Of a stretch of DNA of 64,000 nucleotides, positions 1 to 64,000 are shown in pieces. Positions within the stretch are counted from its first letter, which is position 1. The number at the start of each line of letters is the position of its first letter. The translations under genes and the position numbers were made by a program. The notes under the pieces are model-generated. The model made no database searches, was not told the DNA's origin, and saw nothing but the letters and a program-made list of their open reading frames with translations. This DNA is from Candidatus Altimarinota bacterium (GTDB lineage Bacteria; Patescibacteriota; Gracilibacteria; CAIRYL01): NCBI GenBank assembly GCA_965250085.1, contig OZ252287.1:121065-185064 (forward strand), written 5' to 3'.

Positions 1-46
1 CAAAAGTGCATTATTCTCTCCTCCTTGCTCCTTATATCTTCTTATT

Positions 47-1783
47 ATGAATCAAGAGAGTGCTTTGCAAATACTTAAATCGGGGAAAAATGTGTTTTTG
101 ACGGGTTCAGCTGGAGCAGGGAAGACGTATTTACTCAATCAATATATTGAATATCTGCGTGATCGTGGAGTTCCTCTCGCGATCACGGCTTCTACGGGTA
201 TTGCGGCTACGCATTTGGATGGGCAGACCATTCACTCATGGTCAGGGCTGGGGATCAAAGACGTACTTACGGATGCAGATCTCCAAAAAATTGCAAAGAA
301 AAAACCACTGCGCAACAGACTTGAGAAAGTACAAGTCCTTGTTATTGACGAAATCTCGATGCTCTCAGGCCAAACACTCAGCTGTATTGACCAGATTTTG
401 AGGTATTTCAAGACAAGTTTTAAACCGTTTGGGGGTATTCAGGTGGTTTTCTCTGGAGACTTTTTTCAACTCCCCCCCGTTTCAAAAGAGCGCCTCAGCT
501 CCCATGAAAAATTTGCTTTTATGGCTCCCATTTGGGTCAAAGCAGAATTACAAATCTGCTATCTGACGGATTCTTATCGTCACCAAAAAAATGCTTTGCT
601 CGAACTCCTGAATGAAATCCGCAGTGGAGAAATAAGTGAAGCAAGCGCAGATATGCTCCAAGAAAAGCTCGTGTCTGCGCATGAAAACACAACAGAATCA
701 GCTCTCAAACTCTTTACCCACAATGCGGATGTCGACAAAATCAATAAAGTGCATCTGGCAAAACTGGACTCTGATGTTCAGCGTTTTACTGCAAAAACTA
801 TGGGAAATCGAAATTTGGTAGAAGCGCTTAAAAAATCAACTCTTGCTCCCACAGATCTAGATCTCAAACAATATGCGCAGGTTATTTTTGTAAAAAACAA
901 TTATGAAATGGGATATCTCAATGGAACAATGGGAACCGTCACTGATTTTGATGATGAGGGGTGGCCAATTGTGGAAACATTCTCAGGTGCTACTCTTGTG
1001 GCAAAACCCGTAGAATGGAGTATTGTCGATGAATCTAATATCGCTGTAGCGTCTTTTTCTCAAGTTCCTTTACGTCTAGCGTGGGCGATCACGGTACACA
1101 AGAGCCAGGGAATGACGCTTGATAGTGCCGAGATAGACCTTTCTAAGACGTTCGAACAGGGGCAAGGATACGTGGCACTCTCGAGAGTAAAGACATGGGC
1201 AGATCTTACTTTGCTGGGATGTAACCAAAAAGCTTTGCAAATGGATCCTCTGGTGATGGTTGCGGACAAGCGATTTCAAGAACTCTCTTCTCATATTGAT
1301 TCTGAGTTTCAGCAGAGCGATGCAAAAAAACTCCAAAAGAGTTTTGATGATTTTATTGAGCGCTCAGGAGGAACTTTGGATACGAAACTCATTGCTCAGA
1401 ACCATAAGCGCAATGCACTCCCTCGAACAGTCGCCCCCAAGGCGCCCAAAGTTTCTACATATGAACAAACAAGGGTTTTGATTGTAGAAGGAAAAAATCT
1501 AGAGCAAATTGCTACGGCGCGGAATGTGACAACAAACACTATTGTCTCCCATTTGGAAAAACTCAAATCTGAAAATTCTGACCTGGATATCACGCGATTT
1601 AAACCGGATACAAAGCTTTTGGATATCGTTATCGCAGCGATACAAAAATGCAAAAAAAACTCAATCGCAAAAGACTTTGATCAAGATGGACATCTCAAAC
1701 TGGGATTGATCCACCGAGAGCTCAAAGGGAAGGTTGGGTATGATACAATCAGACTCTGTAGAGTGTTTGCGAAAAAGAGTTGA
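47..1783 (+). CDS. PIF1/RecD-like SF1B DNA helicase with C-terminal HTH-like tail
   Basis: 578-aa ORF. Walker A 'GSAGAGKTYLL', Walker B-like 'VLVIDEISML', 'FSGDFFQLPPV', and C-terminal 'VHKSQGMTLD' and 'GQGYVALSRV' motifs are typical of PIF1/RecD-type helicases. HTH-like 'LEQIATARNVTTNTIVSHLEKL' lies near the C-terminus. Confidence 0.85.
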   Translation: MNQESALQILKSGKNVFLTGSAGAGKTYLLNQYIEYLRDRGVPLAITASTGIAATHLDGQTIHSWSGLGIKDVLTDADLQKIAKKKPLRNRLEKVQVLVIDEISMLSGQTLSCIDQILRYFKTSFKPFGGIQVVFSGDFFQLPPVSKERLSSHEKFAFMAPIWVKAELQICYLTDSYRHQKNALLELLNEIRSGEISEASADMLQEKLVSAHENTTESALKLFTHNADVDKINKVHLAKLDSDVQRFTAKTMGNRNLVEALKKSTLAPTDLDLKQYAQVIFVKNNYEMGYLNGTMGTVTDFDDEGWPIVETFSGATLVAKPVEWSIVDESNIAVASFSQVPLRLAWAITVHKSQGMTLDSAEIDLSKTFEQGQGYVALSRVKTWADLTLLGCNQKALQMDPLVMVADKRFQELSSHIDSEFQQSDAKKLQKSFDDFIERSGGTLDTKLIAQNHKRNALPRTVAPKAPKVSTYEQTRVLIVEGKNLEQIATARNVTTNTIVSHLEKLKSENSDLDITRFKPDTKLLDIVIAAIQKCKKNSIAKDFDQDGHLKLGLIHRELKGKVGYDTIRLCRVFAKKS

Positions 1784-2029
1784 AGTAGATTTACAAATCC
1801 AAGCTCTTCAAGAGCCAAGAGTATTTCCGAACGAAGTCCAATTGTTTTGAATGCGGTCATGAAGAAAGAATGATCTAAAAGAATGGCGATTCAGAGGAGT
1901 GCGGTATGGAGAGCAATACAACGCAGGAATATATTCCAAAACAATTTTTTCGAGAAATATTGACGTAATAAAAAGAATATACTACGCTACAATCTAATTT
2001 TATGCGTTCTCATTTCATGCATTCTTTGT

Positions 2030-3496
2030 ATGTCCGAAAAAAGTCCATTAGTTCACACATCCAGCCGTACTCAACATCCAGAAATAGTTATCGCGGCTCA
2101 TCCTGGAGCGATGACCTCTTTGGGAAATACTCAGGACACGGAAAAAGGACTCCTGGAGGGGAGAAGTGGTATACGTGAGTTTGACCCAACCGAAATTGCC
2201 AACATGCAACTTCAAGCTCAGGTTGCGGGTATGGAGGAGCAGACACTACTAGAAATAGCATGGAAATCAGGAGTAGGAGCTCTTGTTTCTCCTGAAGATG
2301 AAAATCTTTTTGAATATCCAAAATCCCTTCAACCTCCCAGAGGATCAAAACCAGCTCGGGCAGGGCGTTCTATTCGCTATGCTTATGCCGCTGCCAGGCA
2401 AGCATTGGCGATACTTCCGCCAGAATTATTTGATCCCGAAGGATATATTCATCCAGAGTATCAAGACAACACTATGATAGATGTGGGGATGGGAGCAGGA
2501 GTAGATATTGAAAACCTAGAGGGTGCGTATCTAGAGCTTCTAACCGGTGCTGATAAAGGAAAAGTACAAGGAAGATATGCAATTCCCACTTTTATGACAG
2601 GCACACTTGCAAACCTCGCCGCGGGACATATTGCAAATGAATTTGGAATACGAGGAGGGACACAATCAACAAATGCAGCATGCGCTTCTTCGGGGCATGC
2701 TATGAAAAATTTGCACAATTCTCTTCTCACAGGTGAGGCTCAGATAGGAGTGGTCGTTGGCTCTGATGCAGCAGCAAGAACTGTGACAGGTGTCGTTTCC
2801 TTCGATTCTCTTATGGGCCCCCGAAGACAGGGGGCGCTTTCTCGGAATTGGAGAGACCATGGTGGCGCCACAAAAGCTCTTCGAGCCTTTGATGAGAGCA
2901 GAGATGGTTTTGTCCCAGGAGATGGAGCAGCAGCATTTGTCATGATGAAACGTGAGCTTGCAGATACAGTACCGGTAGAATACCAAGCAATTGTACGTTC
3001 GATCGTACGAAACACTTGTAACCCACAGAGAGATGGAGGATCTCTCACGGGAGGGACTATTCAGGGACAAACAAATTGCCTTCGTCAGGCAGTAGAACAA
3101 GCTCGGCTTTCCGCTACGAACTTTACAGGGAGGCTCAATTTTATAGTTCATGGCACAGGGACACAGTTGGGGGCTGAAAATGAAATAGCGGGAATACGAG
3201 AAAATTTTGCAGACTTTCTAAATGATGAAAAGATAATAATCACAGGAAACAAAGAGCAACTTGGGCACACACTCGGAGGAGCATTTGCCCTCAACGTGTT
3301 TCAAGCACTCATGGCAATGAAGAAGGAGCAGTGCTCAGGGCTTCCGGCTACAAGAAATATTGATCCAAAGTTTGTAGATGTTGCACAGGCAATTGCTCAG
3401 CAGAGTTTTTGTGTCTCAGGCGAAGATATGTATGGAGTAGCCGCTTATGGTTTTGGAGGTGTAAACGCTGTAGCAATCCTCGAACCAGCTCACTAG
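2030..3496 (+). CDS. beta-ketoacyl synthase, KAS I/II (FabF-like) family
   Basis: 488-aa ORF with ATG start. Condensing Cys motif 'TNAACASSGHAM', His motifs 'VHGTGTQLGAENE' and 'LGHTLGGAFAL' (Cys-His-His type), and C-terminal 'YGFGGVNAVAILE'. Confidence 0.8.
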   Translation: MSEKSPLVHTSSRTQHPEIVIAAHPGAMTSLGNTQDTEKGLLEGRSGIREFDPTEIANMQLQAQVAGMEEQTLLEIAWKSGVGALVSPEDENLFEYPKSLQPPRGSKPARAGRSIRYAYAAARQALAILPPELFDPEGYIHPEYQDNTMIDVGMGAGVDIENLEGAYLELLTGADKGKVQGRYAIPTFMTGTLANLAAGHIANEFGIRGGTQSTNAACASSGHAMKNLHNSLLTGEAQIGVVVGSDAAARTVTGVVSFDSLMGPRRQGALSRNWRDHGGATKALRAFDESRDGFVPGDGAAAFVMMKRELADTVPVEYQAIVRSIVRNTCNPQRDGGSLTGGTIQGQTNCLRQAVEQARLSATNFTGRLNFIVHGTGTQLGAENEIAGIRENFADFLNDEKIIITGNKEQLGHTLGGAFALNVFQALMAMKKEQCSGLPATRNIDPKFVDVAQAIAQQSFCVSGEDMYGVAAYGFGGVNAVAILEPAH

Positions 3497-3526
3497 AGAT
3501 ATTTCTTTTTTAAAAATCATCGCATA

Positions 3527-5077
3527 GTGCAGTCGACAGAAAAATCAGCAGCAGAAACAGTACCTTCAGAGCTCGAACAGGCTCGAAATCTCCCAACGGA
3601 TAAATTTTTGCAAAGATATAGGAATGTTTTGAGTGATGTGTTTCAGGCTGGCGAACCTGATATTCATAACACATTCCTTTCAGCAGAAAATTGGAAAAAA
3701 CTTGTGCAAGCCGGTGCACTTTTGCCAGCTATTGCTCAAGAAAGAGGAGGAAGAGCCGATAGCACATTAGAATTTCTGAGTATTCATACAGAAGCTTCCA
3801 GATACTCTTTGCCACTGAGCCTTTATCTCGGAATTGTAAATGCCTTGTTTTTAAGGAATCTGAGGAAATATGGAAGTGGAGAGACTCAAGATGAAATTTT
3901 TCCAAAGTTTCACCAAGGGGCTACTGGTGGCCTTGCAGTGAGTGAGCCGGGATATGGTACTGAAGCTTTTAATATGCAAACTTCGTATAGAGAGATTCCA
4001 AAAGGAGGATATCGTATTTCAGGGGAAAAACACTGGCAGGGATTGAGTGGTTCAGCAGATTATTGGCTTGTGGCGGCAAGAGAAAAAGATAAAAACGGAG
4101 ACTTGTCACGACACCCCGACCTCTTTTTTTGTAGAGAAGGGCTTAGATTAGAAAGGAACTATGAAACAAGTGGCCTCAAAATGATCCCCTATGGGAGAAG
4201 TGCGATAGATGTGGTCACACGAGAAACACGGAGAGCTCTTCCAGATTCTACAAAAATTGCAATGTGGCAAGACATCTTCCTATCGAGTAGAGTCGGATTT
4301 CCGGCAATGACGCTTGGTTTTTTGGAGCAAAACTTTGATAAAGCACAAGAGCATTGCTCCCGAAGACCTATGGGGAACGATCATTTGATTAATTTTGATC
4401 AGGTTCAAAGTCGTTTGGCGAAAATGCAAGCATACGAAACAATTTGTAGAGCAATGGTCTCTCATACCGCAAAAAATATAAAATTAGATGATGTTTTAGA
4501 CCAAGGAAACAGATTTGAAGTCGCAAAACAATCGATCAGAGCAAATGCTCATAAAGCACTCATTACTGAATATATGGCTGAATCCGCAAGGCACGGAAGA
4601 ATTTTGCAGGGCGGAATGGGATTTGAAACAAGTAATTATTTTTCCAGAGCCATGGAAGACAGTTGGCCATTTCAGATATTTGAAGGCCCAAATGATACTC
4701 TGTACTCCCAAATTTCTACCTCACTTGCAACCCTGATAAAAACAAGAAAACACGAAAGTGTTGCTGATCTTTTGAAAAATTTTGATCTCACAAAAGAAGT
4801 CGCTGGTAAATTTACCAAACTTTTTGACTTCACATTTGACAGAAAAAGAACTCCTCAACGAAAGCTGGTGCTCCTCGGTCAAGCTATGGCAAGGATAATT
4901 GCTTTTCAATACTTAGAAGAAATGGGGTCACTAGATCCCAAACAACAACCATATGTTCACAATGCACAAATGCTTTTGTACATGGAAATAGAGGAAATTC
5001 TCGGAAATTATAAAAGCGAAAAATTTCTGGAGACCGTCGAAGGAGTTCGTGAGCAATGGCAAAATATTTTTCTCTAA
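3527..5077 (+). CDS. acyl-CoA dehydrogenase family protein
   Basis: 516-aa ORF with GTG start, 30 bp after the ketosynthase. Motifs 'GGLAVSEPGYGTEAFNMQT', 'GEKHWQGLSGSADYWLV' and C-terminal 'FQIFEGPNDTLYSQIS' (YEGT-like catalytic Glu motif). Confidence 0.75.
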   Translation: MQSTEKSAAETVPSELEQARNLPTDKFLQRYRNVLSDVFQAGEPDIHNTFLSAENWKKLVQAGALLPAIAQERGGRADSTLEFLSIHTEASRYSLPLSLYLGIVNALFLRNLRKYGSGETQDEIFPKFHQGATGGLAVSEPGYGTEAFNMQTSYREIPKGGYRISGEKHWQGLSGSADYWLVAAREKDKNGDLSRHPDLFFCREGLRLERNYETSGLKMIPYGRSAIDVVTRETRRALPDSTKIAMWQDIFLSSRVGFPAMTLGFLEQNFDKAQEHCSRRPMGNDHLINFDQVQSRLAKMQAYETICRAMVSHTAKNIKLDDVLDQGNRFEVAKQSIRANAHKALITEYMAESARHGRILQGGMGFETSNYFSRAMEDSWPFQIFEGPNDTLYSQISTSLATLIKTRKHESVADLLKNFDLTKEVAGKFTKLFDFTFDRKRTPQRKLVLLGQAMARIIAFQYLEEMGSLDPKQQPYVHNAQMLLYMEIEEILGNYKSEKFLETVEGVREQWQNIFL

Positions 5078-5108
5078 AAAAAAGCAGAGAACTCTGTGCA
5101 GAGCTATT

Positions 5109-5513
5109 TTATTCTGTCACCACAAACGAGCCAACCATCCCCAGTTCGCGATGTGAACCGATACTGCAATAAAACTCATATGTTTTTCCGGCACTGTCTG
5201 TAGGTACTTCAAATTCGAGAATTTCTTCTTCTCCTGCCCGGAGTCGAGAACTTTCCACTCCCAGTTCATCGAGATCAAAATCATGAGTTCCTTCTACATT
5301 GACCAACTTGATGCGAATGGTCGATCCTGCTTTGGCTTCGATAATATTGGGTTCGTAATAAAAGTTTCCCAGCTCCAGAGTGTAGTCAACTCCTCCTTCT
5401 TCTTGCTGAGCATCTGTGGAGAGGTCTTTCACTCCTTGTTCTTGAGGAGTCTGTGACACATGCGAACATCCGGCTAAAAAAAGGGACAAGAGAAAAATTT
5501 TGAGTGATTTCAT
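5109..5513 (-). CDS. cupredoxin-like (blue copper) lipoprotein
   Basis: Start taken at the internal Met 'MKSLKIFLLSLFLAGCSH' (signal peptide plus lipobox). Type-1 copper ligand pattern: 'EGTHDFDL' (His) and 'FYCSIGSHRELGMVG' (Cys-x4-His-x4-Met). Confidence 0.7.
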   Translation of the reverse strand: MKSLKIFLLSLFLAGCSHVSQTPQEQGVKDLSTDAQQEEGGVDYTLELGNFYYEPNIIEAKAGSTIRIKLVNVEGTHDFDLDELGVESSRLRAGEEEILEFEVPTDSAGKTYEFYCSIGSHRELGMVGSFVVTE

Positions 5514-5671
5514 ATTGAGAGTAAAAAAATAAGTACAAAAATTGTATTGTTTTTCTATAGAAAAAAGCAAATAAAGAAAAAAATACTAAAAACTGAAAGC
5601 GAGGAATTGAATCTTTTTTACGAAAATAGTTTTTTCTTTGCTACAATACACATGATTTTTTCTCAAAGAGT

Positions 5672-6367
5672 ATGTACACCCTTGTTGTCGTTCGTCATGG
5701 AGAGAGCACATGGAATAAGCTCAATCAATTTACCGGATGGACAGATGTGCCGTTAAGTGAAAAAGGAGTGAAGGAAGCGAAAACTGGCGGAAGACTTCTT
5801 CAAGAAAAAGGATTTGAGTTTGATTTTTGCTACACTTCATATCTCAAGAGAGCCGTTCATACATTAGATTTGATTTTGGATGAGATGGATCTCAGTTGGC
5901 TCCCTGTAGAAAAAACATGGAGGCTCAATGAAAGATGCTATGGAGCGCTACAAGGACTCAATAAGGCAGAGATGGCAGAGAAGCACGGGAAAGAGCAGGT
6001 GCACATTTGGCGAAGGAGCTATGCCACTCCTCCTCCTGCGCTGACCGAAGATGACGAGAGATATCCAGGGAATGATAGGCGCTACGCGGATCTTTCCAAA
6101 GATCAAGTTCCATTTACAGAAAGTCTTGCAGACACCGTTGAGAGAATGCTCCCATTTATTGAAAACACTCTTTTTCCAATAATTCGATCTGGAAAGAGAG
6201 TTCTTGTTTCTGCTCATGGAAACAGCCTTCGGGCACTTGTGAAGTACTTGGAGAATATTTCTGACACAGATATTCCGGGGGTAGAAATTCCTACAGGTAT
6301 TCCCCTTGTCTATGAATTGCACAAGAATCTTGAGCCAATCAATAAATACTATTTGAAAGAAGAATAA
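5672..6367 (+). CDS. gpmA: 2,3-bisphosphoglycerate-dependent phosphoglycerate mutase
   Basis: 231-aa ORF. N-terminal '[28 protein letters not shown]' (RHGE catalytic His motif), 'SYLKRAVHT' and '[10 protein letters not shown]'. Confidence 0.95.
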
Positions 6368-6437
6368 CAAGCGGGAGAAAAAATTTCACAAAAGGACTCT
6401 TTGTCTCTACAATGGGACGACAAAATAATTCTTTTTT

Positions 6438-8732
6438 ATGGAGCAAGCGTTTTCGGACATTCTTAGGAACATGAAATCATATAATGCTTTGCAGGATACA
6501 AAGCGTGTGAAAATGGCGTATACAACAGCCCTCAAACATCATGGCTCACAAAAAAGAATTTCAGGAGAGCCCTATATGTTTCATCCACTTGCAGTCGCTT
6601 CACTTTTGACAGAGTTAAAAGCAGACGAAGACGCTATTATCGCCGCACTTCTCCATGATTTACTTGAAGACACCTCTCTTTCTCTTTCCGAAATAGAGCA
6701 TGAGTTTGGAAAAGATGTAGCACTTCTTGTAGACGGGGTGACCAAAATATCACGAGAAGAATATTCGACAGACGATCCTCAAAAATGGCGCCTCGCATCA
6801 CTGAGAAAAATGTTTGAGATCATGGGACAGGATATCCGAGCGATTCTCATAAAAATTTGTGATCGTTTGCATAATATGAAAACTCTTTCTGCTCTTCCCA
6901 AAGAAAAACAACAAAGAATTGCCGAAGAAACCCTCCAAATATATGTTCCTCTTGCCAAAAAACTCAATCTAGAAAAACTCAGACAACAATTGATCACCGA
7001 ATGCTATAAAACTCTTTTTCCCGATATTCATTCACAACTGATCACTACACAAAAACAAAATGCTCGAAAAGCCAAGAATGCAAAAGGAAGAATAGAAAAG
7101 CTCCTTCAAAAACCAGAAGGAGATTTTGGCGATATAGAAGTTCGTATTTTCCCCAAGATATATTTTTTTTCATCTGAAGAAACAGAAGAACATGTAGCTG
7201 CTTTGGAAATAGCCAAGACACATATTATCCAAATTGTTCCCTCTCAAATAGATCAGTGTTACCAAACTCTATTTCTCCTTCATAAAAAATATACAGTTCA
7301 ACCACATGCATTCAAGGATTACATTAGCAACCCAAAAGAAAATGGATATCAAGCCCTTCATACCAGACTCGTTGACACCAAAGGGAATGTACTGAGTATT
7401 CAAATTTTGACGAAAGAAATGGCCTCTCTTGCCTGGAAAGGGATTGCTGTCTACTGGAATGGAAAAAAAGATGCTCTCAGATACAAAAACATAAGAAAAT
7501 TTCCTCTGCGCATTCGCTGGCTGGAAGAACTCACTAAGTTTTCTGAAGAACAAAAAGAGCATGATCTGGACGAAATGGAAGAATATCTTCATGCAGACTT
7601 TCTTAAAAAACCAATTTTTGTAATTGATACATATGGCAAAGCAATTGACCTCCCAGAAGGATCTACTGTACTTGATTTTCTCTATCGCCATTCTCCCGAT
7701 CAAGCCGGGCGAACAAAAGAGGTATTTCTTAATAAATTGCCAGTTGATCTGAGTCACACTCTCAAGGACGGAGACCGAATAGAATTTAAATATGATGATT
7801 TACTCAGGGCTGATGTCTCTTGGCTTAACTTTGTACAGACCTATTCTGCACGAAAAAGTATTCAAGCAGATCTCGCCAAAACACCAAAACAAAAGAAGAT
7901 CTCTATAGGAAAGACTCTCCTGCAAAATGAATTTGATGCTGAGCATAAGGGAATGATCAGCACCTATCCACATAAAATGTGGAAGAGAGTATATGCATTT
8001 TTTCAAGTTGCTGATGGAGATGAACTTCTGGCACATATTGGATCTGGAAAAATACAAGCAAACAGGGTGTATGCGGAATTTTTTGAAAACAATGAAAAAT
8101 CTACACACAGACATCAGAGATGTCGATATGTGATCGCCTTTGAATCATCAAAAAAGCTCACATCGTTTCTTTTCGAGAAAATACAAAAATATAAACTTAC
8201 TTTGCACGAAATGCTTTTTCGCCATAGTAAAAATGGATCACAGGCAATACTAGAAATAGAAGAGCCTTCTTCTGGAAAGATACAAAAATTTCTGCGAGAA
8301 ATAAGGACACATGAAGCAGTAAAAAATATTCAAATGGTGACACCAGCATATAAAAAAATGTTTTTGAGTGTACTGTGGGCATCAGTAGCACTGCTTCTCG
8401 GAGTGTTTTTTCTCTTCATCAAAGAATTCGAAATTATTCAATCGTCCACTACAGGATTTATGAAAAATATCATCACCTATGCTCCTTTTGTCATCTTGCT
8501 CATTGCCAATATGCTTAGTATTCGCACAATGCGTAATTACTTAAGCTGGATGCGAAAAGACAGGACGTATGTGATCTTGGGGGTAGCTATAGATGTCGTG
8601 AGTATGACGGCTTTGATTCTTTTATTTCGATATCACAACATCGAGTTCAGCATTCTTACGTTTTTGGGTTTGTTTTTGATTGGAATTTTTATAAATACCT
8701 ATCAGTTCACAAGAGAAGAAAAATTTTCATAG
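6438..8732 (+). CDS. RelA/SpoT homolog (HD hydrolase, RSH synthetase-like, TGS and ACT-like domains) with four C-terminal TM helices
   Basis: 764-aa ORF. HD region 'SGEPYMFHPLAVA','HDLLEDT','DRLHNM'. Synthetase-like 'NGYQALHTRL...SIQILTKEM'. TGS-like 'LPEGSTVLDFLYRH'. The last ~124 aa contain four hydrophobic segments ('FLSVLWASVALLLGVFFLFI','YAPFVILLIANMLSI','YVILGVAIDVVSMTALILLF','ILTFLGLFLIGIFI'). Confidence 0.85.
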   Translation: MEQAFSDILRNMKSYNALQDTKRVKMAYTTALKHHGSQKRISGEPYMFHPLAVASLLTELKADEDAIIAALLHDLLEDTSLSLSEIEHEFGKDVALLVDGVTKISREEYSTDDPQKWRLASLRKMFEIMGQDIRAILIKICDRLHNMKTLSALPKEKQQRIAEETLQIYVPLAKKLNLEKLRQQLITECYKTLFPDIHSQLITTQKQNARKAKNAKGRIEKLLQKPEGDFGDIEVRIFPKIYFFSSEETEEHVAALEIAKTHIIQIVPSQIDQCYQTLFLLHKKYTVQPHAFKDYISNPKENGYQALHTRLVDTKGNVLSIQILTKEMASLAWKGIAVYWNGKKDALRYKNIRKFPLRIRWLEELTKFSEEQKEHDLDEMEEYLHADFLKKPIFVIDTYGKAIDLPEGSTVLDFLYRHSPDQAGRTKEVFLNKLPVDLSHTLKDGDRIEFKYDDLLRADVSWLNFVQTYSARKSIQADLAKTPKQKKISIGKTLLQNEFDAEHKGMISTYPHKMWKRVYAFFQVADGDELLAHIGSGKIQANRVYAEFFENNEKSTHRHQRCRYVIAFESSKKLTSFLFEKIQKYKLTLHEMLFRHSKNGSQAILEIEEPSSGKIQKFLREIRTHEAVKNIQMVTPAYKKMFLSVLWASVALLLGVFFLFIKEFEIIQSSTTGFMKNIITYAPFVILLIANMLSIRTMRNYLSWMRKDRTYVILGVAIDVVSMTALILLFRYHNIEFSILTFLGLFLIGIFINTYQFTREEKFS

Positions 8733-8792
8733 AGAAAATATATTTGTCCTCTCCCTCTTTTTTGCTAGCATACTCTGCGAAAAGACACATGG

Positions 8793-8867
8793 TGCCCGGT
8801 CGCCAAGTGGTAAGGCAGAGGGCTTTGAACCCTCTATTCGCAGGTTCGATCCCTGCCCGGGCAGCCA
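8793..8867 (+). tRNA. tRNA-Gln (anticodon UUG), CCA encoded
   Basis: Hand-folded cloverleaf. Acceptor TGCCCGG/CCGGGCA; D arm GCC-AAGTGGTAA-GGC; anticodon stem GAGGG/CCCTC with loop CTTTGAA (UUG at 8825-8827); T arm GCAGG-TTCGATC-CCTGC; discriminator G then CCA. Confidence 0.9.
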
Positions 8868-9003
8868 AATATATAATTTATATTTGTCAAATAAACAACC
8901 TAAAAAGAACTACAAGATATAAAAAGTAACTTGACAAGGAATATACGAAAAGATACCATTGGGAATAGATTCACCACAAAGAGCGTCCTTTAAGGTCCCG
9001 TCC

Positions 9004-9504
9004 TTACTGGGCTCTTTTTATGTAATCTAATTTTTTCCTCGAACCTTCAATGGCTGTGATCTTCCCCTCCGCGGCCTTTGGAATCAAGGACGAATACTTT
9101 TTCAATCCTGGAACAAGAACCATTTCTAATTTATCTTTTTTATTCAAATATCTTATAAGGCATGCGAAATCACCATCTCCACTCACGATTACTGCTTTGT
9201 CGTATTCATTAAAATCTATCATAGCCTGCAAAACCATTTCTGCATCCGTGTTGCCCTTTCTTTTCCCGTTTTCATACTTCAGTGTTTCCTTATGTACTAG
9301 AACGAATTCAGCCTTTTGTAAAGATTGATACAAGGATTGATATCCTTCCACAAAGCCCATGAAAATATAAGCTACCTGAACTCCATATTTCTCTCTCAAA
9401 TATACTCGGAATTTTTTATAATCCAATTTCCATCCTTGGTTTTTAATCGAGTAATATAAATTACTCTGATCTATAAATGCATAATTTGTAAGTGGCTTTT
9501 GCAT
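9004..9504 (-). CDS. NYN (LabA-like, PIN-related) domain protein
   Basis: 166-aa ORF. 'NYAFIDQSNLYYS' N-terminal acidic motif and 'AVIVSGDGDFACLIRYL' motif are characteristic of NYN/LabA-like domains. Confidence 0.8.
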   Translation of the reverse strand: MQKPLTNYAFIDQSNLYYSIKNQGWKLDYKKFRVYLREKYGVQVAYIFMGFVEGYQSLYQSLQKAEFVLVHKETLKYENGKRKGNTDAEMVLQAMIDFNEYDKAVIVSGDGDFACLIRYLNKKDKLEMVLVPGLKKYSSLIPKAAEGKITAIEGSRKKLDYIKRAQ

Positions 9505-9513
9505 TGTTTATTT

Positions 9514-9657
9514 TTACACATGCTCATTCTGATCTTTATCTTGAGAGAATAAAAGATTAAAAAGAGGTGCATAGTTTTCTTCTGGCATTTCTTCATCCGT
9601 CATATAAATGACGCAGTGGTCTGTTTCCACTAAGATGTCCTTTTTTGAGGTTTCCAT
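9514..9657 (-). CDS. 47-aa acidic small ORF immediately upstream of the NYN gene (hypothetical)
   Basis: Hand-translated ORF below the 60-aa track cutoff: METSKKDILVETDHCVIYMTDEEMPEENYAPLFNLLFSQDKDQNEHV*. Its stop lies 9 nt before the NYN start codon. No recognisable motif, and coding status is unproven. Confidence 0.3.
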   Translation of the reverse strand: METSKKDILVETDHCVIYMTDEEMPEENYAPLFNLLFSQDKDQNEHV

Positions 9658-9803
9658 AAAATGGCAAGGTTACCACTATTTTATTTTTTCTACGAAATCG
9701 ATTCATAAACATTCAGCATCTGAATCCACTCGATTTGAAACAAATACAGTTGGGGAAACCAACGAAAAACTAATAACATCTCTCTTTGGTTTCTAGTTTA
9801 TTC

Positions 9804-9835
9804 AATAGGCTGGAGTAATATTACTCCAGCCTATT
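9804..9835. repeat. 32-bp perfect palindrome (hairpin or operator candidate)
   Basis: AATAGGCTGGAGTAAT|ATTACTCCAGCCTATT, read directly. It lies between the ORF ending at 9850 (-) and the small-ORF/NYN unit. Confidence 0.6.
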
Positions 9836-10092
9836 CCTGTTACTTTTTATTAGCAGCTGCATCTTCTACTTCTCCATCGTCTGCCTTTCGGATCACAAAT
9901 ACTGTCCCCTTCATGAAAACCATAAGTCAACAATTCTCTTGGATCTTCATGAAAAATTTCTGGCAAAAATGAACGCATCCAATCGTCGAACATTTGTAAC
10001 AATCGATCAGCGACATTTCCTATGTCGTAACGAGAATGTTTATCCACAATGCTGTTATAATCGCTCTTAGAAAAGAGCCCCGCATTCTGTGG

Positions 10093-11106
10093 TGAAGTGC
10101 ACCACTTGGGATAAAAAGATATTAGAGATTGTTATAGAAGTCAAAGACATGGGTGGGAGTTCTAAAGCCGAGAACTTTCATGGGAGTGTTGTTAAGAGTA
10201 TCAACAAAGGATTGTAACTGGTTTTGAGAGAAATTCTTGAGGTCAGCTTTCTTAGGGACAAATTTTCTAAGTTTTCCAATGGCGTTTTCTACAGAGCCTT
10301 TTTGCCAAGAAGAGTAGGGGTCACAAAAATAAATAGGGATTCTTAAGTCTTTATATCTTGTGTTTTCTACACCGTTGTCCAAGGTAAGTGAGTATGCAGG
10401 GAGTTGGTGCAGAATGTCTCCAAATCCCTGCATGGATTCTCTGAGCCGAGACACCTTCTTCACGAATATTTTACGAGAGAGTCGTTCTCTAACGATGACA
10501 AGAGTTTGTGGGGAAGCTTTCTTGGGTCTGCCCATGGTATCTCCTTCGTAGTGTCCAAATCTTTTCTTCTGGTTGATATGCTGAGGTCTTTGGGCAATAA
10601 ACACTCTATCTTTGATGATTTCATGCTTTGATTTCTTCTTTCTCCGTTTACGCTTCCTATATCTCTTGCGATAAAGAAGAGGACATAGGTCTTGTCCGTG
10701 TGCACTGTAGAGATATGTATAGATGGCATCTTTCCCAATACGAACTCTCTTCTCCAAGTACAGTACTCCTGCAATCTTCTCTGGTGACCATTTTAACAAC
10801 ATCTTTTCTCGCATATACTTCTCTATCTCATCATCCTCACGTACCTTCATTCCTTGGTATTTACTAAATCTTCTTTTGTTCTGTGCTTTTTGATGAGCCT
10901 TACACGCATCGTATCCTCCTCTCTTCATCTTCCGCTTGAGCTCTCTGATGATTGTAGAGTGACTCCTGTTCATCGCTTTGGCTATCGATCTCATCGAATA
11001 CCCTTTGGAGTGGAGTATTAAGAGTTCTTGTCTCTCGCTCTTACTGAAGTGTTCATAGTTGTTCATGCACCTAGAGTATTAAATTCTTCCGAGGTGGTGC
11101 ACTTCA
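10093..11106 (-). mobile_element. IS30-family insertion sequence
   Basis: Terminal inverted repeats TGAAGTGCACCAC (10093-10105) and GTGGTGCACTTCA (11094-11106), with partial matches a few bases further in. They enclose a single IS30-type transposase ORF. No clear target-site duplication seen. Confidence 0.75.
10122..11066 (-). CDS. IS30 family transposase
   Basis: 314-aa ORF. N-terminal HTH 'SERQELLILHSKGYSMRSIAKAMNRSHSTIIRELKR'. DDE region 'HYEGDTM' ... 'LDNGVENT' ... 'YFCDPYSSWQKGSVENAIGKLRKFVPKK'. Confidence 0.9.
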   Translation of the reverse strand: MNNYEHFSKSERQELLILHSKGYSMRSIAKAMNRSHSTIIRELKRKMKRGGYDACKAHQKAQNKRRFSKYQGMKVREDDEIEKYMREKMLLKWSPEKIAGVLYLEKRVRIGKDAIYTYLYSAHGQDLCPLLYRKRYRKRKRRKKKSKHEIIKDRVFIAQRPQHINQKKRFGHYEGDTMGRPKKASPQTLVIVRERLSRKIFVKKVSRLRESMQGFGDILHQLPAYSLTLDNGVENTRYKDLRIPIYFCDPYSSWQKGSVENAIGKLRKFVPKKADLKNFSQNQLQSFVDTLNNTPMKVLGFRTPTHVFDFYNNL

Positions 11107-11473
11107 AACTCGAATTGAGGAGCGAAGCTTTTTCTATCACCTCTTCTAATGCTGCTTCAGGAATTATAAACCGTTGACTTGCTAATGCGTGCATTGCTTT
11201 CACCTCTGTTAGACTATTTAGAAATCCGTCTTTTATAAGATATATAAACTTTTTCTCCAGCAGTGCCTTTAGGGCAATCAAATCATTTGAAGATGGTGTC
11301 ACCACTTCCTCAATAAATAGATTTGCCTGCCTTCTAAAATCTACATATATCATCTCAAGGGCTTCTGCGGTGATCCAAGGGAATTCTTTTTCCCAATTTT
11401 TTATTTCCCCTTGTATCTCATCGGGAAATGAAGAAGTCGCGACGCTGTGCTGAATTTGATTTACATCATTCAT
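11063..11473 (-). CDS. hypothetical protein; its 3' end runs into the IS30 element
   Basis: 136-aa ORF. The last ~14 codons (from 11107 downward) are IS-derived sequence. It overlaps the transposase start by 4 nt. No recognisable motif. Confidence 0.45.
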   Translation of the reverse strand: MNDVNQIQHSVATSSFPDEIQGEIKNWEKEFPWITAEALEMIYVDFRRQANLFIEEVVTPSSNDLIALKALLEKKFIYLIKDGFLNSLTEVKAMHALASQRFIIPEAALEEVIEKASLLNSSLKCTTSEEFNTLGA

Positions 11474-11902
11474 GATTATAAAAATAAAAGAATAAAAATA
11501 TAAAACTTACTTTTTGGCCATTATCGTAATGACCTCTTGAGTAAAATATTTTTATCAACACAGATACATACTGGTGACCTGCTGGAGGAGAATAAAAAAA
11601 GGCAACATAAGTAAAAAATGATATACAAAAAAACCCCACGGGCGATGAGAGGTTTTACAAAGATACGATTTATAAAGATTATAGCGTAGTGACTTCCCCT
11701 CGTCGCACGGTAGGCGAAGAACAACGATCTGTCATCACGTCAGATGTTTTTACGTAGTCGGCAGAGGGAAGGTCTAAGAGCATCTAAGTAAATTTAAACT
11801 TTACGAGAGTCATTAGATATTATTTTTATAATAAAGTCAAGGAAATACTGCATCCAACTCTTCCTTTTTTTTCTCATGAGTTTTTGAGAAAATACACTAC
11901 GA

Positions 11903-13654
11903 ATGAAGAATAACTCATATATGTATCACTCCGGCAGCGCTTCACATGTCTCTCCCCTGTGGAAGAGAATGCTCCATTTGGTTTTTCGATTTGTATTTTC
12001 TAGGAAGGGAATCATTACCATTGTCGCTCTCTTGATCTTCCTACCACTTATTTGGATGTACCTTATTTTGGGAGCATTTCGAACGCTATACTGGGATATG
12101 GCAAAATTGGGAGGGGTATTTCAGGAAAAGATATATCTTCTCCTCTTGCAAAACGAAAATGAACTTCGTCCCACAGGAGGATTTCTCACAAGCTTTGCAG
12201 TCATAAAAGTCAAAAGAGGCATTCCTGATATTGCATTTTACAACACAGAGCAAGTTGCTATTCCACAACCAGAGATCCAAGCTCCAAGTGCAATAGAAAC
12301 TGCATTCTCCAAAGATCCCAAATATGCAGGATGGGTCTTTCGTGATTCTAACTTTTCACTTGATTTTGAAGAAAATGCGAAGAAGGCAGTAGAATTTCTG
12401 CAAATCGACCCCCTCTTTAAAGAAGAGCAATTTCACGGTGTGATAGCAGTAGATATAAATTTTCTGGAGGATATTGTGAACCTTTTGGGGCCTTTTGAGT
12501 TTGAAGGGGAGAATCTGGCGGGGAGAGATCTCTTTGAAAATATTGAGTTTGTAGCAAAAAACTTTGATCACCATGATTTTAACCAGTGGCAGTCACGAAA
12601 GGAGAGCATTCTCCCTTTAGCGAAAGAAATAATACAATCCCTCAAGTCTTCTCCAAAAAAATGGGAATCGTTTTTTTCAATTTCAAAAGAAAATGCAAAT
12701 CAAAAACATCTTCTCTTTTTCTTTCCCGACACTGGGCTCCAGAAAAAAATGCAAGAAAAGGGATGGACTGGCAATATTCCTTCATCATTTTGGAGCGTTA
12801 ATTTTGCAAATCTGGGGGGGAGAAAAGGAGACAGATTTCTTCGAAAAAGGTTTGAAAGCTCCGTGCATATAGAAGCAGATGGAGACACAGAAGAACGTTT
12901 TTCAATATATCTTTCTCATGAAGGAACATATCATTTACAGTCAGATTTGTATCAAGCATTTGTGCGTATCGTACGGCCTCAAGGATATGAACTTAAAAAT
13001 GTAGAAGGAGATTTTGATATTCTGCCAGATCATAATGAACAGAAATACGGGGAAGAATACTCTTTTTTTCTAAAGATCCTCCCAGGAGAGAAAAAGGTAT
13101 TTACGTTTTTCTTCACACCTTCTGAAGAAAACCAATTTTCATCTTCAGAGACTGTTTCTATCATGCTAGTCAAACAACCGGGCACACTTTCTCCTCATTG
13201 GGATTTTACATTGCGAGGAGAAAATGACCCTCGATTCTCAGCAGAAGGATGTACTACAGCATCTTCACGAGAAAATATATTCTTTTGTGATGTGACACTT
13301 AATACGGATACAAGGCTTCTTTTTAAGAAGCACCCAGATACAACACCTCCCCTCCTACAATTTGCAGAATTTGTTTCTGCGGATCGAATAGAAGCAAGAT
13401 TTTCAGAAGATATTTTTTCAGACATTCCTTTTGAAAACTTTGTACTGATTCGTGCTGATGGATCAGAGGAAAAGATTCCTATTACAGAGGTGCATATTGA
13501 AGGAGAAAGTGTTCTTCTCGATCTTGCGGACAATCCGCCCAGAAGTGAAGGAGAACGCTTTTTTCTGGAAATAAAGAATATCAGGGATATTTCAGAAAAT
13601 ATGTTTCAGGGGAAAGAGCCGGGAACTTTTTTCACGACTCTTGTTCAACAATAG
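11903..13654 (+). CDS. DUF4012 domain membrane-anchored protein
   Basis: 583-aa ORF. N-terminal TM 'GIITIVALLIFLPLIWMYLILGAF' followed by 'LLLQNENELRPTGGFLTSFAVIKVKRG', the signature region of DUF4012. Confidence 0.75.
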   Translation: MKNNSYMYHSGSASHVSPLWKRMLHLVFRFVFSRKGIITIVALLIFLPLIWMYLILGAFRTLYWDMAKLGGVFQEKIYLLLLQNENELRPTGGFLTSFAVIKVKRGIPDIAFYNTEQVAIPQPEIQAPSAIETAFSKDPKYAGWVFRDSNFSLDFEENAKKAVEFLQIDPLFKEEQFHGVIAVDINFLEDIVNLLGPFEFEGENLAGRDLFENIEFVAKNFDHHDFNQWQSRKESILPLAKEIIQSLKSSPKKWESFFSISKENANQKHLLFFFPDTGLQKKMQEKGWTGNIPSSFWSVNFANLGGRKGDRFLRKRFESSVHIEADGDTEERFSIYLSHEGTYHLQSDLYQAFVRIVRPQGYELKNVEGDFDILPDHNEQKYGEEYSFFLKILPGEKKVFTFFFTPSEENQFSSSETVSIMLVKQPGTLSPHWDFTLRGENDPRFSAEGCTTASSRENIFFCDVTLNTDTRLLFKKHPDTTPPLLQFAEFVSADRIEARFSEDIFSDIPFENFVLIRADGSEEKIPITEVHIEGESVLLDLADNPPRSEGERFFLEIKNIRDISENMFQGKEPGTFFTTLVQQ

Positions 13655-13804
13655 AAGTTTGTATCACAAATGAAAAAATTAGTTAGGATTTGCAAAAATT
13701 TGCACATTATATGAATTATGGAAGAAATATTGGCTCCCACATCTCATGATTCTTGATTCTTGATTCATTATTCACCCCAGATGTCGCACAAAAACATCTT
13801 CCAC

Positions 13805-14992
13805 ATGAAAGTACCATCCTCTCATCGCAAACTTCTTATCACTCGATTCCCCCTTGAATCTGCTTGGGGAGGTGAAGAGGGGATTCACTTGAGAATGGCA
13901 GAAGTATTTCGAAAACACGATATTGAAACGGAACTTTTGAGCTCTTGCAAATATCTGACAGAAGCTTTTAATGAACAAAAATTTTATACAAAAAAAGAAT
14001 TTCAAAAAGACATTACTTCAAAAGTGCAGCTTCTTTTGAGCATCATCATCGTCCCTTTCTTTTTTTTAAGAGGAATGATATGGCTTGGATATTTTCGATT
14101 ATTTCGAAAAACCAAAACTGTTTTATTTCTTACCTTTATAGAAAAAATCACATGGACGCCGATTGCACAGTTTTTGGGAATGAAAGTTTTTTGGGGACAT
14201 CATGCTCCCTTAGGATCCTGGTTCTTTTGTAACCCGTATTTGTTTTTTTGGAAGCTGTATAGTCGATTTGCGACCATTATTGTCACATCTGAAAGCATGA
14301 AAAGCAGCCTCACTCCCTATGTACAAAGAAAAAATAGTATTCAAGTAATTCCTAATATTTCTTTATTGAATAAAAAATTTGATCAAAAAAAGGAATCAAG
14401 AGATGATTTTTATACTCTTTTGTCTCAAAAAACAAAGAGAGATTTTTCAAAGAAAAACACCTTTTTTGTCGCCACTACCAGTAGACTTTCTCCAGAGAAG
14501 GGGATAGAAGACCTCGTTTTTGCAGCAGAGACGCTTCTTCAGAAAAATTCAGGCCTTGTTTTTCTTTCTGCAGGGACAGGATCTGAAGAAAAATCACTTC
14601 ATCATCTGGTGCATCAAAAAAATCTCCAGAATTATTTTTTCTTTCTTGGCTTCTTGCAGCCAAAAGAACTTCCACTTTTTTTGCAGCACATAGGTCTTCT
14701 TGTGTGTCCATCTCACCAAGAACCATTCGGAATCAGTATTCTAGAGGCAATGAGTGCAAAAAAAGCAATTGTAGCATCTGAAGAAGGAGGAATCCCCGAG
14801 CTTCTGGGAGAAAAGAATATTGGTCTTTTTGAAACAAAAAATAGAGAAAGTCTAGTGCAAAAAATAAAATATTTTATTCAAAATTCTGAACAGCGAAAAA
14901 CATGGGGTCGCAAAAATTATAAAAGATGGGAAAAGCACTTTTCTTCTGAGAAATTCGAAGGTCTTCTATTGAGCACATTTTTTGATCAATAG
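13805..14992 (+). CDS. glycosyltransferase family 4 (GT-B, Glycos_transf_1)
   Basis: The ORF track starts at 13760 (TTG). I place the start at the internal Met 'MKVPSSHRKLLITRFPLESAWGGEEG', but the start is uncertain. C-terminal 'PSHQEPFGISILEAMSAKKAIVASEEGGIPELL' is the GT4 E-x7-E region. Confidence 0.85.
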   Translation: MKVPSSHRKLLITRFPLESAWGGEEGIHLRMAEVFRKHDIETELLSSCKYLTEAFNEQKFYTKKEFQKDITSKVQLLLSIIIVPFFFLRGMIWLGYFRLFRKTKTVLFLTFIEKITWTPIAQFLGMKVFWGHHAPLGSWFFCNPYLFFWKLYSRFATIIVTSESMKSSLTPYVQRKNSIQVIPNISLLNKKFDQKKESRDDFYTLLSQKTKRDFSKKNTFFVATTSRLSPEKGIEDLVFAAETLLQKNSGLVFLSAGTGSEEKSLHHLVHQKNLQNYFFFLGFLQPKELPLFLQHIGLLVCPSHQEPFGISILEAMSAKKAIVASEEGGIPELLGEKNIGLFETKNRESLVQKIKYFIQNSEQRKTWGRKNYKRWEKHFSSEKFEGLLLSTFFDQ

Positions 14993-15123
14993 TTGTATAC
15001 AAAAGTAATACAAAAAAAGGACTTTTGTTTTCTTGCAAGGCTATCTCTTTGACGAAACGAGAGAGAAAGAGGATATTTTGTCACAGTTCTTTTTACAAAT
15101 TTCTGCGAGGTTTGATACCTCCT

Positions 15124-15238
15124 CCCTTCACCACTCTCTTCATTATTCAAGGGGGAAGCGCGTATTTTGGTTTTTCTGGAATCTTCCGGACCATGGACGC
15201 TCCCCACGTAGTTTCTCAGGGGGTATTGGTGATGAGGG
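15124..15238 (+). ncRNA. candidate structured RNA or 5' leader element (unclassified)
   Basis: Four nested helices found by hand: 15124-15133/15227-15238 (10 bp, 2-nt bulge); 15152-15160/15198-15205 (8 bp, 1-nt bulge); 15168-15171/15190-15193; 15176-15179/15186-15189 (6-nt loop). Two G-U pairs work only on the + strand. The surrounding ~300 nt lack stop codons in three frames despite being intergenic. Confidence 0.3.
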
Positions 15239-15358
15239 AATGCTCGGCTTTCTTGCGGAATTTTTTCAAAAAATACAGGAGTTCTTCCTTACAGATTCTT
15301 GTATTTTTTGATTGCCTATGAGAAACTTCCTCCTGCTCTTTTTTGTATATGCGCAGAC

Positions 15359-16021
15359 ATGGCACATCGATCAAAGTATTGGTATCTCCAGCAATTTAAC
15401 CTTTTTGAAGGCATTACAGATGAGGATCTTATGCAGATTCATGATGTTTCGATGGAACACTTTTATCGAAAAAAAGATCTTTTATTTGAGCCGGGGACCA
15501 AACTGGATACCGTGTATATTTTGAAAGAAGGGGAAGTCACTCTGTATCAAATGCACAAAGACAAAAGAGTTATTTTGGACATATTGAAACCAGGATCATT
15601 TTTTGGAAATATTTCTCTGAATCCAAATGAAGAAACGACATACTACGCTGAAGCGACAGATAAAGTCCTTATTTGCGCATTTTCTACAGATTCTTTTTTG
15701 GCTATTATTCGTAGTTATCCAGAGATAGTGCTTCGGCTCTTACAGATGTTTACTGAAAAAATACGTGAATATGAAGATCGCATCACATCAGGAGCACTGT
15801 ACAATGCAAAACTCAAGGTACTAGAAGCCATAAAAACAATTCACAAAAAAGATAAGGGTAATTTTCTCCCACGTATTTTGCAGAAAAAAACAAAAATAAC
15901 TCACGAGAAACTGGCTGCTATTACAGGACTGGCACGAGAAACAGTGACAAAAGCAATTGCGGAGCTTTCGGAAGAGGAAAAAATACTTGTTGAAGGGCGT
16001 AAAATCTCTATCACCTCTTAG
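15359..16021 (+). CDS. Crp/Fnr family transcriptional regulator
   Basis: Start taken at the internal Met 'MAHRSKYWYLQQFNLFEGITDEDL'. cNMP-binding-like 'LFEPGTKLDTVYILKEGEVTLY...PGSFFGNISL'. C-terminal HTH 'THEKLAAITGLARETVTKAIAEL'. Confidence 0.85.
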   Translation: MAHRSKYWYLQQFNLFEGITDEDLMQIHDVSMEHFYRKKDLLFEPGTKLDTVYILKEGEVTLYQMHKDKRVILDILKPGSFFGNISLNPNEETTYYAEATDKVLICAFSTDSFLAIIRSYPEIVLRLLQMFTEKIREYEDRITSGALYNAKLKVLEAIKTIHKKDKGNFLPRILQKKTKITHEKLAAITGLARETVTKAIAELSEEEKILVEGRKISITS

Positions 16022-16024
16022 GTT

Positions 16025-16651
16025 ATGATACTTTGTATCAATACTGTATTGGGAGCGGGAAGTGTCACTGTTTTTGAGGAAAAATATGGCAAAGCACGCC
16101 AAAAAAAAATGATTCAAAAAAGAGATTTGGTTTCAGAAATTCATGAAATCCTTGTAAAAAATTCCCTCTCTCCACGCGAAATCACAAAGATTTATGCCCT
16201 GCAAGGACCAGGTCCATTTACTGCTGTTCGAAATCTTGCCACCATTATGAACGCTTGGAAACTCAGCTTTCCACAGATAGAACTCTTTCCTCTTCCTACC
16301 GGAGTATTTTTGCAGTGTCAGTTTCCTGACGCTGAGCATATATTTCTTTCTGCTGGGAAATCAGCATTTTTTCTTTTTAATGCTCAAAATCCAACACAAT
16401 TTCAAAAGCTTCCCATTGCACAACTTTCCGGGTTTTCAGGAATATATGGGGGATATCTCCGTCCAGATGCGAAAATACCAGATCATTTGCAAAAAGCTTC
16501 ACCCCTTTCAGACGAAGAAGTATTTGGACACATTTTAAAATCAGGAAAGCATGACGCAGAAGACTTTCTTTTCCCCATATATGGCGCAGAAGCACATATC
16601 AGCGCTCCTGTTTCAACTTCAGCTGTGGAAGCTTCTTTTCCACTGAAATAG
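16025..16651 (+). CDS. tsaB: TsaB (YeaZ)-like tRNA t6A biosynthesis protein
   Basis: 208-aa ORF. 'MILCINTVLGAGSVTVFE' plus 'IYALQGPGPFTAVRNLATIMNAW' resembles the TsaB 'GPGSFTGLRIG' region. Divergent, so only moderate confidence. Confidence 0.55.
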   Translation: MILCINTVLGAGSVTVFEEKYGKARQKKMIQKRDLVSEIHEILVKNSLSPREITKIYALQGPGPFTAVRNLATIMNAWKLSFPQIELFPLPTGVFLQCQFPDAEHIFLSAGKSAFFLFNAQNPTQFQKLPIAQLSGFSGIYGGYLRPDAKIPDHLQKASPLSDEEVFGHILKSGKHDAEDFLFPIYGAEAHISAPVSTSAVEASFPLK

Positions 16652-16896
16652 AGAATACTGGCAATTGGTCCACATATTCACTGCTTTCTATTTTGTGAAC
16701 CTCTTGACGTTTTTTAAAAATATGAAAATTACGTTTTGACTTTCTCAGTGATGAATCCTTCTTTTTTTCCAAAAACAGCTTTAATGAAACATTAAGATTT
16801 TATTAAAAAATCAAAGAAAATAATTGACGATTTTCTTCTTTTCAAAGAAGTATTATGCCTCAATAAGAATTATTTTGAGTAAATAGAATAAAATAA

Positions 16897-17606
16897 GGCT
16901 CTTGAGTAGAATAATTACTTCAATTATTCTCTTAACATGCTTAAACACAGTAAAATATCGAATTATAAGATCAAAAAAATATTGAAGTGTTTTTGTGAAG
17001 ATCTCAATGCATCAAAAACAGCAAATATTCTAGATCTCAATCGGAGAACGGTTGATCGATATTTTAATATTTTTAGAGAAAAGATTGCAAAGTTCTCTTT
17101 AGCACAGTCAAAGAGTTTTGGAGAATTTGAACTTGATGAAAGTTACTTTGGAGCAAAGAGAATGAGAGGAAAGAGAGGAAGAGGAGCCGCAGGAAAGACT
17201 CCTGTCTTTGGAATCCTTCAAAGAGAAGGAAGGGTATTTGTTTCTATTGTAAAAGATTGCTCCAGAAAAGAGCTCCTACCTATTATTCAAGGAAAAATAC
17301 TAGAAGGATCAACTATTCATACTGATGGATGGAGAGCTTATGATGGACTCATTCTCAATGGATATGATCACTATCGTATTCATCACTCAGAAAATGAATT
17401 TGCACGAGGAAAATGTCATGTAAATGGTATTGAATCCTTTTGGTCTTTTGCGAAAAGAAGACTCTCTAAGTTTAACGGAATTGCTTCTCACAAGTTTAAC
17501 TTTCACCTCAAAGAATGTGAGTGGCGATGGAACTATAAAGATCAAGATATTTTTGTTATAATGTCCAAAATTATCAGAGATTTTTAAAATCTCCTACTCT
17601 AGAGCC
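16897..17606 (+). mobile_element. IS1595-family (IS1016-like size) insertion sequence with 8-bp target-site duplication
   Basis: Inverted repeats GGCTCTTGAGTAG (16897-16909) and CTACTCTAGAGCC (17594-17606) match at 12 of 13 positions. They are flanked directly by identical TAAAATAA at 16889-16896 and 17607-17614. A single DDE_Tnp_IS1595-type ORF lies inside. Element length is 710 bp. Confidence 0.9.
16937..17587 (+). CDS. IS1595 family (ISXO2-like) transposase
   Basis: 216-aa ORF. 'FELDESYFGAKRMRGKRGRGAAGKTPVFGILQREGRVF', 'IHTDGWRAYDGL' and 'HVNGIESFWSFAKRRLSKFNGI' are typical of IS1595 transposases. Confidence 0.9.
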   Translation: MLKHSKISNYKIKKILKCFCEDLNASKTANILDLNRRTVDRYFNIFREKIAKFSLAQSKSFGEFELDESYFGAKRMRGKRGRGAAGKTPVFGILQREGRVFVSIVKDCSRKELLPIIQGKILEGSTIHTDGWRAYDGLILNGYDHYRIHHSENEFARGKCHVNGIESFWSFAKRRLSKFNGIASHKFNFHLKECEWRWNYKDQDIFVIMSKIIRDF

Positions 17607-17660
17607 TAAAATAATATGTGAAATATACTTTTTTATTTCTTTTTTCACTTTTTTATAAAT

Positions 17661-19382
17661 ATGACATCGTCTATAAAGATATTCTTTGGAACAGGAATTT
17701 TTCTTTTGGGTTTTTCTCTTGTATTTGCTGCTGTACAGATCTCGGGGCAATCGCAAATAGAAATTTTTTCAGGGGAATACCTCTCTGAAACATATAGCAT
17801 CGATCCTGGAGCAGGAAATGCCGTGGATACCATTAGTTGGACGGGGTTGGAGCCAGGGCTTTTTGCGATAGAAAGTCAGGATAAAACAGAGATGTCTCTG
17901 CTGGGCTCACCAAAGATTGTTGGAAATCCATCTGTGTTGACTCTGGCGGCTACAAATAGCTTAGGAGAAAATCAGACTTTGGAAATTGCAATGCAAGAAA
18001 GAGCACTGCCTCCTATGTCTTGTGCCGATGTTTTAGCAGGTGATCCCGGGGCAACTGATGGACTCTATACCATACATGCCGATGATGAGGTGACTTCTTT
18101 TGAGGTCTATTGTGACATGACCTCTCCGGGAGGACCGTATACCCATATGGTAGAACACGTTGCTGCCGGATTTGGGCACACCTGTGCTCTCTTGGCAGAC
18201 ACCACGGTCAAATGCTGGGGATACAATAGATATGGGCAACTGGGTGATGGAACGACAACTGACCGCAGTACGCCTGTTGCGGTTTCTGGTCTTAATGATG
18301 TGGTCTCTCTTTCTGCTGGATGGATGCACACATGTGCACTCCTGAGTGATGGCAGTGTGCAGTGCTGGGGATATAATTATTACTATAATCTTGGAGATGG
18401 AACCCTCACGAACCGTACGACCCCTGTAGCAGTACAGAATGTTTCTAATGCTGTGCAAATTTCTAGTGATGGGCATCACTCCTGTACTCTTTTGACAGGT
18501 GGAACTATGAAATGCTGGGGAAGGAATAGTTATGGACAAATAGGAAACAATACTATTGGCACCAGAAGACATGTTACTGTTGTTCTGGGTATAAGTACTG
18601 CCACTTCTATTGGTGTTGGTGTCTACCACAGCTGTGCTGTCCTCAGTGATGGCACCGCTCTGTGCTGGGGGAGGAATAATATCGGACAGATCGGAATAGG
18701 AAGCACCAATAATTATATAAAAACTCCAAGAGCTGTTCTGAATCTTACAAATATCGTCGCGATTGATGGAGGAGAATATCATACCTGCGCTCTGCTCGAT
18801 GACGGTACGGCTCAGTGTTGGGGAAATGGTTATAATGGTCAGTTAGGCGATGGAGCAACTACTTATAGAACTTCTCCGGTAGCGGTTCAAAATTTAAATA
18901 CTATCGATACATTCAGTTTGGGAGCACGCCATTCTTGTGTTGTGCTCGATGATGATACAGCTCAGTGCTGGGGACAGAATATATATGGACAGCTCGGTGA
19001 TGGTACGACGACAAACAGCAGTGTGCCTGTCTCTGTACAAGGTATTTCCAATGCACAAAGTATTGTTGGTGGTTCGTATCATACCTGCTCCGCACTCTCA
19101 AACAAAACTGCCAAATGCTGGGGAAGGGATACCTATGGTCAACTGGGAGGAGGGATTATTACCGGTTTTGAATCCCTGAGTTCTCCCAGCACACTTTCTC
19201 AGGAAACTACTTCTGTTTCCGTTCCGGATGACTTTTCTTTTGACCCCATTGAATACTGCGCCGATATATTGGACAAAGAAAAGAAGCTGGAGAAATGTAT
19301 GGAAAAATGGGAGCAGGAGGTGGACAAATATTCTGGAATCGGTCCTAAAAGCCTGACTCCGCAGAGAGTGGAAGGGTTATAG
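17661..19382 (+). CDS. secreted RCC1-repeat (beta-propeller) protein with Ig-like and fibrinogen-C-like N-terminal segments
   Basis: 573-aa ORF. Signal or TM segment '[20 protein letters not shown]'. At least 7 repeats of the pattern 'HTCALL.DG...[17 protein letters not shown]'. Before the repeats lies '[42 protein letters not shown]', resembling the start of fibrinogen-related domains. Confidence 0.85.
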
Positions 19383-19408
19383 TTCTTTGATTTTTTCTTT
19401 TTTATATT

Positions 19409-22400
19409 ATGCGAAAATTATTTTCTGTTCTCTGTTGTTTAATATTTCTTTCCGGACAAATCACTTTCCTTCCTCAAGTATCTGCTGAGGAAGTACTCGA
19501 ATCATCGACTTCAATTTTTGCGGAAACAACAGACGATCCCAATACAAAAGGAAAACCTGCTGGAAGTTCTGAAGAGCGTGATGTGATCCTTGATCCGGCA
19601 CTATTAGGATCTCTGGAAAGCAAGGGGCAGGTCACAAAAGAAAAGGGTGAATCAGTGCTGATAGCTCCTTTGGAAGACGCTTTTCAAGAGAATACCGACA
19701 CCTCTTCGCTTTCATCCGAATCCTTGTCGGCAAGTTCTTCCTCTTCTTCATCAGATCCGATGGATGCTGTTTCCAATGCTCCTTTGCCCGATGTAAATAC
19801 TGATCCGCTCAAAAACATTGCAGGTGTGCAGGGAGAATATAGCGTCAGTGAATTTACGGGAGATGTGCAATATTCGTACCCCCTCTTTATGCCTCCTGGC
19901 AGGAATGGTAGCTCTCCTTCTGTTACGCTCAGTTACTCTGCTAGTAATAAAGAGGGCAATTCTGAACTGGGAACGGGATGGAATTTAGATCTTCCCAAAA
20001 TCGAACGGTATTCTCGCACAGGAGTGGAAAATCTGTATGCCAATAATAATTTTCTTTCTCCCTTTGCCGGTGGTAATGGTGAGCTTTCCATTGACTCTAT
20101 TGATGCCAATGGACACGGGACGTATATCCCCAAAATACAAACAGGAGCGGTCTATCATGAATTCAAAGCAGACAACACTTGGGAGATTACTGATGCCGCA
20201 GGGGTGGTGTATCGATTTGGAACGGTATCAGATGCACGAGAACAAAGTGATGATGGCGGTAGAATGTACACCTGGTATCTGACCGAAATAGAAGACACTA
20301 ATGGCAACAAGATGATATATGAATATACCAAGAGCCAGGGGTCTGTATATCTGAAGCGTATACTCTATGGAAATGAAGCCCAGCCCTATGAAGTACGATT
20401 TGAACCCTATTTTTCCGGCACTCTTGAGCAGTTTGATGTACTTCCGTCTTATTCTCGTCTTTTCCCAGTGGTGGAGCAAAAAGACTTATTGGACTCTGTA
20501 GAGGTTTTTGATCCGTTTTCAGGAGACAAGATCGTGTATGAACTTACTTATGATACTCAAGGAACCTTTGGCTCTTCCGAAAGCCTTTCGGGCACTACTG
20601 ACTATCTTATCAGCATCCAGCAAAAAGGAGTGGCGGCTTCTGGTGTGGAAACCAGTTTGCCGCCGACCGAATTTGAATACGAGAGCTATGATGGGTCCCG
20701 ATCATTTGACATTGTCTATCCGGATTTGAGTGATGAAAATGGCTATGACAACACGTATTTCGATGGAACGGAGGACAGCCCCGTTCCCATGTGGATTTTT
20801 GCTGATGAAACCGGAGATGGATGGGAAGACCTGGTCAGCAATGTAGTGCGATATAAGAAAATTAATGGCAGTTATCATCATTTGCCGTATGAACGCTTAT
20901 TTGTTTCACAGGGAAATGGCGAATGGGTGGAAGATCCTGATTTTATGGCTTCGGAATCATACTGGGCATGGGAGTATAGGCCCCATGATATCCGGGATTA
21001 TTTTCCACCCGGATACAGAGACAATAACGGAGATGTGACCGATCATCTCTGTATTCGGAAATATCATGGAAATCTGGGTCAAAAAGATGGTTTGAGTTGC
21101 TATAACGGCGAGCATGGGAATGAGATGAAAGTGTACCCAAGAGATGAAGACTTCCAGTTTTTGGAACTCAACGCAGATGGGCATCCGGATGGATTTAAGT
21201 ATGACCATAAACAAAATTATCACAACAACACCGATAATTCCCTGTATAGAAATACCGGAACGGCGTTTGAACCGGAAACAAGTGCTCAGTGGAATATTCC
21301 GGATGATATCTTTTATGATGAAGGCAGTACACTGTTTGGAGATATCAATGGAGACGGACTGGATGATATGGTGCACTGGTTTCAGAAAGTGGATGAATCT
21401 TCCGTTCTGGTGGAAGAAACCAAGAGAGCCTACCTCAACACCGGAGAAGGTTGGCAAGATATCACTGCAGATATTTCACTGCCTGTTCCTATTCGCCATC
21501 GCAAATGTCAGAACGGAGTCAGTACCTGTGAAGTGATTTCTGTGAAAAAAACCTTTACCTTTCTCGATGCCAACAGAGATGGACTGGTGGATCTCTTTCA
21601 TCAAGGGAAAGTGCACCTGAATAATGGATACGGCTGGGAAAGCACTGTTTCGGAGCTGTACAACAGTTCATATGACTTTGATCCCAGTTTTCCCACGCTG
21701 AGCAGCTTTACAGATCTCAACAAAGACGGTGCTTTTGAACGCAAAAAGCCGGTTGGAAAAACATTTGCCAACAATAATGAGATCGTAGATCTTCCCGTGC
21801 TCACAAATGTTACAAGCCCTCAAGGAGGATTTGCCGAATTTGAATACACTCCTGCCTCGAGTTACACCAATGCCGATGGCAGTGCGGCGAATATTGAGCT
21901 CCCTATACCTCGTCTGACGTTATCTAAGCTTACAACCGATGACGGAATGGGAAATACAAGTGAAACCAATTATGAATATGCCGGTGGAAAGATGTATCGC
22001 AATCATGTTTCTGAGCAAGAGCTTTTGGGATTTCATATGGTCACCAAAGCATTGCCGGATAATTCAAAAATTATTACAGAATATGAGCAAGGGAGTGCCT
22101 CACAAAACTTTGCTGGGAAAGGGTCTCTTACAAATCAGAAAATATACACTTCTTCTGGAGATCTTTTGCAGGAAACACAGAATTTTTATGACATTGAACC
22201 CCGCGGAACCAATAGTTACGAATCCCTCCTGGAAACAAGTATCAATCTGACATATTCAGAACACAATCCTTCAAATTATAAAGCCACAGCCTCAGAATAC
22301 ACCTATGACCAGTATGGAAATATCATTCAGGCCATTGACTATGGAGAGGTGAATGTAGTGGACACAGCAGGCAACTTCACCGATATTGGCTCCGATACTC

Positions 22401-25400
22401 TCACCAGCAATATTGAATATGCAGAGAATGCGGCAGATCATATTCTCTCTCTTCCTCAGAGACAGGAACTCCTGGATAATTCCGGAACGGTTATTGGTGA
22501 AAGCAAAATCTATTATGACAATCTGCCACTGGGTCAAGTGAGCATCGGCAATCGCACCAAGACGGAAACACTCGCTTGTACTGGTCAGGCATGCCTGACC
22601 CCTACGGTGACAACTCTTACAGAGTACAACTCCTACGGTCTGCCGACAAAGGTGACCAATCCTCGAGGGTATGACACCAATATCACGTATGATTCTCAGA
22701 ATCTCTTCCCAGAGACAATTACGAATGCCAAATTACAAATTACAAATTACGAATACGATTATCTGTTTGGAATACCCGTGGAAGTGACCGATCCAAATGG
22801 AGCGAAGTCAATTACCGTGCTGGATTCTCTCGGACGAGTCACAGAAATCAAAGTCACTGATCCGAATAATACTGATACAGAAATCATCGCGAGCACCATT
22901 AACTACGACACTACATCAGTACCGAATAGTGTCACGACGACGACATACACCCACACTCCTCCCCTCTTTCGCAAAGAGGGGCTGGGGGAGATTTCTGTAG
23001 AGGGAGTTATGTATCTCGATGGATTTGGAAGACTTATTCAATCGCGGACTGAAGCAGAAGGGAGTGCACAGTATACAGTGCACAGTATACAGTATGATGA
23101 TCGGGGGAATATGGACAAACAAACTCTTCCTGTCTTCCAGAGTGGAATCTCATATACAGCTTCATCAGGATCTGAAGTAGGGAGTACGTATACGTATGAT
23201 GCTCTGAGCAGAGTGCTGAGTGAAATAACTCCAGTGGGAACGACTTCTACTGCGTATGATCAGTGGTCACAAACGGTGACTGATGCCAATGGACATCCAA
23301 AGGACTTTACTTCTGACGCTCGAGGAAATCTGACTGAGGTGACCGAACACTTGGACGGAACTCCATATGACACGAACTATGCCTATGATCAGCTGAACAA
23401 TCTCATCACAATCACAGATGCCAAGGGAAACATCAGAAACTTCACATATGACCTCCTGGGAAGACGTATCAGCATGGAAGATTTGCATACAGCAAACGAT
23501 GCAACTTTCGGACTGTGGACTTTTGACTATGATGACAACAGCAATCTCATCACTCAAACCGATCCAAAGGATCAGGAAATTTCTTACACCTATGATGAAC
23601 TCGATAGAGTCCTCACCGAATCAGCAAAAATTCCTCCGTCTTCCGTCTTCGAACTGCACACTTCATACGCCTATGACACCGGAACGTATGGCATTGGACG
23701 CCTTTCATCAATAGTGAGTCCCGCTGTGACCAAGAACTACACGTATGACATCCTCGGTAGAGTTATAAATGAACAAAAAAAGATTCTCGTACGGATTGAT
23801 GGCAATCAATCCCTACAAACTTTCGACTCGTACTTCACGTACGATCTCGCCGGCAATCAGCTCAGTATCACCTATCCTGGTTCGACAGGCTCACCACAAG
23901 CGAACATGCTCGTGGAATACACCTACAACAACGCTGGCCTTCTGGAAGCTGTACAAAAGGATGGAGCAGACATCGTCACTAATCTCGACTACATCCCTGT
24001 GGGGCTGGTCGAGAAAATTGATTACGCCAATGGCGTCAGCACCACCAATACGTATGACATTGGCCAAATCTATCGATTGACCAATAAATCCACCCTCCTT
24101 CACCAAGGTTCCGGCGGGCAGGCCGTACATCAGGATATCAGCTACACTTTTGATCCTGTGGGAAACATCACCCAGATCACAGACACCTCAGAGACCAACG
24201 CTGCCAAGACTTCTACATTTACCTATGATGATCTGGACAGGCTTCTTTCTGCAACCGTGAGCAATGCGGCCAATGGCGATAATTATGCGCGCAACTATAC
24301 CTATGATATCATTGGCAACATGCTGAGCCATTCAGAAGCCGGCAGTTATGAATACGCTGGAGGCGACTCTGGGACCAGCTCAGGAGCAAACTCCAATCCT
24401 CATGCCGTGACCGATGTGGCAGGAGTGGCGTATAGCTATGATGATAATGGTAATCTCATATCAAATAACACTTGGACCCATGGTTGGGATTATAAAGATC
24501 GCTTGCTGAGCTCTACAGATGGAACAGCTACGGTGAACTATACCTATGATGAAGGGGGAGCGAGGGTGAAGAAGGTGAATGCGACCAGTGGCAAAGAGAC
24601 GGTGTATGTGAATGAATTTGTGGATATCGAGGATTCTGCTGTGAAGAATCATATCTACGCCGGAGGGATGAAAGTGGCCACCTATTCTGCTGGAATTGCC
24701 AGTGGCAGTGGGAGTACGTGTACGGTAGATCTGAGTACATGTACAGGGGAAGGAGCAAGATCGCCGTTATGGGAGAATGAGACTTCTCTCAATGGAGCTA
24801 TAACTGAAGCGCATTATTTAGAAACATATGGACAGATGTGTGTGGTGATCTTGTCTGGTGGAGAACAGGTGGCATGGCCTGTAGCTCAGGAAGCAAGCTG
24901 GTGGTGTGGTGAAGTGAGTATCCCTGTCTATGAGAGTGATATAGTCTATCACCATGAAGATCACTTAACGGGATCAAATGTAGACACCGATGACACAGGA
25001 AACCTCATTCAGCTATTAGACTACTACCCCTATGGAGATACTAGACTCGATGAACAGTCATCATCGTACGCAAATGACTATAAGTTTACAGGGAAGGAGA
25101 AGGATGAGGATACAGGACTCTATTATTATGAGGCGAGGTATTATGATAGTGGGATTGGGAGGTTTATATCACTCGATCCCTGGTTTGGAGATATTTATGA
25201 CCCGCAGAGTTTGAATAAGTATGCGTATGTGAGGAATAATCCATTGAAGTATGTGGATGAGACGGGGGAGGTCTATCAAAAAATAGTAGACTGGGCTCTA
25301 AAGTGGGCTGCAAAAAAAACACTTCGAAAGGAAATTGAAGAAATGATCTTTCCTGAGCAAACGGCAGGAGAACCTGATCCTCGTATTCCTGAATCATCTT

Positions 25401-25762
25401 ATTCTCAGGTTCAAACTATATTTAACTCAAATGGATTACAGGCAAACTCCGTTCGAAGATTTTATGATGATGTTATTATCTCAGGGATCAGTGAAAACAA
25501 TCAAAATTTCACAGTAAATGTTGGTCCAGAATCTATAAGCTTATATATATCCTTCGAAGACTCTACAATTAGCTCTGCGGTAACCATTGACCTTACGAGC
25601 TCATTCCCTACAAGTGTAATGGAGAAAATTGATGATGAGGGATCAGTTGCTAGACTGGAATTAGTTGTTCGTAGTAAACTTGAGAATCATTATAAAAGTA
25701 TTAAGCCAAAAGAAGATGGAAAAGATGAAGAAAGTGAAACTGACAATGATTCAGGGGATTAA
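19409..25762 (+). CDS. Rhs/YD-repeat polymorphic toxin: signal peptide, SpvB-like, FG-GAP/VCBS-like, RHS cocoon, Rhs core, variable C-terminal toxin domain
   Basis: 2117-aa ORF. Signal peptide 'MRKLFSVLCCLIFLSGQITFLPQVSAEE'. SpvB-like 'GDVQYSYPLFMPPGRNGSSPSVTLSYSA...GTGWNLDLPKIER'. FG-GAP-like 'GDINGDGLDDMV','LDANRDGLVDLF'. Many YD repeats ('YTYDALSRV','YAYDQLNNLITITDAKGN','YTYDELDRV', and others). Core 'YHHEDHLTGSN...LYYYEARYYDSGIGRF...YAYVRNNPLKYVDETGE' ends at 25270, followed by 163 unrelated residues. Confidence 0.95.
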   Translation: MRKLFSVLCCLIFLSGQITFLPQVSAEEVLESSTSIFAETTDDPNTKGKPAGSSEERDVILDPALLGSLESKGQVTKEKGESVLIAPLEDAFQENTDTSSLSSESLSASSSSSSSDPMDAVSNAPLPDVNTDPLKNIAGVQGEYSVSEFTGDVQYSYPLFMPPGRNGSSPSVTLSYSASNKEGNSELGTGWNLDLPKIERYSRTGVENLYANNNFLSPFAGGNGELSIDSIDANGHGTYIPKIQTGAVYHEFKADNTWEITDAAGVVYRFGTVSDAREQSDDGGRMYTWYLTEIEDTNGNKMIYEYTKSQGSVYLKRILYGNEAQPYEVRFEPYFSGTLEQFDVLPSYSRLFPVVEQKDLLDSVEVFDPFSGDKIVYELTYDTQGTFGSSESLSGTTDYLISIQQKGVAASGVETSLPPTEFEYESYDGSRSFDIVYPDLSDENGYDNTYFDGTEDSPVPMWIFADETGDGWEDLVSNVVRYKKINGSYHHLPYERLFVSQGNGEWVEDPDFMASESYWAWEYRPHDIRDYFPPGYRDNNGDVTDHLCIRKYHGNLGQKDGLSCYNGEHGNEMKVYPRDEDFQFLELNADGHPDGFKYDHKQNYHNNTDNSLYRNTGTAFEPETSAQWNIPDDIFYDEGSTLFGDINGDGLDDMVHWFQKVDESSVLVEETKRAYLNTGEGWQDITADISLPVPIRHRKCQNGVSTCEVISVKKTFTFLDANRDGLVDLFHQGKVHLNNGYGWESTVSELYNSSYDFDPSFPTLSSFTDLNKDGAFERKKPVGKTFANNNEIVDLPVLTNVTSPQGGFAEFEYTPASSYTNADGSAANIELPIPRLTLSKLTTDDGMGNTSETNYEYAGGKMYRNHVSEQELLGFHMVTKALPDNSKIITEYEQGSASQNFAGKGSLTNQKIYTSSGDLLQETQNFYDIEPRGTNSYESLLETSINLTYSEHNPSNYKATASEYTYDQYGNIIQAIDYGEVNVVDTAGNFTDIGSDTLTSNIEYAENAADHILSLPQRQELLDNSGTVIGESKIYYDNLPLGQVSIGNRTKTETLACTGQACLTPTVTTLTEYNSYGLPTKVTNPRGYDTNITYDSQNLFPETITNAKLQITNYEYDYLFGIPVEVTDPNGAKSITVLDSLGRVTEIKVTDPNNTDTEIIASTINYDTTSVPNSVTTTTYTHTPPLFRKEGLGEISVEGVMYLDGFGRLIQSRTEAEGSAQYTVHSIQYDDRGNMDKQTLPVFQSGISYTASSGSEVGSTYTYDALSRVLSEITPVGTTSTAYDQWSQTVTDANGHPKDFTSDARGNLTEVTEHLDGTPYDTNYAYDQLNNLITITDAKGNIRNFTYDLLGRRISMEDLHTANDATFGLWTFDYDDNSNLITQTDPKDQEISYTYDELDRVLTESAKIPPSSVFELHTSYAYDTGTYGIGRLSSIVSPAVTKNYTYDILGRVINEQKKILVRIDGNQSLQTFDSYFTYDLAGNQLSITYPGSTGSPQANMLVEYTYNNAGLLEAVQKDGADIVTNLDYIPVGLVEKIDYANGVSTTNTYDIGQIYRLTNKSTLLHQGSGGQAVHQDISYTFDPVGNITQITDTSETNAAKTSTFTYDDLDRLLSATVSNAANGDNYARNYTYDIIGNMLSHSEAGSYEYAGGDSGTSSGANSNPHAVTDVAGVAYSYDDNGNLISNNTWTHGWDYKDRLLSSTDGTATVNYTYDEGGARVKKVNATSGKETVYVNEFVDIEDSAVKNHIYAGGMKVATYSAGIASGSGSTCTVDLSTCTGEGARSPLWENETSLNGAITEAHYLETYGQMCVVILSGGEQVAWPVAQEASWWCGEVSIPVYESDIVYHHEDHLTGSNVDTDDTGNLIQLLDYYPYGDTRLDEQSSSYANDYKFTGKEKDEDTGLYYYEARYYDSGIGRFISLDPWFGDIYDPQSLNKYAYVRNNPLKYVDETGEVYQKIVDWALKWAAKKTLRKEIEEMIFPEQTAGEPDPRIPESSYSQVQTIFNSNGLQANSVRRFYDDVIISGISENNQNFTVNVGPESISLYISFEDSTISSAVTIDLTSSFPTSVMEKIDDEGSVARLELVVRSKLENHYKSIKPKEDGKDEESETDNDSGD

Positions 25763-25780
25763 TTTACTACCCTTTTTTTT

Positions 25781-26428
25781 ATGGTGAAAAAAATATTTTC
25801 AAAACTTCCAATTCCAATAATATGGACCATTAATATTTTGCTGTTCCCTTTTTATTATTTGGTTGTCGCTTTCATTTTTGGAATTATTGACGGATATTTT
25901 TTTAATGGCAGTATTTTTACGGAAGAAAGAGAATCAGTTTGGGATTTATTAACATATATACTTTTTGGAATAGTTGGACTATTAAGTTATTTGTTTCATA
26001 GGTCTCTTTATTTTAAAATAAATTCTGAACAACGAAAAATATTTCAAGGGTTTCTAGTAGTGATAGGATACGTGCTTCTAATAGATTTTATATCCGTTTT
26101 TGGCTATACGATTTATGAACTTATTTTTATAGACTCTTTTTTAGTAGTATTAATTGACTTAACGCTTTCTGTTTTTTTATTCTCTGTCCTTTATCTCTTT
26201 TTTAAGAGGAAAAAAAATTACCGAATTATTCTTGTTATCTACTTGTGCATAGGTATTTTTGCGCCTTTCTTGCATGATTCCCTTTATGATTATTTAGAAA
26301 TTGAAAAACCTTTCAGGTTTTTTGAAATAAGTGTTGAGTCTTTTTTATGGATTATTTACAGAATTGTGGCAATTATTTATCTCAAAAAAACTCCCTCCCC
26401 GATAGAGCCTGTTTGTCGTAGACCATGA
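25781..26428 (+). CDS. polytopic membrane protein (immunity candidate for the Rhs C-terminal toxin)
   Basis: 215-aa ORF 18 bp after the rhs stop. At least 5 hydrophobic segments. No recognisable motif. The immunity role is inferred from position only. Confidence 0.6.
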   Translation: MVKKIFSKLPIPIIWTINILLFPFYYLVVAFIFGIIDGYFFNGSIFTEERESVWDLLTYILFGIVGLLSYLFHRSLYFKINSEQRKIFQGFLVVIGYVLLIDFISVFGYTIYELIFIDSFLVVLIDLTLSVFLFSVLYLFFKRKKNYRIILVIYLCIGIFAPFLHDSLYDYLEIEKPFRFFEISVESFLWIIYRIVAIIYLKKTPSPIEPVCRRP

Positions 26429-26794
26429 GTATCAAATAGTAGTGATGCGTGCAATAATGTTTCCCCTGCCCCCCCCGCTTCCGCGGGAGCAAGTGTCTCG
26501 CAGAGCACCTGGTCCAAAGCAATTCATAAGCTACCAATTGGACTGACATACTTCAAAAACATCTCTTTCTCATCTTTCTGGTGCCGTCATCGTTGGCTGA
26601 AGTCTTCCACCACGGCGGACAGGTTTGGACTCGAACGCTAACAAATAATTTAACAATGCTGCCAAAGCAAAAGCAATAAAAAGAGTGAGTAAGTACAAAG
26701 TATGGCAAGATGGAAATAGACCAAAGGGATAAAAGGGGTCGGCCACCTTTAATCGGAGGAAAGATATATCACCATCATAAATCAGGTTTATATA

Positions 26795-27865
26795 GTGCCC
26801 ATGCCAAAAAACAATATATCCAAAACCTCATCAACTTTTATTGCTCATTCTCAACGTGGTAACACATTGATACACGATGTACTGGAGTATCACCATGAGG
26901 ATCACCTCACAGATTCGGCAAGCTCACTGCGGGCGGATTTTAATGTAGATACGGATGATATGGGCAATGTTCTTGTGGTACTGGACTACTATCCCTATGG
27001 GGACGTGAGGTTGGATGAACAGAGTAGTTCATATGAGAATGACTATAAGTTTACGGGGAAAGAGAAGGATGAGGATACGGGTTTGTATTATTATGAAGCG
27101 AGGTATTATGATTCTGGGATTGGGAGGTTTACTGCTATTGACCCGATGGCAAAACTTTCTCCAGAAACTTTCCTGAAGGATCCTCAGCAATTAAATTCGT
27201 ACACTTATGTCCGTAATAATCCCTTGGGTGCAATTGATCCTGATGGGCTTCTCACTATCTTTATTCATGGAACTGTTTTGCCAGGAAAAAATACAAATCC
27301 ATTTTCTGAGGGTTATATGAAACAAGTTGCTACGGATCTTGGAGATAATAGCTATACAAATTTCTCTTGGTCAGGAACGAGTAGTGAAAAGGCAAGAACA
27401 GAGGCCGCAAGAAACCTGGAGTCTTTGGTTAGAAACTACGAATTTTCTGAGGGGGAACAGTTAAATATCGTGGGGCATAGCCACGGTGGGAATGTTTCCA
27501 TTGAAGCCATAAACACGAATAGAATGCTTCGCAATGTAGACAACCTTGTTCTTCTGGGTGCCCCAAATAGAGATGATTATACTTTAGATAATGATAATGT
27601 TGGGGCTGTGTACAATGTCTATTCATTGGAAGACAATATACAAAATAACTGGGGCGGAGAATTTACTACTAATCCCGCAGAGTCTACCTATGCTAATCAT
27701 CCGTGGAGAGCTGGCGAAAACGTGAAGAATCTTCGCTTTAGAGACATGAATAAGGGTCCAATTGAAACTCACTCATGGCTAAGAACACAGGAAGCTTGGA
27801 GTTATATTCGTAAATTTATAGAAGACAAAGATGAGGAAAGTTCGGATGACAAAGATGCAAGTTAA
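26795..27865 (+). CDS. orphan Rhs-core fragment fused to an alpha/beta-hydrolase (lipase/esterase-like) toxin domain
   Basis: 356-aa ORF lacking a signal peptide and the YD shell. It begins mid-core at 'YHHEDHLT...YYYEARYYDSGIGRF...VRNNPLGAIDPDGL' (26888-27250). Then 'LTIFIHGT' (HG oxyanion-type motif) and 'NIVGHSHGGNV' (GxSxG nucleophile elbow). Confidence 0.75.
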   Translation: MPMPKNNISKTSSTFIAHSQRGNTLIHDVLEYHHEDHLTDSASSLRADFNVDTDDMGNVLVVLDYYPYGDVRLDEQSSSYENDYKFTGKEKDEDTGLYYYEARYYDSGIGRFTAIDPMAKLSPETFLKDPQQLNSYTYVRNNPLGAIDPDGLLTIFIHGTVLPGKNTNPFSEGYMKQVATDLGDNSYTNFSWSGTSSEKARTEAARNLESLVRNYEFSEGEQLNIVGHSHGGNVSIEAINTNRMLRNVDNLVLLGAPNRDDYTLDNDNVGAVYNVYSLEDNIQNNWGGEFTTNPAESTYANHPWRAGENVKNLRFRDMNKGPIETHSWLRTQEAWSYIRKFIEDKDEESSDDKDAS

Positions 27866-27879
27866 TCTAATTTTTTACT

Positions 27880-28215
27880 ATGTCATTATTTTTTACACTG
27901 CCTTACTGTTTCGCGATTGTATCGCTCCATATAATTTCATTTTTTTTTGATTTATATGATACGGCCTGGGCATTTATTCCATTTTTTGTAATTTTCTTTT
28001 CCACATTATTTTTTATCTTGAGCTCATTTCTTGTTGTTAAACTGGTTTGTAATAAAAAAACAGAAAATAATTGGTACATCAAGTATTTAAAAGATCATAA
28101 ACTACAATTCACCATTATTACGATTGTTCTCACAATTCCTGTTTATTGTATCTTCAATGTAATAGCTTATTATTTGCTTTCTTTTTGGGGGGTCGATAGC
28201 AATTTTTGGTTTTGA
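27880..28215 (+). CDS. small 3-TM membrane protein (immunity candidate for the lipase-like toxin)
   Basis: 111-aa ORF 14 bp after the orphan toxin stop, with three long hydrophobic stretches. Role inferred from position. Confidence 0.55.
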   Translation: MSLFFTLPYCFAIVSLHIISFFFDLYDTAWAFIPFFVIFFSTLFFILSSFLVVKLVCNKKTENNWYIKYLKDHKLQFTIITIVLTIPVYCIFNVIAYYLLSFWGVDSNFWF

Positions 28216-28246
28216 TTTAAGTCCTATGATATTATAAGTCCACGCG

Positions 28247-28285
28247 GGAGCAGGTGTTCTGAGAGAAGCGAATGACACCTGCTCC
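28247..28285 (+). terminator. 11-bp-stem hairpin after the small membrane-protein gene (terminator candidate)
   Basis: GGAGCAGGTGT (28247-28257) pairs perfectly with ACACCTGCTCC (28275-28285), with a 17-nt loop. Followed by TATAAATCCCTTCTTTT, so the T-tract is weak. Confidence 0.35.
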
Positions 28286-28315
28286 TATAAATCCCTTCTT
28301 TTAGCTCATAAAAAC

Positions 28316-28444
28316 ATGAAAGTAGTCACCTCTTCAGCCGGCATCGCTAGTGGCAGTGGCAGTACGTGCACAGTTGATTTGAGTGGATGTAGCAGTCAGG
28401 ACATGTCCCCGCTAGCGCGCGTTTGTAACGCGTGCAATAAATAA
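28316..28444 (+). pseudogene. relic of an Rhs core segment
   Basis: The 42-codon reading 'MKVVTSSAGIASGSGSTCTVDLSGCSSQD...' matches 'MKVATYSAGIASGSGSTCTVDLSTCTGEG' of the main Rhs (about 24670-24750) for ~25 residues and then diverges. Confidence 0.55.
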
Positions 28445-28460
28445 ACACTTTCAAGAATCC

Positions 28461-29426
28461 ATGTCAAAAAACTATACCTCTAACCCCCATGCAGTAACAG
28501 AAATAGCTGGTGTACCCTACTCCTACGATCCCAACGGCAATCTCACCTCCAATGATACCTGGAATCACTCTTGGGATTATAAAGACCGACTGCTGAGCAG
28601 TGCAGATGGAAGTACAACGGTGAACTATGAATATGATGAGGGAGGCAATAGAGTGAAGAAGGTGAATACCTCAAGTGGGAAAGAAACCGTGTATGTGAAT
28701 GAATACGTAGATATTGAGGATTCTGACCCTTCGACCGGCTCAGGACCTGCGGCAGTGAAAAATCATATCTATGCTGGAGGAATGAAGATAGCAACGTATT
28801 CTGAGGGTATTGCCAGTGGCACAGGGAGCACCTGTACAGTTGACCTCAGTGGATGTGCTGGAGAAGGAGACACATCTCCACTCTGGGAGAATGAAACTTC
28901 ACTCTCTGGAGTTTTGCAGGAAGAAGCTCATTATCTAGAAATCTCTGGAGATATGTGTGTGGTGTCTCTGGAGGGAGGAGAACAGGTTGCATGGCCAACA
29001 GAATCTGAACCCTCTTGGTGGTGTGGAGAAGTGAGTATTCCTGTCTTTGATAGTGATATTGTGTATCACCATGAAGATCACTTAACGGGATCAAATGTAG
29101 ACACCGATGACACAGGAAACCTCATTCAGCTCTTAGACTATTATCCCTATGGAGATGTGAGGCTGGATGAACAGTCTTCTTCTTATGAAAATGACTATAA
29201 GTTTACGGGCAAGGAAAAGGATGAGGATACGGGGCTGTACTACTATGAAGCACGGTATTATGATAGTAGTATTGGGAGGTTTGTGAGTTTGGATCCTTTG
29301 GTAAAAGTGTCTCCAGAGGTTTTCTTAGTTGATCCACAGCAACTTAACGGTTACTCATATGTTTCAAACAATCCCTTAAATGCTATCGATCCTGATGGAC
29401 TTCTTACTATTTTTATTCATGGGTGA
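28461..29426 (+). pseudogene. second orphan Rhs-core cassette, truncated or frameshifted right after the DPDGL motif
   Basis: The 321-aa ORF is collinear with the last ~290 residues of the main Rhs shell and core. It ends 'AIDPDGLLTIFIHG*' at a TGA following a GGG run. Confidence 0.7.
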
Positions 29427-29706
29427 TGACACTGAAATACCTGACGGAGCACAAATCCTCTCAGAGCGAGGACTTCTTGATCTGGACACTGAGTATAAAT
29501 ATGTCAACAAAGGTCAATTTGAAAGATCTGAAAAAGATACATGGGTTGAAAGTGGAAAAAATCCTGATTTTGCTGGTTCAGCTCAATGGTTTAGAGATTG
29601 CGTTATATCTGATACGTTCTTCTTGAATGATAGATTTCCTAACACTCAGTATCCAAATCGGGGTTCGCGTCGCGTGCTCAGGGTCAACTTGAACTTTGAA
29701 TCTTAA
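29422..29706 (+). pseudogene. out-of-frame ~94-aa putative C-terminal toxin module of the second orphan cassette
   Basis: The +1 frame continues open from the junction as 'GDDTEIPDGAQILSERGLLDLDTEYKYVNKGQFERSEKDTWVESGKNPDFAGSAQWFRDC...NLNFES*'. Skipping one G of GGG (29421-29423) would fuse it in frame to '...LLTIFIH'. Confidence 0.35.
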
Positions 29707-29736
29707 ATTTTTCTTACACTTTAGCTTTATCCTTCT

Positions 29737-29761
29737 AGACCGCCTCATGGCGGTCTTTTTG
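29737..29761 (+). terminator. Rho-independent terminator closing the Rhs array
   Basis: AGACCGCC-TCAT-GGCGGTCT (8-bp GC-rich stem, 4-nt loop) followed by TTTTT. Confidence 0.8.
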
Positions 29762-29834
29762 TATGGCAAGCAAAATTTCTTCAGTACAAAAGCGAATGCC
29801 CCTGCATTACCTGCTTTATTTCAAGAGTGTTTTT

Positions 29835-29843
29835 TGGTATAAT
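29835..29843 (+). promoter_or_regulatory. extended -10 promoter element (TGGTATAAT)
   Basis: A TGnTATAAT match lies 26 nt upstream of the ATG at 29870. The -35 is weak. Confidence 0.4.
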
Positions 29844-29869
29844 GATCGGAACACTGAACACAAAAAGAC

Positions 29870-32323
29870 ATGACGCTCAAAGCAGAGTTTTTCTTAAATC
29901 GGATTCTCAATGTTTCTCATAACGAATGGGGGAGAATAACAGCGTCCTGGATTCTTCGATTTCTTTTGCAGACTTCTACGGTATTAGGATTTATCCTCAT
30001 GACCGCTTTTTTTGTAGAACAGCAGGGGATAGAGCGCCTTCCTCTTCTCTTTGTGCTTGAATCTCTTTTTGCAATCGGAGGCTCTTTTGCTCTTGGAAAT
30101 TTTTTAAAAACAGTGTCTCTCAAAAAACTTTTTGTTTTTGGGACATGTTTTAGTGCTTTTTTTATTTTTCTAGCAGCTCTTTCTCCTCACACTTCTCCTC
30201 TTTTTTGGGGACTGCTTCTCTTTACCTATTCGGTCTGTATTGTCCAGCTCAACATCATCATGGTTCTCTTTATTGAAGAACTTTTTACCCCCCTGGAAAG
30301 CGATCATACCTTTCCTGTCGTTGAGTCGGCAGAACCATTTGGCACACTTCTTGCTGGGGCTGCAGCAGCTGGAGGAGTACTGCTTTTTAATATGCACGCC
30401 TATAGTTTTCTCTGGATGTGGATGGGAGTTATGCTTCTGATGCTGCCGGCAATGGGACTGCTCAAGGTGCAATTAGAACCAGTTCCAATGCCAAAATCCC
30501 GTGAAAGTGTTGCACAAAGAACTTCTCCTTGGGAGCAGATGCGCAATATGATAGAGCATATGACAACGATTCCTTTCTTAAAGGGACTTTTTTTGATCGT
30601 ATTGTTTCATTATATCGCATTTCACCTTGTTGAATTTGAATTTACCAAGGCAATAGATATCGATTTTGCTTCGCGTAAGACGCACATGAGTGAAGCAGAC
30701 GCGCTTACTCACGGGCTTGGGAAGTTTCATATTTTTATTTCTCTGATATTTCTCTTCTTCCAACTTATATTTGCAAGCCGAATTATAAAAACTATTGGAA
30801 TCGTACGCACTATGGTTGTACACCCAATTCTTTCTTTTCTCGGATCTTTTTTCCTTTTTCTCAAATTTTCACTGGTGAGCTCCGTGGGGACAAAAACCAT
30901 ATTCGAGGTTTTTGGAGGAATTCAGAGAGATGCATATCATGCGTCCTTCTACGCACTTCGGCCAAAGATTCGCAATCAAGCAAAAGAATTTTTAGAGGGG
31001 ATTGCTCGACCACTCGGAATGCTTCTGGGAACGATCTTACTTATTTTCCTCCAAAATGTATTTTCAGAAAGCTTTCAAAATGCTGCATTTTCCGCAGCAC
31101 TTATGCTGATTTTTTCGTATATGGCATTTGAAAGCATACGGCTGATTCAAAAATACACATTTCTTGCTAAGAAAAACCTAGAAACAAAGGGGAATGCTCC
31201 TGAAAAAATAGATGCTATTGAGATTCTCGCTCAAATGGGTCACAAAAATGCTGCTCAGCATTTGATCAAGTCACTAGAATTTCGAAAGGATCAACCGGAG
31301 GTTCGAGCAAAAATCCTTCAGACGTTGGGAGCTCTTGCAGATCCATTGGCGCTTCCAGAGATTTTAAAATTTCTTCAAGATAAACACAGAGAAGTGCAAT
31401 TTGCTGCAGTACAAGCCCTGTCTGGATACAAAAACCTTGGAAAATCTCATCTGACAAAATCTTTTTCACAGCATCGAGTAGTAGAGGTTTTGAAAGAACT
31501 TTTTGTACAGACAAAATCAAAGGAAACAAAAAGAACAATTATTGAGGTTTTTCGGAATCTTAATCAGAGAGACACTGTTCCTTTTCTCTTGGAAGCACTT
31601 GAAACCCAAGACATAGAACTCAAGGCAGATGTCATCTCGATTTGTGGACTTTTTCATGATGTTTCTACTGTGTATTATCTCGGAAAATTCTTAGACGACG
31701 AGCATCCTCGAGTGCGCTCTAATGCAATTATTGCACTCTGGAAATTCATGCCATACAGGCTCAAGCTTCTCATGAAGCTCAATACTATGTTTGAATCAAC
31801 AGATATGGACAGTATTCTTTCGGCCATTTATGCAGCTGGAGAATTGAGGCTGATCCAAGAAGTCCCACGTCTTCAAAGATTCCTTTCTCATGAGCACCTG
31901 GATGCTCAGAAGCATGCGTCTATTGCTCTTCTTAAAATGGGACATCATATCGTAATAGAAAAAGTAGTATTCTTCCTTTTGCATCAAGATCAAGAACTTG
32001 CCGAAAGCACCAAAAAACTCCTTACGAAAGTACCGCAAAAGATGCAAGAAGCATTGCAAAGATCTCTGCGCCAAAAGATGTCAAAAAGAATATCTGCTAT
32101 TCTTAAAAAATCTGATACGGAGATTCTGGAAGAGATGGAAAAGTCGGTATTGCGAGACCTGTTGGAAGCATATCAAATCCTTCAGGCTGAAAGGGAAATC
32201 CTTCAAATAGAGCAAATCTTAGAAGAAAAAGAAACAAAAACTTCAAAGGAAAAAACAACTTCGAAAGACGTACTTCATCACCAAGGAAGCGTTACGCTGG
32301 AAGATCTTTTGACTCCGATGTAA
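29870..32323 (+). CDS. polytopic MFS/TLC-like transporter fused to a C-terminal HEAT-repeat domain
   Basis: 817-aa ORF. About 430 N-terminal residues carry ~11-12 hydrophobic helices. The C-terminal half has HEAT/PBS-lyase-type repeats ('ALPEILKFLQDKHREVQFAAVQALS','DDEHPRVRSNAIIALW','SHEHLDAQKHASIALLKMG'). Confidence 0.65.
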   Translation: MTLKAEFFLNRILNVSHNEWGRITASWILRFLLQTSTVLGFILMTAFFVEQQGIERLPLLFVLESLFAIGGSFALGNFLKTVSLKKLFVFGTCFSAFFIFLAALSPHTSPLFWGLLLFTYSVCIVQLNIIMVLFIEELFTPLESDHTFPVVESAEPFGTLLAGAAAAGGVLLFNMHAYSFLWMWMGVMLLMLPAMGLLKVQLEPVPMPKSRESVAQRTSPWEQMRNMIEHMTTIPFLKGLFLIVLFHYIAFHLVEFEFTKAIDIDFASRKTHMSEADALTHGLGKFHIFISLIFLFFQLIFASRIIKTIGIVRTMVVHPILSFLGSFFLFLKFSLVSSVGTKTIFEVFGGIQRDAYHASFYALRPKIRNQAKEFLEGIARPLGMLLGTILLIFLQNVFSESFQNAAFSAALMLIFSYMAFESIRLIQKYTFLAKKNLETKGNAPEKIDAIEILAQMGHKNAAQHLIKSLEFRKDQPEVRAKILQTLGALADPLALPEILKFLQDKHREVQFAAVQALSGYKNLGKSHLTKSFSQHRVVEVLKELFVQTKSKETKRTIIEVFRNLNQRDTVPFLLEALETQDIELKADVISICGLFHDVSTVYYLGKFLDDEHPRVRSNAIIALWKFMPYRLKLLMKLNTMFESTDMDSILSAIYAAGELRLIQEVPRLQRFLSHEHLDAQKHASIALLKMGHHIVIEKVVFFLLHQDQELAESTKKLLTKVPQKMQEALQRSLRQKMSKRISAILKKSDTEILEEMEKSVLRDLLEAYQILQAEREILQIEQILEEKETKTSKEKTTSKDVLHHQGSVTLEDLLTPM

Positions 32324-32387
32324 AAGATTTTTCTTTACAGAGAGAAAAAAAATCTGATATCGTAACTCCCCATTTTCTCTAATTGTA

Positions 32388-33833
32388 ATGTCATCTACAT
32401 TGAAAGCAAGCTGGGAGTCTATATTACAACAGCTTTCAAAAGATATTTCTCGGGCAAATCTGATTACCTGGTTTCAAAAAACCGCTCTTTTGGAGTTTGA
32501 AAATGGTATTCTTACAGTGGGAATTCCTCGTCAGTTTTTTTTAGCGTGGCATACTGCAAATTCGAAAGACAAAATTCAGGAAGTGGCAAAAGAGGTACTT
32601 GGAAATGTGCGATCTGTAGAATTTTCTGTTGATGGAAATTTAGATAATCCGGAGAACGAGAGTGCTATTGATGTTCTCAAGCTTTTTCCAAAAGGAGAAG
32701 TAAAAATGAGAAAACTTCCCAAGCGTGCAGAAGTGAAGATAGATGGGGAGATCATCAGCAAGATGATTTCACCCAAATATTCACTGCAAAATTTTGTGGT
32801 TGGATCAGAAAACAGACTTGCATATGCTTCGTGTAAAGCAGTAGGAGAACATCCTGGAGGCATGCAGGAAGATGGAGTATTTCCATATAATCCACTCTTT
32901 ATTTACGGCGGAGTGGGGCTCGGAAAGACGCATCTTTTGCAGGCAACCGGAAATGAAATTCTGAGAAAAAATAATACGCTCGTAGTGCTCTACCTTACAG
33001 CAGAAAGTTTCGTATCTGAGATTGTCGAAGGTATACAGAAAAGAAAAATGGAAAAAGTGCGTGAAAAATATCGTAAGGTAGATGTCCTTATTCTTGATGA
33101 TATTCAGTTTTTTGCTGGAAAAGATCGAAGTCAGGAAGTTTTTTTCCATATCTTTAATGATCTGTATGACGCTGGGAAACAAATCATTTTATCATCAGAC
33201 AAACCTCCAGCAGAGCTAGAACTCACAGCAGATCGACTGAGGAGTAGATTTTCTATGGGGCTTGCTATTGATGTGCAGTTTCCTGATTACGAAACGAGAC
33301 TTGCTATTGTGCGTATGAAAGCACAAGAAATCGGACTGGTGTTAGAAAATGAAATTTTAAATTTTATTGCCTTTAATGTTCACCATTCAATTCGAGAAAT
33401 AGAGGGTGTTCTTCGTGAAATCCGTGCTCAGGAAGAATTTGAAGGTGTAAATCCTACTATAAAAGGCGCAGCACTTATTCTGAGAAAGCTCTATAAAGAT
33501 CAAGATATTGTCGGATATGATGAAGAACGAAATGTCCCTGGTCCAGTGAGAAGTATGGATGACATTGTGGAACAGGTCGCTGACTTTTATTCAGTCACCA
33601 AGACTGACGTGCTGGGAAAGGCGCGTAATCGGGAGTTTGTTATTCCTCGGCAAGTCGCTATGTTTTTCTGTAAAAAATATCTCCGATTCTCACTGCAACG
33701 CATTGGCACTTTTTTTAGTGGACGTGATCATACTTCGGTGATTCATTCTCTCGATATGGTAAAAAAGAGAAAAAAAACGGATCCTCAGTTTTGGAGAGAT
33801 ACAAATACCCTTCGAAAAGAACTCGGATTTTAA
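32388..33833 (+). CDS. dnaA: chromosomal replication initiator DnaA
   Basis: 481-aa ORF. Walker A 'GGVGLGKTHLLQA', Walker B 'VLILDDIQFFAGKDRSQEVFFHIFNDL', 'RLRSRFSMGLAIDVQFPDYETRLAI', and domain IV 'PRQVAMFFCKKYL..SLQRIGTFFSGRDHTSVIHS'. Confidence 0.95.
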   Translation: MSSTLKASWESILQQLSKDISRANLITWFQKTALLEFENGILTVGIPRQFFLAWHTANSKDKIQEVAKEVLGNVRSVEFSVDGNLDNPENESAIDVLKLFPKGEVKMRKLPKRAEVKIDGEIISKMISPKYSLQNFVVGSENRLAYASCKAVGEHPGGMQEDGVFPYNPLFIYGGVGLGKTHLLQATGNEILRKNNTLVVLYLTAESFVSEIVEGIQKRKMEKVREKYRKVDVLILDDIQFFAGKDRSQEVFFHIFNDLYDAGKQIILSSDKPPAELELTADRLRSRFSMGLAIDVQFPDYETRLAIVRMKAQEIGLVLENEILNFIAFNVHHSIREIEGVLREIRAQEEFEGVNPTIKGAALILRKLYKDQDIVGYDEERNVPGPVRSMDDIVEQVADFYSVTKTDVLGKARNREFVIPRQVAMFFCKKYLRFSLQRIGTFFSGRDHTSVIHSLDMVKKRKKTDPQFWRDTNTLRKELGF

Positions 33834-33893
33834 GAAACTTCCTTTTATCAAGAGAGGTGAGACGAATCTAAGAACAAAGTCATCCCCCTCCAA

Positions 33894-33912
33894 CTCCCCC
33901 TAAAAGGGGGAG
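33894..33912. terminator. bidirectional hairpin between convergent dnaA and ribH
   Basis: CTCCCCC-TAAAA-GGGGGAG (7-bp stem), with further C-rich and G-rich flanks that could extend the stem. Confidence 0.55.
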
Positions 33913-33920
33913 GGGAATCA

Positions 33921-34388
33921 TTAAGAATTTTTCCCTAATTCTTCATTCATATTCATCATCTGTGTCAGGCTACTGGAAAAGTCATAGCCTTTTTCCAGAC
34001 GCTCAATTGCTTGTTCGGGATTATTTACGGCGAGAATACCATTGATAATGGGAATGGTTCCTTCTAAATTTAATTCCATGACGCCTCTGGCAGATTCATT
34101 TGTCACAATTTCAAAATGACGAGTTTCTCCTTGGATAACGACTCCGAGAGCAATAATTCCATCAAAATCTCCAGTGTCCATTATTCTTTTGACCGAAAAC
34201 GGAATTTCCAGAGCTCCTGGAACGGTGAATACCTCCATTGCTTCTGCAGAGACAGAGCACTTCTTGAGTCCTTTGATGGTCACGTCAGCAAGTTTGTCGA
34301 CCAATTCTTCATTAAATTCGGTGCGCACAATTGCTACGGAAAATGGCTGTAGGGCCTTTGGGAAATTAGAAAAAGAGAAGAGAGACAT
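33921..34388 (-). CDS. ribH: 6,7-dimethyl-8-ribityllumazine synthase
   Basis: 155-aa ORF. 'VAIVRTEFNEELVDKL', 'VPGALEIPF' and 'IIALGVVIQGETRHFEIV' match the RibH signature regions. Confidence 0.9.
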   Translation of the reverse strand: MSLFSFSNFPKALQPFSVAIVRTEFNEELVDKLADVTIKGLKKCSVSAEAMEVFTVPGALEIPFSVKRIMDTGDFDGIIALGVVIQGETRHFEIVTNESARGVMELNLEGTIPIINGILAVNNPEQAIERLEKGYDFSSSLTQMMNMNEELGKNS

Positions 34389-34433
34389 ATGTTCAAATCA
34401 AAAGCTGCAGGCTATAAATTCAAAAGAATCCGA

Positions 34434-35696
34434 CTAAAAGGTCAAGATTTCAGGAGCAAACATAAGGAGTAGTCCGAGCGCGAGCATCAACAACCCTCCG
34501 ATGACATTAGAAGCCTTTGCATATTTATAAGTGAGACCTATCTTTTCAATGGAATATAAAGCAATACCAAAAACAATCAGGTCATCAATCATGTAGGCAA
34601 AAATATAAAGAACTATGTACCAGATTTTTTCCAAGAGGCTAAAGTTAGAGAGGTGCAAGATTTGTGTAAAAGTTTGAGGGATTCCAAAGCTACAGGCAAA
34701 TTCAATAATATTGACCGAAAATGCGAGAAGAAGGATCGCAAAGAGTGTTGCGAGAGTAAGAGGAGAGTGTGATATGTCATGAATTTTTTGTGTTATACGT
34801 TTTTTTTGTTCCACATTGGTGACCTTGCAGGTGCCGTCTGAAAAAAGACCTTCGTGCAGAAAAAAGAATCCTGACCCCATTGCAACAAGCCCTACTATAG
34901 GCGTCACCCATTGCTCAAGCCCCACAAAGTTCCAGGTGGTGAACCAGAGCGTCAAAATAAGCCCATACATGATCGCTTCTGCGAATAAAAAGATCCCCAC
35001 TGTGACAAACATGCGAAACCGATCACCTATTTGAATAAGGGCCAGAATAAAGACAATGAGTACCCACATGGCGCAGGGATTGAATCCATCAATAAATCCA
35101 AGAAGAAAAGAAAGCAGAGTGGGACTTTGGAAAGCAGAAATATCTACTTCTCCCCAAAATGGCACCGTTACCATGACAGGAGCAATAGCGCAGTCTGTTT
35201 CACCCTCATCGCAAGTAGAAGCTTCAAAAGAAAATGGTTCTAAGTCTTCTCGTTGTTCCCAGATTTTTGAAAAAGAAGGATGCGGGACATTCTCTTCATA
35301 ATATTTTTGAAATCTGCTGCCCATGTTTTCTGGAGAATCAAACCCCACAAAGACTTCTTTTCCAATGATTGTTATGGGTGTGCTTTTGGCAAGAGAGAGT
35401 TCATCGGACAGAGTTTTGAACATCTCGGCAGCGGTGTTATCTTTTTCAATATCAAGGATTTGATATTCAAGACTTTGATCTTGTTCTTTCCACGCAGAGA
35501 GAAAAGATTTTTCATCTTGGCAGTGAGAGCATTTTTCTCTGGCAAATACAGTCAAAACAGCAGCGTCATTATATTCAGACTCAGAAACAGAAGATTCTTT
35601 TTGCACAAAAAAACTCAGAGCAGAAAACACAATGGTGGCAACTGCTACAAAAAAGAACAGACGAGATTTTTTATTTTGGAAAGAAAGAAAGGACAT
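34434..35696 (-). CDS. glutaredoxin/thioredoxin-like CxxC domain fused to a CcdA/DsbD-type membrane thiol-disulfide transporter
   Basis: 420-aa ORF. N-terminal TM, then 'VFAREKCSHCQDEKSFL' (CxxC), followed by ~6 TM helices including 'GFIDGFNPCAMWVLIVF' (CcdA-type NPC motif). Confidence 0.7.
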   Translation of the reverse strand: MSFLSFQNKKSRLFFFVAVATIVFSALSFFVQKESSVSESEYNDAAVLTVFAREKCSHCQDEKSFLSAWKEQDQSLEYQILDIEKDNTAAEMFKTLSDELSLAKSTPITIIGKEVFVGFDSPENMGSRFQKYYEENVPHPSFSKIWEQREDLEPFSFEASTCDEGETDCAIAPVMVTVPFWGEVDISAFQSPTLLSFLLGFIDGFNPCAMWVLIVFILALIQIGDRFRMFVTVGIFLFAEAIMYGLILTLWFTTWNFVGLEQWVTPIVGLVAMGSGFFFLHEGLFSDGTCKVTNVEQKKRITQKIHDISHSPLTLATLFAILLLAFSVNIIEFACSFGIPQTFTQILHLSNFSLLEKIWYIVLYIFAYMIDDLIVFGIALYSIEKIGLTYKYAKASNVIGGLLMLALGLLLMFAPEILTF

Positions 35697-35769
35697 TGAA
35701 TAGACGATAAGTTATAGATTTCAAGTTATAAATTTTCTATACTCCCAGAGAACATATATCGTACTAAAA

Positions 35770-36414
35770 ATGCCAGATTTTGATCTTACTGTCACGCGAA
35801 AAAAAGTAAAAAATATGCGATTAAAGATCTCTGCCAGAAATACTGTAGAACTCATACTTCCATATTTTCTCCCTAGGAAATTTGGACTTCGCTTTGTGGA
35901 ACAAAAAAAAAACTGGATTCAGAAGCATTTACAGAAAAAAAAGATTCATATTCGAGAGAAATTTCAATATGGAGGAATATCTTATATTCCTGAGCTTTTT
36001 CGTAGCACTGCGCCAGGAGATATTATCTTCAGGGAAAAAAAAGTATGGATTGGTGCCAAGAACAAAAATGAAGCACAGAAGTGCTTTCAAAATTTTATAA
36101 AAAATAAGGCAAAAGAAATTTTGCCTCTAGAACTTAAATACTTGAGTAAGACAACTCGTGTTCAGTTTGCAAAAGTAACAGTGCGATCTCAAAAATCCCG
36201 ATGGGGGAGTTGCAATCCTAAAGGGAATATTTCACTCAATAGCACTCTTCTTCAACTCGATCCAGAGGTGAGAGAATACGTGATGATTCATGAACTCTGT
36301 CATATCAAGGAAATGAATCATTCTGCTGCATTTTGGGAATTGGTGGAAAAATACTGTCCAGATTTCAGAATCCATCGAAAGAAACTCAGGACATATGCAC
36401 TCACAGTTTTTTGA
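35770..36414 (+). CDS. YgjP-like (DUF45/M48-type) zinc metallohydrolase
   Basis: 214-aa ORF. 'SRWGSCNPKGNISLNSTLL' and 'YVMIHELCHIKEMNHSAAFW' (HExxH...NHS) are typical of the family. Confidence 0.8.
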   Translation: MPDFDLTVTRKKVKNMRLKISARNTVELILPYFLPRKFGLRFVEQKKNWIQKHLQKKKIHIREKFQYGGISYIPELFRSTAPGDIIFREKKVWIGAKNKNEAQKCFQNFIKNKAKEILPLELKYLSKTTRVQFAKVTVRSQKSRWGSCNPKGNISLNSTLLQLDPEVREYVMIHELCHIKEMNHSAAFWELVEKYCPDFRIHRKKLRTYALTVF

Positions 36415-36453
36415 TTCCACTTCTCATGCGTTTGTATCTACTTCATATGAAGT

Positions 36454-36915
36454 TTATCCATCAAGAGTAGCTACCGGCACCACATCCCCTCCAGAGTGAA
36501 GAACGTAGTGAGTGCGTACCGATATCGAATGTCGTATAACTTTTTGAGCAAAATCCAGAAGGTCCTCTCCATTTTTTGGAAGTGAGAATTTGATTTTAAT
36601 ACCTGTGTCATCTCCAGAAACAAAAATGCCATCTTTTTCAGGAATCATATCTTTGTTTTTTGGGAAGTAGAGTTTTGACCGATCTGATTCTGGAATGCTA
36701 AAAGTAAAACTGGAAATGTCTCTCTCATCCCAAATGGTAGCAGCATCAATAGGAAGAAGTTCACGTAACTCACCTCTTGTTGCCCCTGCAACAATGAGTA
36801 TTTGAGGAAAATTACACACAACAATTTCATCTTGATCCAAATGAAAATCTGAGTTGTAACAGCCTTGAATAAAACATATTTTTTCGAAACTCATTGGATC
36901 CCAGAAAAAGCTCAT
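36454..36915 (-). CDS. hypothetical protein
   Basis: ORF of ~153-159 aa (start 36915 or 36933). No recognisable motif. Confidence 0.45.
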   Translation of the reverse strand: MSFFWDPMSFEKICFIQGCYNSDFHLDQDEIVVCNFPQILIVAGATRGELRELLPIDAATIWDERDISSFTFSIPESDRSKLYFPKNKDMIPEKDGIFVSGDDTGIKIKFSLPKNGEDLLDFAQKVIRHSISVRTHYVLHSGGDVVPVATLDG

Positions 36916-37029
36916 AGAGCCTATTTTTACCAATAATTAGTATATTTGTCAAATATCTGCTGATAAAAGTACTCCTTAGTATGTTTTTTAAATTGATTTT
37001 TTCGCTTATTTATGAGAGAATAATGGGAA

Positions 37030-39114
37030 ATGTTTGTTTTTCAAAACACATATCAAATGCCAGACCAAGTACCTGTCCAACCAATGCCTGAAAATATGCC
37101 GCAAAATCCTGCTTCTCAGGGTGCTACAGAGCCTGTAATAGCATCAGAGGTTCCTCCAGCCCAAGCACCCTCAAACCAAACTCCGACAGCAATACCTCAG
37201 GGAGAGCCACTGATTTTGGAAGAAATACCAGAAAAACGAGGATTTTTTGCACGACTTTTAGGAAAGAAGACTCGTGCAGAAAAAGTGGCACAACAAGAAG
37301 CCAAAACTATTGAATCTGCTGGAAAAAAGCACTCCAAAGGACTTACAAAAGAAGAAGAGCGTCGTATTAAAGAAGCAGAAAAAATGTATCGAGAAGGCAT
37401 GACGACGATCAAAGATCTCATTGCTCCAAGTGCAATGGAGGTAAATTTTGATCATGTCAAAATTGGAAATGTATATGCACGGAGTTTTTTTGTATATTCG
37501 TATCCACGATATATAGATGCGAACTGGCTTTCTCCCGTTATTAATTTGGACACAACACTTGATGTTTCTCTGTTTGTCTATCCAAGTAATTCGGCAGAAA
37601 TCATGAAAACGCTTCGGAATAAAGTGGCACAAATGCAGTCGACCATGCATTTGAATCAGGAAAGGGGCATGGTGCGTGATCCGGCACTTGAAGCTTCACT
37701 GCAGGATGCAGAAGAACTCCGTGACAAACTCCAGCGCGGTCAGGAAAAATTCTTTCACTTTGCGTTGTATTTTACGATCTATTCTTCTGATTTAGAAAAA
37801 CTCAAAAAAACACAAACACAGCTGGAATCCATTTTGGGAGGAAAACTTATTCTCACAAAAAGTGCAAACCTTCAGCAAGAACACGGATTCAACTCATGCC
37901 TTCCGACCTGTACTGATGAAGTGGAAGTGCTGCGTAATATGAATACCTCACCTCTTTCCACGAGTTTTCCATTTACCAGTTCAGAACTCACTTCGAACGA
38001 AGGGATTCTCTATGGACTCAATCGCCATAATGATTCTCTGGTTATTTTTGATCGTTTCTCACTCGAAAATGCCAACTCAGTTATTTTTGCCAAATCTGGT
38101 GCGGGTAAATCATATGCAGTAAAACTTGAAATCCTTCGTTCACTTATGATGGGAACAGACGTGATTGTAATTGATCCGGAAAATGAATATGAAACACTCT
38201 GTGAAACAGTGGGAGGAAAAATTCTTAAGGTATCGCTCAATTCTGAACGACGTATCAACCCATTTGATCTTCCTATTCCTATTGAAGACCACGTCACCAA
38301 GCCGGGTGATCTGCTCCGTGCCAATATCATTACTCTTCATGGGTTGTTTAATCTCATGCTCGGGAAGCTGACGCCGACAGAGGAGGGGATTATGGACAAA
38401 GCGATGATCGACACCTACGCTCTCAAGGGAATTACTCTGGAAACTGAAGATCCGGGAGATATGGAGCCGCCCACCATGCAGGATTTGGCAGAAGTACTCG
38501 GCACTATGAAGGGAGCAGAAAGCCTGAAAGAACGTCTCCAGAAATTTACCACAGGAACATTTTCGGGTATTTTTAATCAGTCCACTAACATTGATCTTTC
38601 CGGAGGACTTGTTGTCTTTCAAATTCGTGACTTAGAAGAAGCACTGAGACCTATTGCAACATACATTATTCTCAATTTTATTTGGAATAGAGTACGCTCA
38701 TCTCTCAAAAAGAGACTTTTGGTCGTAGATGAGGCATGGATCCTGATGCAATATGAAGATTCTGCGAGATTTCTCTACGGACTGGTGAAACGAGCACGAA
38801 AGTACTATCTCGGTGTTACGACCATCACGCAGGATGTGGAGGATTTCCTCAATAGTGATTTTGGGAAACCAATTATTACGAACTCCTCAATGCAACTCCT
38901 CCTTAAGCAGTCACCAACCGCTGCTGAAGCACTCACCAAGGTGTTTAACCTCACCGAAGGTGAAAAATATTTGCTCCTGAACTCTGGAATAGGACAGGGG
39001 ATTTTCTTTGCTGGACTCAAACATGTGGCTCTTCAGGTGATTGCGAGTTATACGGAGGATAAAATTATCACTACTGATCCGGAAGAACTGTTGAAGCAAA
39101 AAGAAGAAGCTTAA
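37030..39114 (+). CDS. VirB4/TrbE-like (AAA_10/DUF87) secretion or DNA-transfer ATPase
   Basis: 694-aa ORF. Pro/Gln-rich N-terminus. Walker A 'VIFAKSGAGKSYAVK', Walker B 'RLLVVDEAWILM', and 'YYLGVTTITQDVEDF'. Confidence 0.8.
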   Translation: MFVFQNTYQMPDQVPVQPMPENMPQNPASQGATEPVIASEVPPAQAPSNQTPTAIPQGEPLILEEIPEKRGFFARLLGKKTRAEKVAQQEAKTIESAGKKHSKGLTKEEERRIKEAEKMYREGMTTIKDLIAPSAMEVNFDHVKIGNVYARSFFVYSYPRYIDANWLSPVINLDTTLDVSLFVYPSNSAEIMKTLRNKVAQMQSTMHLNQERGMVRDPALEASLQDAEELRDKLQRGQEKFFHFALYFTIYSSDLEKLKKTQTQLESILGGKLILTKSANLQQEHGFNSCLPTCTDEVEVLRNMNTSPLSTSFPFTSSELTSNEGILYGLNRHNDSLVIFDRFSLENANSVIFAKSGAGKSYAVKLEILRSLMMGTDVIVIDPENEYETLCETVGGKILKVSLNSERRINPFDLPIPIEDHVTKPGDLLRANIITLHGLFNLMLGKLTPTEEGIMDKAMIDTYALKGITLETEDPGDMEPPTMQDLAEVLGTMKGAESLKERLQKFTTGTFSGIFNQSTNIDLSGGLVVFQIRDLEEALRPIATYIILNFIWNRVRSSLKKRLLVVDEAWILMQYEDSARFLYGLVKRARKYYLGVTTITQDVEDFLNSDFGKPIITNSSMQLLLKQSPTAAEALTKVFNLTEGEKYLLLNSGIGQGIFFAGLKHVALQVIASYTEDKIITTDPEELLKQKEEA

Positions 39115-39169
39115 GCCTTCATTTAGTGGAAAATGAGTCAAAAACTTTTTTATAATTTATAAGTCACAA

Positions 39170-39505
39170 GTGCCTAACACTATACGAGATCGCCTTCGGC
39201 ATCATTGGGGCAATGTGTATGTACCGATAAAGAACGCATTGGAACAAGAGAATTCTGATAAAGTTCAAACTCTTAAAAAAGAAGCGATTGAGCGCCTTAA
39301 AGGGGTTCTTAAAGAAACAGATCTTGAAGAAACTCAAGATGTTACCCGAGAAGGATTTCAAGAATTTCTAGAGTGTTTAAAGCAAACAGAGTTATCCGAT
39401 ATTGACGCTCTTGAAGTCGTACATGACTCATACAATAGTCTCGTTGGTGACTATGAAAAAAAACTTACTCTCTTGAGAGATCAAATATTTGACAGGAAGG
39501 ATTGA
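39170..39505 (+). CDS. hypothetical acidic protein
   Basis: 111-aa ORF with GTG start, followed by a clear terminator. No recognisable motif. Confidence 0.45.
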   Translation: MPNTIRDRLRHHWGNVYVPIKNALEQENSDKVQTLKKEAIERLKGVLKETDLEETQDVTREGFQEFLECLKQTELSDIDALEVVHDSYNSLVGDYEKKLTLLRDQIFDRKD

Positions 39506-39535
39506 AGTACTTTTTCTTGAATCTTTAAAGGACTT

Positions 39536-39562
39536 CTGCCACAATTTGGCAGATTTTTTTTT
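39536..39562 (+). terminator. Rho-independent terminator
   Basis: CTGCCA-CAATT-TGGCAG followed by A and T9 (39554-39562). Confidence 0.75.
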
Positions 39563-39575
39563 GTGTTCCCAGACT

Positions 39576-41750
39576 ATGAAGTTTTTTGATTACAGATCTC
39601 CGAAAGTGATTATTCTTTTCCTAGCAGTAGTCTTTATGGGGATTTTTATTATGCCCCAGAGTTGGAAACAGAATCTTCCATTTGAAGGGATGAGAGAAAA
39701 TCTTTTGGCCAAAAAAGTAAGTTTTGGACTGGACCTTGTGGGCGGACGACAAATTGATTATCAAGTGGATCTTTCAGAAGTAGAAAAGCGAAATGCAGAT
39801 GATGATCCAGAGAATGATCGTGATCCGGATAAAGTAGTGGAATCTATTGGACAAGTCCTCAGAGGGCGCATTGATCCTCAGGGAACCAGAGAGCTCAATA
39901 TCTATCCGGCAGAGTTTAATGAAGAAAAACATGTGATTGTAGAAATTACTGATGATTTGGACAACGAAGAGACACTCCGGAGATTGCAGCAAATCATTGA
40001 TTTAAAATTCAAGACACAAAATGCAGAAGTTTCTGAAGAAGAAGTAGCCGTACTCAAGGGTCAGGCAGAGGTGTTGCTTTCAGAGCTGAGTGTTGAAAAT
40101 TTTGAAGAAAAGGCCAATGAAGAGCAGAACGGGAATGATATTCGGTTTAATGAGGATCGGGAATTTTGGAGAGACAGCCTTGATGCAGCATTTGATGAAC
40201 CCATTGCCCGCGAGATATGGAATACAAAAGAAGGCACATTGATACCTCGCCTGATTGAAAGAACCAGTAATACCATTGCTCCTGGCGCTTCAGGACAATA
40301 TGAAATTGTGCAGGTGCAGGAGTTCGTTTTTGTAAAAGTGGGAATAAAAGAGCTCAAAGAACGAGAAAATACGGAACCCGGAGAAGAATTTAGCACGGTG
40401 CAATCAGATGTTTCTGAAAAAAATGAAGAGGCAGAAAAGCTTTTGGATATTCCCGAAGAGTTTCAAGACCTCCTGTTAGCGCTGGATGAAGGAGAGAGAT
40501 CTGAAGTACTGGAATCAGAGACGGAGTATGCATTTTTTGAAATTCTCCCAAAAGCAGAAGGAGAGGTCGCGACTTCTGTTTCTGGAGTGTACGTCGCCAA
40601 GGATACTCCAAATGCGAAAGAAGCAATCGATGCGGCGAGAGCTCGCCTTGAACCGGTTATCACCACGACTGAAGAGCAGAATATGAGTCTCTCAGAAATT
40701 GTGTATAGCATCGCTCCAGGAGGGTGGGCTGATACAGATTTGGGAGGAGCACAATTCAAAAGAGCACGAGTGAGCCAAGATCCTAATACAGGAGCACCAC
40801 TTGTAGAGATTCTTTTTAACAACGAAGGAGCAAAAATGTTTGAAGAACTCACGGAAGCAAGTATTGGGAAGCCGATTGCTATTTTTGTGGGAGGAGTTCT
40901 TGTTTCTGCGCCTACTGTACAACAAAAGATTAGTGGAGGGTCTGCAGTAATCACCTTGGGATCTCAAAACTATCAACAAGCTCAGGAACAGGCTGTTGTA
41001 TTGGCACGGGAGCTCAATGGAGGATCGACACCGGCACCATTTCAAGAAAAAGGACAATTTCGTATTGGAGCGGCTCTCGGGAAAGATTCACTCCAAAAAT
41101 CGCTTCTGGCAGGCTTGATGGGGCTTGGTATCCTTTCTCTCTGGATGATATTTTTTTATAGATTCCTGGGATTCATAGCAGTTTTGGCTCTTACATTTTA
41201 TGCTATTGCTATTGTATTCCTCTTACAAGCAGATCTTTCTTTTGGATTCGCCTCTCTTTTGGGAATACTGGTCTTTGCGATGAGCATGAAATCATTTTCT
41301 TCACTCGAAAGAAATGATCTTATTTCACTAATAATTGCTATGATTCTTGGCATGACTATTACGTTTGTGTCATTTAGCCCTATTGTACTTACTCTTGCAG
41401 GAGTCGCGGGAATAGTACTTTCTATTGGAATGGCAGTGGATGCCAATATTCTTATTTTCGAACGAGTGAAAGAAGAACTGCGAAAAGGAAAGAATTTTTC
41501 AGCGGCCTCTCAAACAGGATTTGAGCGTGCCTGGAGTTCCATTCGTGATTCAAATGTATCTTCTCTCATTACGTGTCTTATCCTCTGGATTTTTGGATCA
41601 GCAGTCATCAAAGGATTTGCCGTAGCACTTGCCATGGGAATCGTGATTTCTATGCTCACAGCTATTACAGTTACCAGAAGCCTTGTAGGAATCCTCGTAC
41701 GAGGGAAGGTAGAAGAAAAAAAGAAGATGCTGATATATGGAGTAGAATAA
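39576..41750 (+). CDS. secD: protein translocase subunit SecD (long periplasmic domain)
   Basis: Start moved to the ATG after the terminator ('MKFFDYRSPKVIILFLAVVFMGIFI'). 'GLDLVGGRQIDYQV', 'GGSTPAPFQEKGQFRIGAALGKDSLQKS' and 'GIVLSIGMAVDANILIFERVKEELRKGK'. Six TM helices in total, so this is SecD only and not a SecDF fusion. Confidence 0.9.
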   Translation: MKFFDYRSPKVIILFLAVVFMGIFIMPQSWKQNLPFEGMRENLLAKKVSFGLDLVGGRQIDYQVDLSEVEKRNADDDPENDRDPDKVVESIGQVLRGRIDPQGTRELNIYPAEFNEEKHVIVEITDDLDNEETLRRLQQIIDLKFKTQNAEVSEEEVAVLKGQAEVLLSELSVENFEEKANEEQNGNDIRFNEDREFWRDSLDAAFDEPIAREIWNTKEGTLIPRLIERTSNTIAPGASGQYEIVQVQEFVFVKVGIKELKERENTEPGEEFSTVQSDVSEKNEEAEKLLDIPEEFQDLLLALDEGERSEVLESETEYAFFEILPKAEGEVATSVSGVYVAKDTPNAKEAIDAARARLEPVITTTEEQNMSLSEIVYSIAPGGWADTDLGGAQFKRARVSQDPNTGAPLVEILFNNEGAKMFEELTEASIGKPIAIFVGGVLVSAPTVQQKISGGSAVITLGSQNYQQAQEQAVVLARELNGGSTPAPFQEKGQFRIGAALGKDSLQKSLLAGLMGLGILSLWMIFFYRFLGFIAVLALTFYAIAIVFLLQADLSFGFASLLGILVFAMSMKSFSSLERNDLISLIIAMILGMTITFVSFSPIVLTLAGVAGIVLSIGMAVDANILIFERVKEELRKGKNFSAASQTGFERAWSSIRDSNVSSLITCLILWIFGSAVIKGFAVALAMGIVISMLTAITVTRSLVGILVRGKVEEKKKMLIYGVE

Positions 41751-41756
41751 AAAAGT

Positions 41757-42158
41757 ATGAACCTTAGGGTATTTACTGACGGCGCTTCTCGAGGAAATCC
41801 TGGAGAAGCAGGTGCAGGGTTTCTCATTCAAGATGCTGATGGAGGAGATCTTTTCCATGGGAAAAAATATCTGGGCACCATGACCAACAATGTGTCCGAA
41901 TGGAATGCATTGCTCCTTGGTCTTCAAAAAGCGAAAGAATTTGAAGCAAAAAATGTAGACTGTTTTCTCGATTCAGAACTCGTGGTGAAACAAATGAAAG
42001 GGGAGTATAAAGTCAAAAATCAAGATCTGAGACCTCTTTATGAAAGAGCAAAGATTCTTGTTTTAGAATTCAAGCATGTTACGTTTACTCACATTCCCCG
42101 AGAACAGAACACAGTTGCCGATCGACTTTCGAATGAAGCGATTGATCAGAAGGCATGA
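41757..42158 (+). CDS. rnhA: ribonuclease HI
   Basis: 133-aa ORF. 'VFTDGASRGNPGEAGAGF', 'TNNVSEWNALLLGL', 'DSELVVKQMKGEYKVKN' and 'NTVADRLSNEA' supply the DEDD-type RNase H residues. Confidence 0.85.
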   Translation: MNLRVFTDGASRGNPGEAGAGFLIQDADGGDLFHGKKYLGTMTNNVSEWNALLLGLQKAKEFEAKNVDCFLDSELVVKQMKGEYKVKNQDLRPLYERAKILVLEFKHVTFTHIPREQNTVADRLSNEAIDQKA

Positions 42159-42216
42159 CAACATAAAGATCCTCTTTCACTAAGAGACAGGAAAAGAATG
42201 TGAATCTATTCTTGCT

Positions 42217-42534
42217 TCATAGATTCGCTTCAATTTTTTCCTTCAGTTTATCAGCACCCATGGCACCCACCATGTCTTCCACTACTTCGCCATTCTTAAA
42301 AATTTTCAACGCAGGAATGCTCATGATCTGGTATTTCTCTGCTGTTTGAGGATTTTCTTCTACGTCCAATTTTCCGATTTTCATCTTCCCTTCATATTCT
42401 TTTGCCAATTCTTCTACAATGGGACTCATCATTTGGCATGGTCCACACCACGTTGCCCAAAAATCCACCAATACGGGAATTTCAGACTCTAATACTTCGC
42501 TTTGAAAAGTGTCATCGGTAAATGCAGTTGCCAT
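42217..42534 (-). CDS. trxA: thioredoxin
   Basis: 105-aa ORF with 'VLVDFWATWCGPCQMMSP' (WCGPC). Confidence 0.95.
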   Translation of the reverse strand: MATAFTDDTFQSEVLESEIPVLVDFWATWCGPCQMMSPIVEELAKEYEGKMKIGKLDVEENPQTAEKYQIMSIPALKIFKNGEVVEDMVGAMGADKLKEKIEANL

Positions 42535-42685
42535 AAAAGAAATGAAAGAATTGAAAAGCCCCGAAGGGAATCACTTTGTGATGTACAAAGTTTTGAGAAT
42601 AAACTCGAAAAATATTGTAGAGATTTTTTATTTGAATACCAATTCAATTTTTTTTTGTTTTGAAACAAAGATTACAAATCAATGA

Positions 42686-45331
42686 TCATCGAGCCTGTCC
42701 CGCTTTTGCAAGATTCTTTTTTGACTTTGAAACAGGATGTGTGCGATCTCCTACGATTTCGAGTTTTTCGCTTTTTTTCCCTCTCACGATCTTAATCGTA
42801 TCACCTTCCGAAATATTTCCAGAAAGAAGGTTTTGAGTAATAAGATCTTCAATTTCCTCTCGAATGATTTTGTGCACTTTACGAGCACCACTTTTTTGGT
42901 CAAATGATTTTTTTGCGAGATAGTCGATAACTGAAGGAGAAATATTCAGCTTGAGCTCTCGTCCTTTTAACCTTTCTTCAAATTCTTCAATTTGAAGTTT
43001 CACAATACGTTTGATGTGCTTTTGAGAGAGAGGATTAAACACTAAAACTCTGTCCAATCTTCCCAAAAATTCAGGTCTAAAATGTTTTTTGACCTGATCC
43101 ATAACGATCTCACTTTTTTCAGCAAAATCATGTTCTGCTTTTTTGAGATCATCTCCATGAGTAGAAAATCCGATTTTAACGGCTTCATTGGTGAGCACAT
43201 CACCACCAATATTAGAAGTCATCACAAGTACTGTATTTCTGAAATCTACTTTTTTCCCTTTTCCATCAGTGAGACATCCTTCTTCCATAATTTGGAGAAG
43301 AATATTTTGAAACTCTGGATGAGCTTTTTCTATCTCATCAAAAAGGATTACGCTATATGGTTTTCTGCGAACCGACTCAGTAAGCTGCCCTCCTTCTTCA
43401 TATCCCACATATCCAGGAGCGGATCCTGTAAGACGAGAAACACTGTGTCGTTCCATAAACTCAGACATATCTATCTTGATCAGAGCATCTTTTTTGGCAA
43501 AGAATTCTTCGGCCAAAACTCGAACAAGCTCTGTCTTTCCAACTCCTGTGGGACCTAAGAAAAGAAATGATCCAATAGGGCGATTCACCTCTCCTATTCC
43601 AACGCGAGATCTGCGAATAGATTTACTGATTTCGTTAAGAGCTGACTTTTGACCAATTATTTTTTTACCAAGAAGTTTTTCGAGGTCTAGAAGTTTACGA
43701 GCTTCGTCCTTGAGGAGCTTGGCAGTAGGAACTCCAGTGATTTGAGAAATAATATCTGCAATATCGTTTTCTGTAATGACAATGCGAATCGCTTTATTTG
43801 CTTTTTGCAATGCGTCTTGTTTTTTCTTTTCAATATCACTTTCAAGCTTTTCTTGCTCGTGCTTGAGATCTAAAGCTTTTTCAAAATTTTGATTTTTTAC
43901 ATGTTCTTCCTTCTTTTTCATAATACGTTGGACTCGCTCCATGAGTTTTCCAATTTCTTTCGTTTTCTGCTGACTTTTTCCGCCTCTTTTTGCGGCGGCT
44001 TCATCCATGAGATCAATAGCTTTGTCTGGGAGAAAACGATCTGTCAAAAACCGTTTTGAAAGTTTGACAGATTCTTCAATCGCCTCATCAGAAATTTTGA
44101 GATGATGATATTTTTCAAAATAAGGACGGATACCCTTGAGAATTTGCACGGCTTCTTCTTCGGATGGTTCCTCTACGTACACAGGTTGAAATCGACGTTC
44201 AAGAGCTTTATCTTTCTCTATTTGTTTACGATATTCATCATAGGTAGTAGCGCCAATGAGTTGTATTTTCCCCCGGGCAAGAGCTGGTTTCAAAATATTT
44301 GCCGCATCCAAGGACCCTTCCGCACTACCGGCTCCGACGACTGTATGCAGTTCGTCTATAAACATAATGACTTGTCCCTCACTTCCAATAGCTTCATCTA
44401 CTACTTCTTTGATACGTTCCTCAAATTCACCCCTGTATTTGGTTCCCGCAATCAAGGCGCTCATATCTAAAATAAGAACTCGTTTTTGCAGGAGAGAGTC
44501 GGGAACATTCCCTTTGACAATTGCTTTTGCGAGTCCTTCTATAATGGCTGTCTTTCCGACACCCGGTTCTCCAATGAGAACGGGATTGTTCTTGGTTTTT
44601 CTGTTGAGAATATGTATGACACGCTCTATTTCCTGATTCCGTCCGATGATAGAATCTATTTTTCCGTTACGAGCTTCTTCGTTGAGATCGATAGAAAAAT
44701 AATCAAGAGCAGGTGTAGTACTTTCTTCTTCCTCTGATCCAGGCTGAGAAGAAGATATCCCTTTGGGCTTCTTATGTTTAAATGCATCTCGGAAGTCAGT
44801 GTTTTTTTGCAAATTGACAAGTGCTCCGGTCAATCCCTGAAGAAAGTCTTCCAAAGAATGAGCGGGCATTCTCCCTTTTGGAGAATGGGACATTTGTACA
44901 AACAAATCTCGAATTTGTTTCTGAATTTCAGAAAAAGAAACATTCATTTTTTTCAAAATTCTTGCGGCAGCATTTTTTTTGTGTTTGAGGAGGGCAAAAA
45001 GCAAATGCTCAGTTCCCACAAAGTTGTGTTTCTGAGAAAAGGCAATTTTAAAAGATTCTTCAATGACTTCTTTGAGAATATGAGAAAGCGCGTTTTTAAG
45101 ATTAGGGTCATGCGGTTCTGGAGGGCAGGAAGGGAGGATAATGCGAACATTTTCTTCGGTAATCCCCATATTTTGCAAGAGAGCACTTGCCAAGCTTTGA
45201 GGAGTGCTCAAAATCCCGAGGAGCAAGTGTTCTGTTCCAATATATGATGAGTTCATCTGCAGGGATTCCTGCTCTGCTTTTTCGAGTGCATTTTTTGCAT
45301 CTGGTGTCATTTTTTCAAAGGGACCTGGCAT
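42686..45331 (-). CDS. clpC: ClpC-type AAA+ chaperone/unfoldase
   Basis: 881-aa ORF. Two Clp_N repeats. Walker A 'GEPGVGKTAI' and 'GPTGVGKTEL'. Short middle domain with a UVR-like 'QNFEKALDLKHEQEKL'. ClpP-docking-type loop 'AVKIGFS'. Confidence 0.88.
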   Translation of the reverse strand: MPGPFEKMTPDAKNALEKAEQESLQMNSSYIGTEHLLLGILSTPQSLASALLQNMGITEENVRIILPSCPPEPHDPNLKNALSHILKEVIEESFKIAFSQKHNFVGTEHLLFALLKHKKNAAARILKKMNVSFSEIQKQIRDLFVQMSHSPKGRMPAHSLEDFLQGLTGALVNLQKNTDFRDAFKHKKPKGISSSQPGSEEEESTTPALDYFSIDLNEEARNGKIDSIIGRNQEIERVIHILNRKTKNNPVLIGEPGVGKTAIIEGLAKAIVKGNVPDSLLQKRVLILDMSALIAGTKYRGEFEERIKEVVDEAIGSEGQVIMFIDELHTVVGAGSAEGSLDAANILKPALARGKIQLIGATTYDEYRKQIEKDKALERRFQPVYVEEPSEEEAVQILKGIRPYFEKYHHLKISDEAIEESVKLSKRFLTDRFLPDKAIDLMDEAAAKRGGKSQQKTKEIGKLMERVQRIMKKKEEHVKNQNFEKALDLKHEQEKLESDIEKKKQDALQKANKAIRIVITENDIADIISQITGVPTAKLLKDEARKLLDLEKLLGKKIIGQKSALNEISKSIRRSRVGIGEVNRPIGSFLFLGPTGVGKTELVRVLAEEFFAKKDALIKIDMSEFMERHSVSRLTGSAPGYVGYEEGGQLTESVRRKPYSVILFDEIEKAHPEFQNILLQIMEEGCLTDGKGKKVDFRNTVLVMTSNIGGDVLTNEAVKIGFSTHGDDLKKAEHDFAEKSEIVMDQVKKHFRPEFLGRLDRVLVFNPLSQKHIKRIVKLQIEEFEERLKGRELKLNISPSVIDYLAKKSFDQKSGARKVHKIIREEIEDLITQNLLSGNISEGDTIKIVRGKKSEKLEIVGDRTHPVSKSKKNLAKAGQAR

Positions 45332-45495
45332 GAGAGAAGATTATAGATTATAAATTTCAAGATTGTATTATAATGAACAAAATGTTCTTTTTATTTTATC
45401 AGATTTTGGAAGCAAACAGAAGGAAGAAACTAGCTTGATACACATATCCTCTTGCACTTTTTTGTTTGTATTGAGGAATATAAATAAGGATTATA

Positions 45496-45522
45496 TTAGC
45501 ACTCATAATTGTAGAGTGCTAA
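45496..45522. promoter_or_regulatory. CIRCE operator (HrcA binding site), perfect consensus
   Basis: TTAGCACTC-ATAATTGTA-GAGTGCTAA, read directly. It lies 164 nt from the clpC start codon (minus strand) and 78 nt from the carA start codon. Confidence 0.9.
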
Positions 45523-45600
45523 TATATGCGAGTCAAGTATTATCGTTTTTTCAAAAATTTTTCTTGCTCATTATAGGATTCTTTCTCTACAATCTTCCCG

Positions 45601-46698
45601 ATGCAATCAAAACAGGAAGCTCGGCTCATTTTACAAGACGGAACTGAATTTCAGGGAGAAATGTTTGGAGCAAAGCGTTCTGCCGATGGAGAAGTGGTTT
45701 TTAGCACCGGAATGATGGGATATGAACAGTCGCTTACAGATCCCAGTTTTCGTGGTCAAATTTTGACCTTTACCTATCCGATGATTGGCAATTATGGAAT
45801 TCCAGATGAAAGAACCCAAGACAATCATGTTTCCCGAAACTTTGAAGGAGATGTTCATGTGAGAGGAGTTTTGGTCTCAGAAGATTCACTCAGCTTCTCA
45901 CATTGGAAAGGAAAAAAATCACTTTCCGACTGGCTGGAAGAAAAAGGGATCCCTGGCGTTTCTGGCATAGATACAAGAGCGCTCACTGAGCACCTGAGAG
46001 AAAAAGGATCTCAGCTGGGACAAATCATTCCTGCAGGAGAAAAGCGGAAGCCATTTGCTCATATTACCGATCCCAATACCCAGAACTTGGTGGCGGAGGT
46101 TAGTTGCTCGCAGAAGAAGATATACACACCAGAACGTTCAAAAGGAAAAACAGTAGTGGTCTATGATATGGGGATTAAAAACAACACCCTTCGATGTTTC
46201 CTGAGAAGGGGAGTGAGAGTGATACGCCTCCCATGGGACTATGATATCCAAAACCTCAAAGAATCATACGATGGTGTGTTTTATTCCAACGGACCCGGAG
46301 ATCCAGATGTAATCTCCAAAGTGAGCAATGCTAACATCCAGTATATTCTCGATCAGAAAATTCCATTTTTTGGAATCTGTTTTGGCAATCAACTCCTGGC
46401 ACATGCCATTGGAGCCAAAACTAAAAAAATGAAATATGGGCATCGAGGGGTCAACCAACCTTGCAGAGAAGTCAAAACTGGCAGATGTGTAGTCACGAGT
46501 CAAAACCATGGATATGTAGTAGACAGCAAGAATCTTCCAAAAGATTGGAAGGTTTCCTGGGAAAATCTGAATGATGGCACTTGCGAAGGCATCAAGCACA
46601 AATCACTTCCGGCATTCTCCGTGCAGTTTCACCCAGAAGCCTGTCCAGGCCCGGAAGATAGTGAATATTTGTTTGATGAGTTTGTAAAGATGCTCTAA
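45601..46698 (+). CDS. carA: carbamoyl-phosphate synthase small (glutaminase) subunit
   Basis: 365-aa ORF. 'ARLILQDGTEFQGEMFG', 'GICFGNQLL' (catalytic Cys), 'GHRGVNQP' and 'SVQFHPEA'. Confidence 0.9.
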   Translation: MQSKQEARLILQDGTEFQGEMFGAKRSADGEVVFSTGMMGYEQSLTDPSFRGQILTFTYPMIGNYGIPDERTQDNHVSRNFEGDVHVRGVLVSEDSLSFSHWKGKKSLSDWLEEKGIPGVSGIDTRALTEHLREKGSQLGQIIPAGEKRKPFAHITDPNTQNLVAEVSCSQKKIYTPERSKGKTVVVYDMGIKNNTLRCFLRRGVRVIRLPWDYDIQNLKESYDGVFYSNGPGDPDVISKVSNANIQYILDQKIPFFGICFGNQLLAHAIGAKTKKMKYGHRGVNQPCREVKTGRCVVTSQNHGYVVDSKNLPKDWKVSWENLNDGTCEGIKHKSLPAFSVQFHPEACPGPEDSEYLFDEFVKML

Positions 46699-46718
46699 TG
46701 GTTTAATTCTTTGTAAAG

Positions 46719-47288
46719 ATGAAAGAAATAAAAAACATGATCCATATCTCAACACGAGAAGAATGGAGGCAGTGGCTCGAAAAAAACCATAAAAAGGAAG
46801 CAAAAGTTTTTTTAGTGAGTTATAAAAAACACACGGGCAAACCATCAATTACACATCGAGAATCTCTTGAAGAGGCAATTTGTTTCGGATGGATTGATAC
46901 CACTATCAAGAGGTTGGATGATGAGCGATATGGGAGATATTTTGTCAGAAGAACAGATAGCAGTCGATGGAGTGAAAATACTTTGAAGTATGCCAAAGAG
47001 CTTATACGAGAAAAGAGAATGGCACCTGAGGGACTGAGGAGATATAAAGAAGGACTCAAAAAACCAACACATGATCACGGTATTCCCAAAAACCCATCTC
47101 CTCCTCCAGAATTAGAGAGAGCTCTCGCAGAAAATAAAAAAGCAGAAGAAAACTTTAAAAATCTGGCGCCTTCATACAAGAAGACGTATTTACGCTGGCT
47201 ACTGGGTGCCAAAAGAGCAGAGACACGTGAAAAACGAATAACCAGAATCGTGACTCTGATGGAACAAAATAAGAAGCTTGAATTTTAG
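46719..47288 (+). CDS. YdeI/OmpD-associated family protein
   Basis: 189-aa ORF. 'EWRQWLEKNH', 'EAICFGWIDTTIKRLDDERY', 'RRTDSSRWSENT' and 'YKKTYLRWLLGAKRAETREKRI' match the YdeI family layout. Confidence 0.7.
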   Translation: MKEIKNMIHISTREEWRQWLEKNHKKEAKVFLVSYKKHTGKPSITHRESLEEAICFGWIDTTIKRLDDERYGRYFVRRTDSSRWSENTLKYAKELIREKRMAPEGLRRYKEGLKKPTHDHGIPKNPSPPPELERALAENKKAEENFKNLAPSYKKTYLRWLLGAKRAETREKRITRIVTLMEQNKKLEF

Positions 47289-47298
47289 AGAATGATAC

Positions 47299-48399
47299 TC
47301 AAAAGAGTGCTTTTGCAATTTGCTTTTTTAGTGTATCCAGGTTCACTTTTTTCTCTGCGGAAATAAAGACTGGATTGCGATCTTTGTATTTTTTGGCGAG
47401 TTTGATCTTGCCAAATCTTTTACCGGCAACATCAGTTTTATTAAACACCAATATTTGCTTTTTATTACCAATTCCCAGATTTCCCAAAATATAGTCCACC
47501 ACTGCAATTTTCTTTTTCCTTTCTGGATCCGAAACATCTATTACATGAAGCAAGAGATCAGAATGGATGGTTTCTGAAAGGGTAGAGGTAAAAGCGGCAA
47601 TAAGGCGTGGCGGGAGATCGGCAATAAAGCCAATAGTATCAGAAACCAACACATTTTTTTGTGCGTCAGGGAGATAGAGTTTTCCGACTTTTGTATCCAA
47701 GGTGACAAAGAGAGCATTATGAACTTTTACATTTGCTTTTTTCGTCAAAATTTTCATAAGACTTGATTTCCCAGCGTTCGTATATCCTACCAGAGACACA
47801 GTCTTAAAATTTTGCCGTTGCCGCCTTGTTCGTTGGAGATCTTTTGTTTTTTCCACTTTTTTTAATTTTTCGACAATTTTTCTCTCTTGGCGCCTGAGAT
47901 GCCTTTTCATGATTTCAATATTCGTTTCTCCAATTCCACTCGTACCGATACCTCCTCCTTGCCTCGAAAGCTCCATGCCCATTCCAAATATGCGAGGACC
48001 CATATGTCGAATTTTTGCGAGATCAATCTGGAGCTTTGCTTCTGCACTTCCCGCGTGGTCAGAAAAGATTTGCAGAATAAGGTCCATGCGATCCCAGACA
48101 ACAACCCCTTGCTCTTCAAAAATTTCAGTAAGTCGGAATATTTGCTGAGGTTTCAGAATATTATTCAAAATAATGAGATCTATTTTTTGTTTTTCTGCTG
48201 ATTGAATCAACCCGTCAATTGTACTTGTACCAAGATACGTACCATAGTTGATTCGTGGAGGAAGTTGAAGTATTTGAGATCTGTGGATGCCTCCCAATGT
48301 GCGAATTAAGTGCATGAATTCTTCAAGGCGGATCTTTTTGAGAGAAGAAGTCACTTCATCTGGAAGTACATCTATGAGTATGGCATTTTTTTTGCGCAT
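47299..48399 (-). CDS. hflX: GTPase HflX
   Basis: Start moved to 'MRKKNAILIDV'. G1 'VSLVGYTNAGKSSL', G3 'VSDTIGFIADLPPRLIAAFTSTLSE', G4 'FNKTD'. The N-terminal HflX domain has 'GPRIFGMGMELSRQGGGIGTSGIGE'. Confidence 0.9.
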   Translation of the reverse strand: MRKKNAILIDVLPDEVTSSLKKIRLEEFMHLIRTLGGIHRSQILQLPPRINYGTYLGTSTIDGLIQSAEKQKIDLIILNNILKPQQIFRLTEIFEEQGVVVWDRMDLILQIFSDHAGSAEAKLQIDLAKIRHMGPRIFGMGMELSRQGGGIGTSGIGETNIEIMKRHLRRQERKIVEKLKKVEKTKDLQRTRRQRQNFKTVSLVGYTNAGKSSLMKILTKKANVKVHNALFVTLDTKVGKLYLPDAQKNVLVSDTIGFIADLPPRLIAAFTSTLSETIHSDLLLHVIDVSDPERKKKIAVVDYILGNLGIGNKKQILVFNKTDVAGKRFGKIKLAKKYKDRNPVFISAEKKVNLDTLKKQIAKALF

Positions 48400-48430
48400 T
48401 GAATTCAAAACAGCGAAGAAAAAAATACAC

Positions 48431-48461
48431 AAAAAAGGTCCTCTTGAACAGAAGAGAACCC
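48431..48461 (-). terminator. Rho-independent terminator of hup
   Basis: On the minus strand: GGTTCTCTT-CTGTTC-AAGAGGACC (8 of 9 bp pair) followed by TTTTTTGTGTATTTTTT. Confidence 0.7.
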
Positions 48462-48488
48462 TTTTATATTTCTTAAGAGATAGAAGTC

Positions 48489-48770
48489 TTATGTGTTGCG
48501 AACAGCATCTTTAAGACCCTTTCCTGCCTTGAATGTAGGAAGTTTCATAGCAGGGATACTAATTTTCTGACTTGGGTTTCGTGGGTTGACACCTTGTCGG
48601 GCGGCACGATGTGAAACTTTAAAAGTTCCAAAACCAGTAAGAGTAACATTGGTGCCTCTTTTGAGGGAACCGGTAATACCATCGAGGAGTGCGCCAAGTG
48701 CATCGCCAGCAGCACGCTTTGTGATACCAGACTTGCTGGCCATGTGAGCAATAAGATCTTGCTTCGTCAT
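48489..48770 (-). CDS. hup: HU family DNA-binding protein
   Basis: 93-aa ORF. 'MTKQDLIAHMA...GFGTFKVSHRAARQGVNPRNPSQKISIPAMKLPTFKAGKGLKDAV'. Confidence 0.95.
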   Translation of the reverse strand: MTKQDLIAHMASKSGITKRAAGDALGALLDGITGSLKRGTNVTLTGFGTFKVSHRAARQGVNPRNPSQKISIPAMKLPTFKAGKGLKDAVRNT

Positions 48771-49065
48771 AAAAAAAGGGATAAAAGAGTAAAACTGCGG
48801 GAATTCTAGAGCGAAAAATGCAAAAAATCAAGTATGTCAGACGCGTTCGTAATGAGTCTTATTAAAGCCATTTTTCAGACCTGTTGTATACAAGTTTTTT
48901 CCAACGAATTTCGAGAAAAACCAGTTTTTTCATATAAAAACCAACAATTGAACTCTCTATAGGTTTCAAACCCATAAGTACAATAGATATTCCTCTTGCC
49001 TAGACACTGAGAAAGAAAATCGTCAAAATGCGCGAGATTGTGTTTTGAACATTAACTGTATCCAC

Positions 49066-50433
49066 ATGAATACTCCTCAGAAATTTTTTGGATTTATTTT
49101 GCTCCCAGTCCTCACGTTTATTTTGGGATTTTCTTTTGCATCTGAATATCAAAAAGCTTCAAAAGGGCCTTCTCTTTCTTCTCGTCCGGATAAGAGCATC
49201 CATAATACGGCAGAAGAGATAGATCTCAAAAGTTTCCAAATGGCTTTAGAGAGTTGGGAAGAACATGCAGAGCGATCTGAAGATGAAAATATAGAAAAAT
49301 TTAAAGCTTCCCTCAAAAAAACAGAACGATTAGTACAAAGTCTTAAGAAATTGGATTTAGACATCCTGTGGGAAACGATAGGGGTACTCGAAGAAAAATA
49401 TGTAGAACCAGAGAAAATAGATTTTCTCAAAATGGCAGAGGGAGCTATCAAAGGTGTTGTCTTTAGCGTTGGAGATCCTTACTCTACATACCTTACGGCG
49501 GAAGAAAGTAAAGACTTTAATGATGATCTTGCAGGGGAGCTAGAGGGAGTAGGGGCAGAACTCACCATGAAAAATGGATTTGTAACAGTTGTTTCACCTC
49601 TTAAAAACTCACCAGCTAGTAAAGGAGGGATCTTGCCAGAAGATGTGATTATTCAGGTAAATGATGAAGATATCACCAACAAAAGCTTGGGAGAGGTGGT
49701 TAAAAAAATAAGAGGACCCCGAGGGACCTCTGTTTCACTCACGCTCCTCAGGCGTAATGTCCCAGATCCCATAGTGGTAGAAATTGTCCGTCAGAAGATC
49801 ATTGTAGAAAGTGTGAGCCTTGAAATGAATGATGACATTGCTGTGCTAGAGGTAAATCAATTTGGAGACCGTACTGAAAAAGAGTTTGAAAAACATGTTC
49901 GTGATCTCATCACCAAAAATCCAAAAGGAGTAGTCCTCGATCTCAGATTTAACCCAGGTGGATATTTGGAAACAGCCATTGCGCTGGTTTCTATATTTGT
50001 CAAAGAAGGAAAAGTTGTAGTGCAAAAAGAAAGGGCTCCAAGTGTCGTAAACAAATATGTATATGACGGCAAAGCTCTTACGGATCTTCCTTTGGTAGTG
50101 CTCATTAATAAGGGGAGTGCAAGCGCTGCAGAGATTGTCGCTGGAGCCTTACAGGATCATGAGAGAGCTCTTGTAGTGGGGGAGCAGAGTTTTGGGAAAG
50201 GCACAGTGCAGGAAATTATTCCACTCTCAGATGGTTCAAATGTCAGACTTACTGTTGCCAAATGGCTCACTCCTGAAGGAAGAGATATTTCTGAAGTTGG
50301 TATTACTCCAGATATTGTTATAGAACGAACTCCAGAAGACTTTGAAAATGATCTTGATCCACAAATGGAGACCGCCCTCAAAATTCTCAGGGAAGCGCAA
50401 ACGTTAGAAGATTTGAAGGGAAATGAAAATTAG
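49066..50433 (+). CDS. S41 family C-terminal processing peptidase (PDZ domain)
   Basis: N-terminal TM 'FFGFILLPVLTFILGFSF'. PDZ 'SPLKNSPASKGGILPEDVIIQVNDEDI'. Catalytic region 'VVLDLRFNPGGYL' and 'LINKGSASAAEIVAGALQD'. Confidence 0.9.
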   Translation: MNTPQKFFGFILLPVLTFILGFSFASEYQKASKGPSLSSRPDKSIHNTAEEIDLKSFQMALESWEEHAERSEDENIEKFKASLKKTERLVQSLKKLDLDILWETIGVLEEKYVEPEKIDFLKMAEGAIKGVVFSVGDPYSTYLTAEESKDFNDDLAGELEGVGAELTMKNGFVTVVSPLKNSPASKGGILPEDVIIQVNDEDITNKSLGEVVKKIRGPRGTSVSLTLLRRNVPDPIVVEIVRQKIIVESVSLEMNDDIAVLEVNQFGDRTEKEFEKHVRDLITKNPKGVVLDLRFNPGGYLETAIALVSIFVKEGKVVVQKERAPSVVNKYVYDGKALTDLPLVVLINKGSASAAEIVAGALQDHERALVVGEQSFGKGTVQEIIPLSDGSNVRLTVAKWLTPEGRDISEVGITPDIVIERTPEDFENDLDPQMETALKILREAQTLEDLKGNEN

Positions 50434-51005
50434 TATTTTTTCTTACTCATTTCGTACACACCTTCCAGCCACTTCTCAAGATATTCTGGAGTTCGTTTGC
50501 GTTTAAAAGAAAGAAGCCTAAATGATATGAGCTTGAGGCCACAAAATCCTAATCGTCCCAAATTCCAACTCGTTTTAAATGGCTTGCAAACACTATAAAA
50601 CCAACTGGGGCCATCAGCAGTGATAAAAATACGGGCAATTTTTCCCTTGAGGAGTTGGCGGGGGAGAAATTTACTGTCTTTTGTGTATCGATATGCAAAT
50701 CCAGAGGTAAAGTTCATATCTACCCAGTTTTTGAGAATTGCAGGAGCATCAAACCACCACAGAGGATGCACAATCACAATTTCATCAGCCCAAGTGATTT
50801 TCTCCTGCATTTTGGTACGAACCGGATCATCTGGCCAATTTCTCACATCTTCAAATTCCAGAAAATCTTGCCGATTTTCAGGTGCATAGAGATCTATAAC
50901 TTCCACATTCTTCCCCGATTCTTCAGCGCCTTTTCTATATATATTTGCAATGCGATGAGTAAAGCCTTTGGAGCTTGGATGAGCGGTAACAATGAGTATA
51001 TTCAT
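50430..51005 (-). CDS. flavodoxin-like fold NAD(P)H (quinone) oxidoreductase
   Basis: Start at 'MNILIVTAHPSSKGFTHRIA'. 'ADEIVIVHPLWWFDAPAILKNWVD' is typical of the Flavodoxin_2/FMN-reductase family. Confidence 0.75.
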   Translation of the reverse strand: MNILIVTAHPSSKGFTHRIANIYRKGAEESGKNVEVIDLYAPENRQDFLEFEDVRNWPDDPVRTKMQEKITWADEIVIVHPLWWFDAPAILKNWVDMNFTSGFAYRYTKDSKFLPRQLLKGKIARIFITADGPSWFYSVCKPFKTSWNLGRLGFCGLKLISFRLLSFKRKRTPEYLEKWLEGVYEMSKKKY

Positions 51006-51024
51006 AAGGAAGAAAAAAGAGAGT

Positions 51025-51549
51025 TTATACACCCGATTGTAGAAGAAAGAAGAATATTGTTCCAATAAGAAAGGCAAGAAAAATAACAAAAAAGAGAAAT
51101 TTTCTTACCTGTAAAGAGTGAACTTTGCTTTGTAAATGTTGTATCTCATCTTCTTGCTCTCCAAGAATTGACTGCAAATCCTTTTGAGCATTACGAGATT
51201 CAAGAAGAGGAACTGAATGCCTGAGCTCTGACTCTAAAAATCCTAACTTTTGATGAAGTTGCATAAGGAGCACATCCTTCTTCTCGAGTTCTTTTTTTGT
51301 TTCTTTCAAAAGAATTTTATATTTTTGAGGAGACTCATAGATTTCTTCATCTGATGTTGCAGGCAGTACATGAAGATTATGAGCGTTACGCGATTTCTGA
51401 AAAGCTTGAACATCCCCCATGCGAAAAAATATGCGCCCTTTTTTTCGTACAGAGTTCAGTTTTTTCCCCTTTACATACCGATCAAGGGTGCGAGTCGATA
51501 CTTCAAGGATTTCGGCCGCCTCATGTCTTCCGATCAAATTTTGGATCAT
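51025..51549 (-). CDS. HTH (excisionase/MerR-like) protein with coiled coil and C-terminal TM anchor
   Basis: 174-aa ORF. 'IGRHEAAEILEVSTRTLDRYVKGKKL', a central heptad-rich region, and C-terminal 'FLFFVIFLAFLIGTIFFFLL'. Confidence 0.55.
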   Translation of the reverse strand: MIQNLIGRHEAAEILEVSTRTLDRYVKGKKLNSVRKKGRIFFRMGDVQAFQKSRNAHNLHVLPATSDEEIYESPQKYKILLKETKKELEKKDVLLMQLHQKLGFLESELRHSVPLLESRNAQKDLQSILGEQEDEIQHLQSKVHSLQVRKFLFFVIFLAFLIGTIFFFLLQSGV

Positions 51550-51707
51550 ATGCTGTACAGAGGAAACAAAGAAGATCTTTCTCTATTGTTGCCAAAACTC
51601 TATCAAAAAGACAAGAAAATCGTGCAAAAACCACAAGTTTTTTAGAAAATACTTGAAGAAAAGGTATAAAAACCGTCACAATGTAAACGGTAAAACTTCA
51701 AAAAAAT

Positions 51708-53132
51708 ATGCTGAGACGATTTTTGTTTTCTATCACGGCTCTTTTTTCCCTCTTTTTTTTCCTTGGAGCGAGCGATTCTTTTGCTGCTGTGCCAAGTGAA
51801 TGGAAAATTAACATCACCCTCAAGCATGAATATTATCACTTTGTCCTACCCCTCAGATCCGCTCCTTCGGATCACTTTTTTCAACAGAAAAAAGTGATTT
51901 CTCCTCAGACAATTTCTCTCTCAGGAGAGAATCCATTTTTTTGCTCTGATGATGAATCAGAGCAAAGTGAAATAAATGAGTCAGAAATATTCGATGAATG
52001 GGAGGTAAATGGAGAAGAAATCTCCAATTTTCTTCAAAAAAAAGTCAGTCCAAAGATTGGAAGAGCTGCCAGCAATGTTACCATCTCTCGAGACGAACAT
52101 GGAAACATCGCTTTTGATGGATATGCAGACTTTGGAGAAGAACTCGATATAGAAGCCTCTACCAAACTTATTGCTGAAGCTATTTATAATGGGGTTCCGC
52201 AAGTACACTTGGCCGTGATAAAAACAGATCCAGTAGTGACAGTATTGGACGAAGAACTCAGAGAGAAAGGGATTACAAGCCTCCTTTCCGTAGGAAGAAG
52301 TGATTTTACTGGGTCCCCTCGAAACAGGGTGCACAACATTGGAGTAGGGGCAAACAGATTTAACGGACTTCTCATTGAGCAAGGACAGGAGTTTTCATTT
52401 AATCAGCATCTCGGAAGAGTAGATGGATCTACTGGATATCTCAAAGAATTGGTAATCGTGGGTCCAAAAACTATTCCAGAATATGGTGGAGGGCTCTGCC
52501 AAGTGTCTTCTACCACATATAGAGGGGCAATGCTTGCCGGTTTTCCTATTGTAGAAAGAAAAAATCATTCATACTCAGTCGTGTATTATCATCCTGTCGG
52601 AAGCGATGCCACTATTTACCCAGGATCTGCAGATTTTAAATTCATGAATGACACGCCAGGAGCAATTCTTATTCAAACTCAGGCGAAAGGAGAGGAATTG
52701 TATTTTCACTATTATGGCACCAAAGATGAGAGACAAGTGAGCCTCATGGGGCCATATACATGGGGATATGTGAGTGCACCGGCACCAAAACACACCACTT
52801 CTAATGACATTCCTGTAGGAACGAGTCAGCAGTTGTCTGGATACCATCCAGGACTCAGCAGCTCTTGGTATCGAAAAGTTCAATATCAAGAAGAAGAGCA
52901 AATATCTTCTGATCAGGAAAAATCTGTAGAAATTGTGTTCTTAGAAGAAGAAACTCCTTCGGATGAGCCTGAACAGGAAGTGCCAAATGAGGGACTTGCT
53001 CCTAAAGACAACTGGGAAGCATATCACTCCAAGTATCAGGCGAGAGGCGTATGGGTCGTCACTGGCGTATCTGCAGAAGAATCTTCTGAAGAAAATAATT
53101 CTTCTTCTGATGGAAGTTGGATAGCTGAATAA
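51708..53132 (+). CDS. VanW family protein
   Basis: 474-aa ORF with a signal peptide. 'YGGGLCQVSSTTYRGAMLAGFPIVERKNHSYSVVYYHPVGSDATIYPGSADFKFMNDT' is the VanW core. Confidence 0.85.
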   Translation: MLRRFLFSITALFSLFFFLGASDSFAAVPSEWKINITLKHEYYHFVLPLRSAPSDHFFQQKKVISPQTISLSGENPFFCSDDESEQSEINESEIFDEWEVNGEEISNFLQKKVSPKIGRAASNVTISRDEHGNIAFDGYADFGEELDIEASTKLIAEAIYNGVPQVHLAVIKTDPVVTVLDEELREKGITSLLSVGRSDFTGSPRNRVHNIGVGANRFNGLLIEQGQEFSFNQHLGRVDGSTGYLKELVIVGPKTIPEYGGGLCQVSSTTYRGAMLAGFPIVERKNHSYSVVYYHPVGSDATIYPGSADFKFMNDTPGAILIQTQAKGEELYFHYYGTKDERQVSLMGPYTWGYVSAPAPKHTTSNDIPVGTSQQLSGYHPGLSSSWYRKVQYQEEEQISSDQEKSVEIVFLEEETPSDEPEQEVPNEGLAPKDNWEAYHSKYQARGVWVVTGVSAEESSEENNSSSDGSWIAE

Positions 53133-53141
53133 TGTTTTTGA

Positions 53142-54824
53142 ATGAACAAAACCTGCGTCCACTGCTCGGCCGAGTTTAAAATCACAGATAAAGATTTAAA
53201 GTTTTATGACAGCGTTTCACCTATTTTTTCTGGGAAAAAATATCAAATTCCTGAGCCAACACATTGTCCCAAATGTAGGCAGCTGAGAAGAATGGCATTT
53301 CGAAATGAAAGAAATTTGTACAGAAGAAAACAGTCCCGAGAGGACAAAGAAATGATTTCTATTTATTCTCCCGACAAAAAGTATAATATTTTGCATCCAA
53401 ATGCTTGGTGGAGCGATCAGTGGAATGCACTTGATTATGGTCAAGAATTTGATTTTTCATGTGGTTTTTTTGAACAATTTTCAAATCTTTTAAGAAAAAC
53501 TCCTCTTTTGGGATTATGCGCGCTCGGATGTGAAAATGCAGAGTATGTAAATTATTGTGGATATTCAAGAAATGCTTATCTTTCCTATAATTCTGATTAT
53601 TCAGAAAATCTTCTCTATAGTTCTGATTGCATCCAATGCAAAGATGTTATTGATTGCCTCAAATGCTCTCATTCAGAACTCTGCTATGAATGCGTAGACG
53701 TACATAATTCTTATAACACTTCATATTCTCAGTTATGTGAGAATTGTTCAAATTCTAAATTTTTATTTGACTGCCATAGTTGCCATGACTGTTTTGGATC
53801 AGCGGGCTTGAGAAATAAAAAACATATTTTCCTGAATACGCAATACTCGAAAGAAGAATATAATCATAAAATTCAAGAACTGGAACAATTTTCGCGAGAA
53901 AAAATAAAAAAAGATGTACAAAAATCGTGGAATGAAATTCCAAGAATTTGTGCTCAAATACGAAATTCTAAAAACGTAAGTGGAGATTATGTCTCTCATT
54001 CAAAAGGAATTGAACGTAGTTTTGACATACAGCAGTGTGAAGATATTAAATATTGCGGAACACTTAACACAGCAAAAAATTGCTATGATTGGGATTATAC
54101 TGGATACAACTCTGAACTCTGCTATGAGCTCTCCAGTTGCGGAGATAGAATCTACAACTCTTCATTTTCGTGCAATATATGGTCAGGTGGGAAAGATACT
54201 TTTTATTGTTTTCTGGGTTCAGCAATGAAAAACTGCTTTGGCTGCGTTGGACTGAGACACAAGAAATACTGCATCTTGAACAAACAGTACAGCAAGGAAG
54301 AATATGAAGAACTGGTTCCAAAGATCATAGAACATATGAGAGAAACAGGAGAATGGGGAGAGTTTTTTCCAGTAGAGCTGTCACCCTTTGCCTATAACGA
54401 AACCGTAGCGCAAGAATACTATCCACTCACCAAAGAAGAAGTCCTTAAGAAAGGATGGAAATGGAAAGAAGAAGAGGAACCAGATTTTTCTGATGTGAGT
54501 AAAAAGATCCCAGCTGCCCAACTTCCAGAGAAGATAAAAGACATTCCTGACGATATTCTTTCTTGGGCACTAGAGTGTCAGGAAACCAAGAAGCTGTACA
54601 AGATCCAGAAAGCAGAGCTTGAATTCTATCGCAAGCAACATCTTCCGATTCCTCATTTACATCCAGACGTAAGACACCAGAAGCGGATGTCACTGAGGAA
54701 TCCCAGAAAGCTCTACTCAAGGACTTGTGACAAGTGCAGCAAATCAATACAAACCACTTATTCACCAGAGAGACCGGAGACGGTATACTGCGAAGAGTGT
54801 TATTTGAAAGAGATTTATGAATAA
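53142..54824 (+). CDS. cysteine-rich multi-zinc-ribbon protein with internal duplication (uncharacterised)
   Basis: 560-aa ORF with dozens of Cys in CxxC-type pairs. Repeated modules include 'CFGSAGLRNKKHIFLNTQYSKEEYNHKI' and 'CFGCVGLRHKKYCILNKQYSKEEYEELV'. The terminal modules are related ('KITDKDLKFY...CPKCRQLRRMAFRNERNLYRRK' and 'KIQKAELEFY...RHQKRMSLRNPRKLYSRTCDKC'). Confidence 0.7.
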   Translation: MNKTCVHCSAEFKITDKDLKFYDSVSPIFSGKKYQIPEPTHCPKCRQLRRMAFRNERNLYRRKQSREDKEMISIYSPDKKYNILHPNAWWSDQWNALDYGQEFDFSCGFFEQFSNLLRKTPLLGLCALGCENAEYVNYCGYSRNAYLSYNSDYSENLLYSSDCIQCKDVIDCLKCSHSELCYECVDVHNSYNTSYSQLCENCSNSKFLFDCHSCHDCFGSAGLRNKKHIFLNTQYSKEEYNHKIQELEQFSREKIKKDVQKSWNEIPRICAQIRNSKNVSGDYVSHSKGIERSFDIQQCEDIKYCGTLNTAKNCYDWDYTGYNSELCYELSSCGDRIYNSSFSCNIWSGGKDTFYCFLGSAMKNCFGCVGLRHKKYCILNKQYSKEEYEELVPKIIEHMRETGEWGEFFPVELSPFAYNETVAQEYYPLTKEEVLKKGWKWKEEEEPDFSDVSKKIPAAQLPEKIKDIPDDILSWALECQETKKLYKIQKAELEFYRKQHLPIPHLHPDVRHQKRMSLRNPRKLYSRTCDKCSKSIQTTYSPERPETVYCEECYLKEIYE

Positions 54825-54833
54825 TGTGAATTT

Positions 54834-55491
54834 ATGAAAAACGGAATCGATAAAGAGATACGATTACAGGCGTCACAAACATGTGTCATCGTTATTGATC
54901 CTCAGAAAGGTTTTACTTCTGAGGGATCATTTGGAAAAGCATTTTCCAAAAAAGATATAAAACCCATAGAAGAATCTTTTGAAAAATTAGAAAATTTTAT
55001 AAATGCTCTTCCTCCAGAGGTTTATCGTATTTTTGTGAAATCTCAATACAGAAAAGGACAGTTCACAAGTGGTCAGCTCCATGAGCCACTCTCTTCACTT
55101 TGTGTTCCAGAAGCTCATAATAACGATATGGAATTTGCTATTACCAAGCCATCTGAAGAGACTCTTGTTTATAAATCTCAAAATAATTCCCTCGCTTCTC
55201 CAGAATTTCTTCAATAATATCCTCAGTGTAAGGAAAGAAGGGGTTGTAAGTTTTGTCCTCGGAGGATGTACTCTTACCACCTGTGTTTATGAGACGACTA
55301 CGTCTCTCAGGAGGTTCCTGACTTCCTTGGATTCAGATACAGTGCGATCTGAAGTTATACTTCCTTTAAGTATCGCGGGAGCACGAAAAAGTCATTACGA
55401 GAGTGAAAAAGTAAATACGGTCATTGCGGAGCTTCGAGAAGTAGGAATTGAAGTGTTAGACCTCGCAAAGAAAATAGTGTTCACGGAGTAA
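54834..55491 (+). pseudogene. isochorismatase/cysteine-hydrolase family gene interrupted by a +1 frameshift
   Basis: Frame A (54834-55217) carries the N-terminal 'QTCVIVIDPQKGFTSEG'. Frame B (to 55491) carries 'KEGVVSFVLGGCTLTTCVYETT' (catalytic Cys region). The frames switch near 55200-55217. Confidence 0.6.
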
Positions 55492-55553
55492 AAATTTGAC
55501 ATAAAAATAAAAATATAGTACATATGTAACATGTTGCAAGTAATCATTCTTAT

Positions 55554-55787
55554 ATGCTGAGTTCAGAAAAAACGAAAGGTATGATAGCCGCTACTCAAAA
55601 AGGCAGGCATGATTTTCATGAATCACTTGTCATTGGGGCCGAAGGAACATCTCATATGACTTTCACAAGACGAGAGGGAGAAACGAACGATACTTTTCAG
55701 AAGAGGATAGATAAAGCAAGTAGTGCATATAGGGGACAAATAAATGCAAGAGTGGTGAGGATTCCTCGTGGTCTGGACGCTAAGTAA
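55554..55787 (+). CDS. hypothetical small protein
   Basis: 77-aa ORF with no recognisable motif. Confidence 0.3.
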   Translation: MLSSEKTKGMIAATQKGRHDFHESLVIGAEGTSHMTFTRREGETNDTFQKRIDKASSAYRGQINARVVRIPRGLDAK

Positions 55788-55896
55788 TTTCCTAAAATCT
55801 TTATGGTAAGGGAATTTTCTCCATTTTCTCTTTTCAGATTTACCCCATTCCCGTACAATCTGCGGGAATTTTTTTGTTGTATCACACTTTTTTTTT

Positions 55897-57912
55897 ATGG
55901 ATATCACACTCGTTGTTTCTTTTGCAGTAGCGGTTGCTAGTCTTTTGTATGCCGGCTATAACACCTACCGAGTATTGCAGCACGAAGCTGGAAATGAAAA
56001 AATGCAAGACATTGCCGCCTCTATCCAGGAAGGAGCAATGGCATACATGAATCGTCAGTTCAAAACCGTAGCAGTGTTTGCACTGCTTATATTTGCCTTT
56101 ATGTACTGGAGACTCGATCCCTATATTGCGTGGACATTTCTGGTGGGAGCGGTGTTTTCGGCCATTGCCGGATATGTGGGGATGCATGTGTCAGTACGGG
56201 CCAATGTGAGGACTGCAGCTGCGGCAAAAAAAGGCTTGAAAGAGGCACTTTCTGTCGCTTTTCGAGGAGGATCGGTAACCGGTCTTGCGGTCGTGGGCCT
56301 TGCCCTTCTTGGAATATCCGGACTCTATCTCCTCTATCTAGAACTCAATATTCCCGCAGAAGAGATTCCTCATCTGTTGATCGGATTTGGATTTGGAGCT
56401 TCTCTTATTTCACTCTTTGCTCGTCTCGGAGGAGGTATCTTTACCAAAGCGGCCGATGTGGGAGCGGATTTGGTAGGAAAAATAGAAGCGGGAATCCCAG
56501 AAGATGACCCCAGAAATCCGGCCACTATCGCGGATAATGTGGGAGATAACGTAGGAGATTGTGCGGGTATGGGAGCGGATCTTTTTGAAACCTATGCAGT
56601 AACTTTGATTGCTGCCATGATTTTAGCAGTGTCAGGAGGGGAGAGTATTGAATATCCACTGGCTCTGGGAGCAGTGGCCGTCGTGGCAACTATGATAAGT
56701 ATCAATTTTGTAAAAACAAACAGTAAAAAGGGGATCATGAAGGCACTGTACAAAGGAATGGGAGTGGCGCAGGTACTCTCTCTTATTGGATTTTATTTTG
56801 TGACCGATTATCTTCTCGGACATGGTGCCATGTCACTCTTTTACACAACAGTCGTCGGAGCCGTGATCACAGTGCTTACTATTGTGATTACTGAATACTA
56901 CACTTCCACGGAGTACAAACCGGTGAAAGAAGTAGCCAAGGCATCTGAAACAGGAGCGGGAACTAATCTGATCATTGGTCTTTCTGCCGGAATGGAGAGC
57001 ACGATATTGATTGTTCTTCTCATTGTCGGTGGTATCATCGCGTCTTACAGTTTTGCGGGGCTGTATGGAATAGCTATTGCCGCTGTCTCCATGCTGAGCA
57101 CCACAGGAATGGTGATCGCTATGGATACGTATGGACCTATTACTGATAATGCTGGAGGGATCGCAGAAATGGCAGAACTTCCTTCTGGAGTACGTGATGT
57201 GACCGATGCACTCGATGCAGTGGGAAATACCACAAAAGCCGTGACCAAAGGATATGCTATTGGTTCCGCAGCACTGGCGGCACTGGTGCTCTTCCAAGAT
57301 TACAACCAAGCGCTCACAGATGCGACAGGAGTCCACACGACTTTTGATCTGACGGATTATCGAGTTATTGTTGGACTTTTCCTGGGAGGACTTGTTCCCT
57401 ATGCATTCTCTTCTGTGGCAATGAAAGCCGTAGGAAAAGCAGCTCATTCAGTAGTAGAAGAAGTGCGTAGACAGTTTCGAGATATCAAAGGTATCATGGA
57501 AGGAACAGCGCGCCCAGACTACAAGCGATGTGTTGATATTGTGACCAAAGCTGCACTCAAAGAAATGATCATTCCCGCACTTATTGCGGTACTTTCACCA
57601 ATTCTTGTTGGATTTGTTCTCGGTGCAGAAGCACTTGGAGGGCTTTTGATTGGAGTGATCGTCTCCGGACTTTTGATGGCCATATCTATGGCAAATGGGG
57701 GAGCAACGTGGGATAACGCTAAGAAGTATATCGAAGATGGTCATCATGGTGGAAAAGGATCTGAAGCACACAAAGCTGCCGTTGTGGGGGACACCGTGGG
57801 AGATCCATATAAAGACACCGCAGGACCAGCTCTCAATGCTCTGATTAAAGTGATCAATACGATTGCGCTTCTTATTGCTGCAGGCGTTGTGAGCTTTGGA
57901 GGACTCTTGTAA
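55897..57912 (+). CDS. hppA: membrane-integral proton-pumping pyrophosphatase
   Basis: 671-aa ORF. '[18 protein letters not shown]' and '[21 protein letters not shown]'. '[19 protein letters not shown]' has Lys in the GNTT(K/A)A position, which is associated with K+-independent enzymes. Confidence 0.95.
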
Positions 57913-57944
57913 GTTTTTAAAGTTCGTAAAGTTTGTAAAGTAGA
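57909..57944 (+). repeat. about 3.5 tandem copies of a 9-mer (TAAAGTTYG)
   Basis: Read directly: ..GTAAGTTTT TAAAGTTCG TAAAGTTTG TAAAGTAGA. The run begins at the hppA stop codon. Confidence 0.7.
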
Positions 57945-57960
57945 AAGATTCTTATAATTA

Positions 57961-58030
57961 CTGACAACTGACAACTGACAACTGACTACTGACTACTTAC
58001 TCACCGACTTACTGATCCACTTATTCACTT
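57961..58030 (+). repeat. heptanucleotide tandem repeat (CTGACAA x3, CTGACTA x2, then ~5 degenerate units)
   Basis: Read directly. The five good units span 57961-57995. Degenerate units (CTTACTC ACCGACT TACTGAT CCACTTA TTCACTT) run up to the yhhQ start. TATAAT at 57953-57958 immediately precedes the array. Confidence 0.85.
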
Positions 58031-58034
58031 GCCG

Positions 58035-58742
58035 ATGAACGAACTTCTTTTTCTCGGATTTACTCTATTTTTACTGGGAGTCAATCTCGCTGCATTTCGA
58101 GATGGAAAAACCTATGTATTTGTACTCATCGGACTGTATGCGGTGATAATGAATATCTTTGTCACGAAACAATTTGATCTGTTTGGATATGCTATCACTG
58201 GAGGAAATGCACTCTATGGAGCCAGTTTCCTCCTTACAGATCTCCTTTCTGAGCATTATGGAAAAAAAGAGGCATATAAAGCCGTATGGGTCGGATTTCT
58301 CTCTATGACAGTATTTGTGATAACAACGCAGGTATTGCTTGCATTTCAGGTGAATGAAATGGATTTTGTGCAAGGATCTCTCCAGACACTCTTTAGCGTG
58401 ACGCCACGCATCCTTTTTGGGTCTTTCCTCGCATATGCCATTGCTCAAAGCTTTGACGTATGGATGTTTGCCAAAATTAAACAGTGGACAAGGGGAAAAT
58501 GGCTCTTTCTGCGTAATAATGGATCTACTCTGATTTCGCAGTTTATCGATAGCGTGATCTTTACAGCCGTAGGACTTACGACTTTCGCCTTTGTCCCATG
58601 GGAGGGGATTATCAGCACGGATATCTTCTGGGAAGTCACCCTCGCTACCTATGTGATCAAGGTCATTGTAGCGCTCATTGATACGCCGTTTTTGTACTTG
58701 AGTTATAAGTTTTTACCAAAAGAAAAACTAGAAAATAGTTAA
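58035..58742 (+). CDS. yhhQ: queuosine-precursor transporter (VUT/DUF165 family, YhhQ-like)
   Basis: 'GGNALYGASFLLTDLLSEHYGKKEAYKAVWVGF' and 'LRNNGSTLISQFIDSVIF' are typical of YhhQ/VUT proteins. About 6 TM helices. Confidence 0.85.
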   Translation: MNELLFLGFTLFLLGVNLAAFRDGKTYVFVLIGLYAVIMNIFVTKQFDLFGYAITGGNALYGASFLLTDLLSEHYGKKEAYKAVWVGFLSMTVFVITTQVLLAFQVNEMDFVQGSLQTLFSVTPRILFGSFLAYAIAQSFDVWMFAKIKQWTRGKWLFLRNNGSTLISQFIDSVIFTAVGLTTFAFVPWEGIISTDIFWEVTLATYVIKVIVALIDTPFLYLSYKFLPKEKLENS

Positions 58743-58774
58743 ATGAATAAATAATTTATACTTGAACAAATATT

Positions 58775-59866
58775 TTATTCATCAGTAGTTACCGCATTAA
58801 GAATTACTCGAGATGTTATATCAGGAAGTGAAATTTCAATTACTTTTTTTGGATTAATATAGTCTCCATATTCTTCTCGTTCTTCATTCCAATCCCAGTG
58901 ACCGCCTAATTCATAGCGAACAATAGATGTATTTTTATTATACTCACAATAAGAGTTGAATAATTCATCTTCACTACTTAGTTTTGTTGCAATATTAAAA
59001 ATAATTTCAAAGTCCGGTACGCTATATATTAGTCCATAGAATTCTCCAGCGAATTCATTGCTGGCGCAAGTAATGAGAAATTTTTCATCAGGAGAAAAAT
59101 CCATAAGATCTGGAAAATGGTTTTGCAAAACAACAGCATTACTTTTAATATTATAAATTCTTCCCCCACTGTATTCCCACCCCCATGCTGTGTAAACCAA
59201 ATAATTCCCTTTTGGTGAAAATTGAGGATCAGAAAATCGTAATCCTCCTGTTACTATATTATCGTCCGCTTGTTCAATAATGACCTCTTGATCATTCTCC
59301 ACGAGCATAACTAAGCTGAGGTCATTTTCAAGTTTTGCATATGCCTTACGATTTTCTAGATATGCAATTTCACCAAATATTCTTTCTGAAACAATAGGTT
59401 GTAAGAATTTATTATGCACAACCTCCGTAATAACTCTATAGTGAGACTCTCCTGAGTTTTCTTGTATACTGACAACAAACTCATACGTATTTAGATCCAC
59501 TTGAGAAAAATTATATGGATGAGCTGCAGTAGTATCTTTATACCATTCACTGTAAACCTCAAAAGATGGGGATTTCGTCTGGTACATATCGTACGCTTCT
59601 AACAATTTTTGCTCTGAAAGGAGAGAATAATATTTTTGTATAGTGGTAATGTTTGGATCTTCTCCGGAGATTAATTCAAGTGGCTCAATTTGCTCCGATG
59701 GTAACTCAGGGGTCTCTGATTCAAATCCCTCAATTATCTCTGGCTCTATCTCTATAATTGATTCGGATTCTGGCATAAGTGCAGACTCTATTGGGCTTTG
59801 AGTTTCCAAATGTTGGCAACCGATCAAGAAAAACAGAAAACAAAGGAAGAAAAAGAGATGTTTCAT
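58775..59866 (-). CDS. lipoprotein with PD40/TolB-like beta-propeller-type repeats (hypothetical)
   Basis: 363-aa ORF. Lipobox 'FFLIGCQH'. 'FSPKGNYLVYTAWGW' and 'FSPDEKFLITCASN' resemble PD40 repeats. Confidence 0.55.
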   Translation of the reverse strand: MKHLFFFLCFLFFLIGCQHLETQSPIESALMPESESIIEIEPEIIEGFESETPELPSEQIEPLELISGEDPNITTIQKYYSLLSEQKLLEAYDMYQTKSPSFEVYSEWYKDTTAAHPYNFSQVDLNTYEFVVSIQENSGESHYRVITEVVHNKFLQPIVSERIFGEIAYLENRKAYAKLENDLSLVMLVENDQEVIIEQADDNIVTGGLRFSDPQFSPKGNYLVYTAWGWEYSGGRIYNIKSNAVVLQNHFPDLMDFSPDEKFLITCASNEFAGEFYGLIYSVPDFEIIFNIATKLSSEDELFNSYCEYNKNTSIVRYELGGHWDWNEEREEYGDYINPKKVIEISLPDITSRVILNAVTTDE

Positions 59867-60029
59867 ATTCTTTGGATGAAATTTAGTCGTAGCAACGTAG
59901 CAGTACTACGCTATTACAGTACGGAATAATATGAAATTATTCAAATTGAATGCCTTTTGAGCTTACCGATATTTATCCTTTGTACAATATATATGATGTA
60001 ATGCTATGCCGGAAGATACCGAATAAAAA

Positions 60030-60500
60030 TTAATTGGGATAATTATGATCATGCATATTTCCAGGAAGTGTGATTAAAATTAAATCTATTAAAAAGCTTA
60101 TATGTTGTATTTCAAGCCAATTAATACTTTGAGCAAATTCTAAAATATGCTTGAGATCAGAAATGTTTTCAATTCCTTCAATAAATTTTTGCCTATAACT
60201 TAGGATTTCATCTTTAATATTTCTCATATTTTTTACTTCTTCTACACGAGGAGGATGAGCAGAAGGATCAATTTTTAAGTAGAACTGATAAGGAGGATTT
60301 ACTAAATTATTAAGCGTAACTCCTAAATCTTGAATAAGACATAAAAGAACTTCATCAGAAGACAGCCCTGATGATGTTTTTCTTTCATTCTCAGATCCAA
60401 AATCCAACGGGACTTCTAATTCATGTATTTGCATAAGAGTAATTATATTACAAAAATATATTAATATTTTTATAAAAAACCAATTGAAAATATTTCTCAT
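60030..60500 (-). CDS. hypothetical protein
   Basis: 156-aa ORF with no recognisable motif. Confidence 0.4.
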   Translation of the reverse strand: MRNIFNWFFIKILIYFCNIITLMQIHELEVPLDFGSENERKTSSGLSSDEVLLCLIQDLGVTLNNLVNPPYQFYLKIDPSAHPPRVEEVKNMRNIKDEILSYRQKFIEGIENISDLKHILEFAQSINWLEIQHISFLIDLILITLPGNMHDHNYPN

Positions 60501-60609
60501 AGATTTAGAATTCTGAGAAGGCCTTGAATCGAACGTAAATTTGCTCTGGCTGTAAAATGTCTATATGAATCATCGTATTGCTACAATTGATGAACACCTC
60601 CTAAATATT

Positions 60610-60631
60610 TTGCACAAGATACATTGTGCAA
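60610..60631. promoter_or_regulatory. 8-bp inverted repeat TTGCACAA-N6-TTGTGCAA (operator or weak terminator candidate)
   Basis: Read directly, in the spacer between the grpE stop (60685) and the next minus-strand ORF start (60500). Confidence 0.3.
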
Positions 60632-60684
60632 AGTTATATAAATAGTGAAGTGACTCCTCCCCTCTCTAAAACCTATTGAAAATA

Positions 60685-61158
60685 TTATTTTTCTCCCACG
60701 GCAACTTTTGCAGGTCTCAAAATTTTTCCATGTAAGAGATATCCTTTTTGTAAAATTTTGGTCACAGTCCCCTTTTTCCCTTCTGCATCCATCACAACCG
60801 CCTCATGGCGCGCAGGGTCGAGTTCTCCGCCGGTTTCATTGATTTCCTGCAATCCTTCTTTTTTGAGCTCGGTAAAAAGCTGTTTTTCAAGAACAAGGAC
60901 ACCTTGCACCCATTCATTACTTTCCAGTTCTTCCGGGAGATTCTGAAGAGCCAGATCAAAATTATCAAATGTGGGAAGGAGAGGCTTCAGAATTGATCTT
61001 CCTGCCTCAAAAACAAGTCGAGAGCGATCTTCATCACCCCTACGGCGCATATTTTGCAAATCAGCATTGAGACGCAATATATTTGCTTTCGCTTCACTGA
61101 GTTTTTGTTCCAGCTCTTTTGTTTTTTGAGAAGTATCTTTATTGGCTTTCTTGGGCAT
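60685..61158 (-). CDS. grpE: nucleotide exchange factor GrpE
   Basis: Start at 'MPKKANKD'. Coiled-coil 'ANILRLNADLQNMRRRGDEDR' and C-terminal 'DPARHEAVVMD...VTKILQKGYLLHGKILRPAKVAV'. Confidence 0.9.
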   Translation of the reverse strand: MPKKANKDTSQKTKELEQKLSEAKANILRLNADLQNMRRRGDEDRSRLVFEAGRSILKPLLPTFDNFDLALQNLPEELESNEWVQGVLVLEKQLFTELKKEGLQEINETGGELDPARHEAVVMDAEGKKGTVTKILQKGYLLHGKILRPAKVAVGEK

Positions 61159-62605
61159 TATTTTGGGAAAAAAAGTCAGCAAAATTATTGAGGATATCCT
61201 CGAGAGGTCGAGGTTCTTCTTTTTTTGGTGGTTCTAAATGAGCGAGTATATTTTGCGTAAAAAGGTCCTTAAAATCAATATTTTGCCATTCTTCACCAGA
61301 GATAGCAGTAAGGGCACTTTGAGAAAAAATTCCATTTTCAACTCCTAGCAAAAGTGGTGTCTCTCCAGTTCTGAGAAGGTGTTCTTTGGATTTTTGAGGA
61401 GAAAACGTCAGTATCTCTACGAGAGACCATGCAAATTCTGGGTGCTGTGTATCTTCAGATATTCCTAATCCCCAGATGGTTCCGTATGTTTGGGCGTTTT
61501 GTGTATTAAATTGTGGCAGAAGGTGCAGCTCAAAATCTCTTTCTTTGAGATCATTTGTTTTAGGATTTGTGTTATTTCTGAGTTTTTCTTTTACACGAGC
61601 AGCAGTGCGTTCATTCCCAAAGAGAACTCCTATCTTCCCCTCTAAAAAAGCAGTTTCCTCCCCTCTTTTTTGAATACTGGAGGGAATATCTTTTGCAAAA
61701 CTCAAAAGAAATGAAAGTGCATCAAGCGCTGATTTTTGATGAAAATTCTGAGTACGTGATTGATGGAGAAGAGATAAAAAAACCTCAAATGTAAATGAAG
61801 AAAATTCTGCATCCCCCAAACTAATAGGCAAAATCTTTTTTGGATCTGAGAACTGTTTATATTTTTGAAAGTTTTGAAACAGTTCTGCCCATGTGTTTCC
61901 TGGCTTGTTGGCGACAAATATACGATCATCAGTGAGAAGTGCCGAATTAGACAGCATAACAACAAAATTTCCAAATAATGGAGCGGCAAAAACACTCTCC
62001 TCTTCAGTAAATCTGAGAGATACAGGATAAAAATCTTTTTTGATTTTTTTTACGGAAAAAATGTGATTTGGTGCAGGGAGTAAGTTTTTATTCTTCTTGA
62101 ATTTTAGAAAATATTCTTCATTTACCAAAAAAATATCAGGCGAGGAGTTTCTCTGAAATGCCTTTTGAAGTTCATCAAAATAGACATCTTCAGATGCAAA
62201 AGTGGTCAAATGTAATGAAAGTTGAGGATATTTACCCTCAAGTCGCTGAAAATATTGCGTATATATTTCTGCAGTTTCTCCTAAAATCCAGATGCTAAGC
62301 TCCGTTTCCGTTTCAGGAAGGAGAAGCTCTATTTTTCTTTCTGAAACCCGGCCAAGCTCATATAATAGACGCTTGTACATATTGTCTGATGTTTTTATGA
62401 ATGTAGTAAGATGGAAAAAATAAGAAGCAGGAAATGGAGCATGCGAAAAAATAAAACTCTGTAATGTGCTTTTGTACACAGCAGAGGGAAGTGAAGATTG
62501 AGGTGCTTGAGCGCTTATAGAAGATGTCCCCAGAAAGCAGAACGCAAAAAAAAGAAAGATACCTCTCTGGAAGACTGAAAAAGAATTTTTTATGATACAA
62601 GGCAT
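61139..62605 (-). CDS. secreted protein resembling an extracellular solute-binding protein (family 1) - tentative
   Basis: Signal-like 'GIFLFFAFCFLGTSSISAQA'. 'LSIWILGETAEIYTQYFQRLEGKYPQLSLHLTTFASEDVYFDELQKAFQRNSSPDIFLVNEEYF' resembles the SBP_bac_1 N-lobe. Divergent. Confidence 0.5.
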   Translation of the reverse strand: MPCIIKNSFSVFQRGIFLFFAFCFLGTSSISAQAPQSSLPSAVYKSTLQSFIFSHAPFPASYFFHLTTFIKTSDNMYKRLLYELGRVSERKIELLLPETETELSIWILGETAEIYTQYFQRLEGKYPQLSLHLTTFASEDVYFDELQKAFQRNSSPDIFLVNEEYFLKFKKNKNLLPAPNHIFSVKKIKKDFYPVSLRFTEEESVFAAPLFGNFVVMLSNSALLTDDRIFVANKPGNTWAELFQNFQKYKQFSDPKKILPISLGDAEFSSFTFEVFLSLLHQSRTQNFHQKSALDALSFLLSFAKDIPSSIQKRGEETAFLEGKIGVLFGNERTAARVKEKLRNNTNPKTNDLKERDFELHLLPQFNTQNAQTYGTIWGLGISEDTQHPEFAWSLVEILTFSPQKSKEHLLRTGETPLLLGVENGIFSQSALTAISGEEWQNIDFKDLFTQNILAHLEPPKKEEPRPLEDILNNFADFFSQNNAQESQ

Positions 62606-62630
62606 TTCTGCTACAAAATAAGAAAAAAGA

Positions 62631-63359
62631 TTAATTTTCCAGAAATTTCTCATTCAAAAATGTTCGAGTTGCTTCGAGTGCAATGATATTTCTTTTATAG
62701 GGCATTCTCATTGGTCCTAAAATCCCGATACTCCCCTTCTTTCCTAAAATATCAAACTCCGAAACCAGGAGAGAGCACGTTTCAAAGTCTTCCAAAAAAT
62801 TCTCTGACCCGATAAATAAATTAATTTCTTCCCCTACTTCCATTTTCTCCAGAGCATCTGCAAAATCTTCTTCGAGTACTTTTACTATCTGGCTCGCCAA
62901 ATCTGTATTTTTTTGAAACTCTGGCTCTCTCAAAATGTTAGAGATTCCCAAAAAAAATGTTTGATGCGCACTGGGAACAGTAGCAAAAGCAATATTGGGG
63001 GTAATTTTTGTCAAAATAGAAATCGCATCAAACACTCTTTGATCCGCAAGCTTTTCATTATAGTGTTCATCTCGTGCCAAAGAAAACTCTGTTTGCACCT
63101 TTTTTTTCTCAGCAGCACTTATTCCCAATTCATCTACATAAAATCGATATCCTCGAGCTGTAGGGACTCTTCCAGCAGAAGTATGAGGGTGTTCCAAAAA
63201 TCCTTCTTTTTCCAGGAGTGCCATCTCATTACGAATCGTTGCTGGTGAAATATGAAAATGTTCTTTTTCCTGAATCACCTTACTTCCCACAGGACTGGCT
63301 GTAGTAATAAAGTTGCGAATAATCGCCTTTAAGATGCTTTGTCTCCTCTGTTTCATCAT
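62631..63359 (-). CDS. hrcA: heat-inducible transcription repressor HrcA (short form, 242 aa)
   Basis: 'RRQSILKAIIRNFITTASPVGSKVIQEKEHFHISPATIRNEMALLEKEGFLEHPHTSAGRVPTARGYRFYVDEL' and C-terminal 'GSIGILGPMRMPYKRNI'. Confidence 0.9.
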   Translation of the reverse strand: MMKQRRQSILKAIIRNFITTASPVGSKVIQEKEHFHISPATIRNEMALLEKEGFLEHPHTSAGRVPTARGYRFYVDELGISAAEKKKVQTEFSLARDEHYNEKLADQRVFDAISILTKITPNIAFATVPSAHQTFFLGISNILREPEFQKNTDLASQIVKVLEEDFADALEKMEVGEEINLFIGSENFLEDFETCSLLVSEFDILGKKGSIGILGPMRMPYKRNIIALEATRTFLNEKFLEN

Positions 63360-63366
63360 CTTTATT

Positions 63367-63393
63367 TTAGCAGAAACAAGGCAAGACTGCCAG
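63367..63393. promoter_or_regulatory. degenerate CIRCE-like inverted repeat just upstream of hrcA
   Basis: On the minus strand it reads CTGGCAGTC-N9-TTCTGCTAA, matching 6 of 9 positions in each arm of TTAGCACTC-N9-GAGTGCTAA. It ends 7 nt before the hrcA start codon. Confidence 0.3.
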
Positions 63394-63615
63394 TATAGTC
63401 ATGTACCAAATGCGGCAAGTAGGAAGCAGTAAGGAATAAGAATTAAGGAGCAGGTAGCAAAGGTTTAAAATGAATTTTTGCTGATTCATGTTTCAAAGGA
63501 ACTCTTTCAGGGTTCTATAATTCATGTTCCATGATTCTTCATTCGTAATTGATTACATTTGTATATGGAGTTTAATTTTAATAATTGTTAAAATAATATT
63601 AGTTTATAACTATTT

Positions 63616-64000
63616 ATGACCTCAAATCTATCTGCCGTCTATCAAAAACGTATTCTTCTGGTAGAGGATGAAGCTCCTTTGAGAAGAATATTTTCCCAAA
63701 GGCTCCAAAAAAGAGGCTTTCAAGTATTGGAAGCTTCGGGTGGACTGGAAGGACTCGAGATAGCTCTTAAAAAGATTCCGGACCTTATTTTGCTGGATAT
63801 CATCATGCCAGGTATGAACGGTTTAACGATGCTGAGGAAATTAAGAAAAGTCCATCAGGGAAAAAATATCCCCGTTATTATTCTCTCCAATGTTGAAAAT
63901 CTAGAAATGGCTATCAGTCTTTTTGATCATGGATATTCTTATGCACAAAACATTTCTCCTGCAGAGAGTACGTCTGAACATATCAAAAAGTATTTAGACA
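63616..64000 (+). CDS. response regulator receiver domain protein (3' end beyond the window)
   Basis: Hand-translated: 'MTSNLSAVYQKRILLVEDEAPLRRIFSQRLQKRGFQVLEASGGLEGLEIALKKIPDLILLDIIMPGMNGLTMLRKLRK...PVIILSN'. This gives the DD...D...T/S...K receiver layout. The ORF is still open at the window end. Confidence 0.85.
   Translation, partial: MTSNLSAVYQKRILLVEDEAPLRRIFSQRLQKRGFQVLEASGGLEGLEIALKKIPDLILLDIIMPGMNGLTMLRKLRKVHQGKNIPVIILSNVENLEMAISLFDHGYSYAQNISPAESTSEHIKKYLD

Follow-up and report, generated by a model that had tools for sequence, protein, structure and literature searches.

A putative Sec-exported TcB-TcC-type Rhs toxin locus with a modular tip array in a bacterium of the Peregrinibacteria lineage

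Overall organization of the locus

The window analysed here is a 64 kb stretch of a 1.37 Mb contig from a host of the Peregrinibacteria/CPR lineage; the best ClpB matches are all from Peregrinibacteria/Peribacteria (50–56% identity). Its central feature is an Rhs gene on the forward strand (19409–25762), which encodes a protein of 2117 amino acids and has an ATG start codon and a TAA stop codon (Table 1). The Rhs gene is preceded, at a distance of 26 bp, by a gene for an RCC1-repeat protein, an ORF of 215 amino acids begins 18 bp past the Rhs stop codon, and an array of further Rhs fragments follows. The ORF of an IS1595-family transposase marks the upstream edge of the locus. The GC content steps down from 46% in the shell region of the Rhs gene to 37% in the tip module, designated CT1, and to 28% in the 215-aa ORF. 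TAA, TGA, and TAG each end genes in the window, which indicates the standard code (code 11). An alternative code fusing the Rhs gene with the 215-aa ORF, which lies in the same frame, was rejected because the stop between them is a TAA and all three codons act as stops here.

Table 1. Features of the Rhs locus, with their coordinates in the window
Feature	Position	Strand	Evidence
IS1595-family transposase ORF, 216 aa	16937..17587	+	Pfam DDE_Tnp_IS1595, E 5.3e-33; GC 33.6%
Secreted RCC1-repeat beta-propeller protein, 573 aa	17661..19382	+	Pfam RCC1-like, E 5.9e-75; N-terminal hydrophobic segment
Predicted Sec (SPI-type) signal peptide, residues 1-26	19409..19486	+	n-region, h-region, VSA/EE cleavage site
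SpvB/TcaC N-terminal domain, residues 149-310	19853..20338	+	Pfam PF03534, E 2.3e-15
FG-GAP-type beta-propeller and TcdB_toxin_midN region, residues about 460-887	20786..22069	+	Motifs, Pfam
YD/RHS-repeat shell	22070..25021	+	RHS_repeat, 8 stretches, E 2.8e-31; teneurin-like and Rhs shell matches in PDB
Rhs-associated core with aspartyl self-cleavage motif	25022..25270	+	TIGR03696; alignment to RHS2, TccC2, YenC2
CT1, 163-aa tip, presumed encapsulated toxin	25271..25759	+	Position after core; no relatives found
Six-helix membrane protein, candidate CT1 immunity protein, 215 aa	25781..26428	+	Six helices; loop charges
Orphan 1, Rhs core fragment with alpha/beta-hydrolase tip (CT2)	26795..27865	+	Core homology from about 26888
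Three-helix membrane ORF, candidate CT2 immunity protein, 111 aa	27880..28215	+	GC 28%
Short Rhs remnant	28316..28391	+	80% identical to 24668-24743 (blastn)
Orphan 2, shell end and core	28461..29426	+	Versus 24391-25165: 75.6% identical DNA, 80% protein
Terminator-like hairpin closing the array	29737..29756	+	8 bp stem, 6 GC pairs, T run; consensus match only

Domain architecture of the Rhs protein

The predicted signal peptide (MRKLFSVLCCLIFLSGQITFLPQVSA, followed by EE) contains one hydrophobic segment (residues 3–25), as judged from the sequence and the hydrophobicity profile. Residues 27–148 form a Ser/Asp/Glu-rich linker, in which no cell-wall-binding domain was matched in Pfam even at E<=1. 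Across the 2117-aa protein, Pfam found no wall-binding or S-layer domain, and the profile search gave no match to an NHL propeller. The SpvB region also matches the N-termini of TcdB1 and YenB among PDB sequences (E about 6e-4). The propeller carries Ca-type DxDxDG motifs at residues 466, 645, 720, and 769. A TcB-type N-terminus is thus present, consisting of the SpvB domain, the beta-propeller, whose FG-GAP_3 match is borderline (26.3 bits versus a cut-off of 26.9), and the TcdB mid region, for which TcdB_toxin_midN (PF12256) exceeds its cut-off at residues 796–887 (E 1.4e-11). In the shell, RHS_repeat matches with E values of 1e-28 to 3e-31 and YD_repeat_2x with 6.9e-19, and an insertion of about 80 amino acids containing four Cys residues is located at 24689–24940.

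A preliminary description of this DNA had placed a signal peptide, an SpvB-like region, FG-GAP-type calcium motifs, a YD shell, and an Rhs core in this one ORF, and the profile matches and the sequence agree with it on each of them. Not covered by that description were the TcdB_toxin_midN region, the array of orphan modules, the gene conserved upstream, and the assignment of the host to CPR.

Rhs core and self-cleavage site

The Rhs_assc_core profile (TIGR03696) matches residues 1872–1953 (E 5.6e-22), and the core ends with ...NNPLKYVDETGE at residue 1954, which corresponds to nucleotide 25270. Its best PDB matches are the TcC proteins RHS2, TccC2, and YenC2 (E 6e-17 to 1e-14), with which the R/D/D centre composed of R1910, D1923 (in SLDP), and D1950 (in VDETG) is aligned. 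The spacing from R to D is +13, the same as in BiTLP. PxxxxDxxG, the self-cleavage motif of TcC (PMC7861908), is present as PLKYVDETG in the residue-level alignment to TcC proteins, and from the sequence the cut is predicted to occur after E1954. The Pro of the DPxG form of the cut site is replaced here (DETG); DPxG was found in 27 and a non-Pro form in 5 of 32 parsed homologues, a ratio that is indicative only, as the strict pattern parsed 32 of roughly 120 homologues. TccC2 has QDENG where VDETG stands in the present core. The preliminary description had proposed that the aspartyl-protease motif be checked by alignment, and the alignment to these three TcC proteins finds it intact and of the TcC type. 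Its view of the gene product as a fused TcB/TcC-type Rhs protein with a Sec signal is likewise upheld by the SpvB, TcdB_midN, and RHS matches, the TcC-like core, and the intact motif.

The CT1 tip and the adjacent membrane protein

CT1 has a pI of 4.5, an acidic tail, and a GC3 of 24%. It is acidic, lacks a hydrophobic segment, and shows no recognisable catalytic motif, features that point neither to a helical pore-former nor to an enzyme. No relatives of CT1 were found in Pfam, NCBIfam, PDB, about 15 billion proteins, or the metagenome and viral scans. The domain had been described earlier as unrecognisable, with a match to a well-known toxin family named as a finding that would speak against the proposal; the Pfam, NCBIfam, and PDB searches returned no such match. 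The sole match in the exhaustive search (P0002, E 5.4e-5) is a 1004-aa TPR-repeat protein, matched in five repeated stretches, and was discarded as an artefact. The earlier suggestion of a new toxin fold cannot be made on these data, because the AF2 single-sequence model is too weak (pLDDT 64; 40–49 in the other four models) and no Foldseek match in PDB or BFVD reached E<=1e-3, the highest TM-score being 0.39. Unrecognisable tips are usual among Rhs/TcC proteins, and in 65.5% of the TcC tip clusters no domain can be recognised (PMC7861908).

The ORF following CT1 fits the earlier description of a polytopic membrane protein in the immunity position. It has six long predicted helices, with loop charges that fit the positive-inside rule and an N-in/C-in topology; its structure model (pLDDT 58) served only for the helix count. 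Its GC3 is 24%, identical to that of CT1. Scans of Pfam, NCBIfam, PDB, about 15 billion proteins, and metagenomes gave no relatives, and among 5.8 billion clusters only the protein itself was found; viral scans with CT1 and with the 215-aa protein gave no relatives. Matches to DUF1129 and DUF6962 (E about 0.01) were far below the cut-offs and were ignored, and assignment to the CPBP/Abi-type immunity proteases had no Pfam support.

Downstream orphan array

The core of orphan 1, which lacks a start codon, is joined via IDPDGL to CT2, a lipase-like tip containing GHSHGG. CT2 matches Abhydrolase_8 above its cut-off (E 3.3e-5) and PGAP1, Tle3, and Lipase weakly. A hydrolase tip of this type is the main tip of the nearest homologue, P0004. 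At its locus, L001, the homologous hydrolase tip is followed by a 101-aa membrane ORF; the match of this ORF to the 111-aa ORF of the present array is marginal (E 0.015), and homology is not claimed. Orphan 2 is truncated at DPDGLLTIFIHG*. The window thus holds three copies of the core, the orphan copies being 75–77% identical in DNA to the main one. In DNA, the orphans and the main gene are homologous as far as 25165–25166, 35 codons before the cut site. The array of orphan cores, tip, and membrane ORF, the GC step at the tip, and the tip shared with P0004 strengthen the reading of the locus as a polymorphic toxin.

Related loci and the upstream gene

A genome scan gave no relatives of the whole Rhs protein, and an exact look-up of proteins from the window found no record of them. 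In the nearest relatives, the shell is 37–43% identical over 86–88% of the length and the tips differ, being an alpha/beta hydrolase of the same type as that of orphan 1, Ntox44, and others; P0004, P0005, P0006, and P0007 have a common shell and unrelated tips. Each nearest relative has a small ORF within a few bases 3' of the Rhs gene. Membrane ORFs come after CT1, CT2, the hydrolase tip of L001, and the Ntox44 tip of L084. L002, a close relative, combines a basic tip with a downstream ORF whose product is soluble, so action on the envelope is not uniform across the subfamily.

In the four closest loci, the gene immediately 5' of the Rhs gene is of the RCC1 or tail-collar-like type. In L001, it is an RCC1 gene 43–47% identical to the present one, and in L002 and L084 the position is occupied by tail-collar or GNVGIGT-motif genes. 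The RCC1 protein is a candidate accessory or targeting partner of the Rhs protein. The 41 larger ORFs scanned across the 64 kb window include no TcA, T6SS, or T7SS family. The 6–10 kb flanks of six related loci contain no gene of TcA size (over 2,000 aa) or of the TcA family.

Comparison with known systems

Enterobacterial Rhs loci, reportedly described by Poole in 2011 and Koskiniemi in 2014, carry orphan tip/immunity arrays. The present locus resembles classical Rhs loci in its conserved core with a variable tip at PxxxxDxxG, the small ORF directly after it, the downstream start-less core fragments with other tips and partners, and the GC drop at the tip. In contrast to them, it has no PAAR, VgrG, or T6SS link, its N-terminus consists of a signal peptide, SpvB, and a propeller, and its partners are polytopic membrane proteins.

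With BiTLP and Bacillus subtilis WapA, the protein shares Sec/SPI export and a YD shell enclosing a cleaved tip of about 15–18 kDa, both of them predicted here, and a gene in the immunity position directly downstream. To our knowledge, WapA lacks SpvB and FG-GAP. The earlier label "WapA-like" holds only by analogy, as no wall-binding domain was found and residues 27–148 have no Pfam match. YD-shell proteins that are exported by Sec, enclose a cleaved tip, and are followed by an immunity gene have been documented. Among them, the BiTLP tip permeabilises cells and is toxic only if exported, and it offers a precedent for an attack from outside (PMC13018210). TLPs are defined by an FN-plug, an NHL propeller, and a YD shell, and 96% also carry a TIP domain (PMC13018210), whereas the present propeller is of the FG-GAP/TcdB type and lies behind an SpvB domain. 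Structure matches to TLPs (9pt5 and 9ifo) are limited to the shell (residues 1007–1737).

The shell and core of Tse5, a T6SS Rhs protein of Pseudomonas aeruginosa, match the present core (PDB 8cp6, E 1.8e-13). With a pore-forming tip and an immunity protein embedded in the membrane, Tse5 would be a functional analogue of the CT1 system, but it is delivered by the T6SS, and CT1 lacks the hydrophobic segment expected of a pore-forming tip.

Alternative explanations

The Tc BC subcomplexes (TcdB2-TccC3, YenB-YenC2/RHS2, and TcdB1-TccC2) and natural TcB-TcC fusions have the same order of SpvB, propeller/TcdB_midN, RHS shell, and core, including a TcC-type core with an R/D/D self-cleavage centre. 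The protein could accordingly be the BC subunit of a three-part Tc toxin, with a TcA encoded elsewhere in the genome that injects CT1 into eukaryotic cells; natural tcB-tcC fusion genes exist (PMC7861908), and the search for TcA covered 64 kb of the 1.37 Mb. We regard this as highly improbable. TcA is absent from the scanned ORFs of the window and from the flanks of the six related loci. The ORFs in the immunity position and the array of orphans are typical of toxins directed at bacteria, whereas Tc loci are without immunity genes and 97.9% of TcC tips have 201–400 aa (PMC7861908), against 163 aa for the acidic CT1. The Sec signal also contrasts with the T10SS-dependent lysis by which the Tc toxin of Yersinia entomophaga is released (PMC10847048), and the host is a small-genome CPR bacterium. 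Very improbable too is a teneurin-like surface adhesin or cell-contact protein, through which an episymbiont would hold on to its host, the YD shell serving as a scaffold and killing playing no part. Patescibacteria/CPR, to which Peregrinibacteria belong, are described as living on host cell surfaces (PMC13622651), metazoan teneurins are repurposed YD-shell toxins (PMC13018210), and the upstream RCC1, tail-collar, or fibre-like genes are typical binding modules. The self-cleavage centre is nevertheless kept here and lost in metazoan teneurins; tip variation among close relatives, the orphan array, and the immunity-position ORFs are signatures of conflict rather than adhesion, and the sister tip is a lipase-like hydrolase.

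CT1 might instead be a decayed or non-toxic extension, either a displaced, drifting tip or a non-toxic cargo, with the 215-aa ORF unrelated to it and the hydrolase-type modules serving as the weapons. Both proteins are without relatives, CT1 has no visible catalytic motif and a low-confidence model, and the cut motif is the less common variant. Lineage-specific ORFs without homologues are common in CPR genomes, so the lack of matches proves little either way. We consider this explanation unlikely, as both frames are intact in AT-rich, stop-prone DNA (the chance of staying open at the local base composition is about 2e-6 for CT1 and 1e-7 for the 215-aa ORF), and CT1 is the tip of the one gene that is full-length and bears a signal, whereas the recognisable hydrolase tip belongs to a start-less orphan. 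The R/D/D centre is intact, and a DExG form works in TccC2. The membrane ORF obeys the positive-inside rule, and the 18-bp spacing and the shared GC3 tie it to CT1 as one acquired module.

Proposed mechanism and implications

In our assessment, the locus quite probably encodes a stand-alone, Sec-exported, TcA-independent fused TcB-TcC ("BC cocoon") Rhs polymorphic toxin whose toxin-immunity module can be exchanged. It joins a familiar class of toxins, and a separate new kind of system is not indicated. CPR bacteria are not known to have an outer membrane, and we take this producer to lack one; we infer the export, cleavage, toxicity, immunity, and target of the system as follows. The 2117-aa protein would leave the cell through Sec and, outside, fold into a propeller-capped YD shell around CT1. 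The aspartyl centre would then cleave after ...VDETGE, and CT1, as the toxic cargo, would be freed onto a neighbouring or host cell, possibly with the aid of the RCC1 propeller protein. The six-helix membrane protein would guard the producer and its kin. The downstream cassettes may be spare modules, with recombination in the common core sequence swapping out CT1 and its partner.

The membrane-embedded partner proteins and the lipase-like sister tip suggest an action on the envelope or membrane of the target from outside, which we put forward tentatively as the most likely activity of CT1. A more specific combination is doubtful, namely that CT1 has an unseen fold and acts on the envelope from outside, and that, together with the six-helix membrane immunity protein and an RCC1/tail-collar protein as a TcA-independent targeting subunit, it makes up a two-gene CPR delivery system. 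Such a system, if true, would be used by CPR episymbionts against host or rival cells.

An earlier report describes an Rhs/YD toxin with an immunity gene beside it in a CPR genome (PMC6031116). The present locus takes about 12 kb, or about 1% of the 1.37 Mb contig, in an ultra-small CPR genome. Should CT1 and the 215-aa protein function as a pair, they would represent toxin and immunity families new to every database searched. The recurrent upstream binding-type gene and the absence of TcA make the subfamily suited to asking how cargo leaves a TcA-less BC cocoon. If the preferred reading is true, a CPR genome carries a Sec-exported cocoon toxin with spare warheads, which would bear on how episymbionts act against their hosts and rivals.

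Domain organization of the Rhs protein

The large ORF noticed in the preliminary description is real (2117 aa), and its domains match those of the TcB-TcC fusion class. All three stop codons (TAA, TAG, and TGA) are in use across the window. Hence the genetic code is code 11, and the 215-aa ORF, downstream in the same frame, is not a read-through product of the Rhs gene. The N-terminus consists of MRK, a hydrophobic core, and a putative cleavage site between VSA and EE, and reads as a probable type I signal peptide, as had been suggested. It is followed by a Ser/Asp/Glu-rich linker, where profile searches detected no anchoring domain. The SpvB-like region (residues 149–310, E = 2.3e-15), the YD/RHS shell (RHS repeats, E = 1.2e-28), and the Rhs-associated core (residues 1872–1953, E = 5.6e-22) were confirmed by profile, and a TcdB_toxin_midN domain absent from the preliminary description was found at residues 796–887 (E = 1.4e-11). 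The calcium-type motifs are present as four DxDxDG sequences (residues 466, 645, 720, and 769), whereas the FG-GAP_3 match is only borderline. Immediately ahead of YHHEDHL, where the core starts, is an insertion of about 80 residues that contains four Cys and also occurs in orphan 2, a partial Rhs copy downstream; the homologous proteins P0004 to P0006 have a different insert at this site, which looks beta-helix-like by eye.

Predicted self-cleavage site

The best matches of the core are the solved TcC proteins RHS2, TccC2, and YenC2 (E = 6e-17 to 1e-14); T6SS Rhs proteins match less well (E about 1e-5). Alignment located the catalytic Arg and both Asp residues of the aspartyl motif at Arg1910, Asp1923 (SLDP), and Asp1950 (VDETG). 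The Arg-to-Asp spacing of +13 is that of BiTLP, a bacterial teneurin-like protein. The cut site carries DETG instead of DPxG, a rarer form in which the proline is missing (5 of the 32 parsable homologues). The motif conserved in TcC proteins is PxxxxDxxG (PMC7861908). A DETG site lacking proline is compatible with function; TccC2 and RHS2 have QDENG and KDNDG, respectively, at the aligned position. Based on the Arg/Asp/Asp centre and the cut motif, the predicted tip (CT1) comprises residues 1955–2117, the boundary originally assigned.

CT1 and its candidate immunity protein

CT1 (18.3 kDa, pI 4.5) contains no hydrophobic segment. It was indeed unrecognisable, with no match in Pfam, NCBIfam, or PDB sequences, and no relatives were found by a word-indexed search of 5.8 billion clusters or by scans of metagenome and viral contigs. 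When 1.84 billion representatives were searched exhaustively with HMMER, the single match was rejected as a TPR-repeat artefact. The single-sequence AlphaFold model, consisting of helices, a five-stranded sheet, and a long helix, is of low confidence (pLDDT 64, pTM 0.53), and Foldseek with this model gave no match in PDB or BFVD at E ≤ 1e-3; the proposed new toxin fold is thus not demonstrated.

The 215-aa ORF is polytopic as described, with six long predicted helices and loop charges that agree with an N-in/C-in topology. No relatives beyond itself were found in the 5.8 billion clusters or the metagenome scan. It is very unlikely that CT1 and this ORF are chance openings in an AT-rich stretch.

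Orphan array and proposed module swapping

An array of orphan Rhs modules follows, which the preliminary description missed. The tip of orphan 1 (CT2) matches Abhydrolase_8 above the cut-off, and Tle3 and lipase profiles weakly. The orphans cease to be homologous to the main gene 35 codons 5' of the cut site, which would mark the swap boundary. The GC content steps down from 46% in the shell to 37% in the tip module, and both membrane ORFs have 28%.

Coordinates of features in the window and of upstream genes at related loci
Feature	Position	Strand
IS1595-family transposase ORF, 216 aa	16937-17587	
RCC1 propeller gene	17661-19382	
Rhs gene, ATG start, TAA stop	19409-25762	+
Four-Cys insertion	24689-24940	
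End of homology with orphans	25165-25166	
215-aa ORF	25781-26428	+
Spacer before orphan 1	26429-26794	
Orphan 1: start-less Rhs core fragment, IDPDGL, alpha/beta-hydrolase tip with GHSHGG	26795-27865	+
3' DNA common to CT1 and CT2	25720-25767, 27826-27869	
Three-helix membrane ORF, 111 aa, directly after orphan 1	27880-28215	+
Rhs remnant, 76 nt, before orphan 2	28316-28391	+
Orphan 2: shell end and core copy, 76% DNA identity to main gene, ending at DPDGLLTIFIHG and stop	28461-29426	+
108-aa ORF	29380-29706	
Terminator-like hairpin at array end	29737-29756	
817-aa protein gene	29870-32323	
dnaA	32388-33833	
VirB4/TraG-like ATPase ORF	37030-39114	
189-aa ORF	46719-47288	
Upstream binding-type gene, L001	8594-9883	
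Upstream binding-type gene, L002	1604-2365	
Upstream binding-type gene, L084	9127-9975	

CT1 and CT2 are unrelated tips with similar acidic tails (GKDEESETDNDSGD and DKDEESSDDKDAS), and have about 45 nt of 3' DNA, stop codon included, in common. This region scores 29 in local alignment, versus 16.4 ± 2.7 for shuffles (maximum 28), and the likeness may reflect a common 3' junction or a tail motif. The CT2-homologous tip of P0004 lacks this feature. The 108-aa ORF, in another frame and without a Pfam match, overlaps orphan 2 at its truncated end and could represent a third tip that was frameshifted or replaced. The spacer preceding orphan 1 (366 bp, 44% GC) has a run rich in C, CCCCTGCCCCCCCCGC, and its ORFs are short on both strands.

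Related loci and the upstream gene

The nearest relatives are 37–43% identical over 86–88% of the length, yet carry other tips: that of P0004 is the hydrolase tip of orphan 1, and that of P0005 is Ntox44. A small ORF directly follows every nearest relative's gene, and three of these encode membrane proteins. In the four closest loci (the window, L001, L002, and L084), a secreted binding-type gene lies directly upstream of Rhs. Its product is an RCC1 propeller in the window and in L001 (43–47% identical); in L002 and L084, the encoded protein carries GNVGIGT motifs or has a tail-collar domain. A GNVGIGT...CIGxC motif or phage tail-collar domain was observed in the upstream genes of L001, L002, and L084. 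RCC1/tail-collar-type genes are missing upstream at more distant related loci. P0091 fuses RCC1 and RHS in a single protein. The upstream protein may be a targeting partner.

Host and genomic setting

All ClpB relatives found are from Peregrinibacteria/Peribacteria MAGs (50–56% identity), which, together with the 1.37 Mb contig bearing the toxin locus, points to a divergent CPR lineage as the host. The transposase ORF immediately upstream of the RCC1-Rhs unit and the higher GC content of the RCC1 and Rhs genes (44–46% vs 39% outside) suggest an acquired island. The P0004 locus is on a plasmid-like contig with Rep3, ParA, relaxase, and T4CP genes. The 817-aa protein is polytopic in its N-terminal half and carries HEAT repeats at the C-terminus; its gene directly precedes dnaA, which places the toxin locus near dnaA. 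The VirB4/TraG-like ORF has a TraG P-loop, AAA_10, and TraC_F_IV, and no other type IV components were recognised among neighbouring large ORFs. The 189-aa ORF has an OmdA/YdeI "bacteriocin-protection" domain (E = 3.8e-20).

Proposed mechanism and comparison with known systems

On the most likely reading, the 2117-aa protein would be a BC-type cocoon that is exported by Sec, works independently of TcA, and both encloses CT1 and cleaves it. CPR cells are not known to have an outer membrane, so Sec export would reach the cell exterior. The search for secretion genes proposed earlier covered the larger ORFs of the window, where no TcA, T6SS, or T7SS families were found, and the flanks of six related loci, which have no TcA-sized or TcA-family gene.

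Because of the membrane-embedded partners and the lipase-like sister tip, our preferred activity for CT1, held tentatively, is action on the target envelope from outside. A precedent is a YD-shell tip, exported through Sec, whose toxicity is seen solely upon export (PMC13018210). The acidity of CT1 and its lack of hydrophobic segments argue against a helical pore-former.

The export route resembles those of WapA and teneurin-like proteins. The suggested WapA likeness holds in this respect, but wall-binding domains like those of WapA were not found. Lacking an NHL propeller, the protein falls outside the definition of teneurin-like proteins. Novelty is limited, given that tips are often unrecognisable (no domain can be recognised in 65.5% of TcC tip clusters; PMC7861908) and that a CPR genome with a YD/Rhs toxin and adjoining immunity gene has been noted (PMC6031116); a literature search turned up no study of Rhs in Peregrinibacteria. 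The locus logic is like that of classical Rhs polymorphic toxins: the 215-aa protein would confer immunity against CT1, and the orphans would be exchangeable modules. In contrast to Tc loci, which are without immunity genes (PMC7861908), the locus bears signatures of bacteria-directed conflict.
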